Assembly: GCA_036785375.1 (NCBI GenBank)
Contig: JAWMAR010000040.1
Location: 6,324,001-6,388,000 of the forward strand
Direction: 5' to 3'
Length of the DNA: 64,000 nt
Origin: Leucoraja ocellata
Lineage: Eukaryota
The notes under the pieces were generated by a model, which ran no database searches, was not told the origin of the DNA, and was given only the letters and a program-made list of their open reading frames with translations. Positions within the stretch are counted from its first letter, which is position 1. Each line of letters begins with the position of its first letter. The translations under genes were made by a program, and so were the position numbers. Of the stretch, positions 1-64,000 are shown in pieces.

Positions 1-359
1 ATCCATGTATAGATACCTTGGAAATATGGATGTTGGGCTGTGTGTTGAGACCACTGATTAGGAATGGGGCCACAATAAATGCTTTCCTTTAATTAATTAA
101 TTGGGACAGTGCTGAATCTTCCATATAAACCTGACTTTGCTGCAATTCAAAAGGAGCAAAGGATTTTATGCTAGAAAACCAAAAGGTATTAATAAACAAG
201 TGACATAAACAATTATAATTTTGGTGATATTTATTCTTTTAAAACAATAAATTCTAATGGGACGGATATTAGACTTCAACTCTTATGGATTGTTCAACTC
301 TGGATTACTGATTTAGTAAAACCAGAACCCTAAAACATCTAGTGGGTCAAAATTCCTTC

Positions 360-575
360 AACCCACCAAGACCACGCTGATCATCAATAACCCGTTCACA
401 CTAGGTCTGTTATCTCACTTTATCTTCCACTCCATACACACGCAGGCCATTTAACCTAAAAATCTGCATATCTTAGGGATGTAGGAACAGTCTTATGCAT
501 GCCGAGGAATCCCATGCAGCCAGTGAGAACATGTAAACTGATAGTATCCGAAGTCAGGGTCGAAACTGGATCTCA
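360..575 (-). mobile_element. Degenerate V-SINE (HE1-like) fragment
   Basis: Reverse complement of the SINE body seen at 2062 and 35960 (gtcagggtcgaaactggatctc, cccatgcag, tgtaaact). Confidence 0.6.
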
Positions 576-714
576 ATAATATGGCAATGGAATGGAGAGC
601 AAGACCAGTTCAATCCAACCAAAGTAGTAACTATCATGGGAACTTTATGACTTGCTCATCGTTACGATTTTTTTGTGAACCTGTGTGAAAGATTTTCCCC
701 CTTTCCTTTTATAG

Positions 715-849
715 CATCGGGTTTCGCTAATTTTGGACGCAGATCAGATTGTAGTCCTGTTTGAGGGCACAGTAGCGGAGAACGATTCTGTATCTAATTT
801 GATGAGCAAAGACAGCAAATTTGCCTCTTTAGTGAAGTCCAAAAAATAA
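715..849 (+). CDS. Alternative terminal coding exon ('A-type', SUR2A-like) of a sulfonylurea receptor (ABCC8/ABCC9 family), C-terminus of NBD2
   Basis: Polypyrimidine acceptor ccccctttccttttatAG (713-714), phase 0. Translates HRVSLILDADQIVVLFEGTVAENDSVSNLMSKDSKFASLVKSKK*, resembling the SUR2A tail ([30 protein letters not shown]...). Not in the ORF track because it has no ATG. Confidence 0.8.
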   Translation, partial: HRVSLILDADQIVVLFEGTVAENDSVSNLMSKDSKFASLVKSKK

Positions 850-1050
850 AGATGCAGGCACAAAGGTGACTTGCTGGGTTTGTATGGGAATGGTGTGTAA
901 TTGTTGCAAAAACAGATGTATTCCGCTTCCAAAACTAACCCGGGCTGTGTTTTGCTTTCCAGCGATGAGTGGCTAACCAAGATTCATATTTTTCAAACTA
1001 ATATCTGGCCTTGAAAACAAATCATGCTAATAATTATTTTGGTTTTCCAG

Positions 1051-1188
1051 CATCGTGTGCACACCATTTTGAATGCAGACCTGGTGATTGTGATGAAGAG
1101 AGGAATTATCTTGGAATACGACACTCCCAGCATACTCTTGGAACAAAGAGATGGAACCTTTGCCTCTTTTGTACAGGCAGATAAATGA
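1051..1188 (+). CDS. ABCC8: Terminal coding exon of sulfonylurea receptor SUR1 (exon 39-equivalent, 'B-type')
   Basis: Acceptor ttttggttttccAG (1049-1050). Translates [45 protein letters not shown]. The ADK end matches SUR1, and it lies just upstream of KCNJ11 on the same strand as in other vertebrates. ABCC9 is not fully excluded. Confidence 0.8.
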
Positions 1189-1229
1189 TACATAGCAATA
1201 GATGCATTTGTAATTTCATTTGTTCTGTA

Positions 1230-1235
1230 AATAAA
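1230..1235 (+). promoter_or_regulatory. Candidate polyadenylation signal of the SUR gene
   Basis: AATAAA about 40 nt downstream of the stop at 1188. Confidence 0.35.
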
Positions 1236-2061
1236 ATTGGCACATTTCTTACCGATGCAGTGTAGTGGCCAAAGTTTTTCCCTGGTTCGGATGTAAACTA
1301 TTTACCATGTACCTGTCGAATCCCTTTTAAACGTGTTTATAGACCTAATTCTCAGTTTCTGTTTTCGAAGATAGCAATAATTTTGTGTTTTACTGTCCAT
1401 TATTGTTGTCAGCAATCTTCACCGTTCATTCTCCTGCTCCCAGAGCCAATAAGTTATATTAGTCCTACATGCCTTCCTATTTTCACGCCAGTCTGTTTCG
1501 CCCAGAAAGGTTAGTTCTGCCTTTAGGCATCCATATTTGCGAGTCTTTGTAAGTTTGCATCCCTCGATACAATGACAACAACCAGGTAGGATGGGAGAGA
1601 CGCTCTATATGCAGCACTCTTTCAGTGAATCGCAGGGGCCGCACAAGGGTAATGTTGTGTTCAGTGACCTAGAGAGCTTTGTTTATCTGGGCTACAAAAT
1701 AGGCTGACACATCCTTAAACTGCAATGTGAGTCAGTGTCTGTTGTTCAACATATCCTGCTATACTTCAAACCACAAGTACGGAAAACACCTGGGATTTTC
1801 ATCAAAGGGAAATGGTAAATAATTCAGGAGGCAAGACTGATGTCACTTCCAAAATAACATGTCAGGAATAGCACAAAGCAAGATTCTATATTATACATTT
1901 TCAAGAAACGATTGTTTGATTGCGCTATTTATGCTGATTGACAGAAATGTGTGATTAACCAGAAGATTAAAACAATTTCCTTTGGTGGCAGACATCAGGA
2001 CAAAGGAATATAATTAAAATTAGGGCCAAGTTGTTTTGGGTCAGAAAGATGACATAAAAGG

Positions 2062-2285
2062 ATGGCACAGCTAGTACAGCTGCTGCCTCAGTGCCAGAGA
2101 TCCAGGTTCGATCCTCGGGTGCTGTTTGCAACGGAGTTTGCATGTTCTCCCTGTTACCATGAGGGTTTCCTCTGGGTGTTCCAGGTTCCTCCCACATCCT
2201 GAAAATGTGCAGGTTTGTAGATTAATTGGACTGTGAAATGCCCCCAGTGTGTTGGGGGCAGATGAGAAAGTGGGTTAACATAGTT
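2062..2285 (+). mobile_element. tRNA-derived V-SINE (HE1-like)
   Basis: A box TGGCACAGCTAG, B box GGTTCGATCC, V-domain ggagtttgcatgttctccc...gggtttcctc...ttcctcccacatcc. Confidence 0.8.
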
Positions 2286-2535
2286 TCTCCAGCACTTTGT
2301 GTTTTGCTCGAGATTCCAGAATCTACAGTTAATTATCTCCATTTTACCAGAATGATGTCCGAATTAGAGATTCAGCTGCAAGCAGACGTTGCATTGTTTT
2401 CTCTGGAATATCAGAGGTTGAAAAAGAGACCTGATTGAAGTAGATTCCACAGTGAGAGGCACAGATAGGTTAAGCAGTCAATCTTTTTCGCCCGGGGGGG
2501 GGGGGGGGGAGATATGTTAAATACTAGGAGATACA

Positions 2536-2690
2536 AGGGACTGCAGATGCTGGAATCTTGATTAAAACACAAAGTGCTGGAGTAACACAGCATCTGTTAA
2601 CAGGAAATGGACATGCTGCAGCTGAGATGCAGCCTGACCCACTGACTTACTCCAGCACTTTGTGTTTAACTCAGCATTCTGGCATTGGAG
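2536..2690. repeat. Inverted pair (hairpin) of Penelope terminal-repeat-derived sequence
   Basis: aaacacaaagtgctggagtaa (2565-2585) is the exact reverse complement of ttactccagcactttgtgttt (2647-2667). Confidence 0.75.
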
Positions 2691-2799
2691 TCCATCAGCT
2701 TCCCCTATCTGGTTACAGGCATGATTGGCAGCAACAGCTGGCGTGCCCTCCCCTTGCCTCCTCCTTCAACATACAACCTAGGCTTTGAAGCTCTGTAGT

Positions 2800-3983
2800 C
2801 TATGTCTCTATGTGTCGATCTCCCAGTATTTGAAGACTGGCTGCTTGCTCTCTTCTGCCAGTGTTTGCAGGTTGGTTCTCCTCTCTTTGTCTCTGTGATT
2901 GAAGTGGACTGTTCCCTCCCTCCCCCCCCTCCCCAGTGCTTGAAGGTTGATTACCTGTCTCTCTATCCCTGCGCCTTTCTCTCCCCCAGTGCTTGAAGGT
3001 TGAATACCTCTCTCTCTCCATCTCTCTCCCCATGTTTGAAAGTTGGTTGTTCCTGTTCCCCTCTCTCTCACTGTCATTTAAGTGGAATGCTCCTCTCTCT
3101 ACCAGTGTTAGAAGCAGGACTACTACTACTCCCTCCCACTCTTTGACGCTTGATTGCTCCTCTCTATCTCAGTTTTTCACTGTCTGTCATTGAAATGGAC
3201 TATTCCTATCTCTCTCAACCAGTGTTTGCATCGACTGCTCCTTTCTCCTTCTCTCATGCCCCCCCCCCCCCCCCAGGTTTAATGCCGGACCATTTTTCTC
3301 TGTCCCCGAGGCAGACTGCTCCTCTCTGCATGTGTCTTTATCCCACTAGACTGCTGTTCTGTCTCTCTCCCAGTTTGAAGGTTATCTCTCTGTCATTAAT
3401 GTGGACTGCTCTTCTTTCTCCCCGTTTTTGAAGATTGGTTGTTCTCCGCTCTTCTTTCCTCTATTTGAAGCCAGCCTGCTTCTCCCCCTGTCGTTGGTGG
3501 AATGCTCCTAATCTGCTTGAAAGCACACAATTCTCTGTCACTGAAGTAAACTGCTCCTCTCTGTCGTCCTCTATCTTTTAAACGCTGCTCCTCACTCCGT
3601 CACTGAAGTAGACTGCTCCTCTGTTCGAAACACTGCCCCTCTCTGACATTGAAGTTGTCTACTTCTCTCCGTCTCTCTCTCTATTTGAAACACTGGCCCA
3701 CTGTCACTGAAGTAGCCTGCTCCTCTCCCTGTTTGAAAGAACACTGCTCCTCTCTCTGTCACTGAAATAGACTGCCCCTCTCTGACTGTTTGAAAGAACA
3801 CTCCTGCACTGAAGTGGGCTGTACCTCTCTCCTAGTGTTTGAAACCAGACTGCTCCTCTCTGCCATTATTGCAGTGAGACTCTCCGTCTCACTCTCTCCC
3901 CTCCAGTTTTTGAAGCCAATCTGCTCCTCTCTCCCAGTTTGAAGGTTGGTTGTTTTTCTCTGCCCGTTTCTCTCCCTCTCCAG
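2800..3983 (+). repeat. Degenerate pyrimidine-rich minisatellite upstream of KCNJ11
   Basis: Recurring motifs (c)agtgtttgaa, ctgtcactgaagt(a/g)gactgctcctctct with strong CT strand bias. Confidence 0.7.
3955..3983 (+). promoter_or_regulatory. Candidate 3' splice acceptor of a 5'-UTR intron of KCNJ11
   Basis: ttttctctgcccgtttctctccctctcCAG ends exactly where the CpG-rich exon-like sequence begins, 62 nt before the ATG. Confidence 0.5.
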
Positions 3984-4045
3984 TGAGCTGAGCTGAACCG
4001 AGCCCGGCCGGCGGGTGAGGGCACTCGCCCTGCGATGGGCCCACC

Positions 4046-5288
4046 ATGCTGTCGGCCAGGAAAGAGCTGGTGGCCGAGGAGTACGTGCTGCGGCTGCAGG
4101 AGGAGGTGGTGGCACGTCCCGCTGCCGGGAGAGGCCACGTCGGGCTCGCTTCGTCGACAAGCACGGCGCCTGCAATGTGGCGCACACCAACATCCGAGAG
4201 CAAGGCCGCTTCCTGCAGGACGTCTTCACCACGCTGGTCGACCTGAAGTGGCGGCACACGCTGCTCATCTTCACCATGAGCTTCTTGTGCAGCTGGCTGC
4301 TGTTCGCCATGATCTGGTGGCTGTTGGCATTCGCTCACGGCGACCTGGACGACGGAGTAGGTGGAGGGGGCCATCTCCCCCGGCCGTGCCCTGCATCACC
4401 AGCCTCCACTCCTTCACCTCGGCTTTCCTCTTCTCGGTCGAGGTGCAGGTGACCATCGGCTTCGGCGGGCGGATGATCACCGAGGAGTGCCCGTTCGCCA
4501 TCGCCGTGCTGCTGGCGCAGAACATCGTTGGGCTGGTGGTGAACGCCATCATGATGGGCTGCATCTTCATGAAGACGTCGCAGGCGCGGCGGCGGGCCGA
4601 GACGCTCATCTTCAGTCGCTCGGCGGTGGTGGCGCCGCGGGACGGCCGCCTGTGCCTCATGTTCCGTGTGGGCGACCTGCGCACCTCCATGATCATCGGC
4701 GCCACCGTGCGCGCGCAGCTGGTGGGGCGGGCGCGCACGGCCGAGGGGGAGGTGCAGCCGCTGCGGCAGCTCGACGTCTCATTGGACGGGCCGGCAGGGA
4801 GCGGCAGTTCCATCTTCCTGGTCTCGCCCCTCATCGTGGCGCACGTCATCGACGGCTCGAGCCCGCTCTACCGGCTAACGGCCGCCGGCCTGACGCGCGC
4901 CCGCTTCGAGCTGGTCGTCGTGCTCGAGGGCGTGGTGGAGACCACCGGCATCACCACGCAGGCGCGCACCTCCTACCTCTCCACCGAGATCCTGTGGGGG
5001 CACCGCTTCGTCCCCGTCGTCTGCGAGGAGGACGGACGCTACTCGGTCGACTACTCCAAGTTCGGCAACACTGTCAAAGTGTCCACGCCGCCGCTCGGCG
5101 CCCGGCAGCTGGAGATGGAGCAGGCCGAGGCGAGGCACCGGCCCCAGGTCAGCCTGGGGGGCGACGAGATGGAAGAGGCGGAGGAGGAGGGGGTGGAGAT
5201 AGAGGGGGAGGGAAAGGTGGTCAACTTCGATATCTCGCCCGGCGTTAGGAGGAGAAAGAGCTCGGTGTTTCAGAGCGACTGTTTGTGA
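4046..5288 (+). CDS. KCNJ11: ATP-sensitive inward rectifier K+ channel Kir6.2, intronless CDS with two apparent 1-bp deletions (about 4118-4120 and 4366-4370)
   Basis: Kozak ccacc[18 protein letters not shown] (frame of 4046), then [37 protein letters not shown]...AFAHGDL (frame of 4015), then [29 protein letters not shown]...[14 protein letters not shown] (frame of 4035). GFG filter is diagnostic of Kir6. QDVF, HGDL, EEDGRY and the intronless CDS favour Kir6.2 over Kir6.1. Confidence 0.92.
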
Positions 5289-5349
5289 TCAGCAACCCAC
5301 CTTCCCTTTTTCCCCAGGGTGAGGGGAGGAGAGAAGATCTCTTCACACC

Positions 5350-5670
5350 TCTGTACACGTCCCTTCCCAAGTACACACCCCTTCCCAAGTACGCACCCCT
5401 TCCCAAGTACACACCTCCAAACATGTACACGCCCCCTCTCATGTACACACACCTCTCCAGACTCCCTCCCATCTACACACCTCTACGGACCCCCTCCCAT
5501 GTATACACCTCAACAGACCCCATCCCGTGTACACATTCGCCATACACGTCTGCACAAACTACTATCCTATATACACACTTGTCTAGATCCCTTCCATGTG
5601 CCTCTATGAACTACAGACACCCCCATATGCACATCTGTACAGACCCCATCCCCAAGTACGTACCTGACTG
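5350..5670 (+). repeat. 18-bp tandem repeat (cccttcccaagtacacac), degenerating downstream, in the KCNJ11 3' UTR
   Basis: Three near-perfect units at about 5360-5415 followed by divergent tgtacacac units. Confidence 0.75.
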
Positions 5671-6499
5671 GAATTGACAAACAGTATTCATTACAGCCTA
5701 CCTTCACCAGGATAATGGGCAGATTGGGGGGGGGGGGGGAAGGAGATCTATGTACACACACAAACACCTGTCTGGATGCCTTCCCACCACACACATCTCT
5801 TCCCCCTCAATGCTTGCACACCTATCTTGATTCCTCCACATACACATGCCTGAGCCCCTCACACCAGATGCATACATCATCCATCATTCACGATATCACC
5901 TCCCTTCCCCTTCAGCAGAGGTGCTGAAGTTAACAGTTCCCTATACTTAACCTGCAGCCACTGACTTATCACAAAGCACCAAGAATATCTTGAGCAAAAT
6001 GCTGGCTCCAGTGAGGGCTTAAAGGAACATTCACATCACAGAGCCATGAAATCTCAAATTCTGTTGATATGCAAACCATGAGCCCTAGTAGCAATGAACA
6101 GACACTCATTACACTATTTTTCTGTTGCTTTTAATACTACCACAAGACAATCATACAAATGTTCTGATCAGAAACACATTTGTCAAAATGTAAAATACGC
6201 ACATCGCCTGTCTGACCTCCAGATATATATAATCTGATAATCACTCCTGCATAGAATCACCCAGCCTTTCATTTTAAAATATATCTGAAACAAATGTATT
6301 AGTTAGAGCACGTTTCTTGGCTATTGGTTTTGACAGGAATATTTAACAATAATTCCAACAGCAAATGTCAGGATTCTTCATCGTGCACTAATAATTTAAC
6401 CAAGCTAGCCATGTCCTCATGGGATTGAGGATAACTGGGTCCAGCTGAAGTTCTATGGTCAGTAGTAGTTGATGATGGCCACGTTGGAATTCCTAGCAC

Positions 6500-6890
6500 G
6501 AGATTGGAAAGACGGGTTGTATTCACTGGAATTTAGAAGGATGAGATGGGATCTTAGATGCAGGAAAAATGTTCCAAATGTTGGGGGAGTCCAGAACAGG
6601 GGCCACAGTCTAAGAATAAAGGGGAGACCATTTAAAACTGAGATGAGAAAAAAAACTTTTTCACCCAGAGAGTTGTGAATTTGTGGAATTCTCTGCCACA
6701 GAGGGCAGTGGAGGCCAATTCATTGGATGAATTTAAAAGAGAGCTAGAGCTCTTGGGGCTAGCGGAATCAAGGGGTATGGGGAGAAGGTAGGCACTGATT
6801 GTGGATGATCAGCTATGATCACAATGAATGGTGGTACTGTCTCATAGGGCCGAATGGCCTCGCCTGCACTTATTTCTATGTTTCTATGAG
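6500..6890 (+). mobile_element. CR1-type LINE 3' fragment
   Basis: Encodes GLYSLEFRRMR...RGHSLRIKGRPFKTEMRK; ends in (tttctatg)n tail. Confidence 0.8.
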
Positions 6891-9800
6891 GGCAAGAAAA
6901 TTAGTAGTTTTGTAAATGCTGTGCCCCTTCTTCCATTTGCAGTGTGCTCCAATCAATTGACTTGAAGTTCATAAATACCGTTTGGCATTGTAAGTTGCGA
7001 CGAGCAGGGATTCACAGGAGTATTGTTGACATTTTTTAATCATCTCCTTTTCCCCTTGTAATTTATTGTCTTAATGAAGTTTGGAGTAGCGTGTTTGATT
7101 CTGATTCATGGATTGTCCCTTGGAGCTGACGGTGCAGTTGGTCCCCAATGCTGAGGATATTGGCCAGGGAGAGATTATTGATTGACATTGGTCCGCTATG
7201 TAAGCGTAGTGGCAGGTGGGATATTTGCCACGTGGTAAACCATGGCCTATGTTCCTGTGCAGGTGGTAGTAAAAGTCATGCTCAGTGTATGCCTTCGTAG
7301 ACAGGTAGCTACTGTTGCTCGTGAAGTTCTCCCCATTTATAATGGCCTTTATTGTCAGGAGGCAGTTTGTTAGAGTGAAGCAGCTTGGAAGAGGACTTTA
7401 CTTTTATAGATGTTTAATATAAGGCCATGCTTTAGTGAACAAGTCAGCCATAATTTGGAGCCAAGCCTCTGAACATAAAGAGACTGAAGAGACAAGGTAT
7501 AGCAGATGCTGGTTTACCAAAAAAATGCAGGTCTGGAAAAACTCAGGGGTCAGAGAGTATCTCATAGATAGTGACGTTTAGTAGGGGGGGAGAAAGCTGG
7601 AAAAGACGTGGAGGCAGGACAGAGCCTGGGAAGTGATAGTTAGACTGAGAAACCATTTGCGTACTGTAGCTCAACAATGGTTCGGGGTAGTTGGTCTAAA
7701 GTGGAGCCGTTACCAAGTTTAAGTTTCCTATTCATCCTGTAGATTAATTCAACTCCCATGGATAGCTTGTGCTAGATAAATGCAAGTTTAAGTAAACTGT
7801 TCAAGTATTGACATAACCTTGTGTTACTAACCTAATAAATTTATTAGATCATCATAGACAGTACAGCATAAGAACAGGCTCTTCAGCCCACAATATCCAT
7901 GTTCAATATGATGCCAAATAATTTCCTACACCTGCACATGATCCATATCCCTCCATTATTTATATAACCATGTGCTTGTCCAAAAGCCTCTTAAATAGTA
8001 TGACTGTATCTGCCTCCATCACCACACCTGACAGTGCGTTCCAGTCACACACTACCCTCTGTATAAAATAACTTTGCCCCTCTCACCGTAAAGCTATCCC
8101 ATCAAATCTTTGACATTTCCACCCTGGGGAAAAAGGTTCTGACTTCCTATCGAATATTGTACGTGCATACTACTGCAGTACATCCTGGATCTATACTTTC
8201 ATTTTTATTCATACCACTTTGTTGTTTAGCTGGCAAATGGCACTTCTTCCCAAAATTGTATACATGCTGACTAATTGTAGAAAATGTTTTGTTCAGAAAA
8301 ATGTCATGACTTAAGAAAGGCTGGTAAAACACAGAATGGCATTTTAGGACTATATTACAATGCAGAGGATGGCATGCTATTCATTACAGCCAAAAATAAC
8401 TTTATAAATAATGGCAAGTATCTAAGCTTGTCTTCGGCACTATGGTGATAAATTGTATATTGCGGACTTATTGTACATTTATTATGTTATCCTTAAATTG
8501 ATGTTTGTTACCATGCCCCATTTTCAAAGTATGAACAATTAAATCCAAAAAATTGAGTGAAGCAATAATTCAACCTGTAAATGTTGAAACTATACTTGAA
8601 TGATTGAAAATAAACTAGTTGACTACTGTTATAATTCTTATAACGGCCAAGAATGAAAAAGCCACCCAGGGATGTATCCAGGAATATGATGAAATAGAAG
8701 TTTTTGTAAACATTATATATTTATTAATCTTCTGTATTTTTAATACGAACTTTTCAGATGCAAATATGTGCATTCTTAAAGTATGATCAGTTTCAAATGA
8801 ATGTTCTTGAAGTTTTATTTTGGAATGGGAAGAATAATAGTGATATATGCTAAAGCAGAGACTTATTTAAAAGGATTTTCCTCTATTCCAGGGGAATTAG
8901 GTTTTTATATTACTTATTGGTAAGAATTTGGAACATAATAATAATGTAAATGTATTTTGGCAATAAGATTGATATTTGGAATGAACTGCCAGAGCAGATT
9001 GTTGAGGCAGGTACTATAACAGCATTTCTAAGACTCTTGGACATGTACATAGATAGGAAACGTTTAGAGGGATGTGGGCAAAACATGAGCAAATTAGACT
9101 AGTTTAGATGGGGCATCTTTGTCGGCATGGACGTATTTGGCCAAAGGGCCTGTTTGGTGCTCCAATGACACTGATTCTAATGTCCTTTTCAGATTCCCAT
9201 ATAAGCCTTCTCTTTAAATTATTTACAATGGCTCTACTCAGAATCTACACATATATAGACATTGCATCCATATATTTTAAGAAAATTATTGGTTATTGAT
9301 CGCTGAATCAAGTAGTCAATGATTACTAAAAGCATGTAGTTGGAGTGCAAGGGAGAAATGGCAAGTTGGAGTTGCCAGGATGGTGCTTGTATCCTATGGT
9401 TAGAATAATGATTTCTTGGTTTGCAATCAAAGATTACAAACATTTTGAACCAGGTGATCTAACCTGCATCAGGAGCATGTACAGCAGCACCATGTTCCCA
9501 TATCGGGGGGGGGGGGGGGGGGGGGGGGGAGAGGGCGCAATTCCACAAAAGGAAGGCGAGTGAATTATTGTGCACACTTCATTAATTATACAAGGATATT
9601 TTCAGGTGAAATGTTAATACAGGTAGTAAATTAAATAAATTCCAACATATCTAGCATCAATTAACCTCAAATTGTCAACGTTTTCATAGGGAAATTGACA
9701 AAAATTAAAATCCAAACTTCTACAAAGAAAACTAAAATAACCTTAAATTAAGTGGCTGACATTGCATGATCTAATGGTGCTAAATAAAGATCCGTGACAA

Positions 9801-12800
9801 TACACTGAAGTAAATAATAATTTACAACATTTTTATGCTGTACATCTTCTGCATTAAGTAATATTGAGGTGTCAGCAGGACCACAAGAAAGAAAAAAACC
9901 TCTTTAAATTGAAAATGGAATAGATGATAAAAGTTTCATTAAGATAATCTTGTCTTTCATACAGGGACAATCACATCATCAATATTGTTTAATGTACCTT
10001 TCCACCTGCTAATTCACATATCAAACTTTATGGCAAGGGTTAGTTTTGTACTTGAAAACCTGATCATTTTTTAAATGTTTCATTTTTAAGATCAGATAGT
10101 CCTGCTTCCAAAAAGAAAACAATGAATCTAACATTTCAAGTGACATTACCCATGAAAATTGTATTTTTATTCTAATCTTAATTAGTTCTGAATCTGCTAC
10201 ATATTCAGAACTATAACAATGTACCCTCATTTTATTATTCAATGTAATATTGGTGAATTATGACATATCTTTCACAGAACACAGCTAGGTTAATTTTAGT
10301 TATGTTACCATACCACAGTTAAATTATATTGCTGCAGGTTAATCAGTCTCTTTTTCTTTTCATGAGGTTATATTAGTGCCTTCCATTTGTCAACCCTGAA
10401 CTCGCATAGCCAATTTATAATTCACTAAAATATCACAATGCTTAAATTCCTATTTGGGTGTTTCCATAAAACAAAGATCATAGAGCTCTGCTCTTATGAT
10501 CCTTGCCATAAATAAGGGTACAGAGGTTTTAAAAATGAAGTATTAAGCAAACCAACATAATGAGAACTCAGAAAATCTGACCTCTACCGACGAACTGCTG
10601 TAATTACAGCTTAAATACCTGCCAGTTTTGCAATTGACAATTTGAGGTTAGCAAAGGCAGTTACATTCTAGTTACAGTGTCAGTGTACAGTGTACAATAG
10701 TTAGAAAAATGAGTAAAGTTTCACAGGTTGTTAGCTTTTCTTTATTATCTGTTCTTTATTGTTCAGAAATGTAATTTTCATAACTGCAAGGGAACATTAT
10801 CAGCTTTGTGACTCGCCATTTTAAATTCTCTGCCTGTGTATCCTTACACATTATAATAAAAGAGTTTCACAATATCTGAATTATTGACTTTATTCAACTG
10901 ACTACAACTTGGATTATCTGCTGATGCGTTCGTAGTGGAGGTTGCGGGACCCCCCTGTAGCCAAGTAAGCTGACCCCCCCCCCATACACTGTTTCCTCCC
11001 ACACTCCAAAGACATGCTAGTGAGTTGGTAAATTAGAATTATCCCATGTGTATGTGGGAAGGGAGGAGATGGACATGTCAGGAAGAAAAGGTCACAGGGA
11101 AATAAGTGGAGGAATGGGATTGAGAGCTTCCATTCATTCATTGGGTTCATAAGGAAATAAAACAATACTTGCAGACATGGTACTAATTATTTTCCGATAT
11201 GAATTTATGCTTAAAAAATATTCAAGTTAACTCCCAGACATTAACTTTAAAGCTCTTTCAGCAGATTTCTCATTTACGTTTGACAATGTGGAGAATGGGT
11301 TAAATGCTTGATTTCCATAAAATATTAATCTTTTACAATACAGCCCTTTTACCATACCTTTTGCATGTTGTGCATAACTATACACATTTGAATGTCATAT
11401 TCACCACTGCAATTCATAAAATAACCATGTATCATTTACACTTTGAAATTGTCACATTATTTCATTTCAGAATTCTGTAAATTATAATACATATTTTGAT
11501 ATTGTTTTAAAATTATTGATACTAAGAACACAAAGATGGGATATGTGATGACCAGATCTAGCGTAATGTGCATAGAAAATTCTAGTATATTGATCTCCAA
11601 GTAGCTTGCAGTCACAGCTAGGATGTCAAAGATATCTCTCTCTTACCCTCTATTAAATACCCCAAACTTCTAAATTAAAATTCAAACTTCTAAATTCGTA
11701 TATGGCACCCTAATTAACTCACTGTGAATCATCCTACCCAATGATTAAAATATTGTGGCTGAGCATGCTCATGTTTAATAACAGAAGCATGGAGTATAAA
11801 TGAGCGTAGACAGAAAATGCAGGAGTAACTCAGGGGGACAGGCAACATCTCTGGTTAGAAGGAATGGGTGGTGTTTTGGGTCGAGTCTTCTTCAGACTCC
11901 AGCATTTTGTGTCTACCTTCGATTTAAACCAGTATCTGCAGTTCTTCCTTACCCAGAGAATAAATGAGCATTGAGCCACACTGTTCAATGGTGCTAGCAA
12001 GAGCCCTCATAAGATGAGAAATCTGCAATGTTTGTTTTGTAATAGAGGCAACAAGCACAGGTACTGCGATGCAGTACATTTTCCTTTGGGGCTGAAAGAA
12101 AACTGATTTTTCTCCTAAGAAACTATTTAACAATTTGGGGCTCTTATGGAAGACGAGTTTCTCATGAGAATATAGCTCCAAGGTAGAAATCAGTCAAACA
12201 CTGCCATATCATGAAGGGTGAAATGTTTGAGCCTCTCTTAATCCGCCACTCAGAAGCCCGCAAGGGCTGTATAGTGATTTTCAAAGGCCAATTTTCTCAG
12301 TGTGGCAAAGGAGACAGATTGACAACAACGCTGTTCTATGATCACATCAGGTAAAGTCTGTCCTCTTGCATTGAGCAATATTCTCTGAAGAAAAATCAGA
12401 ATCTTGCCAATTTGTCAATATGTTTGACTCTAATATCTATAATTAATATCTAGGGTATGGGTGACAACATCTAGATCCCATTTCTTCTCTCTTACACCAT
12501 TTGATTTATATTATTGATTGATTGGACCCAAATACTGATTCTACATTCAAAATTGCTCCAGCAACACATTATAAAACATGTCATTTCAAAATGGACTGCA
12601 ACCAGTACTCGGGAATTCTGGAAACGGTAAAATATAAAGATAGTAATCGCCTATTTCATCTGGTTTTAAACGGGCAAGCTCTTATTTTAAGGTGGTGACC
12701 TGCATTTGATTCCTCCCACTTCTTTGACTCTATCTATACTTCTTGTTGCCTTAGAAAAGCAGCCAAAATAATCAGACGTCCCACCCTGGTCATTCTTCCT

Positions 12801-13049
12801 TCTCCCTGCTCCTGTCCGGCAGAAGATACAGAAGATTGAAAGCTGTACCTCTGTACAGATGACAATAATAAACCCAAACTTTAAAAAAAATCTGGATTTC
12901 TCAGGAACCTGTGCATTGCATTTGGTAAAGAGTATGTTTTGAATTATTTTTATTATCTTGCAATTTGATTATTAAAGTGTTTTATTATTTCAGATACTTC
13001 TAATATATTTTAACGGTTCAAGTTTTTTGACGGAAATTCTGAGGACATA

Positions 13050-13510
13050 ATTTGAAGGACTGTATGCAGTTCTGATCATCCAGTTGCAAGAAGAACTTCA
13101 TTGTTGGAAAGAGTGCTTAGAAGATTCACCAGGATGTTACCTGGGCATGCAGGCGTGAGTTATAGAGAGGTTGGATAGGCTGGGACCTTTTTCTTTGGAG
13201 AATGGGAGGCTAAGGATGTACAAGATCATGAGGGGCATGAATATAATTAATGTTCTCAGTCTTTTTCCCAAGGTAGCGGATTCTAAAACTGAAAGACATT
13301 CTCGTAAGTTGAGAGGGGTGAAATTGAAGACGAACCTCAGGCAAACCTTTCACTCGGGGTGATCCACATCTGGAGTGAGCTGCCAGAGAAAATATGTTTT
13401 GACAGATACATGGATAGAAAGAGTTTAGAGGGCTATGGGTCAAATAGTAATAGACCAGTATTCCAACTTTATCAGCATGGGCTAGGTGGGCTGAAGGGCT
13501 GTTTCCATGC
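13050..13510 (+). mobile_element. CR1-type LINE 3' fragment
   Basis: Degenerate LERV.RRFTRMLPG...DRLG.FSLE..RL.MYKIMRG. Confidence 0.75.
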
Positions 13511-14319
13511 AAAATGTTAAAATAATGCAATCTAATGAAAAATAGCTTCGCAATTTATGAATTTTCACTTAACAAAATTCAGGAATGGGACATTTTAGTA
13601 AATCAAATCAAAAAAATAAGTAAAACAAAAGTAAAATAAAGTTTTAAAGAAGTAAAACTTGAATTCAAATTTTAAATTGTATGAACATGCGTGTTTTGTT
13701 ACATCTCATAATTTACAGACAGTACCAGTTTTTTTTTTTAGCTATCATTGCTCAAAGAGTCTGCAGTATGCCTGTCAATTTCAAAAGTAACTTTAAAGTG
13801 ATTCCCAAGTTGCCCATTGAAATCACATTATAACCAATTCAGCCCACGCAATGCAAGTAATGTCCCCAACTTCATTAATTGCGTTATATTTAATCTGTGA
13901 TAATGGAAATGCACATTATAGCAGAACAACTGTACTACAAAAGGTTTGTCAACCATTAATGCATCAAGCTGTAGGTTTAGTTTAAATGAACAGATTACTT
14001 CAATTCCCATTTCAGTTCATCAGATCTGTCCTGTCAGCAAATAGTGAACATACTTTACATATCATATTATTGTATATATTGTTGCCAGCTACAAGGATTT
14101 GAATTTGTTCCTTCACGCCTAGAATAACTACTAACATTTAAAAAAACATTTAAACATCAAACAATTATAATTGTAAGCAATATGGCCACATTTGATTTAT
14201 ATGGACACACCTGGTTCAATAACTGAAGTATATGCAGAGGGATAAATTAATAAATGTACAAGTTTGGCAATAAAGTTTAAGTGCATAAAATCAGTGTTTA
14301 CCACCTATGGCTTGCAAAC

Positions 14320-14795
14320 CATATAACCATATAACAATTACAGCACGGAAACAGGCCACCTCGACCCTTCTAATCCGTGCCGAACACATAATCTCCCCTA
14401 GTCCCATATACCTGCGCTCAGACCATAACCCTCCATTCCCTTCCCGTCCATATAACTATCCAATTTATTTTTAAATGATAAAAACGAACCTGCCTCCACC
14501 ACCTTCACTGGAAGCTCATTCCACACAGCTACCACTCTCTGAGTAAAGAAGTTCCCCCTCATGTTACCCCTAAACTTCAGTCCCTTAATTCTCAAGTCAT
14601 GTCCCCTTGTTTGAATCTTCCCTACTCTCAGTGGGAAAAGCTTTTCCACATCAACTCTGTCTATCCCTCTCATCATTTTAAAAACCTCTATCAAGTCCCC
14701 CCTTAACCTTCTGCGCTCCAAAGAATAAAGCCCTAACTTGTTCAACCTTTCTCTGTAACTTAGTTGCTGAAACCCAGGCAACATTCTAGTAAATT
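14320..14795 (-). mobile_element. Young CR1 (HER1-like) LINE 3' end
   Basis: Intact 128-aa ORF2 C-terminus MLPGFQQLSYRERLNKLGLYSLERRRLRGDLIEVFK...NFFTQRVVAVWNELP, plus short tandem-repeat tail. Confidence 0.9.
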
Positions 14796-15299
14796 ATATT
14801 ATATTAGCGTACTGTTTTAACATGATCATAATCAACAGGGGAGGTATTCTGCCTTCTGTACTTGGTGTGGGCGAGATGTAACTCTAGACCTTCCATTGTG
14901 GTTAATTTTTAAGAGTCCCCTGAAATCACCACCAAGCTATTTGACAATTAGGGATGGGTAAGAGATGCTAAGCTTGTCAAGTGATTAAAAAAAGGAATAG
15001 AAGATTTATAAATCAGGTGAACATTGGTCCACCTAGTCCAATGACCGGCAGTGTCAATGAACAAATGTCTTTTAAATTTGGTGGGTCAGGAGATACACAT
15101 TGCAGCCAATGGCCGATCAGGCTTCAGATCTCTGTACTGTTTGTTTTAATCAATTAATGCTGTAATGATGCTCCCAGCTTTCTCACTGATGATATGTTAG
15201 CATAAAAGCATGTTCCGTATACATGAATAACATGCTCTCCGTGTTGCCAACGTAACTAAGTTACCTTTGTGGAGCCAAAGGAAGTAATGGTCTTCCATT

Positions 15300-17880
15300 G
15301 TTCCACTGGGTCTTCCCCTTCCCCCTCAAACCAGGTGACCCCAGCTATTCCCCACCCGCACTACAGTCCTCATACCCCCCTCCTCCCTGACCATCTACCA
15401 CCCCCCTACCAGACATCGCCTCGGCCTCCGTCCACTCACCTGCCTTCCTCTGGCCCCAACCCCATCCTTGCCGTGTGTTCACCATCCCCCCTGACCTCCC
15501 CCTCTCGGATACCGAACGGTCTGTCCTCAGCAGAGGCCTCACCTTTGTCCCCCCCCCATCCCCACCTCAATGAGTTCTGCATCCGCCAAGATGTGGAGCT
15601 CTTCTTCCGTCGCCTCCCCATCAAAGCGTTTTCCATGGAAAGGAGTCCTCGCCCCTAGTGATGACCCCTTCTCCCATCTCCAACGGACCCCCTCCTCTTG
15701 GAGTCTTTCTCATGGCCATCTACCGGCTTTAGACCTTTTTATTTTAAACTGCCGGCGGGACATCAATCGCCTCAACTTCTCCACTCCCCTTTCTCACTAT
15801 AACCTCTCGCCCCCTGAACGTACTGCCCACCGCTCACTCTGCAACAACCTAGACTTGGTGATCAAACCTGCCAACAAGGGAGGTGCCGTGGTAGTCTGGC
15901 GTGCTGATGTCTACAAGGCTGAGGCCACGAGCCAACTCTCAGACATCTCCTATTTATCCTTGGACCATGACCCCACAGACGAGCACCAGACCACAATCTC
16001 TAACACTATCACTGGCTTCATCACTTCCGGCTCCCTACCCTCCCAAGCCTCCAACCTCATCGTTCCCCAGCCCCGCACAGCCCGATTTCACATTCTCCCC
16101 AAAATCCACAAACCTGACTGTCCTGGCAGACCCATTGTTTCTGCCTGTTTGTGCCCCACCAAACTTATTTCTACATACCTCGACTCCATCCTATCCCCCT
16201 AGTTAAATCCCTCCCTACCCATGTTCAACACACCTCACACACTCTTCGTCTCCTCCATGACTTCTGTTTTCTAGGCCCCCATTCCCTCATCTTCACCATG
16301 GATGTCCAGTCACTCTACACCTCAATCCCCCAACAGGAGGGTCTTAAAGCCCTCCTTTTCTTCCTCGACCGCAGAACCAACCAATCCCCGTCTACTGATA
16401 CTCTCCTCTGCCTAGCGGAGCTGGTCCTTACCCTTAACAACTTTCCATTTGACTCCTCCCATTTCCTCCAAATCCAAGGCGTAGCTATAGGCACGCGCAT
16501 GGGCCCAAGCTATGCCTGCCTCTTTGTAGGGTACATCGAACAATCCTGGTTCGAGGCATACCATGGCCCTATCCTGAAACTCTACCTCCGCTACATTGAC
16601 GACTGCATTGGTGCTACCTCCTGCACCCATACAGAACTTCATCCATTTCACCACTAACTTCCATTCGGTACTCAAATACACCTGGACCATTTTCGGCATC
16701 TCCCTACCGTTTCTAGACCTCACGATCTCCATCGCAGGTGACAGACTACTGATCGACATCTACTATAAAACCATTGACTCCCATGGCTATCTGGACTACA
16801 CCTCTTCCCACCCTGCTTCCTGTAAGGACTCCACCCCCTACACCCAATTCCTCCATGTACGCCCAATATGCACCCAGGACGAGGTGTTCCACACCAGGGC
16901 ATCGGAGATGTCTTCATTCTTCAGGGAATGGGGGTTCCCATTTCTACTATAGATGAGGCTCTCCCCAGGGTCTCTTCTGTACCCCGTAACTCTGCTCTCA
17001 CTCTCCATCTCCCCCACTCGTAACAAGGGCAGAGTCCCCATTGTACTTACCTTCCACCTTACCAGCCATCACATACAACAAATAATCCTCCGCCATTTTC
17101 GACACCTAGAACGGGATCCCACCACTGGCCACATCTTCCCATCTCCTCCCCTTTCGGCTTTCCGCAGAGACTGCTCCCTCTGTAACTCCCTGGTCAATTT
17201 GTCCCTTCCCACTCAAACCACCCCCTCTCCTGGCACTTTCCCTTGCAACCGCAGGAAATGTTACACTTGTCGCTTTACCTCCCCCCTTGACTCCATCCAA
17301 AGACCCAAGCAGTCCTTCCAGGTGCGGAAGAATTTCACTTGCACCTTCTCCAACCTCATCTACTGCACCCGCTGCTCTAGGTGTCAGCTGCTCTACATCG
17401 GTGAGACCAAGCGTAGGCTTGGCGATCGCTTCGCCCAACACCTCCACTCAGTTTGCAATAACGAACCTGATCTCCCGGTGGCTCAGCACTTCAACTCCCC
17501 TTCCCATTCCGAATCTGACCTTTCTGTCCTGGGCCTCCATGACCAGAATGAGGCCCATCGTAAATTGGAGGAACAGCAACTCATATTTCGCTTGGGTATT
17601 TTACACCCCAGCGGTATGAACATTGACTTCTCCAATTTCAGGTGGTCCCTGCTTTCTCCTTCTTTCCCCTCTCCTTCCCAGCTCTCCCACTGCCCACTGT
17701 CTCCGGCTCTTCCTTTCTTCTTCCCGCCCCCCCCCCCCCCCACCCACATATCAGTTTGAAGAAGGGTCGCGATCCGAAACGTCGCCTAGTTCCTTCGCTC
17801 CATAGATACTGCCTCATCCGCTGAGTTTCTCCAGTATTTTTGTCTTCCTTCGACTTTCCAGCATCTGCAGTTTCTTCTTA
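15300..17880 (+). mobile_element. Penelope-like retroelement (RT + GIY-YIG endonuclease), inactivated by stops and frameshifts
   Basis: KPANKGGAVVV, LPKIHK..PGRPIVS, MDVQSLYTSIP, QGVAIGTRMGPSYA, YLRYIDD; then NLIYCTRCSRCQLLYIGETKRRL..RF..H and E...IFRLG.LHP.GMN (GIY-YIG); terminal repeat at 17750-17880. Confidence 0.9.
17752..17790 (+). ncRNA. Minimal type-I hammerhead ribozyme-like motif in the Penelope terminal repeat (first core C changed to U)
   Basis: gt-TTGAAGA-aGGGTC-gc-GATCC-GAAA-cg-TC: CUGANGA/GAAA/UH layout with a stem II hairpin and palindromic ACGT stem III. Confidence 0.6.
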
Positions 17881-17886
17881 AACTAA

Positions 17887-18421
17887 AGGGGCTGTCCTGC
17901 TTGGGCAACTTAATCCGCGAGTTCTGGCGAGTTTGCCCTCGACTCATACTCGCAGCACGGTCGACATGAGGTCCTAGGAGGTCTTTGTAACTATCCTTCA
18001 TGCTCGAGAGTAGTCCCCGTGTACCCGAGGCCTCAGCTAGGTCGTGGCATATTTTTGGAAAAATGCCCGCGAGTAAAAAAAGCTCGCCATGGAAAAAAAA
18101 AAAAAAATCGGTACTTTTTTTACTCGGTTTAGTCGTAGTAGGTCGGCATGTTAGTCGTAGGTAACCGAGGGTAGTCAAAGGTAATCAAAGGTAGTCAAAG
18201 GTAATCGTAGATAGGCTGATAATCGAAGGGAGGTCAAAGGGAGGTCAAAAGAGATCATCTTCACTCTCCACTATTCGGTGTCCAATTTTCCCGAAGTTAT
18301 TCGTAGCTAGTCATAGCTAGTCGAAGCTAGTCTTCAACATAGTCGAAGGAGATCTTCAACACGACATTTTTTCAAACTCTCCTAAACTCACCAATTAGGT
18401 CGCCCAAGTGGGACTGCCCCA
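17887..18421. mobile_element. Non-autonomous DNA transposon (PIF/Harbinger-like MITE)
   Basis: Imperfect TIRs ggggctgtcctgcttgggcaacttaat / attaggtcgcccaagtgggactgcccc; preceded by TAA; internal 10-bp repeats (gtagtcaaag)n. Confidence 0.65.
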
Positions 18422-18424
18422 TAA

Positions 18425-18522
18425 TGGTAGACAAAAGTGCTGGAGAAACTCAGCGGGTGCAGCAGCATCTATGGAGCAAAGGAAATATGCAACTTTTCAG
18501 GCCGAAACCCTTCTTCAGACCC
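18425..18522 (-). ncRNA. Inverted Penelope terminal-repeat copy with intact hammerhead core motifs
   Basis: Minus strand reads gt-CTGAAGA-aGGGT-ttcg-GCCT-GAAA-agttgc. Confidence 0.55.
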
Positions 18523-19231
18523 TTCTGCCCCTTAATGGTCTTCCTAGATCTTCTATAACATCATCAAGGATTTGTTCCACCCCGCTCAATCTTTCTTCTC
18601 CCTGTTCCCGTCAGGCAAAAGGTACAGAAATTTGAAAATGTGCTCCATCAGACTCAGGAACAGCATCTTCCCCTCTGTTCTCAAGTTTCCATATGCAAGG
18701 GTGCTGTCCGATTCAAAAAAAAATGTGGATGCATATATGGATAGCAGGTGTTATTTAGAGGGCTTCGGGCCAATTGCAGGCAATTTGGACTAACCCAATA
18801 TGACAACTTGGTCAAGGTGGGCCGAATGACCTATGCTATACAGCTCTATGACACAACATTCAGGTTGACTTTAAATTGCCATTGAGGCAGGCCTACCAAG
18901 CTACCAACACTCTTTTCAAATTTCATAATTTTAAATGGAAATGAATTTTCCTCAGAATATGGGCAATATCAAGTTCTCCCTGAAAGCTATTACAGTAAGT
19001 AATGTTACTTTGTGTAAATTAAGTAATATGCACCTGTTACTTATGGTAACTTTACAATGGAGAAAATTTGTAAATGGTATAAAGCCCACAAAGGCCAACT
19101 CTTATATTGAGATTTTAAACAGAATATACTTCCATGCAGATTCCAATATAAATTCTCAGAGTCCTGTAATGCCACATTATTTGTTGGAATAATTCTGCAC
19201 AGGCTGGTGTGATTAAAGATATAAGGTAAAT

Positions 19232-19542
19232 TTAAACCCGCAGTTTGAATGACTTCTCAATAATTTCATTGGTCTTTTCATGTCGAACTTCACAAACATA
19301 ATTTACCGAATTTTTTTCCATGAGAATTGGCAGCTTTGTGATTGTCGAGTACAGTCCATTTTTGTCTATTTCGGGCTTTCCCATAATTTGATAATCCGTG
19401 CAATCGTTCGATGTCTTGTACCAAACAACTTCTATATCCTTTGGGCAAAAATGTTCAATCCTGCAACCAAGAGTATATTTTCCACCTATTTTGAGTCGAT
19501 CATTGTCACAGTTGGTAAAACTTGATACTTTAGGAGCCACAG
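19232..19542 (-). CDS. Terminal exon, Ig C1-set domain of an Ig-superfamily gene (B7-H6/NCR3LG1-position gene)
   Basis: Acceptor caatttttccacAG, phase 1. VAPKVS...YTLGCRIEHFCPKDIEVVWYK...DKNGLYSTITKL...NYVCEVRHEKT...SFKLRV* has the C..F.P..I.V.W and Y.C.V.H C1 signature. Confidence 0.85.
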
Positions 19543-20724
19543 CTGTGGAAAAATTGAAATCACAAATATCAAATACAAGTTAAAGTCATGCTTACTTTAT
19601 GTTCCAAAGTGACCTGGGCAAACAAAATAATGTTATTCCGCTTGGTTAGCTTACAACTCAATGGTGATGAACAGTGGAGACTTCTATTTTTGGTATTTAA
19701 CCTTACAAACACCCCTTGCCCTTTTTACTGCCCTCACCTTTTTTTTTAAACCCTCTCTACCCTGTGCCCCACCTGGATGCACACCCGATTCTTCCTTTCC
19801 CCTTCTCTTTGCCCTCATCCACCCACACTACTTCCTCTGGCTTCAAATTTCATGCCTCTTCTATCCTCTTTTGAAACTTTTTTTTTTGTTGCATTTCTGG
19901 CCTTTGTCCAACCATCTGACAATCAAAAACCTCACCTATATCGATCTATCACATGCCAGGCTTTGTCCTACCCCCACCTCGCTTCTGGCTTTCCCCCGCC
20001 CCCCATGGTGCCACCCTTTTTTGCAGTGAAATCCTATTTCTATAGTCGGTGCCAATAATATCAACACACAAGGCCCAAATTCAAACTAACTACCCATTAC
20101 CAAACACAGAGCTGCTGCCTCAGCACCAGAAACCCAGGCTTGATCCTGACCTCAGGTGCTGTGTGTGTGTGTGTGGAGTTTGCACAGTACCCACGAGACT
20201 GTGTGGATTTCCTCCAGGTGCTCCCGTTTTCTCCCATACCCCAAAGAAGTGTCGGGCCCCACCTTTGATTAGACCATAGAACAGTACAGCATAGAGACAG
20301 GCCGTTCGACCTACAATGTTTGTGCTGAACATTATGCAAAATGAACATAATTTCCTCTGCCTGCATGTTATCCATATCCCTCCATTCCCTGTATATCCAT
20401 GTGCCTATCGAATAGTCTCTGAAAGGCCACTAACATATCTGCCTCCACCACCACTCCAGGCAGCATATTCAAGGCACCCTCTACTCATTGTGTAAAAAAC
20501 CTTGCCTCGCACATTAAACTTTGCCCCTCTCACTTTAAAGCTATGTATGCTCGTCTTTAACTGTCGAACTTATCTTTGCCTCTCATAATTTTATACACCG
20601 GCATTTCTCACAGGTCTCCCTGCAATTTCCAGTTCCAAAGAAAACACTAGGGTTACCCAACCTCGCTTGACAGCTACTACCCACTAATCCAGGCATCATT
20701 CTGGTAAGCCTCTTCTAGACACCT

Positions 20725-21010
20725 GGTAGCAGTGCTGCCTTACAGTGCCAGAGACCTGGGTCTGATCCTGACTCTAGGTGCTGTCTGTACGGAGTTTGCT
20801 CGTTCTCCCCGTTATTGCATGGGTTTTCTCCGGGTGCTCCGATTTCCACCCGCATTCCAAAGGCGTACAGATTTGTAGGTTACTTGGCTTTGGCAAGAAT
20901 TGTAAATTGTCCCTAGTGTGTATGATAATGTTAGTGTACGAGGTGATCATTGGTCGGCCGGATCCTGTGGGCTGTTTCTGCGCTGTATCTCTAAACTAAA
21001 CTAGACTAAT
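20725..21010 (+). mobile_element. V-SINE (HE1-like) with (aaact)n tail
   Basis: tRNA-like head, V-domain, ctgtatctctaaactaaact tail. Confidence 0.75.
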
Positions 21011-21049
21011 CACCCAAAAATAAGATGTTTCGACTATAAATCTGTGTAA

Positions 21050-21250
21050 AGGGCCTGTCCCACTTGGGTGTTATTTCCGCGTTATTTATGCAACATCATT
21101 TATGCGTCACGACGCGACATCATTTACGTGTCACGTCCGTGTCGTGACGCTCGCATGGCATGCATTACGGGCGCATTGCGCGATGGTGAGACGTGGTGGC
21201 GTAGGCAGTGAAGCTCGTGACGCCCCAGGATTTTGGGATTCACTTAAGGC
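21050..21250 (+). mobile_element. Harbinger-like MITE fragment, CpG-rich
   Basis: Starts taa-agggcctgtcccacttggg, the same TIR type as 17887-18421; rich in cgtca/tgacg. Confidence 0.5.
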
Positions 21251-21636
21251 GATGAACAACAAAAGCTAAACAAAAATACAAAGTGCTGGAGTAACAGCGT
21301 GTCAGGCTGCATCTCTGGAAGACATGGATAAACAATGTTTTAGTTTGGGACCCTTCTTCATACTGACTTTAGCAGGGGTAGTGAAAGCTAGACAAGTGAG
21401 AGTGGGACAAAGCCTTGCAAATGATAGGTAGATTCAGGTGAGAGTTTTTCATTGGCAGATGTGTGGACAAAGGCCAGAGATGGAAAGTAGATAAAAGGGT
21501 GTTTGTGTCAACAACAAAAGCCATTCTCCTGCACGCATTGTAAAACCTTTACCGTCTTCAATGTTGGTTATATACAAATTTAGAATAATAACTTATCAAA
21601 ATATAGTTAAACAAATCATTTTCACAACACACTCAC

Positions 21637-21948
21637 CTTTTAGGGGCAGTTGAGTACGCCTTTTGAATGCTTCATTATTATAACGATCTTTACACAGAAA
21701 GATTAACTCTCTTTCAAAGTCTTCCGCGGTTACTAAAAATTTAAGGCAACTCTCTACTTTGTAATTGTTGTCACCGGTACTCACAAAACCTGAATTAGTT
21801 ACTCCACTTTTCACAGGCTCAGATCCTCTATACCATTCAAAAATGAAATCCTTTCTTAAGAGGCCATGTATGGAACAAGATATGGATAAATGTTCACCAA
21901 ACCATGGGATCTCTGGCACCATTTTGAAGTCTGAAATTGTTGGTGAGC
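21637..21948 (-). CDS. Internal exon, Ig C1-like domain
   Basis: Acceptor ttttcttttcattatAG, donor AAAG/GTGAGT, 312 bp, phase 1-1; SPTISDF...GEHLSISCSIHG...FEWYRG...NYKVESCLKFLVTAED. Confidence 0.85.
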
Positions 21949-23804
21949 CTATAATGAAAAGAAAATGTATTTAAAACATAGAATAGTACAGCACAGGAAC
22001 AGGCCCTTCGGCCAACCAATGTCTGTGCCAATCATGATACCAAGCCCAATTCTTATCTGCCTGCACGTGATCCTTCCATTCCCTGTATATCCATGTGACT
22101 ATTTAAAAGCCTCTTAAACACCATTATTTCCACTGCCCACCATCACCCCCGGCGCCCCCACTGCATTCCAGGCACCCAGGTTAGGCTTAAAGGGATGACA
22201 ATTTTATTTCACTCAGAGGGTTGACCGTATCTGGAATGAGCTGCCAGAGGAAGCTATAGAAGCGGATGTAATTATAACTTTTAAAAGATATTGGATAGAT
22301 GTATGGAGAGGAAAATTTTTCAGAGGGCTATGAACCAAATGCAGGAAAATGGGATTTTCCCAGACTGCCAAATTAGTCAGCATGGACAAGGCAGGCCGAA
22401 GGGCCTGTTTCTATGCTTGCCAACTCTACGACTCTGACTAAACGGTGGATGCGTGACAAGATAGGTCTGATCCACTTTGTATTTCATCCTCAGGTTTGCT
22501 AGAAAAACTAACGTCAATGACTGTCCCATTCAATCCAGTGGAAATAGGTAAATTCAGCATTTTAATTTTAGTGTTAATTATTTGTTAGAGTTTTAATGTG
22601 TTAATATTTGTTTACGCATATATTTAAAGTCTTTTTATAACCGTTACATATTTCAGACAAATTTAAAGGTACTCTACATCCACCGAGCTGTCACTAGCTG
22701 CCAAGATGTCCTGGGAGGCTCGAGTGCATCGTGGATAGGGCTGATGATATCGTAATCTGATGGTCAGTGTTACAATGACGCAATACTTTGTAAACTGAAT
22801 ATATAATAAAAGCTCCTTGTTGAAGGGGAAACATTGTTTCCTGGATCCAAGAAATCAGGAAGCAATGCGGAGATCTGTAACAGTACAAGATGACGAGGGG
22901 GCATGGATAAAGTGGATTCACAGTCATTTTACAAAGTTGTCACTCCTCCACCATTTAATCATAGTCAAAGTGCTGTACAGCATGGAAACAGGCCCTTCGG
23001 CTAGTCCTGTTTGCCCGCATTTCTCTATGTACAGCATGGCCTACCAGCTCCTCTAAAGAGTTAAAAACTACATTTTAACATTTTAATATTACAAAAAAAT
23101 TACAAATGTTAAAAGAATCAAATTAATATCATTAGTCGGTCAGGCTCTTAATCAGCATATAGGACGATAATCTGCTTTCGACACCAAAAGCAAGAAGCAA
23201 TATGTGTACCAGAACCCTTTTGTATCTAAAAAAGCATTGGTGAGACCTATGTGCAGAATGAAACACACTGCCCTCTCTGCACAACCAAGAAAAAGGGGCA
23301 CCCATACAAAATCGACAGTCACAGAGAACCTGCAAACTCCACACGCAGCCAGTACCCGAGGTCAGGATTAAAGCTGGGTCTCTGGCCCTGTGAGGCAGCA
23401 GCTCTAGCAGCTATGCCACTGTACTGCCCAAAAATTGAATTATTCCTTTTCAAAACAATAGATATTTTAAAAATACAATATTAGAAAATTACAGCAAAGT
23501 CCCACGTTACAGCCTTTTGTGTGAATTCTGTAATTCACCTTTACAAAATTCATAAATCACTACCCAAAATCGTTAAAATGAAATAAAATTTGCTCTCATG
23601 CAATTTATGAGGAAAGAAAAACAAAATCTATTATGGGAAAACACCATAAGGGCCGTTTTCTGTGTTACCAGTATGATGTTATTGCACTCAAATAACTCTC
23701 AATTAACTTTTTCAGGTCTTAGAATCTGCTCTTGCTGATTATGATTTCCAAATAACAGCTGGAATTCATTTTACCACAGCTTGATAAAGAGAACCTTAAC
23801 TCAC

Positions 23805-24072
23805 CTTTAAGAAGTAACCGGAAGCATTGCTTCTGAGGTTTGGTGGAAGATTTTGAATGATAAACTTCAACCATGTATTGATGTTGATGATCATCAGTGC
23901 TTGGACTCAAGGTTAATTTGGTGACTTTGCTGCAGAGACTGCGTTCATTCATCAATTCTTCGTTAGCGATTCCATATTTTGCATCTTCATTTATTCTCAC
24001 TTCATCCCTAAACCAGTCAATTTGAATACTCGCTGGATAAAAGTCCATTATTTCACAGGACAAAGTCAATGT
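23805..24072 (-). CDS. Internal exon, Ig C1-like domain, 5' part lost in the assembly gap
   Basis: TLTLSCEIMDFYPASIQIDWFRD...TKLTLSPSTDDH..QYMVEVYH...FRLLLK; donor AAAG/GTGAGT, phase 1. Confidence 0.85.
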
Positions 24073-24272
24073 NNNNNNNNNNNNNNNNNNNNNNNNNNNN
24101 NNNNNNNNNNNNNNNNNNNNNNNNNNNNNNNNNNNNNNNNNNNNNNNNNNNNNNNNNNNNNNNNNNNNNNNNNNNNNNNNNNNNNNNNNNNNNNNNNNNN
24201 NNNNNNNNNNNNNNNNNNNNNNNNNNNNNNNNNNNNNNNNNNNNNNNNNNNNNNNNNNNNNNNNNNNNNNNN
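24073..24272. other. Assembly gap (200 N, probably a fixed-size placeholder)
   Basis: Run of exactly 200 N that cuts an Ig exon. Confidence 0.98.
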
Positions 24273-27200
24273 CAAGACAAACCAATCTGCTCTGCCTGCA
24301 CGTGATCCATATCCCTCCATTCCTAGCATGAACAGGCCCTTCGGCCCACAATATTTGTGCCGATCATGATGCTAATTTAAACTTCCTGTACATGATCCAT
24401 ATCCCTCCATTCCCTGCACTTCCATGTGCCTATCTAAAAGCCACTTATATGCCTCTATCGTATCTTCCTCCATCACCACCCCCCGGCAACATGTTGGGTA
24501 TGATGTTATGAGAGCCAGTGAGAGGCTAGACAGTCGGAACCTTTTCCCCAGGGTGGAAATGTCCAACACTAGAGTGCAGAGCTATAAGGTGAGAGGGGAA
24601 ATGTTTAATGGAGATGTGTGGGCAAGTTTATTGCAAGAGAGTGCTGGGGCCTGGACTGCATTGCTAGGGGTGGTGGTGGAGGCAGATATGACTGTGGTGT
24701 TCAAGAGGCTTTTAGATATGCACACAAAGTGCATGGAATAGAGAGATATGGATCATGCACAGGCAGATGAGATCTTAGCACCATGTTCCATGCAAACATT
24801 GTGGGCCAAAGGGCCCGTTCCCTGTGTTGTACTGTTCTATGTTCTATGTCCTAATAAATTGAACGTTACATCCAGAGTCCACAAGGGGGCAGGTAAATAA
24901 AGAAAGCGGGAAGTTACTGTCCAATTTACCGTGCTTCTCCAAAAAGCCACAGTGCTGGAGTAACTCAGCGGGCCAGCCAGCATCTCTGGAGAACTTGGAT
25001 AGGTGACGTTTTGTCTATTTCTACCGTTTAACCTGACCCGCTGTGTTTCTCCAGAACTTTGTGTCCTTTTGTTTGTTAACCAGGATCTGCAGTTCCGTGT
25101 TTCTAACATTCTCTGCATTTCTATCGCTGTAAATGTTATGTTCTATCTCACTCTTTTTATTAAGATTAATTGCTTGAAAGTTAAAGCATGGAAACAGACC
25201 CTTCAGCGCACCGGGTCCACGCTGATTATCGATCACACGTCCACACTAGTTCGATGTTATCCCATTTTCACATCCACTCCCTACACACTAGGGGTGATTT
25301 ACAGAGTCCAATTAATCGACAAACCTGAGGTGGGTGGAAACCGGAGCACGTTGGTCAGAAAGAAAATGTGCAAACTCCACACAGACAGCACCCGAGGTCA
25401 GGATCGAACCTGGGTCTCTGGTACTGTGAGGCAGCAGCTCTACCAGCTGCGCTACTGTGTCAACATCTTTTTTGTTACGGCATGTTTCTGTGTCAATCTG
25501 ATGATTTACAGTCCTTCCATCCTGTTTATTCTGCCTGCCCCACTCACTCTTCCATATTCTATCTATTCTCATCGATACTGGCCATAGACCACCTGTTGCA
25601 TTGGTGGTGTTCTGAATATGCATTCCTTTTTAAGGATAATAGTGTTTAGAGAGTGATTACAAACAATGACCACTTTGAAAATATCCATATTCCTGTTTGT
25701 CCTCATTGTCAATAGAACACAATATTGTTCTAAGGCTTATTTATCAAGGTTTCAAGGTCAGTTTATTGTCACCATGTACCAATTAAGGTCCAGTGAAATT
25801 TGAGTTGCTATACAGCCACACTAAGTGAAAAGCAACAAGACACACAATCACATAAAAGTTAACATTAACATGGATTCCTCACTGTGATTGAAGGCAATGA
25901 AGTTCAACTTCTTCCTCGTGTTTCCCCGTGACTGCAAATAAAATATTAATTTCTGTTTTCCTTCATTAACCGGAATATAACGTCACAGAGAAAACAAAAA
26001 TAACAGACGGTGAAACCTTTTCTGAGTGATGTATATTTTATCGAATTCAAGATTTTCAAATTATTCAATTTTCTAAATTTTAATTGTCATTAAGCAGCCA
26101 ATAAATGTTTATCTGTGGAGAGGGCAGATTTCACATTACAAGGATATTATTCATATCTTTTTCTTTAGAAGCAGGGTAAAACTTGATTCGTAAAGGTCAC
26201 CATCCCCAGTGATGTGAGAAATAATAATAGAAGTGTCTGTTTTTATAATGCCCTTTCCTCCTAAGGAAGGAGTGAAGGAAAGGCCGTAAGAAAAGCAATT
26301 ACTTCTCATTCCACCATCTACAAATGATTATTTTTTCTCTATTATTTCTATTTTTTCTCCACAATTCTCACTTCACTGGTGATTCTCACCTATTAGACGA
26401 TGGGGGGGGGGGGGGCTTCGAGAACAAAGGGGAACCGACAGGGGGGATGCCGAGAATGAAGAGGGCCCTGGCAGGGGGGACGCCCAGAACAAAGGGGTAG
26501 CCAGCAGGGGGTGCCTGCTGCAATGTGCCGCAGCAGGCAGGAGAGAGGACTGTTCGTTGAACTTTTGTAACTTTGGCAGCGCCAAATTGTGGCAACTCTT
26601 GTATATTACCTGGGTGAGGTCTGCTGTATAATTTTACAGGGTTGTATATAAAAACAAAGCACTTCACTGTACCTAGGAATATGTATCAATAAAGTATCAT
26701 TGAATCCATTGAATTGCTGTACCTGCAATAACAGTACTATGATATCTATGTTACAGGACTGGATAGATTTGGTTATCGCAGTGTCTCCACCAAAGGATTA
26801 TGAGGATGAAGTGTAAGTTTAAATGAGTGTTTGTAAGTTGGGGGGGGGGGGGATTTAATTTTTCTTCACTCCAATATTTCTAATTGAAGTTGTAGTTTAT
26901 TCATTCAGACATGACTGAGAAATTCACTGAGATAGTCTTGCTGCAAATAAGAATTTCATTGTTTCGTTTTAGGACATATGACAAATAAAACTACTCTCTT
27001 GACTCTTGATTCACATTTAAAATAATTTGTCTGAAAAAAACAACAACAAATAACTTTGCAAGTGTTTCTGAGTAAAATGTTTTATCCCTAAAACAAATTT
27101 GCTGACTAGTAAGTTTATACTTTAATTGGACATTAATACTGGAGGAGAACTTTATATTGATCTAACGTAGACTCATCTCTGTACTTTCCCACACAAGGCT

Positions 27201-28434
27201 TTAATAGATCTGATTATTCAGATATGATCGATCGCTGACATTAATGAACACAATCAGTGCATACAACCAAGGATGTTTCCTCCATTATTTCCTTGTGCCT
27301 CATTAATAACTTTGTACCTAATCTCTATATCCTTCCTTCATTAATGCTATTTCTAGTTCTTCATCTAACCAAGATTTCGTGGAAATATAAGAGGCATCTT
27401 GTTGATATGAAATGATGTTTCATTGAACAACATATAGCGTTCAGTCCATGATTGTCGAATACTTTAGGTTTATTATTGTCACGTGCAATGAAAAGCTTTG
27501 TTTTGCATGCTAAACAAACACATTAGATAATACAATGCATAAATACAATCTATTAGATAATCTCAAGTACAATAAGAACAAAGGGGAAGATACAGAATGC
27601 AGAATATAGTTTTCAACATTTGTAGTACAACAGTTCCAAAGACAAAATTCAATGTCCGCATTGCAGTTGAGGTGAATTGAACAGTACCCCAGCTTACGGA
27701 AAGACCGTTCCAAAGCCTGATAACAGATATTAGATGGACCCAGAGACAGTGAAGAAAAAAATTAAAAATGTAGTCATGAAACAAAAACATCTTTGCAGGA
27801 GACCTGATAATATTTTAAATTCCCATTTTCCTAAAACAAAACTCATTGGAGTCTTTAACCAGAGATCTAAGAAAGCTTAAACATTTTGAGTATATTAGTA
27901 TTTCAAAATGGAAAAAAAAAAATTCATTGACTATTCCTTTTTTTTTTAATAGGACATTCTTCTGATAAAAGAGCGACATTTATATCATGAAGACTGCTTC
28001 TCCAAGAATCAAATCATAAAGTCCTTTGTTTTAATGTGCAAAAATAGTATTGGTGAAAAAATGCTTAATTAATCTGAATTCATTATAATGGTAATAATTA
28101 CAAGTCCAAGTAAATATCAATACATGTAGTATATGCTACATGGAATTAATGGGACTATATAGTAACATTATTATGGAATTACATGTGCTGTGTCAAATTA
28201 ACTTCTGTTAGAAATCATGTCAGTAGGTTTAACAAAGAATGGAAGACTATATGGTTGGAACAACGTTTGTCATGTTCTTCAATGGAACCTCTGTTTTAAT
28301 ACACAAAAGGGCTCAAATAACTATTATATTAACACAGAAATGCATTGGATCTCATGAACCTGTTTTAACGCCATACAATAATGTCATAAAGTAGCTCCGC
28401 ATCTTTGATGAAAGTGAACTTGTACAATTATCAG

Positions 28435-28760
28435 GACGGCACAGTGGTGCAGCTGGTAAAGCTGTTGCCTCACAGTGCCAGCAACCTGAGTTCAATGCTG
28501 ACCTCAGATGCTGTCCATGTGGAGTTTGCACGTTTTCTCTGTGACCGTGTGGGTTTCCTCCCACATCCCAAAGACGTATGGGTTGTAGGTTAATTGGCCT
28601 CTGTAAAAATAAAACATATTGACCCTAATCTGCCAAGAATGGAAGCTAAAATGGGATAACATAGAACTGGAGTGAACGGGTGATTGATGGTTGCCGTGGA
28701 CTTGGTGGGGTGAAGAGACTGTTGCCATGCTGTTTGTCTGAACTAAACAAGAACTAAACT
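28435..28760 (+). mobile_element. V-SINE (HE1-like)
   Basis: ggcacagtggtgcagctggt A box, V-domain, aactaaac tail. Confidence 0.75.
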
Positions 28761-30489
28761 TGTTAATCGGCTGAGATGTTGAGTGAAAAAAGATGGGATA
28801 TCTGGTTTTCAAAGGGTTCAAAGGTCTTTTATTGTTGAAGCTCTCGAGTCATGGCGATCGAAACTCCTGCATCGCGGCGTTTGAAACTCCTGCGGCTTAG
28901 AGTTCCCAAAGTCGGTCTCTGTCCAGAGACCACGGGCTCCGTGATGTTAAGTCCGCAAGCACCCATGGTTGGAGCTTCGAGGTCGACCCCTGGCAAAGGG
29001 ATCACGACCTCCGCAATGGTAAATCCGCAGGCGACCGCAGTGGAGCTCTCAAAATCGATCGCCAGCAAATGCCGCCAACTCCTCGATGTTAGGCCACAGT
29101 GCGGACGGAGATGCAATATGGAAAAAAATTGCATCTCTGTCAAGGTAAGAGATTAGAAAAAGTTTCCCCCACCCCACCCGAATTAAGACATGCTAAAGAA
29201 CACTAAAAACATACATTTTTACACATACAATTAAAACAAAGAAGGAGAGAACAGACGGACTGTTGGCGAGGCAACAGTCACCCTCAAGCGATATACCAGG
29301 TAAGAAAAGTAAAGTTGAGTAGTGGAAGCCCAAAACCATCTGCAAGCCTGATTAATAACCTGCTGCTGCTTTGTAGAACTGAAGTCTGGCGAGTTGAGAG
29401 ACTTTACACAAATGCAATCATCTGTGATTGCAACTCCTCCGTGCTACTGAAGATGATTTAGCAAACAATTATACTTGACAACCCATGTTTCAAGTATGGC
29501 ATATCAGCGTACCATGTGGGCATGCAAAGATTGAAACATTCAGGGTAATTTTATAAACTACACTCTCAATTGTGGGATGAGAATTCAGAGATTTGGACTG
29601 TTGTATGTATTAGTTCTAGCCGCTGAAACTTCCAAAATCCATCAAGTAATTTATATTTTAGTAATTACACCATTTGTTAATCGTCAATACAGCACTCCTT
29701 TACACAATGTGTAATCTAGGGCACTGTGTTCAATGACAAATTGCAGGAGGATAGATTTTAATTATTTAATAATGATAAATTAATGGTAAATTCATCCATA
29801 TGATTAAATGCATGCATATCTATTAACTTTCATTGAAATGTCTAATGTACAACAAATCTTCAAGGTTTTTCAGCATTTAGTAATGTTACAATCATTGTTG
29901 ATTCAATCAGTGCTGTATTGTTAATGTTAAAGCTGTAATTTGTCCAAACATTTGGTTGGAAAATTTCTTTTGAATTAAATCTTTATTGAAGCCATTGCCA
30001 AAATGTAATTATATGTGAGGTTAAATATGTAGTGAATTAATGCTTCTGGAAATGGTTTAGACCACAAAGCCGTTATGAACACCATCATCAGGGAATGAAG
30101 GGATATGAATCACGTGCAGGCAGAGGAGATTAGTATAACTTGGCTTCATGTTCGGCACAGACATTGTGGGCCAAAGGGACTGTTCCTGTACGGTTCCATG
30201 TTCTATCAATAATAAGCTTTAAAAAGACATTTGGACAGGTACATGTGGCGGATATCGCTTCTCGACTAAACTCTGGCTCTCTAAATGAAGCTTGATCTGA
30301 CGCAAACTTAAGCTAAAAATAAGTAGCGATATTTTGTGTTCTTGAATAATAGTATGGGATATTGATTAAAATGTTTAAAAACTATTTATTGTTAAGAGCA
30401 AAAAATGTCCTGAAAGTGTTTAATAACTGGAAGATGCCCATTGAGAATTATGTTACAGTTAATCCTTACATATTTATCAAGAATTACAA

Positions 30490-31035
30490 CGGAATCTATT
30501 GGGCAAGTGGGCTGAAGATTGGCAAATGGAGTTTAATTCGGATAAGTGAGGCGCTGGTTTTTGGAACTTAAATCAGGGCAGGAAATTTACAGGGAACAGT
30601 AGGTACATGGGTAGTGTTGTAGAGCAGACGGATCAAGGAGGACAAATGCATAGTTCTCTGAAAGTGGCATCTCGGGTAGATGGGTGGCGAAGAAGGCTTT
30701 TGACACATTAGCCTTCATCAGTCAGGGAACTGAGTACATAAATTGGGAAGTTATGTTACAAACATACAAGATGTTGGGAAGGTAACACCTGGAGTGTTCA
30801 TTTTTGGTCACCCTGCCATAAGAAAGATGTTGTGAAATTGTAAAGTGTGCAGCGAAAATTTACAAGAATATTGCTAGGACTTAAAGGCTTGAACTATAGG
30901 GAGAAGTTGAGCACGCTAGATATTTTTACCTTGGAGCGTATGAGGCTGAGAAGTGATCTTATAAAGGTGCAATAACATTATGGGAAGAACAGGTAGGATG
31001 AATGCACAGAGTCTTTTTTCCCAAGTTAGGGAAAT
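30490..31035 (+). mobile_element. CR1 LINE ORF2 fragment, degraded
   Basis: Homologous to the minus-strand CR1 at 33116-34080 (W..EFN..K.E, LAFISQG.EY..WEVMLQ.YK). Confidence 0.75.
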
Positions 31036-32984
31036 TTAGGAAGCATATTTGTAAAAACACATACCTCCAGATTCAGGGACAGTTTCTTCCCAGCTGTTAT
31101 CAGGCAACCGAACCATCCTATCTACAATTAAAAAGCGGTCCTAATCTCCCATCTACCTCATTGGAGGCCTTAGAACTATCTTTAATTGGATGTTATCTTG
31201 CACTAAACATTATTCCCCTTATCCTGTATCTATAACTGTGGACAACCATATAGTAATCAATTATATAGTTTGTTTTTCGCTGACTGGATAGCATGCAACA
31301 CAGCACTTTTCATCCTACCTCGGTACGCGTGATAAACTAAACTAATTCTGTGTGGTCAGGCAGCATATATGGGGGATACAGATAGAAGTTTGAGCATTTC
31401 CGAGACAGGCTCCAAATTCGTCCCAAAGGCACAAAGGCGATTTTTCACCTGACCTGAACTCAGCCTGATGATGAGTCCCGTCGCGAAACCTCACCTACCC
31501 GCGTCCTCCAGAGATGCTGCCTGACCCGCTTTGTGTCGCTGACTGTGAACGCGGGTTAAGAGCTGCGTGTGTTTTTAGCATTTCCGAGACCTGGATCTGG
31601 TAATAGATTCCAAATTCCTCGCAAATGCAGACGGGCGGTTTTTCACCTGAAGCCAGAGGAGCTCACATTCGGTAAACCAGCGTGACAGCCGTCTCTCAGT
31701 GGTTTGAACGCCGCTGCCTTGTCAATGCTACATTCTGCGAGTTACTAAGAGAGAGCGTTGCACGGATCACCCGCTCATTGTCCCCAACATTCCTATTGCT
31801 CAGATTAAACTGTAACCAACATGCAGCTCCCTGGCCTGCACCAAAACGGAGACTTCCCGCGGGCTGGCACACTGCAGAGAACATTTCCGAGTCAATGACT
31901 TCCCCGTGACTGTGCCACCGAGAGACTCCCTGTGGTCCCCAACCCTAACCCGTGTAGTCAGTGCGATGGCGACACGGTGTAAGGATGCAATGGGGATGGA
32001 GGATAGTCGCTGCCGACCTGCCTTTGGGAGGATAAATGTTGTTTGAGTCCCGGCCAAAGTAGGGCACACACGGTGGCAAGATTTCACCAGCTTGGATCTA
32101 CACTGCTCATCTCTTGCAACGCTTCTAGGCTTTGTATTTAAAAGCTAATAATCCCTTCGTTAACCAGGAAATGATGCCCAGGCATAACGCGGTAAGTTTT
32201 TTTATGTTGTTGCAAATCTGAATTACAGAGTAGATTGCAGTGTGGAAGAATGCTTTGTGATGTCCTCTGGTATGCGCTGCCTTCCCACACATTGCCGGTC
32301 CAGAAACACCTTGCATTGTCTGCACGCACTCGCTCAGGAGAGAGTCTCTCATTCCAGGAACTGCAGGCTGGCTGCAGATAACTGCATCCACACACATGCA
32401 GTCACCCCCCCACCATGCGACGGGAATCTTCACACTGTTTTTCATCGTGATTGTGTCTGCCGTCTTTTTGCAGAGATGTCTACTTTAAATTGAAGTTATT
32501 TTAAGAAGCTCTATAGGTGGCGGGGAGTGAGCCAATTCAACCTGAGCTGCTTAAAAAAAATAATCTCCAAATGACGTTTTCGAGCAACACTAGGGTGGTG
32601 ACCGAGATATTGGAGCCAATGAGAGAAACGGAGGGGGAGGTCCGGAGACGAGGATGTCGCAAGTGGAATGATGAAAGGTCAAAGCTAGGATGAAACCAAG
32701 AGCTATTCAAATACCTCATTTGCAACTGCAGACCCTTGTGGAACATAAATAACATTTCAGAATCCCCCTCCTCCAAACCACCCCACCCCCTCCAATCCAA
32801 GGTGGAAATATTAACGGCTAAAGAGCATCGCTTTAAGGCGAGAGGGACGTAGAGGGTATTAGTTATAAGGGGAGGTTGGACAAACTTGGTTTGTTTTGTC
32901 ACAAATGCTGGCGGTTGAGGGGACCACTGTCTAGACACCTTTCCAGTGGGACTTCGGGGGGGGGGGGCAGATGCCCCTCCATCA

Positions 32985-33045
32985 AGGGGCTACATGAGTA
33001 ATAAGGGGCTACATGAGTAATAAGGGGCTACATGAGTAATAAGGG
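32985..33045 (+). repeat. 19-bp tandem repeat x3 (aaggggctacatgagtaat)
   Basis: Directly visible, perfect units. Confidence 0.9.
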
Positions 33046-33115
33046 TTCTTGGTATGAGGTTGGTTTGCGAACACTACCAGATATAACACTAATGAATGTA
33101 TAAACGCTGACAATG

Positions 33116-34080
33116 TCAGAAGAGTCGTAGAGTGACACAGTGTGGAAACAGGCCCTTCGGCCCAACTTGCCCACACCGGCCAAAAATGTCCCAGCTACAC
33201 TCGTCCCACTTACCTGTGCTTGGTCCATAGCCCTCCAAACCTATCCTATCCATGTATCTGTCTAACTGTTTCTTAAACAATGGGATAGTCCCAGCCCCAT
33301 CTAACTCCTCTGGCAGCTTGTTCCATACACTCATCACACTTTGTATGAAAAAGTTTCCCCTCAGATTCCTATTAAATCTTTTCCCCTTCACCTTGAACCT
33401 ATGTCCTCTGGTCCTCGATTCCCCTACTCTGGGCAAGAGACTCTGTGCATCTACCCGATCTATTCCTCTCATGATTTTGTACACCTCTATAAGATCCCCC
33501 TCAACCTCCTGCGCTCCATCGAATAGAGACCCAGCCTACTCAACCTCTCCATATAGCTCACACCCCTCACACCCTCTAGTCCTGGCAACATCCTCATAAA
33601 TCTTTACTGAACCCTTTCAAGCTTGACAATATCTTTCCTATAACATGGTGCCCAGAACTGAACACAGTATTCTAAATGTGGTCTCACCAACTTCTTATAC
33701 AACTGCAACATGACCTCCCAACTCCTACACTCAATACTCTGACTGATGAAGGCCAAAGTGCTAAAAGCCTTTATGACCACCTTATCTACCTGCGACTTGA
33801 CCTTCAAGGAACCATGCACCTGTACTCCTAGATCCCTCAGCTCTGCAACACTACCCAGAAGCCGACCATTTACTGTGTAGGTCCTACCCTTGTTCGACAT
33901 CCCAAAATTCAACACCTCACACTTCTCTGTATTAAATTCCATCAACCATTCCTCCACCCACCTGGCCAATCGATCCAGATCCTGCTGCAATCTTTCACAA
34001 CCATCTTCATTATCTGCAAAACTACTCAATTTTGTATCATCAGCAAACTTGCTAATTTTGCCCTGTATGTTCTCATCTAA
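33116..34080 (-). mobile_element. CR1 LINE 3' about 1 kb (RT FADD region to 3' UTR)
   Basis: SKFADDTK, LQQDLDRLARW.E.WLMEFNTEKCEV, LVRPHLEYCVQFWAP, RGHRFKVKG. Confidence 0.9.
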
Positions 34081-34232
34081 GAAGTGTTGGACATTTCTAT
34101 CCTGGGAAAAAGGTTATGACTGTCTACCCAATCTATACCTCGCATAATGTTATATACCTCTATGAAGTCTCCCCTCAATCTCCAATGTTCCAGCGAAAAC
34201 AATCCAAGTTTATCCAAAATCTTCCTGGAGAG

Positions 34233-34466
34233 CAAGAGTTCCCAACCTGTGGTAAATGTACCCCCAGGGAGTAAATTTCACCTACCCAGGGGGTACATTT
34301 GTTGATTCTGGATTTGTACATATTTTTTCTCATTGACTGACTGTGTTTGGTTTTGGTATACCGGTATCTGTTCATCATTAGTTGTTCATAAATAAGCAAA
34401 ATAACATTGTTATGTGCTATTAAAGTTGTCAGGGGTAAACGGGATGAAAATGGTTGGGAACCCCTG
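34233..34466. mobile_element. hAT/Charlie-like MITE nested in a CR1 fragment
   Basis: TIRs caagagttcccaacc / ggttgggaacccctg; imperfect 8-bp flanks ctggagag / ctgtagat. Confidence 0.6.
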
Positions 34467-35957
34467 CTGTAGATTAACCCCTTTAACGCAGACAGCATTC
34501 TGGTAAACTTCCTCAACATCTGTCCAAAGCCTCCACACCCTTCCCGTAATGAGGCGACCAGAACTGTATGTTCATGTCTCAAGATCTCCCTTGTTGAAGC
34601 TTTTAATAATAAATTTGGCACTAGGTAATATTAAATTTACCAATTGACTACATTAGTTTTTTCCTTGCTTTAAGCTTCAGCAGCATTCTGTGCAATTGCC
34701 CTGTTGCACACGCACATTATTTTAATAAAATAGAATAAAACGGTATTGCATATAAAAGGAATGGCTATTTATTATTCAAAACAACAGGCTAGTAGTAATG
34801 TTTAAGGAGACAATTATTCTCATGCTGCAGAAAAAAACAAAGAAGATTATATACCTAGAATATAATGATAACTTCATGCAAAAGTGATGTGGTGACATTT
34901 TCAGGAAACTGCCAAAAGTGAGTCATTAAATTGTTTGTTGCAGGATGTACCAATTAGGAGGTAGAAGGTGAGTTTCAACTCAAAGAGAAGTAGATATATA
35001 AATGTGAATTAAATGGAATATGCTGTTGAAATGTATAATTTAAATAAACTTGAAGGAATTAGCAGTCTTCTCATTTCAATCCTTTACCTTTACTCTAAAA
35101 GGTTCCTCAAGCCTATTTCTTTTTCAGATCTACAAGTTACACTTTAGTGGCATTTTGTAAGGGCCTAACATTATGTCTCATATGTTTAGTGTAGATTGTA
35201 GTTAGAGAAACAGCATGGAAGCAGCCCTTTCAGCGACCAACATTCACCCATTCACACTGGTTCAATGTTATCCCACTTTCGCATCTAATCCCGACACACT
35301 AGAGGGAATTTTACACAGGCTGTTTAAACTACAAACCTGATGTCTCTGGGATGTGGGAGGAAACCGGAGCACCCAGAGGAAACCCACGTGGTCACAGGAA
35401 GAACGTGCAAACTGCACACACAGGCAGCACCCGAGGTCAGGATCGAACCTGGGTCCCTGGAGCGGTGGGGCAGCATCTCGACATGCTGTGCTGCCTTGTT
35501 CTCCCTCAGAACTAGCTCTCTCAACCTCTCCACCATTCTGTCATCAGAGGGACAGTTTCTTCCCAGCTGTTATCAGGCAACTGAACCATCCTATCACCAT
35601 CTAGAGTGCAGTCCTGACCTCCCATCTACCTCATTGGAGACCTTGGGACTATCTTTAATCAGGATTTTACTGGAGCCTGGAACTCACCTGTATCGGGAGC
35701 TGCTCCAATAGACCAAGCATGCAGATGGACCGCACTTGGCGGCGCCCCCATGTGGAAATATGCAAAAAATAATTTTGCAATGCAGTTGCAAATATGACAA
35801 ATAATGCTCCATTGAAGCTCTCCCCACTACGCCAACAATACCTCACCAGCTTCCACTTCTACTTTCACCCAGGGTAGTTGACATCCCCCTACACCCCCCC
35901 CCCCCCACCACTCTCCACCCATGTGTCCACATTCAACAACTTTGTGGGCACTCCCGC

Positions 35958-36135
35958 ATGGTGGCACAGCGGTAGAGTTGCTGCCTCACAGCGCCAGAGA
36001 CCCCGGTTCGATCCTGACCTCGGGTGCTGTCTGTACAGAGTTTGCACGTTCTCTCTGTGACCACGTGGGTTTTCTCCGGATGCTCCGGTTTCCTCCCACA
36101 TTGTAAAGGCGCACTGGTTTGTAGGTTAATTGGGT
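35958..36135 (+). mobile_element. V-SINE (HE1-like), well-preserved head
   Basis: GGTGGCACAGCGGTAGAG A box and GGTTCGATCC B box followed by V-domain. Confidence 0.8.
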
Positions 36136-36824
36136 TTTATACATTGATCCCAGAAAGGAGATGAGGAGGAATTTCTTGAGTCAGAGGGTGGTGAATCTGT
36201 GGACTTTGTTGCCATAGACAGCTGTGGAGGCCAAATCATTGAGGATTTTTAAAGCTGAGATTGACAGGCTCTTTACTAGTAAGGGTGCCAAACGGAGAAG
36301 ATAGAAGAATGGGGTTGAGAGGGAAAAATAAATCAGCCAAGAATAAATGATGAAGTAGACTCGATGGGCCAAATGGCTTCATTCTGCTCATAGAGTCATA
36401 GAGTGATACAGAGTGGAAACAGGCCCTTTGGCCCAACTTGCCCACACCGGTCAACATGTCCCAGCTACAATGTCCCACCTGCCAGCATTTGGGCAACTGT
36501 CCTATCCATGTACCTGTCTAACTGCTTCTTAAATGTTGGGATAGTCCCTGCCTTAACTACCTCCTCTGGCAGCTTGTTCCATACATCCACCACCCTTTGT
36601 GTGAAAAAGTTACCCCTCAGATTCCTATTAAATGCTCCTATGACATGAACAGCATGTAAAAGACTTGGACAGGTACATGGACAGGACAGGTTGAGAGTGA
36701 TATGGGTCAACCGCAGGCAGATGGGACTAGAGTAGATAGGGCATGTTGGCCAGTGGGACGAGTTGGGCAGAAGAGCCAGTTTCCATGTTGTATTTTTAAT
36801 ATGGTACAAAAAATGCACGAAGCT

Positions 36825-36883
36825 GGGACATGTTGGCCGGTGTGAGACATGTTGGCCGGTGTGGGACATGTTGGCCGGTGTGG
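36825..36883 (+). repeat. 19-bp tandem repeat x3 (gggacatgttggccggtgt)
   Basis: Directly visible; derived from the CR1 3' UTR motif. Confidence 0.85.
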
Positions 36884-36990
36884 GCACCACGCACTAAAGT
36901 TATCAGTTTTAACTCGGAACACTATTTGTGAAAATGTGGGGGAGGTCAGGTATTCGGGTGAGGTTTGTTTTTTACAGACTGTACTGCTCG

Positions 36991-36991
<1 letters not shown>

Positions 36992-37028
<37 letters not shown>

Positions 37029-37078
37029 GTTAAGTGTGTGAGCGGCGTGTGTGTGTTAGTCAAGTGTGTGAGCGGCGG
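36992..37078 (+). repeat. (TG)n microsatellite plus 30-bp duplication in the ABCC8 upstream region
   Basis: About 17 TG units, then gtgtgtgtgttagt(t/c)aagtgtgtgagcggc twice. Confidence 0.9.
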
Positions 37079-37079
37079 G

Positions 37080-37433
37080 TAAATAATGCTTACGGTTACA
37101 GAAATGAGCCGCTGCCGCAGTCTTTAACACTAGGACCGTACTCTCGTTTTAACAGCGCCGAGCACTGATGTAATGAGAGAAATAGATCTGTGAGCTGGCC
37201 GGGCGGCGAGACTGACGACTCCTTGACAGCCCTTGCAGCTCAACACTCCTCCAGCGTTCGCTTTATTTATTTTTTGTGCCCTCCCCCGATCCTTCAGGCA
37301 ATGCTTCGCTGGAAAAAAATGTGCTAAACCTCCTCCTTTCTCTCTTCCTCTCCTCCCTCCCTCCCCCCACCTCTCACCCCACCTCCCCCCACCTCTCACC
37401 CCACTTTTCTTCGACCAGGGTCCCATTATCACC
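37080..37433 (+). promoter_or_regulatory. Putative ABCC8 promoter / 5' UTR
   Basis: Unique CpG-enriched sequence with GC box (gggcgg about 37201), TGACG half-site and C-rich tract, ending in Kozak atcaccATG. Confidence 0.5.
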
Positions 37434-37581
37434 ATGTCCTTGTCCTTTTGTGGCAACGACAACGACACAGCCGCCTACAACGTGGACAGCGGAGTTCTCA
37501 ACAACGGGTGCTTCGTAGATGCCTTAAACGTTGTCCCACACGTCTTTCTGCTCTTCATCACCTTCCCCATTCTGTTCATCG
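37434..37581 (+). CDS. ABCC8: SUR1 exon 1 (148 bp coding)
   Basis: [50 protein letters not shown]; AAY/NNGC/LNVV are SUR1-type; donor G/GTAAG. Confidence 0.95.
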
Positions 37582-37649
37582 GTAAGCAAAGACCTCAAGG
37601 TGCTCTGTGTTCTTCTATAGGAGACAGAGTTACTTGTGCACACTTCTGA

Positions 37650-37814
<165 letters not shown>

Positions 37815-40689
37815 TAAGCCAGTCCATGTGTTGAGTCACATCGTCCCGGGGGCTATTTTTACTGCGGTTGCCGAGCTAGCTTTGTATGGAGTGGGCCGCT
37901 TCGCCTCTCTCAACTGTTCACTCTGGCCACAGAGAGGGAGAGGGAGAGGAGGAGGGGGAGGGGGGCAGGGGGGTAGAGAGAGGGTCAAGGTGTGGAGGAG
38001 GTAGTTAGGAGTTGAGGGGATATAATCTCCGATCCCAGAACAAAATTCAAGTACAAGAACCCGCTACTAGTTTAATGCATGATGTTAAAAAAAAACGTTC
38101 CTCTGTATCAACCTTAAAATAGACTCGGTCACAAACACTGACGTCTTGCTTTTGAATTATATATTGAATAGCAAATAAAAGTTCAGAATACTAATAGGAC
38201 AAGCCGGCTTTGAATCCTTTCAAATGGCCAATAATGTTTTTTTTTAGATACCCTGGAAGATGAAAGTTTTGTAATGATGGGGAGCCTACGTTTCAAGCAA
38301 ATGTGTCGTTTGTTCAAGTTTTTGTTTAACTTTGTTTCCGACGTTTAAACTGGTCCTAAAGGTGGGAACACCTGGGGTCCATGGCAAATTGGTCACGTCC
38401 TCCAGAGATGCTACCTGACCGGCTGTCACTCCAGCACTTCATGTTCAAACTACTATACCAGCCTTGTGTCAGCAAATTGATCAATTGGATTTTTAAAAAA
38501 AAGACAGCGTGCTGGAGTAACTCAGTAGGTTGGGCAACATCTCTGGTGAAGATGGATGAGCGATATTTCCGATACTGGCTTGAAGGAAGGGGAATGTGAT
38601 GGTGGAGGATTGTGTTAGTGAATGGACACCATGTCCAAAGTACCGTGATGGACAATAGAACCCTTGCTGTTTGTAATATTACATTAATTGGATGGAAATG
38701 TCAACAATATAATTAATAAATGCACAGGAGATATCTAAATTGGTGGCATGTAGGCACAAGGAACTGCAGATGTTGGTTTACAAAAATAAAGCACAAAGTG
38801 CTGGAGTAACTCAGCAGGTCAGACAGCATCTCTAGAGGTCAGATAGTTTAGTTTATTTAGTTTAGTTTATTATTGGCACGTGTACTGAGGTACAATGAAA
38901 AACGTTTTTGTTGCGTGCTGCCCAGTCAGTGGAAAGACTATGTACGATTACAATCAAGCTGCCCACAGTATTGATACAGGTTAAAGGGAATGATATTTAG
39001 TGCAAGCTAAATTCTAGTAAAGTCTGATTAAAGATAGTCTGATTGTCTCCTATGAATTAGATGGGAGATCAGGATCGCTCTGTAGTTGGTGAGAGGATGG
39101 TTCAGTTGCTTGATAACAGCTGGCGGGAAAAAACTGTTCCTGAATCTTGAGGTATAAGAAACTGATAGATGATGTTCTGGGTCAGGAAAGTCACCTATTC
39201 ATGTTCTCCAGAGATGCTGCCTGACATGCTGAGTTACTCCAGTGTTTTGTGTATTTTTATGTGTTAATTATTGCCAAGCAATCCAGTACTTTGTGTTTTA
39301 CTCAAGGCTGATTGTAAATGGGTTCAATAGCAGGAGTCACAAAGAGATCCTTGTATTCCCCAGAGATGCTGCCTGATCCGCTGAGTTACTCCAGCACTTT
39401 GTGATGGTGTTGATAGTGATGAGAGTCGTCTTGGGCTTTTGAATGTTATTGATCAATTGGTAGGAAGGACAGTAATACACGATGAAATTTAATGCAAATA
39501 AGTCTGAGGTGAAGCATCTTTGGACAACTCATAAGCTTCGGACATGCACATTGAATGGGAATTTCGAACACCATGCTGTCTTGTAAAAGCCGCTAACATC
39601 ACCAAAGACGTCCCACCCCGGTCATTCCTTCTTGTTCCTTCTCCTATCTGGCAGAAGGTACAGAAGCTTGAAAGCACGCACCACCTGACTCAGGAACAGC
39701 TTCTTCTCCTCTGTTGTCAACCTTCTGAATGGTCCTTCCATCAGCTAGGGTACTGTCCAATTCACCTCTTCCCCATTGTGGAGATTGGACTTTATCTATG
39801 GAACTGATGCGCTACAATCTGAAGATACACTGTATCTTCCCCTTTGTTCTTTCTATTGTATGTGAGTTTAACTTGATTGTATTTTTGTATAGTATTATAA
39901 TATTTGTTTGGATACTTTTCACTGTATCTCAGCACACATGGCAATAATAACCTAAACCTAAACAATGGTCTACATCTAAAAATGCCTGAAGGTGGCAGTG
40001 CAGGTAGATAAGGTGGGGACAAATGTGTAAAGGAAAGAACACAAAGTGCTGGAGTAACTCAGCAGATCAGGCTGCATCTCTGGAGAACATGGATATGTGT
40101 TGTTTCGGGTCAGGACCCTTCTTCTGAGATGCTTCTTGACCTGGTGAGTTACTCCAACACTATGTGATCTTTTGTGTATTGACCAACAGCTGCAGTTAGA
40201 GTCATTAGTCATACAGCGTGTAAACAGGCCCTTTGTCCCAACTTGCCCACACCGAACAACATGTCGCATCAAACAAGCAGTTCTTTGTTTCTACGATGTG
40301 TAAGGGAAACTTACATTGGAACCTAGAACGTAAGGGTTGTGAGATTATGGTACAACTTTATATAACGTGGGTTAGATGACAGCTGGAACATTGTATACAG
40401 TTCTGTAATTGCTGCACTTGGCTTGACTGTATTTATGTATGGTAATATCTGATCGGTTTGGATAACTTGGGAAACAAAGGTTTACACTGTACCTCGGTAC
40501 ACATGACAAATATAAGCCCAAACCTCAACCTCAATCTAAATCTTGGTAGTATTGGGTAAGTCCTTTAGAGAACGTGGTGGGGGTGGGGGGGGGGGGGGGG
40601 GGGGGGGGGCGTGGAGAGAAGTGGAGAGAGGGGGAGAAAAGGGGAAAGAAGGGGGGGAGAAGAGGGGGCGAAGGAGTGGAGAGACTTCT

Positions 40690-41097
40690 AAGAAATAAGA
40701 CAATGTTTAATAAAGTTTAACGGGCATTTAACCTACCGGTCTGTTTTTCTTGGTCCTGAAAACTCCAATGAGCCAATTAAAATGCCCGGTCATGCGGAGA
40801 TTGCCTACGGCTGCCCTCAACTGCCTGTAACGAAATAGTGACCCCACTCCACTGTACCGCAAGTGATAAAGAACCATGCCGACTAATTTTTACTCACGGA
40901 AATTTTTTTAACATGCTGAAAAAATTTCCGCAACCTCGCTGAGGCCACGAGTATTCGGGAACTTCACTCGAACATGAAGGAGAGTTCCAGTGATCTCATA
41001 GGACCTCCTGGGATCATGTGTCGACCATGCTGCGAGTTTGAGTCGAGGGCAAACTCTTCTAAACTTGCAGATTAGGTTGCCGCCGTGGGCAGCCCCT
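40690..41097 (-). mobile_element. Harbinger-like MITE, partial, related to 17887-18421
   Basis: Reverse complement aggggctgcccacggcggcaacctaat...gagtttgccctcgactcaaactcgcagcatggtcgac aligns by eye with 17887-18080; flanked by TAA. Confidence 0.65.
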
Positions 41098-41099
41098 TA

Positions 41100-42485
41100 A
41101 AGTAGGGATATGGTATGCTTGCCATCAGTGGCTGGGGCATTGAGTATAAGAGGCAGGAAGTCATGATGCAGCTTTATAGCAGAGTTGCACATAAGGTCAT
41201 CGAGTCAAAGGGCATGACGCAAGGAGCAGCTCAATCCACCTGGAGGACATGGCAGCTTCCGGCATACTCTGTTAACACACAAAACGCGTATTTTCTTACC
41301 TATTAAAAACTGCCGAAATGGTCCATTTTTGTGCTGTAAATAATTGTGGAGGGCGACTGCGGGCTCTGAACTGTGCTCTAGTATCTTTGCTCTGAACCCA
41401 AGCACCAAGGTGCAAGTAGCCGAAGGAGCACATCCCTCGGGACAGCCCCCACTCTCCCCCCGGGGTCAGCGCTGTCCGGCCACGGCTGCCCTCCCCCTGT
41501 GGGCCGCACTGTCACGGGCCGTGGGTCGGCAGCGCCCATACACGGGGCCGGGTGGAGCGGGGCCGCGGCTCCGGGCAGCGGACGCACAGGGACGAAAACC
41601 CGGCAACGTCCCCGTCATCTGCAGCAGAGTTGGGGACAGAATGGTCCCTCCGCCCACCCAGAGTCACTAACCGTCCTGCACCGGCACCCGACCCGACCTC
41701 CTCCCACCCCACCAACCCCCGGTTGCGGGGATAGACGGCCCGGGGTCCACGAGTGTAGAACCAGTCAGCGTGGAGTCCGGATGCGGGGACAGAAGACAGG
41801 CCCGCTACACTGGAAGCCATGGTAAGTGCTTACCTGCAGTTCACCGCGTGTACTCCAGTTGGCATTGCGTGGCAACAGCACGGGTCACGGGTTGTGACCT
41901 CGACTGCCGTGCAACTTCCATATAGGACTTTGGTTAGGCCGCATTAGAAATATTACGTGCAGATCTGGTCTCCCACGTTCCAGGGTGGATACGGAGGCTT
42001 TGGAAAGAGTGTAGAGGAAGTTTACCAGAATGCTGCCTGGATTCGAGGGTATTAGCTACAGGCAGAGGTTGGACAAACTTGGATTGTTTTGTCTGGAATG
42101 CTGGAGATTGAGGGGAAATCTGATATATAAAATTATGAGAGACATAGACAGGGTCAACAGCCAGATCCTTTTTTCCCAGGACGGAAATATCAAATACTAA
42201 AGGGCATTGCTTTAAGGTTCCAGGGGCAAAGTTTAAAGAAGAAATCCATGTGGGAAGGTTTTTTGCATAGAGTGTGATGAGTGCCTGGAATGCACTGCTG
42301 GGGATGGTGGTTGAGGAAGACACAATTGTGGTATTTAAGAGACTTTTAGATATGCACTGATATGTAGAGAATGAAAGGATACGGATCATGTGCAGGCAGA
42401 TAAGAGTTAGTCTTGGCATCAATGTTCGGCACAGACATCGTGGACCGAAGGGCCAGTTCCTGTGCAGTAGTGTAATATGTTCTGT
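41100..42485 (+). mobile_element. CR1 LINE 3' fragment split by the 41179-41920 insertion
   Basis: LAISGWGIEYKRQEVMMQLY|RTLVRP...RKFTRMLPG...LDKLGLFCLE. Confidence 0.8.
41179..41920. mobile_element. Unclassified GC-rich DNA-transposon-like insertion with TATA target duplication
   Basis: Interrupts CR1 sequence gcagctt-TATA-ggactttggttagg; TATA at 41175-41178 and 41921-41924; inverted core AGTTGCAC/GTGCAACT at the ends. Confidence 0.65.
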
Positions 42486-43189
42486 TGTTGAACCCTGGAA
42501 TTCACTGTTTAATTTACCATTACACCTTTGAATACTATCAATCCTACTGTCTACCCATATAAAATCGTTAGAAGTGCAATAAAATCAAGTTTTTAGTGGT
42601 TGCTTTTACAAAAAGTGCAAATGATCATTCTAAAAGCCAATTAATATAAGCAATAATCAATTTCTATTACAATTAAATGTTACTTTGGGCTCACTGGAAC
42701 ATTAAACATATGATTATTTTTAGTTGTTATTTGTAATATCAGTTGGTTAAGGTCAATTAACACATGTATAAAATGGTTTTTCTTAAGCCTGACATCCTGA
42801 ACAGGGTTTTGCAAAGCTATTTAAAATTCTGTTTTAATACAGAGAAACATTTTACTGAAAATGTAACAAGGGACTGAATGAATACAATGGAAAGAGCATC
42901 AATATTAAAATGTGTTGATATTAATAAGACTGAAGAGAGGTGTCCCCATAATTGAAAACATTTGGAATAAGAAGTCTGAGATAGAATTGTCTAAACTCAT
43001 AGTAAGTTGAGGCACAGTGGTGCAGCAGTTAGTTCCGCTGCCTCATGGCTCCAGGGACCTGGGTTCAATCGTGACCTAGGCTGTTACCTATGTCTGTGGC
43101 ACTTTCTCCACATAGACTCGAGGGACAGAGCGATGGGGGGAGATTCGGGCCAGCTCGGACTTTATTCCTTGGAATGCAGGAGACTGAGG

Positions 43190-43860
43190 TCGAAAACTTC
43201 AAATTCCTTGGAGTCAATATCACCAACAACACCTCCTGGACCACTCATATTGAAGCAATGACCAAGAAGGCACACCAATGCCTCGACTTCCTTGGAAGGC
43301 TTAGGAAGCTTGGCATGTCCCCTACAACTCTCACCAACTTCTACAAATGCACCATAGAAAGCATTTAATCAGGATGTATCATTGCTTGGTTTGGGAACAG
43401 CTCCATCCAGGACCGTAAGAAAATGGAGCGAATTGTGGATGCAGCCCAGGCCCTCACACAAACCAACCTCCCTTCTATTGATTTCATTTATAGCGCGCGC
43501 TGCCTCGACAAGGCCAGCAGCATAATCAAGGACAAGTCACACCCTGGCCACTCCCTCTCCCATCAGGCAAAAGGCATAGAAGTGTGAAAACGCACACCAC
43601 CAGATTCAGGGACAGTTTCTTCCCAGCTGTTATCCGGCAACTGAATTATCCTACCACAACCAGAGAGCAGTTCTGAACCACTATCTATCTCTGATGTCCC
43701 TCAGACTATCCTTGACTGGACTTTACTGGCTTTACCTTGCACTAAATGTTATTTCCTTATCATGTAAGTGGATTGATTGTAATCGTGTATTGTCTTTCTG
43801 CTGACTGGTTAGCACGCAACAAAAAGCTTTTCGCTGTACACGTGAAAATAAATTATACTG
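43190..43860 (+). mobile_element. Rex1/Babar-type LINE 3' fragment
   Basis: VENFKFLGVNITNNTSWTTHI...KKAHQCLDFLGRLRKLGMSPTTLTNFYKCTIESI*SGCIIAWFGNSS. Confidence 0.75.
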
Positions 43861-46800
43861 AACTGAGGGGTGATATTATACAGGTGTATAAAAACATGAG
43901 GGGAATAAATAGGGTGAATGCAGATCCTCTTCAGACTGGGACACTTCCTGAGTCGGAAGAAGAATCCCAACTCGTAACATCACCTATCCATGGTCTCCTG
44001 CGATGCTGCCTGATGCGCTGAGTTACTCCAGCATTTTATGTCTTTTTTAGAGCACAATGTGATTTGTCTGGTCTGATTAATAGACGACGACGAGACAGAA
44101 TTAATAACAATGTTTTGTTGTGATGCGACCTGGCCTCAGCCAAACGCGAATGGAGATATTAATGATTAAGGGGATACAGCAGTTCTGAACGCCAACAGTA
44201 ATGGGTGACTTCAAATAACTTCAATAAAACCTGGGTATGATGGCAATAAGCTATGCAGTGCATCTGACCCAAGATTGCTTTTTGACAATGGGGTCAGATC
44301 TATGATTTACTGCAACTGCTACAGAAGTTTAAATAATGGGTGTCTATAAAAAGAATTCAGTCATGAATATGTTTGTATAATTGATTATCTGTGTAATTGT
44401 CCATTTAATAGATGTAAAACTCCATCGCTGCAAATTAAGTTTGTAGTGAAATTTCCCTTAGACATATATGCCTCTATCATGAAACTCTCAATTGAGAAAG
44501 CAGATGAAGCAACAAAAATAATTTTGATATCAATATGGCAGAGGCAGTTGATGAGCATATCATAAGATCATAAAATGTAGGAGCAGAATTAGGTCACTCG
44601 GCCAATCGAATCAACTCCGCCATTCGATTACAGCTGATCTGTTTTTCTCTCACAATCCCATTCTCCTGCCTTCTCCCCGTAACCCTTGACATCCTTATTA
44701 ATCAAGAACCTAACAATCTCCGCTTTCAAAATACCCAATGACTTGGCCTTCACCTCTGTCAGCTGCAATGAATTGCACAGATTCACCGCCCTCTGACTAA
44801 AGAAATTCCTACTCATCTCCATTCTCTCTTAGGCAGGGGGAGGAAATCAGACATTTCTGAATCACAAAATGTTGGGATTAAAATAACCTACAAACCCGCA
44901 GTTTTTTGGAATTAGTTTAGTTTAGAGATACAGCATGGTAACAGGTCCTACAGAGCCACCGAGTCTGCATCGACCAGCGATCCCCGCATATTAACACCAT
45001 CCTACACACATTAGGGACAATTTACATTTATATCAAGTATATTTACCTTCCCGGAGAGGTGATCAAGTTTCGGATCACATTCTCTGGGCTCTGCGGCCTA
45101 CCATAGATGGAGTTGAAAAGCCTCCTCGGACAGTCGTGAGCCCCACTGCGGGGAGCGGACATACCATCGGAGCAGATTCCTTGCCTGCAGACTTGCCATC
45201 AAGGGCTCACAGTCTCGGGAGAGGCTAATCAGGAGCTCCAATGCCGCAGAAGGTTCGTCCAGCCCCGACACGAGGTTCAATCGCTCCCGATGCGCGAGCT
45301 GAACGCCTCGACGCGGATGGCCTGAATGCTGCCGGCTATGGGACTCAAGACCATCCCGTCGAGGCCCCTGACCAAGGAAGAACAAAAAGGGAAGGACTTG
45401 AACTTTATTTTCGCCTTCCATCACAGTGAGGGATGTGTAGGAGTCACTGTGATGGATGTTTATGTTAAATGTGTTTTTTGAGTCTGTTGCTTTTTTAAAT
45501 TGTATGACTGACCTGGCCAGTGAAATTTCACTACACCAATTGGTGTATGTGACAATAAATGAACCTTATTATCCTTACCCTTATGAACCTAAATCTGAAC
45601 GTCTTTGGAGTGTGGGAGGAAACCGAAGATCTCGGAGAAAACCCATGCAGGTCATGGGGAAAACGTACAAACTCCATACCGACAGCACCCGCAGTCGGCA
45701 TTGAACCCGGGTCTCCGGTGCTGCAAGTGCTGTAAGCCAGCAACTCTACCGCTGTGCCACCCTAATGGGAATCCATAATGGGATGTGGGAGGAAACCGGA
45801 GCACCAGGAGGAAACCCACGTGGTCACAGGGAGAGCACCCAAGGTCAGGATCGAACCAGGGTCCCTGGCACTGTAAGGCAGCAGCTCTACCTGCTGCGCC
45901 ACTGCGCCACCATGAGACTGGGACGCTTTTGATTATTTTGCCTGGAGATGCATGTCAGGTGGAAGTTCAGTTCAATCTGCCTCCCATAATTAGGACTTTA
46001 TCATTACAGGAAATCCATGAACCACTGATGTAGAACTAAACTATAGGTGCTTAAATTACACTGCTTTTCCATTATTAATTTGTTTTTTAAATTTAAGAAT
46101 ACAATATGGAAACAGGCCCTTCGGCCACCGAGTCCATGCCGACCATCGATCACCCATTCACATTAATTCTATGTTATCCCACATCTCCATCCACTCCTTC
46201 TAGGGGAAATTTACAGAGGGCCGAATAACCTGCCCACCTGCATGTCTTTGGGATGTAGCAGGAAACCGAAGCATCTGGGGAAAACCCATGTAATCACAGG
46301 GAGAATGTGCAAAACTCCACACAGATAGCACCCGAGGTCAGGACTGAACCCGGTATCTGGCGCTGTGAGGCAGGAGCTCTACCAGCTGCGCCACTGTTCT
46401 GTCTTAGATGACATAGAATAACAAAAAGTATTTTCAGATTTCAACTGTGGTTTGATTGCTTGCAGTAAATATTCATCCAAGAACAAAATTCCTTCCAAAT
46501 ATAGGATAACAATTTCTGGCTCATTTGGCACAATCCTTGTCAACCTGTAATTTCTGCTGTTTTTCCTGCATAAGTATTTCCTTGGAAGAAATACCCAGTA
46601 CTGCGCGTGAGAAAGGTTTAAGTCTAGGTTTATCATTTTAACATGTACTGATAGCACTCAAAGACAGGATTGAACCTGCGTACCTGAAGCAGCTACTGCA
46701 TCAATAAATTCTTTCTCATCTACAATATATCACAACACATGATGTTTTCATCATTTGTAGGAACGTAGTTACGTGTAGCAAGGTACAGTGGAAAGCTTTG

Positions 46801-47045
46801 TTTTGCATTCTATCCAAACAGATCACATATACCATACATGGATACAATCAGACTCGTGTAAAATAGGTAGAGCAAAGGGGTAGATACAGAGTGCAGAACA
46901 TAGTTCTCAGCATTGCGATGCATCGTATTGAAATATAATTGATAAAATCCTTTAGCATTTAAATATTCTGAGTCATTTGTCAGAATTGCATTTAAATTTT
47001 TGCCTAGTTTTCTTCATGATAAATATTTTCATTTGTGTTCCCTAG

Positions 47046-47167
47046 ATTTACGGAGACTCGTCATTTGCATCTGTACATGCCTGCTGGAATGGGCTTCATG
47101 GCCGCGATTACATCTATCATTTATTACCATAACATTGAAACGTCAAACTTCCCCAAACTTTTGTTAG
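47046..47167 (+). CDS. ABCC8: SUR1 exon 3 (122 bp)
   Basis: [40 protein letters not shown]; cctAG / GTGAG. Confidence 0.95.
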
Positions 47168-48016
47168 GTGAGTTTTTCTTTATGAGGGCTAGACTACACA
47201 GCTGTATTCTGTGCCCTGTGCCATTCTTTGCTTCAAAATGTTTCTGCTTTTCATGGTGTCTTGCATAACTATGCCCCGTGGCAAAGTGTTCTATGGTCCA
47301 ATAACAAAGAAAAAAGACAATTTTCAGAATAAAAATAATAAATCTCATTCTATTTATAGTGACATATAAAAAAAAGTAATGGCTTTTTGTCTGATTTCTA
47401 CATCAGAAACGCAGAACACAGCACAGGAACAAGCCCCTTAGCCCACAATGTCTTTGCCGAACATGATCTATTTCCCTCCATTCCCTGCATACCCATGCAA
47501 CCTATCTAGAAGCCTCTTAAACATGACATTTATATCACCCTCCACCACCACCCCGGCAGCTTGTTCCAAGCACCCACCACCCTCTGTGTATTAAAAAATA
47601 TGGCCTGCACATCTCCTTTAAACATTGGCCCTCTCACCTTAAAGCCACAGTATGCCCTGTAGTATTTGACCTTCTATCCTGGGGGAAAAGGTTCTGACTG
47701 TCCACCCTATCTATGCCTCTAATCATTTTATATACCTCCATCAGGCCTCCCCATAACCTCCAACATCCCAGAGAAAACAATCTAAGGCTACTTCTTTTAA
47801 TTACTCTTTCTAAACAAACATTTTCAAAACTCTAGTTAGTCCCTTTTGATCTAATTTCCAATATATCCTAATTTTTTTCTCATAACTATATATTATCATT
47901 ACAGTTATCATCAATAAAATGACATCCATCGAAAGGCAGGAGTTGATGATATGCAAGTAGATGTGTAAAAATGTCGATTTTCCCCTTTCAATGTAAAGGA
48001 GTCAATGTGTATGTAT

Positions 48017-48022
<6 letters not shown>

Positions 48023-48077
<55 letters not shown>
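48023..48077. repeat. (AT)n microsatellite
   Basis: About 27 perfect AT units. Confidence 0.95.
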
Positions 48078-48079
<2 letters not shown>

Positions 48080-49364
48080 TCAACTCAATATATAGGACAA
48101 CTCAAATTTCTCTGTCAATGTTTAGTAGAGAGAGTTCCATCTATCAGATAATTGAGATGAGGTTGTGGAAATGAAATCAACACATGACTCCCTGGAGGAT
48201 ACTTGAAGTAATTAAATATCTATAATAATTGTTGAATAGTGCACACATTCAAATGACAATGACACCGAGCTACTGTACACATTAAAGGAAATAGCCAACT
48301 GATTGTTTATTGTTTAAAGAACATAATCGTTCACAATTCGCAACTCGTTTTGTCTTTGGGGTGTGGGAGGAAACCGAAGATCTCGGAGAAAACCCAAGCA
48401 AGTCAGCCTTGCAGACAAGCAGCCGTAGTTGGGATCGAACCCGAGTCTCTGGCGCTGTCAGGCAGTAGCACTACCACTACGCCACCATGCCACCCACATT
48501 ATTAGGGATAATTGACATTCTTTACCAAAGCCAATTAACCTACAAACCTGTATGCCTTTGGAGTGTGGGAGGAAACCTGTCTCCTCACACCTTCTGTATT
48601 TTAATCTCTGGCCTTTGTCCAACCATTGTCCTATCAACACCCCCCTCCTAAATCAACCTGTTACATGCCCGGCTTTGGCCTGACTCTCCTCTCTTCCAGC
48701 TTTCTTTCCCCATCCCCCTATGAATCAGTCTAAAGAAGTGTCTACAACCCAAACGTCACCTATTAATGTTCTCCTGAGATTCTGCCTGACCCACCGAGCT
48801 ATTCCAGCACTTGTTTTTTTTTTGTAAACCCGACATCATCAGTTCCGTCAGTTCCAGAGGGAGGTGGATGCTTAGAACATGCTGCCTGGGTTGGTGGTGG
48901 AGGCAGATATGGTAGTGGCATTTAACAGGCTTTTAGATGGGCACATTGATATGTAGGGAATGGAAGGATGTGGATCATGTGCAGGCAGAGAAGATTTGTT
49001 TAACTTGGAATCATGTCCGACACGGACATTGTGGGCCGAAGGGCCTATTCATGTGCTGTACAGTTCTATGTAAAAAGGAAGCCAATGTTTGATATCCTGC
49101 ATTAATATGGAATTAGGTAGTGAAGTTGCCAAAATGTAAGAAACAGCATCTTCCGCACCTTTCTCCCAAATCTGCGTTGGTAACAAATGCACGTTCGTAC
49201 CCATGACGCTTATAAGACCAAAACTGTTCTTTAACTTCCTCACTGAACTGCCCACAAAGTAAATCAATGTAGTCACTGAGCGACACTTTGCAAATCCTTC
49301 CTCAGTATATCTGTAAGCAGCATTATTGCTCGTGATCCCATCAGATAAATCCAGGTGAAAAAAG

Positions 49365-49545
49365 ACACGAAGTGCTGGAGTAACTCAGTAGGGCAGCGAA
49401 CATCTCTGGAGAACAGGAATAGGTGACTCTAAAGGTTCCTGACCCGAAACATCACATATCCATGTTCCCTAGAGATGCTGCCTGACCCATTGAGTTACTC
49501 CAACACTCTGCGCCTTTTATTGTAAACCAGCATCTGCAATTTCTT
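49365..49545. repeat. Inverted pair of Penelope terminal-repeat copies
   Basis: aagtgctggagtaactcag...catctctggagaac followed by its reverse complement tgacccgaaacatcac...gagatgctgcctgacc...tgagttactccaacac. Confidence 0.7.
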
Positions 49546-50565
49546 GAGACCTGATGAATTAAAGTCTCAGCTGCTCGATTGTCTCTTCCTACCCAGACGG
49601 ATAGTTAGACACCATCCAAGAGAGAGTTTGATTTAACTCTTAGGGCTAAGGGAATCATGGGATATGGGGAAGAAGCCGGAACAGGGTACTGATTTTGGAT
49701 GATCAGTCATGATCATATTGAATGGAAGTGCTGACTCAAAGGGCCGAATGGCCTACTCCTGCACCTATTTTCTATGTTTCTATCCCTCCCCTCCAAAACC
49801 AACTCACTTCCTGCCTGGTAGCCTTCACCTATCCCAGTTTGGAGCCTCTGTGATGACTAACTTCATTGCCCATTCTGTCAATTGAAACTTGCCCCTCTTA
49901 AACACCACTATCGTATCTGCCCCCAGCACCACCCCTGGCAGCACGTTCCAGGCACCCACCACTCTCTGTGTAAGAGAGTGGTGCGTGCATATCTCCTTTA
50001 AACTTTTCCCCTTTTACCTTAAGGCTAAACGTTCTAGTATTTGATTTTCCCGTTCTGGGGAAAAGGTTCTAACTGTCTCCCCTACTACCCATGCCTGTGG
50101 TAACAAAGGGAGATATGGATTCCTATTCTTTTTCTTCAGAGATGCTGCCTGAGTTACTCCAGAATTTTGTGTCTATGGTGTAAATCAGCCTCTGCAGCTC
50201 CTTCCTACACATTTTTCCGGTGGAGGTGGTTGAGGCAGGTACTATCACAATGTTTAAAAAACATTTGGACAGGTACATGGATAGGACAGGTTTAGAGGGA
50301 TATGGGCCAAGCGCGCGGGCAGGTGGGACTAGTGTAGATGGGGCATGTTGGTCGGCATGGGCAAGTTGGGCCGAAGGGCCGGTTTCCATGCTGTATGTCT
50401 CTGTGACTCTGTAACATAGAGGTAAGAAAGCAATGTTAGGGCTACTGATCAGCCTCTGCATCCTCTGGTAATAAATCTCACTGTCTGTATTGTGTCAGTT
50501 GCTGCAACTGTGGAAGTACAACTTTGTTGTAGATGGTAACAGGATTGCGGTCATTTGCTTTGCAG

Positions 50566-50732
50566 CTTTGCTGGTCTATTGGACATTAGCCTTTCTCACG
50601 AAGACGATCAAATTTGCCAAGTTTTGTGAACATGGGATTGGTCTGAGCCAACTCCGTTTCTGCATCGCTGCCCTGTTGGCAATATTGTACGGCATGCTAC
50701 TGGCTGTGGAGGTTAACGTCATCAGAATGCGG
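50566..50732 (+). CDS. ABCC8: SUR1 exon 4 (167 bp)
   Basis: [19 protein letters not shown]...QLRFC...[15 protein letters not shown]; gcAG / GTAAG. Confidence 0.95.
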
Positions 50733-52372
50733 GTAAGGCAGGGGCCATTCTTTCCTTTGTCCACCTTTCCCAATGGGAATGAGGCTGCTGAAGAGGAATG
50801 CTGCCTGGATTAGAGAGTATTAGCTACAGGAAGAGTTTAGTTTGGAGATACAGCCTAGAAATAGGCCCTTCGGCCCTTCGAGTCTGTGCCGACCTGCGAT
50901 CCCAGCACACTAACACTGTCCTACACACTAGGGACAATTCACAATTCTACCAAGTCAATTAACCTACAAACCTGTACGTCTTTGGAGTGTTTGAGGAAAC
51001 TGGAGATCCCAATGAAAAGCCAAGCAGGTCATGGGGAGAACGTACAAACTCCATACAGACAAGACCCGTAGTCAGGATTGAACCCGGGTTTCTGACATAT
51101 TAAAATCTAAACATCACTGTGCCGCCCTGTATACTATTCTATGTTCAATGTTCTAAGGAGGATCCTGACCCAAAATGTCACCTATCCACATTCTCCAGGG
51201 ATGCTGCCTGACCTGCTGAGTTACTCCAGCATTTTGTATCTTTTTTTGTAAACCATAATCGACAATTCTTTGTGCCTCCATTGTACTGACTGCTGTACAG
51301 TCACTACTACATCAGAAGAGTTATAGGGATACAATCATGATTGCGATGTAAGTCATCGAGAAATATTTATGTCATTATCTTACCTGTTATACAGTCAGCA
51401 TGTACTTGGACATAACTCTTTGTCAAATTATTTATTGCTGCAGAGATAAATAAACTCTTCAAACTGACACTGGGCATCAGCAGCTCGCTTCATCTGGTGA
51501 AAGTGCTAACATGTGCTAACAGGATAACTCTTGTGGCACGCAATGTGAATATTATATCCAGTGCGCCCTACTTGAAGTGAGACTAGTCATGCCTATTGTT
51601 TATCAAGACAGAAAATAGACATAGTCATACAGCATGGAAACAGGCCCTTTGGCCCGACCTGCCCACACCAGCCAACATGCCCCATCTACACAATTGTTTA
51701 TCAAGACAAAATAAATAGTTTGCAAGGTTTGCTCAGGACATTGAGACAGGGAATTGGAACTGTCATGATCTCGTTCAATGGCAAGCTGGCTCAAAGGACC
51801 TTGTGATCTATCATTACGTCGATCCTGTGTCCTCTGGTCCTAGACTCTCCCACTCATGGAAACATCCTCCCCACTCTATCCAGGCTTAGTTTAGCTTAGA
51901 GATACAGAGAGGAAACAGGCCCTTCGGGCCACCTAGTACGCGCGAACCAGTGATCCTTGCAAATCAACACTATTCTACACGCACTAGGGAAAATGTTACA
52001 TTTACACCAAGCCAATTAACCTAGAGACCCGTACGTCTTTAGAGTGAGGGAGGAAATCAAAGATCCCAGAGAAAACCAACGCGGTCACGGGGATAGCGTA
52101 CAAACTCCGTACAGACAGCACCCGTAGTTGGGATCGAACCCGGGTCTCTGGTGCAGAAAGCGCTGTAAGGCAGCAACTCTACCATTGCACCACCATGATG
52201 CCCTATTCGCTATTTGCTATTCTTTCACTATTCGGTAGCTTTCATTGATTTGACGCTGTTTTACAGAAAATGAATGAGTGATTCTGAATATTTATTTAAG
52301 AATATATATTATAAACATTCAACCTCATCGTTGCTTCATTCACTGACTCGTGCAAGATTTCTCCTGTCCTAG

Positions 52373-52615
52373 CGATACATTTTCTACAAACATTCAAGAG
52401 AGGTGAAGCCTCCAGAAGACCTGCAAGATTTGGGAGTCAGATTCTTGCAGCCATTCGTGAACCTCCTATCCAAATGTACCTATTGGTGGATGAACAGATT
52501 CATAACAACAGCACATAGGAGACCTATTGACCTCAAAGCCATTGGCAAGCTGCCCTTTGCCATGAGAGCAATAACCAACTATGTACTCCTGAAGGATGCA
52601 TACGAAGCACAAAAG
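52373..52615 (+). CDS. ABCC8: SUR1 exon 5 (243 bp, L0 loop)
   Basis: [41 protein letters not shown]...DAYEAQK; cctAG / GTAGT. Confidence 0.95.
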
Positions 52616-54649
52616 GTAGTCTTCTCGTATATTTGCAATTGTTTAGTGCCATTTTCAGTGTTTTTAGAGTTTTGTTTATTGTCATGTGTACAGAAGTGCA
52701 GTGAAAAGCTTTTGGTGCATGCTAGCCAGTCAACGGAAAGACTATATATGATCACAATCGAGCCTTCCACAGTGTACAGTTACATGATAAAGGGAAATAA
52801 CGTGAATAATGTTTAGTGCAAGATCGTCCAGTAAAGTTCGATCAAAGATAGGCCAAGGGTCTCCATAGAGGTAGATAGGAGCTCATAACTGCTCTTTAGT
52901 TGTCGGTGGGATGGTACAGTTGCCTGATAAGAGCTAGTGCTGTGTTTCAGGTTTTGTTGATGAACCAAAGGGCAACTACTCTACAAATAGATAGAGTGAA
53001 TGCCCAGAGTCTTTTCCCCAGAGTTGGGAAGACCAGAGGACACCAAACCAGGGCAGCTGAACAGGTACATGGACAGGGAAGGATGGAGATGAGGAGGAAT
53101 TTATTTAGTCAGAGGGTGGTGAATCTGTGGAATTCATTTCCACAGACGATGGTGGAGGCCAAGTCATTGGGTATTTTTAAAGTTGAGATTGATAGGTTCT
53201 TGATTATTAAGCAGGTCAAAGGTTATGGGGAAAAGGCAGGAGAATGGGGGTTGAGAGCGAGAAAAGTAGATCAGCCATGACCGAATGGCAGAGCAGACTC
53301 GATGGGACGAATGGCCTAATCCTGCTCCTATGTCTTATGGTCTCATGATCGTGCTGGCACATCGAACTGCCCATTCCACAGGATGTAGAGCATCCAATTA
53401 ATCAATAATCAGATGAAAATATTCAACTGATTAATTGTAAATTCAATGAGTTTAGCTGTAACTTTACCGTGTTATTTTAGAAATCTGTATTTTATGGAGG
53501 TGAAGCATAATTTCTTCATCATGCAAATTGTAGGTTGTCTTCCCTTCAACAAATCAGTGTAATTTGCAGCATAATATGGTGAATGATTCATTCTTTCCAA
53601 ATCTGACCTTTGCTACCATTACCATCTGCTTTTGTCGTTGCTCTGTGTTGTGGAATAAAGGAGATATGGAAACCAAGAGAAAAACATATAATAACATGGC
53701 AGAAAATGGACAGTTCTCTGACCTGCATGGCTGCCAACTGTAGTGATATGTTGGCTTTACTAATGCAGACATTAGTGAAGAGAATCACGTTGAATAAATC
53801 ATAATCAATTAGTTTAGTTTTAGTTTAGGTTAGGGATACAGTGCGGGAACAGGCCCTTTGGCCCACTGAGTCCGTGCCGACCAGCAACAATCCGTACACT
53901 ACCACTATCCTACCCACTAGGGACAATTTACAATTCACAGAAGCCAATTAAACTACAAACCTGTACGTCTTTGGAGTGTGACCAGAGGACCTGGAGAAAA
54001 CCCACACATCATTGGGAGAACATACAAACTCCGTACAGACAGACAGCACCCATAGTCAGGATCGAACCGGCTCTGTAGGACAGCAACTCTCCCCTAAATC
54101 CAATTATTGGATGTTGATCAACAGAACTAATGGAGAGGAAAGGTTTAGAGGGATACGGACCAAATGTGGGCAAGTGGGACAAGCGTGGATGGGCTCATCT
54201 TGGTTGCAGGAAACCGGAGCACCCGGGGGAATACCACACGGTCGCAGGGAAAATGTACAAACTCCACACACAGTCAGCACCCCAGATCAGGTTTGAAGCC
54301 GGATCTCTGGCGCTGTGAGGCAGCGACTCTATCAGCTGTGCCATTGTACCACCCCTGTGATAGCAAACATGTGCTGCACACCACTTGTATTGTCTCCGTT
54401 CCTTCCCCTATTTCGACTTCCAATTATGGATTGCACTACAATATTTAAAAGATATTTGGACAGGCACATAGATAGGAACGGTTTAGTGGGATATGGGCCA
54501 ATCGCAGGCAGGTGGGACTAGTGTAGAAGAGGCATTATGGTGGACATGGACGAGTTGGGCCAAAGGGCCTGTTTCCGTGCTGTATGACTCAGTGGCGGTG
54601 AATATTTGCTGCAGATGCTCAGCTAAATGCGTTCTACTCCCTATTGCAG

Positions 54650-54838
54650 AAGAAAGCTCTGGTCGGGCTGCATGACACGAAGATGATCTGGCGGGTGTTA
54701 CGGCAGGCCTTTGGTCGCCCCATCATTCTCAGCAGCATCTTTCGCATCTTGGCCGACCTGCTGGGCTTTGCCGGACCTCTCTGCATCTCTGGGATTGTGC
54801 ACCACCTCAGCGACGAACATCAAGCCTTCCATCCACAG
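54650..54838 (+). CDS. ABCC8: SUR1 exon 6 (189 bp)
   Basis: KKALVGLHDTKMIWRVLRQAFGRPIILSSIFRILADLLGFAGPLCISGIVHHL...HPQ; gcAG / GTACG. Confidence 0.93.
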
Positions 54839-57172
54839 GTACGTAACAACACACTTCTGTCATCTAGTTTAGTTTAGTTTACTGATACGGCGTGGAAACA
54901 AGCTCTTCGGCCCATCGAGTCTGTGCCGACCACCGATCACCCGTACACAGATGATCTGCCATGATCATATTGAATGACGGTGCTAGCTCGAAGGGCCAAA
55001 TGGCCTACTCCTGCACCTATTGTCTATTGTCGACACTAGTTCTATCCAACACACTAGGGACAATTTACAGAAGCCAATTAACCTTCAAACCCACATGTCT
55101 TTGGAGTGTGGGAGGAAACCGGAGTATCTGGAGAAAACCCACATGGTCTCAGAGAGAGCGTACAAACAGTTTCAGTTCAGTGTATTGTCACATGAACCGA
55201 GTACAGTGGAAAGCTTTTGTTGCGTGCTATCCAGTCAGCGGAAAGACAATACATGATTACAATTGAGCCATTTACAGTGTATAGATACATGATAAGGGAA
55301 TAACGTTTAGGGCAAGATAAAGCCAGCAAAGTCCGATCAAAGATAGTCCGAGGGTAACCAATGAGGTAGACAGCATCCACAGTCAGGACCAAACCCAGGT
55401 CTCCGGTGCTGTGAGGCAGTAACTCTACCACTGCACCATTGTGTCATCCAGACACTTGGGCAGGTACATGGTTAGGAAAGGTTTAAAGAGATATGGTCCA
55501 ATTGAAATCATAATGTCATACAGCATGGAAACTGGCCTTACTAAAACTAAACTAAACGGCAGGTTGATTGGTAAAAATGAAAACAAAATAAACAATGAGC
55601 TTCTAAGTTAAAAGTTATTCCAGAAAACAAATCTAGACTTGAAATTACTTGCCAGTGTGTCTGAGGCCATGTGGACATTGAACAGTACAGCACAGGCCCT
55701 TCGACCTATAACGTCTGTGCTAAACATGATGCTAAATTGAACGAATCTCCTCTATGATCCATGTCCCTCCATTCCCTGCATATCCATGTCCGTATCTTAA
55801 AGCTTCTTAAAACGCCACTATCAAGTCTGCTTTCAACAACATTGCTGGCAGTGCGTTCCAGTCCCCCATCAGCCTCGGTGTAGAAAAAATTGCTCCACAT
55901 CTGTCCTTTAAACTTTACCCCTTCTCCTTAAAGCTCTGCCCTCCTGTAAGTTGTAATTTTGATCATCTATTAATAATCCCCATGTATTTATTCCTTGGGA
56001 GGGCACCTGACAGTGCACAAGATCTATCACTTGTGCTTCAGAAATGGAATGGATTGAGTGTCACACATTCCTGGTTACGTATCCTGTCCTGGCAGGTTTA
56101 TTTTAATGAGGACTATTCCAAGCAACCACAAATTATCCTTGAGACACAAGTTTAGTTTAGTTTAGTTTGGTTTTATTGTCACCTATACCGAGGCACAGTG
56201 AAAAGCTTTTTGTTGCGTGCTACCATGTCAGCGAAAAGACTGTACATGATCACATTATCCACAGTGTACAGATACTGGAACTGTAGATGCTGGAATCTTG
56301 AGTAAAACAAAAAGTGCTGCAACTCAGCGGGTCAGGCAGCATTTAAAGAGACATGAGCTAAATTCGGCCAAATGGGACCAATTTAAATGGAGCATATTGG
56401 TCAGAGTGATATATTGGGCTGAAGGGCCTGTTTTCATGCTGTTTGACTCTTTGAATGCATTGCTTTAAACAGTACCATTTCCATGGTGGAAAAGTCAAAG
56501 ACTAGAGAGCAAAGCTTTAAGGTGAAGGGGGCAAAGTTTAAAGGAGGTGTACGGGGCAAGTTTTTTTTTTTACAAAGAGAGCCGTGAGTGCCTGGAACGC
56601 ACTACCAGGAGTGGTAGTGGAGGCAGATATGATCGTGTCGTCCAATAAGGTTTTAGATAAGCACATGGATATGCAGAGAATGAAGGGATATGGATCACGT
56701 GCAGGCAGAGCAGATTAATTCACCTTGGCATCATGTGGGCAGAAGGGACTGTTCCTGTGTTGTATTATGTTCCATCGGTGAAGGAATGGATAGGTAACAT
56801 TTAGGGTCAGGTCCCTTCTTCGACTTTATCGATGTAAATTAAACTATCTTTGTTTTCATTTAACCGCATCCTTCATAAACTGGATTTGCTTTCCCGATAT
56901 AATCTTTGCCCACTCTGTTTTGCGTACTAACCACAGTATTTGATTAACATTGGAGCACTAAACATTGCCATAACATATAACAATGAGCCTGAAGAAGGGT
57001 ACCAACTAGAAATGTCACCCATTCCTTCTATCCAGAGATGCTGCCTGTCCCACAGAGTTAAGCAAGCAAATGATGTCTCTAATTCAATTGTGTTTTGTAA
57101 ATGTTGTCAAGAAATTATAGTTTGTACAATACATTACTGCTGGAATTAACAGAGCACTCTTGGTCTCTACAG

Positions 57173-57337
57173 GTCCAAATGCTGGGAGTTTATTTCATTT
57201 CCTCACAGGAGTTTCTATCCAATGCCTATGTGATCGCAGTTCTATTATTCCTCGCTCTCCTTTTACAAAGGACATTTCTTCAGGCGTCTTACTACGTTGC
57301 CATAGAAACTGGAATCAACCTACGAGGAGCAATTGAG
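57173..57337 (+). CDS. ABCC8: SUR1 exon 7 (165 bp)
   Basis: [55 protein letters not shown]; acAG / GTACT. Confidence 0.95.
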
Positions 57338-58076
57338 GTACTGGAGTTTTGTATGTTTAGTTCCAGTCATAGTCTTTAGAGTTTAGAGATACAATGCGGA
57401 AACAGGCCCTTCGGTCCACCGAGTCCATGTCGACCAGCGATCACCCCGTACACTACCACTATCCTATACATTAGAGACACGTTTAAAATTTTACCGAAGC
57501 AAATTAGCCTACAAACCTGTGTGCCTTTGGAGTGTGGGAGGAAACCGGAGCACCCGGAGAAAACCCATGCGGTCACAGGGAGAACATACAAACTCCGTAC
57601 AAACAGCACCTATAGTCAAGATCGAAACCAGGTCTCTAGTGAGGCAGCATCTCTACCGCTGTGCCACTGTGCCGCCTTGTCATTCACCACAGATACAGGC
57701 CCGTGATGTGCAGGGAATGGAGGCATATGGATTATGTGCAGGCAGATAAGAGTTGGAATTGGTATAATGTTCAGCACAGACATTGTGGTACGAAGGGCCT
57801 GTTCCTGTGCTGTACTGTTCCATGTTCTATGTTCTAATGGATGGAATCAGGGTCAGGAACTCAATGCAAGATGGTGGTTGAGTGACACGTGTTTGACTTG
57901 ATAAGTTAAGTGCTTTCATATGGTTCAATATTCCTTCCAATTCCTAACATCCAGTCACTCTTACTGGCATTACTCCTGTTGAAATACATGATGAAAATAA
58001 ATGAATACTTCCTATGAAAGATTTTCATGACAGTTTTCATAACGCAACTACATTTCTTAATTTTTTTCTCTCCCAG

Positions 58077-58232
58077 ACCAAGATCTACAATAAGATCCTT
58101 CGATTGTCCACATCCAACATGTCCATGGGGGAGCTGACCGTGGGGCAGATATGTAACCTGGTCGCCATCGACACCAACCAGCTGATGTGGTTCTTCTTTC
58201 TCTCCCCCAACCTCTGGGCCATGCCCGTGCAG
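58077..58232 (+). CDS. ABCC8: SUR1 exon 8 (156 bp); gene continues beyond the window
   Basis: [52 protein letters not shown]; cccAG / GTAAC. Confidence 0.95.
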
Positions 58233-58412
58233 GTAACTTGACGGGGCGTTGATGCGAAACCTCTTAAGCAAAGTCACCGTGACTTTAGTGGTGACTTTCA
58301 CACCGATGACCTGACAAGTCAAGAGAGTCAAGAATCAAATGTGTTTTATTGTCATTCGTCCCGAAACGGAACCATTAAATTCGTACTTGGAGAATATCTA
58401 AATAAATAGAAT

Positions 58413-58464
<52 letters not shown>

Positions 58465-58465
58465 G
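58413..58465 (+). repeat. (CAGA)n microsatellite
   Basis: About 12 units. Confidence 0.95.
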
Positions 58466-60157
58466 ACTATGATTAAAAGGAAGTTGAGTGTATACATACT
58501 GTACAGTATATGACAAACAGTTGTAGTGTAAAGACAAAATTAGTGCCCCTAAATCTATGCAGTTCAAAGCTTAATTGTAGGTTGTAGTGTTTAATAGCCT
58601 AATGGTTGTAGGGAAGAAGCTGCTCCTGAATCTGGAAGTTACAATTTTCAGGCTCCCGTACCTTGTTCCCGATGGCAGGAGTGAAATTAGAGTGTGGCCA
58701 GGGTGGTGTGGTTCCCTGATGATGCTGGCTGTCTTTTTAAGTTAGCGACTCTGATAGATCCCTTCGATGGTGGGGAGGTCAGTATCCGTGATGGACCGGG
58801 CAATGTTCACCATTTATTGTCTCCTGGAAATTGAGTCTTACCTGCATTACATTAACATATTCATTTCAGAGTCATACGGCACGGAAACAGGTTGTTCGGC
58901 TCACCGAGTTCATGGCCGACCATGGATCACCCATTCACTCTAGTTCCATGTTATCCCACTCTCTCATGTTATCCCACTGTATGCACCAGGGGCAGTTAAC
59001 CGAGGCAAATTAACCTCCAAATCTGCATGTTTTTGGGACGTGGAAGGAAACCGGAACACCCGGAGGAAACCCACACAGTCACAGAGAGAACGTTCAAAAA
59101 CTCCACACAAACAGCATCCAAGATCAGGATCGAACCTGGGTCTCTGGTGCTGTGAGGCAGTGGCTCTACCAGCTGCGCCACTGTGCCGCTGCTCAGTGCA
59201 TTGCACAGTCTCGGATATAGGAGACAAGGTAGCATGTTAGAAGAACATCTCTAGAGTTTCTATATGGAACAACAGGTCACAGGTGAGTTTGTTGTAGTGC
59301 AGCAGTTTCCACTCAAAAATAAACCCAAATAGGATATCCCTTCTCAACATCAAAAGGATCTGAATCAGACACTAAACTAACAAACAAAGTAGGTTTGCTT
59401 TGTATCACTTGCCAGGCCTTGTTTCGTCCTCACCTCTCCTCTCCAGTCCCCCCCCCCCCCCCCCCACATCACCACTCCGCCAGACTGAAAACGGGGCCCA
59501 GCCAGAAACAGCCCATTGTCCATTCCCTCCACAGATGCTGCATGACCTGTTGAGTTCCACCAGAACTTTGTGTTTTACAAAACTAAGTAATGTTCATGTT
59601 TTCTCTCCAACCTTGATTTAAGTTGGGGGGAAAAAGCATCACAATATGTTTTTTTATGAACATTAATTTTTCCAATTAATGTCACAATAATTTCATCCAT
59701 TTAACTCTAAGCACCGGTTGCGGCACGGTGGCGTAGCGATACACCTGCTGCCTTGCAGCGTCAGAGATCCTGTCTACAGTTGCGGCTATACAGTCCCCAT
59801 GAGCTGCGTGGGTTTTCAACGAGATCTTCGGTTTCCTTCCACACTCCAAAAACATACAGCTTTGTAGGTTGATTGGCTTGGTGTAAATGTAAAATTGTGC
59901 CTAGTGTGTGTAGGATAGTGTTAATGTGCAGGGATCATTGCTCAGAGCTGACTCAGTGGGCCGAAAGGCCTGTATTCGCACTGTGTCTCTCAACTAAACT
60001 AAACTAAAACACAAGATTGTCACAGATGTTCACTTTGACAACAATGGCGATGCATTTAAGAGGCTTTTAAGAGACTTTTAGATAGACACATTGAAGTGCA
60101 GGGAATGGCGGGATATGGATCAAGTACAGGCAAATGAGATTAATTTAACCTGGCATC

Positions 60158-61078
60158 AGAATTCCTCCTCATAGGCTCCAAAGCCACACTCAGCAAAATC
60201 AATAACCCCACTCTCACCATCGACGGCACCACTGTCTCCCCATCTCCTCAGGCCCGCAACCTTGGCGTGATCTTTGATTCCACCCTCTCCCTCGAGCCTC
60301 ACATCCGCCATGTCATTAAAACCTCCTTCTTCCATCTCCGCAACATCGCCAAACTCAGACCCTCTCTCACACCGCCCGCTGCTGAAAGACTCATCCATGC
60401 CTTCATCTCCTCCCGACTGGACTATTGCAACTCACTTCTCCTTGGCATCAGCTCCACCTACATCAACCGACTCCAACTGGTCCAGAACGCAGCCGCCCGA
60501 CTCATCACCCATACCAAATCCTGGCATCACATCACTCCAGTCCTCAAACAACTTCACTGGCTTCCCATCTCCCACCGGATCACCTGCAAAATCCTGATCC
60601 TCACCTACAAAGCCCTCCATGATCTGGCCCTCCCATATCTCACTGACCTCCTCTCCCCCTACCAACCCTCACGGTCCCTCAGATCCACATCAGCTGGTCT
60701 CCTCTCCATGCACAAGTCCAACCTCCGCAGTTTTGGGGACAGAGCCTTCTTCAGGGCAGCTCCCAGGCTCTGGAACTCCCTCCCCCAACTGATCCGCAAT
60801 TCCGTGTCCCTCACCATCTTCCAGTCCCGCCTCAAGACCCATCTCTTCACCTCTGCCTATCCTTAGCCCCACGTGCCGTCCCTTTTCATCTGTGCATTAA
60901 TTGCCTCATACTGTGTTTTGTATTGAATTCTGTATTTACTTTGTGTACTAGTCATGTCTCTACTATTTATTTCATTCCCCTTACATGTTTTTCCTCTACC
61001 TGCTAAATTTTTGTAAGGTGTCCTTGAGACTCTTGAGAGACGCCCATAAATAAAATGTATTATTATTATTATTATTAT
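60158..61078 (+). mobile_element. Young 5'-truncated L2-clade LINE with (TAT)n tail
   Basis: Uninterrupted ORF2 C-terminus ARNLGVIFDSTLSLEPHI...FFHLRNIAKLRP...HAFISSRLDYCNSLL...LHWLP...GDRAF..AAPRLWNSLP; AATAAA then (tat)n. Confidence 0.9.
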
Positions 61079-62369
61079 CATGTTTGGCATGGACATTATG
61101 GGCCAAAGGGCCTGTTCCCGTGCTGTACTCTACTCACTGCCATGTTCTACTCACTATTTGTGTTCTGGCAACGTTTTGATAATAGGGGGATTAAAATCAG
61201 AATGAAAGCTTGGCGTTCGTTTGTATTCCTGCAGGATTGCTTGTAGGTAGTGGCTCTGACTAAAACAGATGCATGATATTTACTGGGGTTGGCACTATGG
61301 CATCATCTATTACACATGATTTCCATCTTCATCGTATGTTGTTCTACTTCAAATCTCCAAGGACGTAAGTAATTTTCCAAATATAGAGCCTCCCTGCTTG
61401 ACGTCTCCAGTTTATTGCCAAAATAGTGTTGATTAGTGGGACTGGATGGTACAATCCCTAAGGTTCTTCACCACAACTGAAATTCTTGGGGGTGACCACT
61501 AGGTGATTTTGCTACCAATCAGACACATCTTCAGTTGTGTACCTCAACATCACTGGGCATTTCGGCCTTTTATCATAAGACACCGTCAGATGAGGTTGGC
61601 CCACCGCAGGGTGATCAGACCTGGGTGTGTGTCTTATGGTTAGCCTCTAGATGGTCACGTGGCAGCCCAGACAGCATCTTTTCTCTTCAGTCACAGCCAG
61701 TGACTGCTCCATTCTGCTTTTTTCCTTCCATCTTCCTCTCTACCGCTGACTGTGGCTGGTTGGGCTCTGGACTCGTGTCATTTAACATTTGGGAATAGAG
61801 CATGACCTTGGGTGCTGTCTGTGTGGAGTCCACGCTGATCACCCGTTCACACCAGTTCCATGTTATCCCACTTCCTCATCCACTCCCTACACACAGGCGC
61901 CGGGCACTAGGTTCTTACAGAGGCTCAATTAACCTACAAATCCGCTCGTCTTTGGGATGTGGGAGGAAATCTGATCACCATGAGGAAACCGTCACAGGGA
62001 GAACACAAAAATTACACACACACAGACAGCACCCGTAGTCTAACCCAGGTCTCTGACAGTATGAGGCAGTGGCTCTACTAGCTGCGCCACTGTGCCACCC
62101 TTCAAATAGACATTTCTAATCTCCTTTTGGACTTTTATATAGCGATAAGATTTGCTAATTTAGTTTAGTTTATTATTGTCACGTGTACCAAGGAACTGTC
62201 CGTGGAATGCGTGTGCTGGTTGATTGTGCAGTATGTGTGTTGCTTATGTTTGTTCATTGTGTCCCTTTTTAAAAAGCCACTGTAATGCGCCCTTTAAAAT
62301 TGCCCCTCGGGGACGAATAAAGTGCTTTGAAATTGAAAATTGAAAAAATTCAAAATTGGGACAGTGGGA

Positions 62370-62990
62370 AGCTTTTTGTGCTAACCAGCCAGCGGATACA
62401 CAATACATGATTACAATCGAGTCGTTCACAGTATACAGATAAAGAGTGCAAGGTAAAGTCCAGTAAAATCAGATTAAAGATAGTCTATGTGTCTCCATTG
62501 AGGTAAATAATAGCTGAGGGCAGCTCTCAGGTTGGTGATAGGATGGTTCAGTTGCCTGAAAACTGTTGAGAAGAAACTGTCCTTGAATCTGGAGGTCTGC
62601 ATTTTCACACTTCTGTACCTCTTGTCTGATGGGAGAGGGGAGAAGAGGGTGAGACACATCCTCGGTTATGCTGGCAGCCTTGTCGAGGTTGCGTGAAGTA
62701 TAGATGTAGTCAATGGAAGGGAGACACAAAGTGTTTGGAGAAACTCAGCGGATCAAGCGGCATCTCTGAAGAAATGGAATGGGTGATGCTTCGGGTCTTC
62801 CACAAACTGAGTTGATTGTTTTGTGTGATGGTTTAGGCTACGTCCACAATTCACTGCAATTTCTTGCGGGCTTGGACGGAGCTGTTCCCAAACCGTGCTG
62901 TAATGCATCCTGATATAATGCTTTCCACGGTACATCTGTAGAAGTTGATGAGAGTTGTTAGGGACATGCTGAAGTTCCTAAGCCTTGTGG
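62370..62990 (-). mobile_element. Rex1/Babar-type LINE 3' fragment interrupted by a Penelope terminal-repeat piece
   Basis: RLRNFSMSLTTLINFYRCTVESIISGCITARFGNSS; HPL..PLPSDKRYRSVK..TSRFKDSFF. Confidence 0.7.
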
Positions 62991-64000
62991 ACATGCCAGT
63001 ATTATGTTCTGATACCATGTGATTGGAAATGTTTGAGATATGAGCTCCACTCCGGATGAGAGGCAGCGGGTGACATTTAATAGGCACTCCAGTGCAACAG
63101 GCACTTCAGAGATTCCAAAGGCCCAGGAAAGAATCCGTAAAATGGTGCCAGAATTCCAACACCAGACCACTCCGGAAACTGATAAGCAGCATGCATTTGG
63201 ACTCCTCAGTCTATGTGGGTTGTGTTATCTGGCCCGTAGCTACTCTGCACAAACCGTGAGAGGCTGGTATCCATCAGGGCAAAAGGTTAAAGCTGTGCAT
63301 GCTGCCCCTTAAGTACCTGTTTGTGAGGCCACTTTTAACTTTAGCTATGTTTATTTGAACTGTGCAACTGCCAGCGCATTCGTTCTCAACCACGATGCTA
63401 ATTATAGAGTCATACAGCATGGAAATAGGCCCTTCAGCCCATCTTGCCCATGCCAACCAACATTCCCCATCCACCGAAGATAGGCACAAAATGCTGCAGC
63501 TCATTCCATATACCCACCCCTTTGTGGGAAAGTTGTCCCTCAGGTATCTATTACATCTTTCCCTACTCACCTTAAACCTATGTCATATCGTGAGAGGAAC
63601 ATACAACACAGAAAATAGACCCTTTGGCCCAACTTGCCCACACCAACCAACATGACCCATCTACACTAGTCCCACCTGCCCACGTTTGGCCTATATCCAT
63701 CCTTAATGTCCAATGCATGTACCTGTTCAAGTATCTTTCAAATGTTGCTAACTTGCCACAACTGCCTCCTCTGACAGCTCATTCCATACACCCAACACCA
63801 ACTGTGTGAAATGGTTGCTCCTCGGGTTTCTATTAAATATTTCCCCTAATGACTTTAAACCTATGCCCTCTGGTGCTTGATCCCCTTACCCTGGGTAAAA
63901 GGCTAATTAAGTCCATGGCTAATTTCTGAGGCATCCTGAGGATTAGCTGTGAATGATTGGTTGATTAAAATAAACCCTGACGCTATATGTGAAGAGTGTT

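What the first reader, a model, noticed from the sequence alone, without database searches (positions are those of the whole stretch)
715..1188. KCNJ11-linked SUR gene has SUR2A/SUR2B-style alternative C-terminal exons
Seen: two phase-0 acceptor exons about 200 bp apart, both starting at the NBD2 H-loop (HRVS... 44 aa; HRVH... 45 aa), both open to their own stop, in A-then-B order. A possible donor (AAG/GTGAC at 866) follows the first stop. Established: this A/B switch defines ABCC9 (SUR2A vs SUR2B, differing in Mg-nucleotide and diazoxide response), whereas mammalian ABCC8 has only the B-like exon. Inference: since the gene ends in ADK and abuts intronless Kir6.2, this looks like an ABCC8 encoding a 'SUR1A' isoform. 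That would mean the exon duplication predates the ABCC8/ABCC9 split and was kept in this lineage. The alternative is an unusual ABCC9-KCNJ11 pairing. Either would give a K-ATP subunit combination I do not know to be described.
Basis: partly seen in the sequence, partly recalled or inferred. Interest (0 to 1): 0.88.

Follow-up and report, generated by a model that had tools for sequence, protein, structure and literature searches.

The report
SUR1 gene with SUR2A-style exon switch

Summary
Confirmed. Window 715-865 and 1051-1188 are two paralogous last coding exons, A (44 aa) and B (45 aa). Both start at the NBD2 H-loop codon and both have canonical splice sites. An assembled RNA contig from a sister skate joins the upstream exon to A and A to B. 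A is therefore a cassette exon with its own stop, as in SUR2A.

The gene is ABCC8 (SUR1), not ABCC9. Both tails match RefSeq ABCC8 isoforms of related skates (A 44/44, B 45/45). The A-type Leucoraja protein scores about 2700 bits on solved SUR1 structures against about 2406 on SUR2. The gene 2.9 kb downstream groups with KCNJ11 (support 95/93). Its two frameshifts are assembly indels.

A-type ABCC8 isoforms are annotated in 15 of 21 cartilaginous-fish species examined, including elephant shark, and in 0 of 229 bony-vertebrate ABCC8 entries. A 45-column tree groups ABCC8-A with ABCC9-A (94-97% bootstrap). The AU test does not reject independent origin (p 0.10-0.11).

The isoforms sit in public annotation, but seven full-text searches found no paper on them. 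Function is untested.

The scan noted the same feature before (s1-884700) on a second ABCC8 copy 65,620 letters beyond this window. Whether that copy is real or an assembly duplicate is unresolved.

The parts
715..865 (+). ABCC8 alternative last coding exon A (cassette, 151 nt): coding 715-846 (44 aa), stop TAA 847-849, then 16 nt to the GT donor at 866
   Evidence: Translation. Splice sites. RNA contig X13 record 9 lies on 715-863 and continues at 1049. 44/44 identical to the tails of Amblyraja ABCC8 X2/X6 and Leucoraja ABCC8 X2.
866..1050 (+). Intron between exon A and exon B (GT...AG, 185 nt)
   Evidence: Borders read. Skipped by the RNA contig (the joint is ambiguous by the two letters AG).
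1051..1188 (+). ABCC8 last coding exon B: coding 1051-1185 (45 aa), stop TGA 1186-1188. It serves as 3'UTR when exon A is included.
   Evidence: Translation. PDB matches SUR2B 64 bits and SUR1 55-57 bits. 45/45 to Amblyraja and Rhinoraja ABCC8, 44/45 to Leucoraja.
1189..1260 (+). 3'UTR of ABCC8 with AATAAA at 1230-1235. The end is approximate (inferred).
   Evidence: Signal found. Single-cell RNA reads (X22) give depth 22.2 in 1001-1200, 13.6 in 1201-1400 and 0 in 1401-1600 on the + side.
2783..2870 (+). Non-coding 5' exon of KCNJ11. The intron runs to about 3983 (GT...AG if the joint is shifted by the 3 shared letters).
   Evidence: X13 record 11 lies on 2783-2867 and then on 3981-4842. Borders read.
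4047..5288 (+). KCNJ11 (Kir6.2) coding region without an intron. In the assembly two single letters are missing, after 4117 and after 4365.
   Evidence: ORFs in three frames. 99% identity to Leucoraja 'KCNJ11-like' P0001. Both the best DNA holder X1 and the RNA run X13 carry one extra letter at each of the two places. Clade membership.
24073..24272 (.). The only run of N in the window (200 letters). It lies between the first ABCC8-KCNJ11 unit and the second ABCC8 start.
37434..58235 (+). 5' exons (aa 1 to about 445) of a second assembled copy of ABCC8. Context only, not part of the exon switch itself.
   Evidence: tblastn of shark and skate ABCC8 proteins against the window. Earlier notes s1-885291 and s1-884700.

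Best explanation
The stretch holds the two alternative last coding exons of skate ABCC8 (SUR1), which lies head-to-tail 2.9 kb upstream of KCNJ11 (Kir6.2). Exon A (715-865) is a cassette exon. When it is included, the protein ends in a 44-residue A-type tail, the stop lies 16 nt before the last junction, and exon B becomes 3'UTR. When it is skipped, the penultimate exon joins 1051 and the protein ends in the usual 45-residue B-type tail. Both tails replace NBD2 from the H-loop to the C-terminus. By analogy with SUR2A and SUR2B, the switch should change NBD2 dynamics and the MgADP threshold of the channel; this step is inferred, not tested. The A/B pair is most likely inherited from the single SUR gene that existed before ABCC8 and ABCC9 split. 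Cartilaginous fishes kept it in ABCC8, and bony vertebrates lost it or at least never have it annotated.
For: Exons, frames, stops and splice sites. An RNA contig joins upstream exon, A and B, leaves the introns uncovered, and has a loose end before 715 that reads ...FADRTVVTIA. Tails are identical to RefSeq ABCC8 isoforms of skates. Leucoraja ABCC8 X2 (A-type) scores about 2700 bits on SUR1 against about 2406 on SUR2A/B. It is 82% identical to coelacanth ABCC8 and 81% to gar ABCC8, against 70-73% to ABCC9 pieces. The neighbour falls in the KCNJ11 clade at 95/92.7, with AU p 0.043 against KCNJ8 and 0.06 against the Kir6.3 clade. ABCC8 and the KCNJ11-clade gene sit on a record of the same length in 9 species. 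Of 87 cartilaginous-fish ABCC8 entries, 30 are A-type, in 15 of 21 species; the ten distinct tails have 88% mean column identity. Of 229 bony-vertebrate entries, 0 are A-type. A8+A9 clade: 97/82 and 94/87. B8+B9 clade: 97/96. The role of C42 in the MgADP response comes from passages of PMC10276813 and PMC10950283.
Against: The RNA proof is one assembled contig from one small run (35 million letters). That run is from a sister species, and the tool only guesses that it is RNA. Two raw RNA runs gave no read on exon A: depth 0 in 601-1000 for X24 and X22. X22 covered only exon B and the UTR, as 3'-end libraries do. All other exons of this gene copy lie outside the window. The ABCC8 assignment therefore rests on tail identity with predicted RefSeq models of relatives, on synteny and on the RNA contig. 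I built no ABCC8/ABCC9 tree that includes cartilaginous-fish ABCC9. A profile of A tails scores solved SUR1 (33.6-36.4 bits), ABCC3 (36.8) and SUR2A (35.6) alike, so there is no specific affinity for mammalian SUR2A. The AU test does not reject an independent origin (p 0.104 and 0.11). There are no functional data. The assembly holds two ABCC8 copies.
Confidence: 0.8

Rival explanations
1. Exon A arose within ABCC8 of cartilaginous fishes after the ABCC8/ABCC9 split. It would come from a fresh duplication of exon B, or from a copy of the ABCC9 A exon, and would resemble ABCC9-A by convergence or retained ancestral residues.
For: AU tests do not reject trees that hold ABCC8-A and ABCC8-B together (p 0.104, 0.11). 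Only 45 columns and two ABCC9-A tails were available. The A-tail profile scores generic ABCC tails as high as ABCC9-A (outgroups reach 48.8 bits, Naja ABCC9-A 48.6). It also scores ABCC3 at 36.8 and SUR2A at 35.6. No A exon appears in any of 229 bony-vertebrate ABCC8 entries.
Against: The best trees put A8 with A9 (97/82, 94/87) and B8 with B9 (97/96), 13.5-13.7 log-likelihood units better. Mean identity is 57% for A8-A9, 44% for A8-B8 and 77% for B8-B9. Both genes share the same layout: A before B, A a cassette with its own stop. A copy made from the already derived B exon would have had to revert to ABCC-like residues at several places.
Confidence: 0.22
2. Exon A is spliced in only as noise or as a non-productive 'poison' exon, and no A-type SUR1 protein matters in the animal.
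For: No protein or functional data exist. Raw RNA runs gave no reads on exon A. In elephant shark all 5 A-type entries start PRV instead of HRV, which removes the H-loop histidine.
Against: The reading frame and 19 of 44 residues are invariant across ten distinct tails from rays, sharks and a chimaera, with 88% mean column identity. This is not expected of unselected sequence. The stop lies 16 nt before the last junction, inside the range that escapes nonsense-mediated decay (established 50-55 nt rule). In one RNA run the A-included form was the only one assembled.
Confidence: 0.06
3. The gene is ABCC9 (SUR2) that has come to lie beside KCNJ11.
For: Taken alone, exon B scores slightly higher on solved SUR2B (64 bits) than on SUR1 (55-57 bits).
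Against: Turtle, shark and skate ABCC8 carry the same kind of B tail ending in FVQADK. The full proteins that carry these exact tails score about 290 bits higher on SUR1 than on SUR2 and are named ABCC8 in every source. The higher SUR2B score reflects divergence of mammalian SUR1 tails.
Confidence: 0.01

Closest known systems
ABCC9 terminal exons 38A/38B giving SUR2A and SUR2B (mammals)
   Same: Two tandem paralogous last coding exons in A-then-B order. Each encodes NBD2 from the H-loop to the C-terminus. The products are alternative. B tails are nearly the same in both genes (77% mean identity). The A tail groups with ABCC9-A in the best trees. The exon 38A/B description comes from passages of PMC8021106.
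   Different: The switch sits in the paralogue ABCC8, beside KCNJ11 instead of KCNJ8. The A tail has 44 residues against 45 for B, whereas SUR2A and SUR2B have equal length (passage of PMC10276813). It is only 51-64% identical to the one ABCC9-A tail compared (cobra). Tissue pattern and function are unknown.
ABCC8 / SUR1 of bony vertebrates
   Same: Orthologous gene, 75-82% identical over the full length. Same position upstream of KCNJ11. Same B-type tail.
   Different: No A-type tail in 229 entries examined. A 2024 review describes A/B variants for ABCC9 only (passages of PMC10950283).
Other reported SUR1 splice forms (short SUR1, exon-skipped forms; the names 'SUR1A2' and 'SUR1BDelta31' appear in a reference list)
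   Same: They are alternative products of ABCC8.
   Different: As far as titles and abstracts show, these are truncations, internal exon skips or sequence variants in mammals, not a swap of the last coding exon. The label 'SUR1A' is already used in another sense. I saw the title of Gros et al. 2002 only in the reference list of PMC8021106 and did not read the paper.

Membership tests
ABCC8 (SUR1) orthologue | Full-length protein closer to SUR1 than to SUR2 | tested here: met
   Leucoraja ABCC8 X2 (P0458) has a tail equal to window exon A. It scores 2689-2701 bits on SUR1 chains against 2406-2407 on SUR2A/B. It is 78-82% identical to turtle, gar and coelacanth ABCC8 and 70-73% to ABCC9 pieces. 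The test used a relative's protein, because the window holds only the last two exons of this copy.
ABCC8 (SUR1) orthologue | Lies directly upstream of KCNJ11 on the same strand | tested here: met
   The exon B stop is at 1188 and the KCNJ11 start codon at 4047, both on the + strand with no N between. KCNJ11 clade membership.
ABCC8 (SUR1) orthologue | Groups with ABCC8 and apart from ABCC9 in a tree that includes cartilaginous-fish ABCC9 | not tested
   No cartilaginous-fish ABCC9 protein could be fetched.
SUR2A/SUR2B-type terminal exon switch | Two tandem paralogous exons, each starting in phase 0 at the H-loop codon and open to its own stop | tested here: met
SUR2A/SUR2B-type terminal exon switch | Both forms are made as mRNA: A included (followed by B as UTR), and A skipped | tested here: met
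   A included: X13 contig. A skipped: shown only indirectly, by B-type RefSeq and UniProt isoforms of the same species. No read across a penultimate-exon-to-1051 junction was displayed to me.
SUR2A/SUR2B-type terminal exon switch | Tissue-specific choice of A or B | not tested
The tissues of the runs are coded.
SUR2A/SUR2B-type terminal exon switch | The two tails give different Mg-nucleotide or opener responses | not testable with these tools
   Needs electrophysiology. Known only for SUR2A/B (passages of PMC10276813 and PMC10950283).
Orthology of ABCC8 exon A with ABCC9 exon 38A | A tails of both genes form one clade apart from all B tails | tested here: inconclusive
   The clade is found at 97/82 (47 rows) and 94/87 (48 rows). 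AU p is 0.104 and 0.11 for the rival. Only 45 columns and two ABCC9-A tails were available.
KCNJ11 (Kir6.2) | Groups with bony-vertebrate KCNJ11 rather than KCNJ8 or the Kir6.3 clade | tested here: met
   Careful tree of 49 Kir6 proteins. The cartilaginous group (14 rows, including the 99%-identical Leucoraja protein) joins bony-vertebrate KCNJ11 (19 rows) at 95/92.7. AU p is 0.043 when held with KCNJ8 and 0.06 when held with Kir6.3.
KCNJ11 (Kir6.2) | Uninterrupted coding exon | tested here: met
   The two frame breaks of the assembly are contradicted by X1 and X13, each of which has one extra letter after 4117 and after 4365. The only intron is in the 5'UTR.

The most novel reading that the evidence does not exclude
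The A/B terminal-exon switch is an ancestral property of the vertebrate SUR gene, older than the duplication that gave ABCC8 and ABCC9. The A tail keeps more of the general ABCC pattern, so B would be the derived invention. Cartilaginous fishes still make a 'SUR1-A'/Kir6.2 channel with a SUR2A-like high MgADP threshold, a subunit combination that exists in no bony vertebrate. Bony vertebrates divided the labour by dropping A from ABCC8.
Probability: 0.5. Interest if true: 0.65.

Novelty: new member of a known kind. Interest (0 to 1): 0.55.

Why it matters
The 42-residue C-terminal swap between SUR2A and SUR2B sets how readily heart and vessel K-ATP channels open under metabolic stress. It has been treated as a feature of ABCC9 alone. 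Finding the same switch in ABCC8 of sharks, rays and chimaeras dates it, most likely, to before the two SUR genes separated. It also turns 'why does SUR1 look like SUR2B?' into a loss event in bony vertebrates. In addition it offers natural SUR1 proteins with an A-type tail, so the effect of the tail can be tested on a SUR1 body that lacks the conserved R-helix sequence invoked for SUR2A (passage of PMC10950283). In practice the isoforms are already in RefSeq, so constructs can be made at once.

Tried and rejected
**ABCC9 reading.** Considered because exon B alone scores higher on SUR2B. Dropped.

**'Third SUR paralogue paired with Kir6.3' reading.** Considered because cartilaginous fishes have three Kir6 clades and a second SUR start lies in the window. 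Dropped for two reasons. The second start is ABCC8 itself. Kir6.3-clade genes sit on records of other lengths than KCNJ11 in 4 of 4 species where both lengths were listed (Stegostoma, Carcharodon, Narcine, Mustelus).

**Kir6.2 pseudogene reading.** The two frameshifts suggested it. Dropped.

**Exon A against solved structures.** Neither the single sequence nor a ten-sequence profile showed a specific affinity for mammalian SUR2A.

The HMM scores are not to be used. My script cut two rows wrongly (one A tail too short, one whole protein as a 'tail'). One search repeats the test on correct rows.

**USH1C search.** I looked for USH1C exons between the N run and the second ABCC8 start, using the harmonin-like head of a sturgeon fusion model. 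It found nothing but ABCC8 exons.

**Short hits.** These held no further A-type tails.

**Not possible here.** I opened no supplements. Gene tables in supplements of shark and skate genome papers could mention these isoforms without my searches seeing it.

**Joined models.** I built or searched no joined model of the window's exons. Window exons were searched one by one, and full-length comparisons used proteins from the databases.

Full report
**What is there.** On the + strand, 715-849 translates to HRVSLILDADQIVVLFEGTVAENDSVSNLMSKDSKFASLVKSKK*. 1051-1188 translates to [45 protein letters not shown]. Each is preceded by a pyrimidine tract and AG. The first is followed by AAAG|GTGACT, with GT at 866. 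AATAAA lies at 1230. Exon A is therefore 715-865 (151 nt, stop 16 nt before its donor). The intron is 185 nt, and exon B starts at 1051. Exon B matches the C-termini of solved SUR2B (64 bits, E 2e-17) and SUR1 (55-57 bits). Exon A matches ABC-C tails only weakly.

**RNA.** I laid four runs on window 1-6000.
- One 2,865-letter contig of run X13 lies on 715-863 and then on 1049-1178, and carries 2,586 more letters upstream. The joint equals 865|1051, because the two letters AG fit on either side.
- The loose end before 715 reads ...FADRTVVTIA, the end of the penultimate NBD2 exon.
- The tool only guesses that X13 is RNA. However, X13 leaves 1-600 and 1201-2000 uncovered. A second contig skips 2868-3980 in front of the Kir6 gene. 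X13 therefore behaves as spliced RNA.
- All X13 depth on the two exons comes from this A-included contig.
- The raw single-cell run X22 covers only exon B and the UTR (depth 22.2 and 13.6; 0 on 601-1000), as 3'-end libraries do. It cannot tell A from B.
- The oligo-dT run X24 gave almost nothing here.

Inclusion of A, followed by B as UTR, is thus shown by one contig from a sister species, not by many reads.

**Which gene.**
- The window holds only these two exons of this gene copy. I reached full-length proteins through a search of exon B against cluster representatives. That gave turtle ABCC8 (P0125, named). Two homologue searches followed, plus cluster listings.
- RefSeq ABCC8 of Amblyraja radiata (X2, X6) and Leucoraja erinacea (X2) end in a tail identical to exon A (44/44). 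Amblyraja and Rhinoraja B isoforms equal exon B (45/45), and Leucoraja differs at one residue.
- Leucoraja ABCC8 X2, the A-type protein, scores 2689-2701 bits on solved SUR1 chains and 2406-2407 on SUR2A/SUR2B.
- It is 82%, 81% and 78% identical to coelacanth, gar and turtle ABCC8, and 70-73% to the ABCC9 pieces I had.
- Taken alone, exon B scores higher on SUR2B. This is because mammalian SUR1 tails have diverged: turtle, gar, coelacanth and shark ABCC8 share the FVQADK ending.
- I could not fetch a cartilaginous-fish ABCC9, so a full ABCC8/ABCC9 tree was not made.

**The neighbour.**
- A Kir6 gene starts at 4047 and ends at 5288. Its largest open piece is 99% identical to Leucoraja 'KCNJ11-like'.
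- In a careful tree of 49 Kir6 proteins, the cartilaginous-fish group that holds it joins bony-vertebrate KCNJ11 with support 95/92.7. Holding it with KCNJ8 gives AU p 0.043, and with the Kir6.3 clade p 0.06.
- The reading frame is broken twice in the assembly. Both the best DNA holder (X1) and X13 carry one extra letter after 4117 and after 4365. The breaks are therefore assembly indels, and the gene is intact.
- ABCC8 and the KCNJ11-clade gene lie on a record of the same length in nine species: Scyliorhinus canicula, Mustelus, Stegostoma, Heptranchias, Hypanus, Cetorhinus, Narcine, Callorhinchus and Leucoraja.

**How widespread.**
- Of 87 cartilaginous-fish ABCC8 entries examined, 30 end A-type, 54 B-type and 3 are cut short.
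- A-type entries occur in 15 of 21 species with readable tails. These include rays, skates, several shark orders and the chimaera Callorhinchus.
- Six species showed only B: Scyliorhinus canicula, Hypanus, Hemitrygon, Rhinoraja, Rhincodon and Heterodontus.
- The ten distinct A tails have 88% mean column identity and 19 invariant columns of 44.
- Among bony vertebrates I saw 147 cluster representatives (145 B, 2 other). I also saw 73 further isoforms of gar, bichirs, lungfish, sturgeons, frogs, a caecilian, turtles, eels and arowana (63 B, 10 cut short), and 9 further coelacanth isoforms (8 B, 1 cut short). That makes 0 A-type of 229.
- Cluster listings are samples (for one turtle cluster, 15 of 100 members). 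A missing annotation does not prove that the exon is absent.

**Age of the pair.** I compared 45-residue tails: 10 ABCC8-A, 20 ABCC8-B, 3 ABCC9-B, one ABCC9-A (the first 40 residues of a cobra model, P0121) and 13 other ABC-C proteins as outgroup.
- The best solved match of the cobra ABCC9-A tail is SUR2A.
- The best tree has ABCC8-A with ABCC9-A (97/82) and all B tails together (97/96). Holding ABCC8-A with ABCC8-B costs 13.7 log-likelihood units, AU p 0.104.
- Adding the rat SUR2A stretch printed gives 94/87 and p 0.11.
- Mean identities are 57% for A8-A9, 44% for A8-B8, 48% for A9-B9 and 77% for B8-B9.
- The A-tail profile scores the cobra ABCC9-A at 48.6 bits and B tails at 26.5-46.8. One outgroup reaches 48.8. 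On solved structures, SUR1, SUR2A and ABCC3 score alike.
- My reading is that A tails keep more of the general ABC-C pattern and B is the derived form. That is hard to reconcile with a late copy of B. An origin before the gene split is favoured, at about 0.6-0.7, but not shown.

**How it most likely works.**
- Shown: the exon layout, the A-included mRNA, and conservation of the A reading frame.
- Inferred: skipping of A gives the B form. I saw this only as annotated isoforms, not as a junction read.
- Inferred from established knowledge: the A stop, 16 nt before the last junction, escapes nonsense-mediated decay.
- Inferred by analogy: the tail swap retunes NBD2. [quoted passage not shown] SUR2A-containing channels need more MgADP to open. 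C42 plays a primary role in that response (passages of PMC10950283, section 'Regulation of MgADP/MgATP response'). The SUR2B C42 makes NBD2 more dynamic (abstract of PMC10276813).

**In print?** Seven full-text searches found no paper on an alternative last exon of ABCC8, or on K-ATP subunits of cartilaginous fishes. The only paper holding both ABCC8 and elasmobranch terms is a review of fish intestinal ABC proteins, and it says nothing on this (passages). The 2024 K-ATP review has no occurrence of 'evolution' or 'duplicat'. The isoforms themselves are public as RefSeq and UniProt entries. Supplements were closed.

**Caveats on the assembly.**
- The window also holds exons for about residues 1-445 of ABCC8 at 37,434-58,235 on the same strand, after the only N run (24,073-24,272).
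That is about 128.9 kb downstream of this one.
- The assembly therefore carries two ABCC8 units. Related annotated skates list one ABCC8 gene each, and the N run sits where a unit boundary would fall. I therefore suspect an assembly duplicate, but I could not test it.
- The residue differences suggest the window comes from a skate very close to, but not the same as, Leucoraja erinacea.

**Tools.** I made no joined model of the window's exons.

Noticed in passing
window 4117 and 4365: The Kir6.2 reading frame is broken twice in the assembly, each time by one missing letter in a short run of the same base. The best DNA holder and an RNA run both carry the extra letter. Other GC-rich genes of this assembly may hold the same kind of error.
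   Followed up: yes
window 24073-24272 and 37434-58235; also about 65.6 kb beyond the window end: A second copy of ABCC8 starts 36 kb after the first one ends. The only N run lies between the units. Related skates are annotated with one ABCC8 gene. Real tandem duplication or assembly duplicate: not resolved.
   Followed up: partly
window 2783-2870 and 3984 onward: KCNJ11 has a spliced non-coding 5' exon, with an intron of about 1.1 kb, in front of its intronless coding exon (RNA contig).
   Followed up: partly
window 2000-2800: A very highly repeated element lies between ABCC8 and KCNJ11. Summed contig depth reaches about 560,000 against about 31-37 beside it. It is also abundant in both raw RNA runs, with many opposite-strand joints.
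   Followed up: no
window 19232-24072, minus strand: Immunoglobulin-domain ORFs lie convergent to KCNJ11, at the place where NCR3LG1 lies in human (order recalled). Also noted earlier by the scan (s1-885401).
   Followed up: no
proteins P0420, P0508, P0509, P0510, P0516 (Callorhinchus milii): All 5 elephant-shark A-type ABCC8 entries begin the tail with PRV instead of HRV, so the H-loop histidine of NBD2 is replaced in that isoform only. The B-type entries keep HRV.
   Followed up: no
Kir6 proteins: A third Kir6 clade (support 99/97) holds seven cartilaginous fishes, a gar, two pipefish 'kcnj11-like' proteins and a caecilian. Kir6.3 is thus not peculiar to zebrafish, as a passage of PMC5367309 puts it. 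In four species it lies on a record of a different length from KCNJ11.
   Followed up: partly
window 4001-6000: The KCNJ11 gene is an island of 61% G+C in a region of 35-48%.
   Followed up: no
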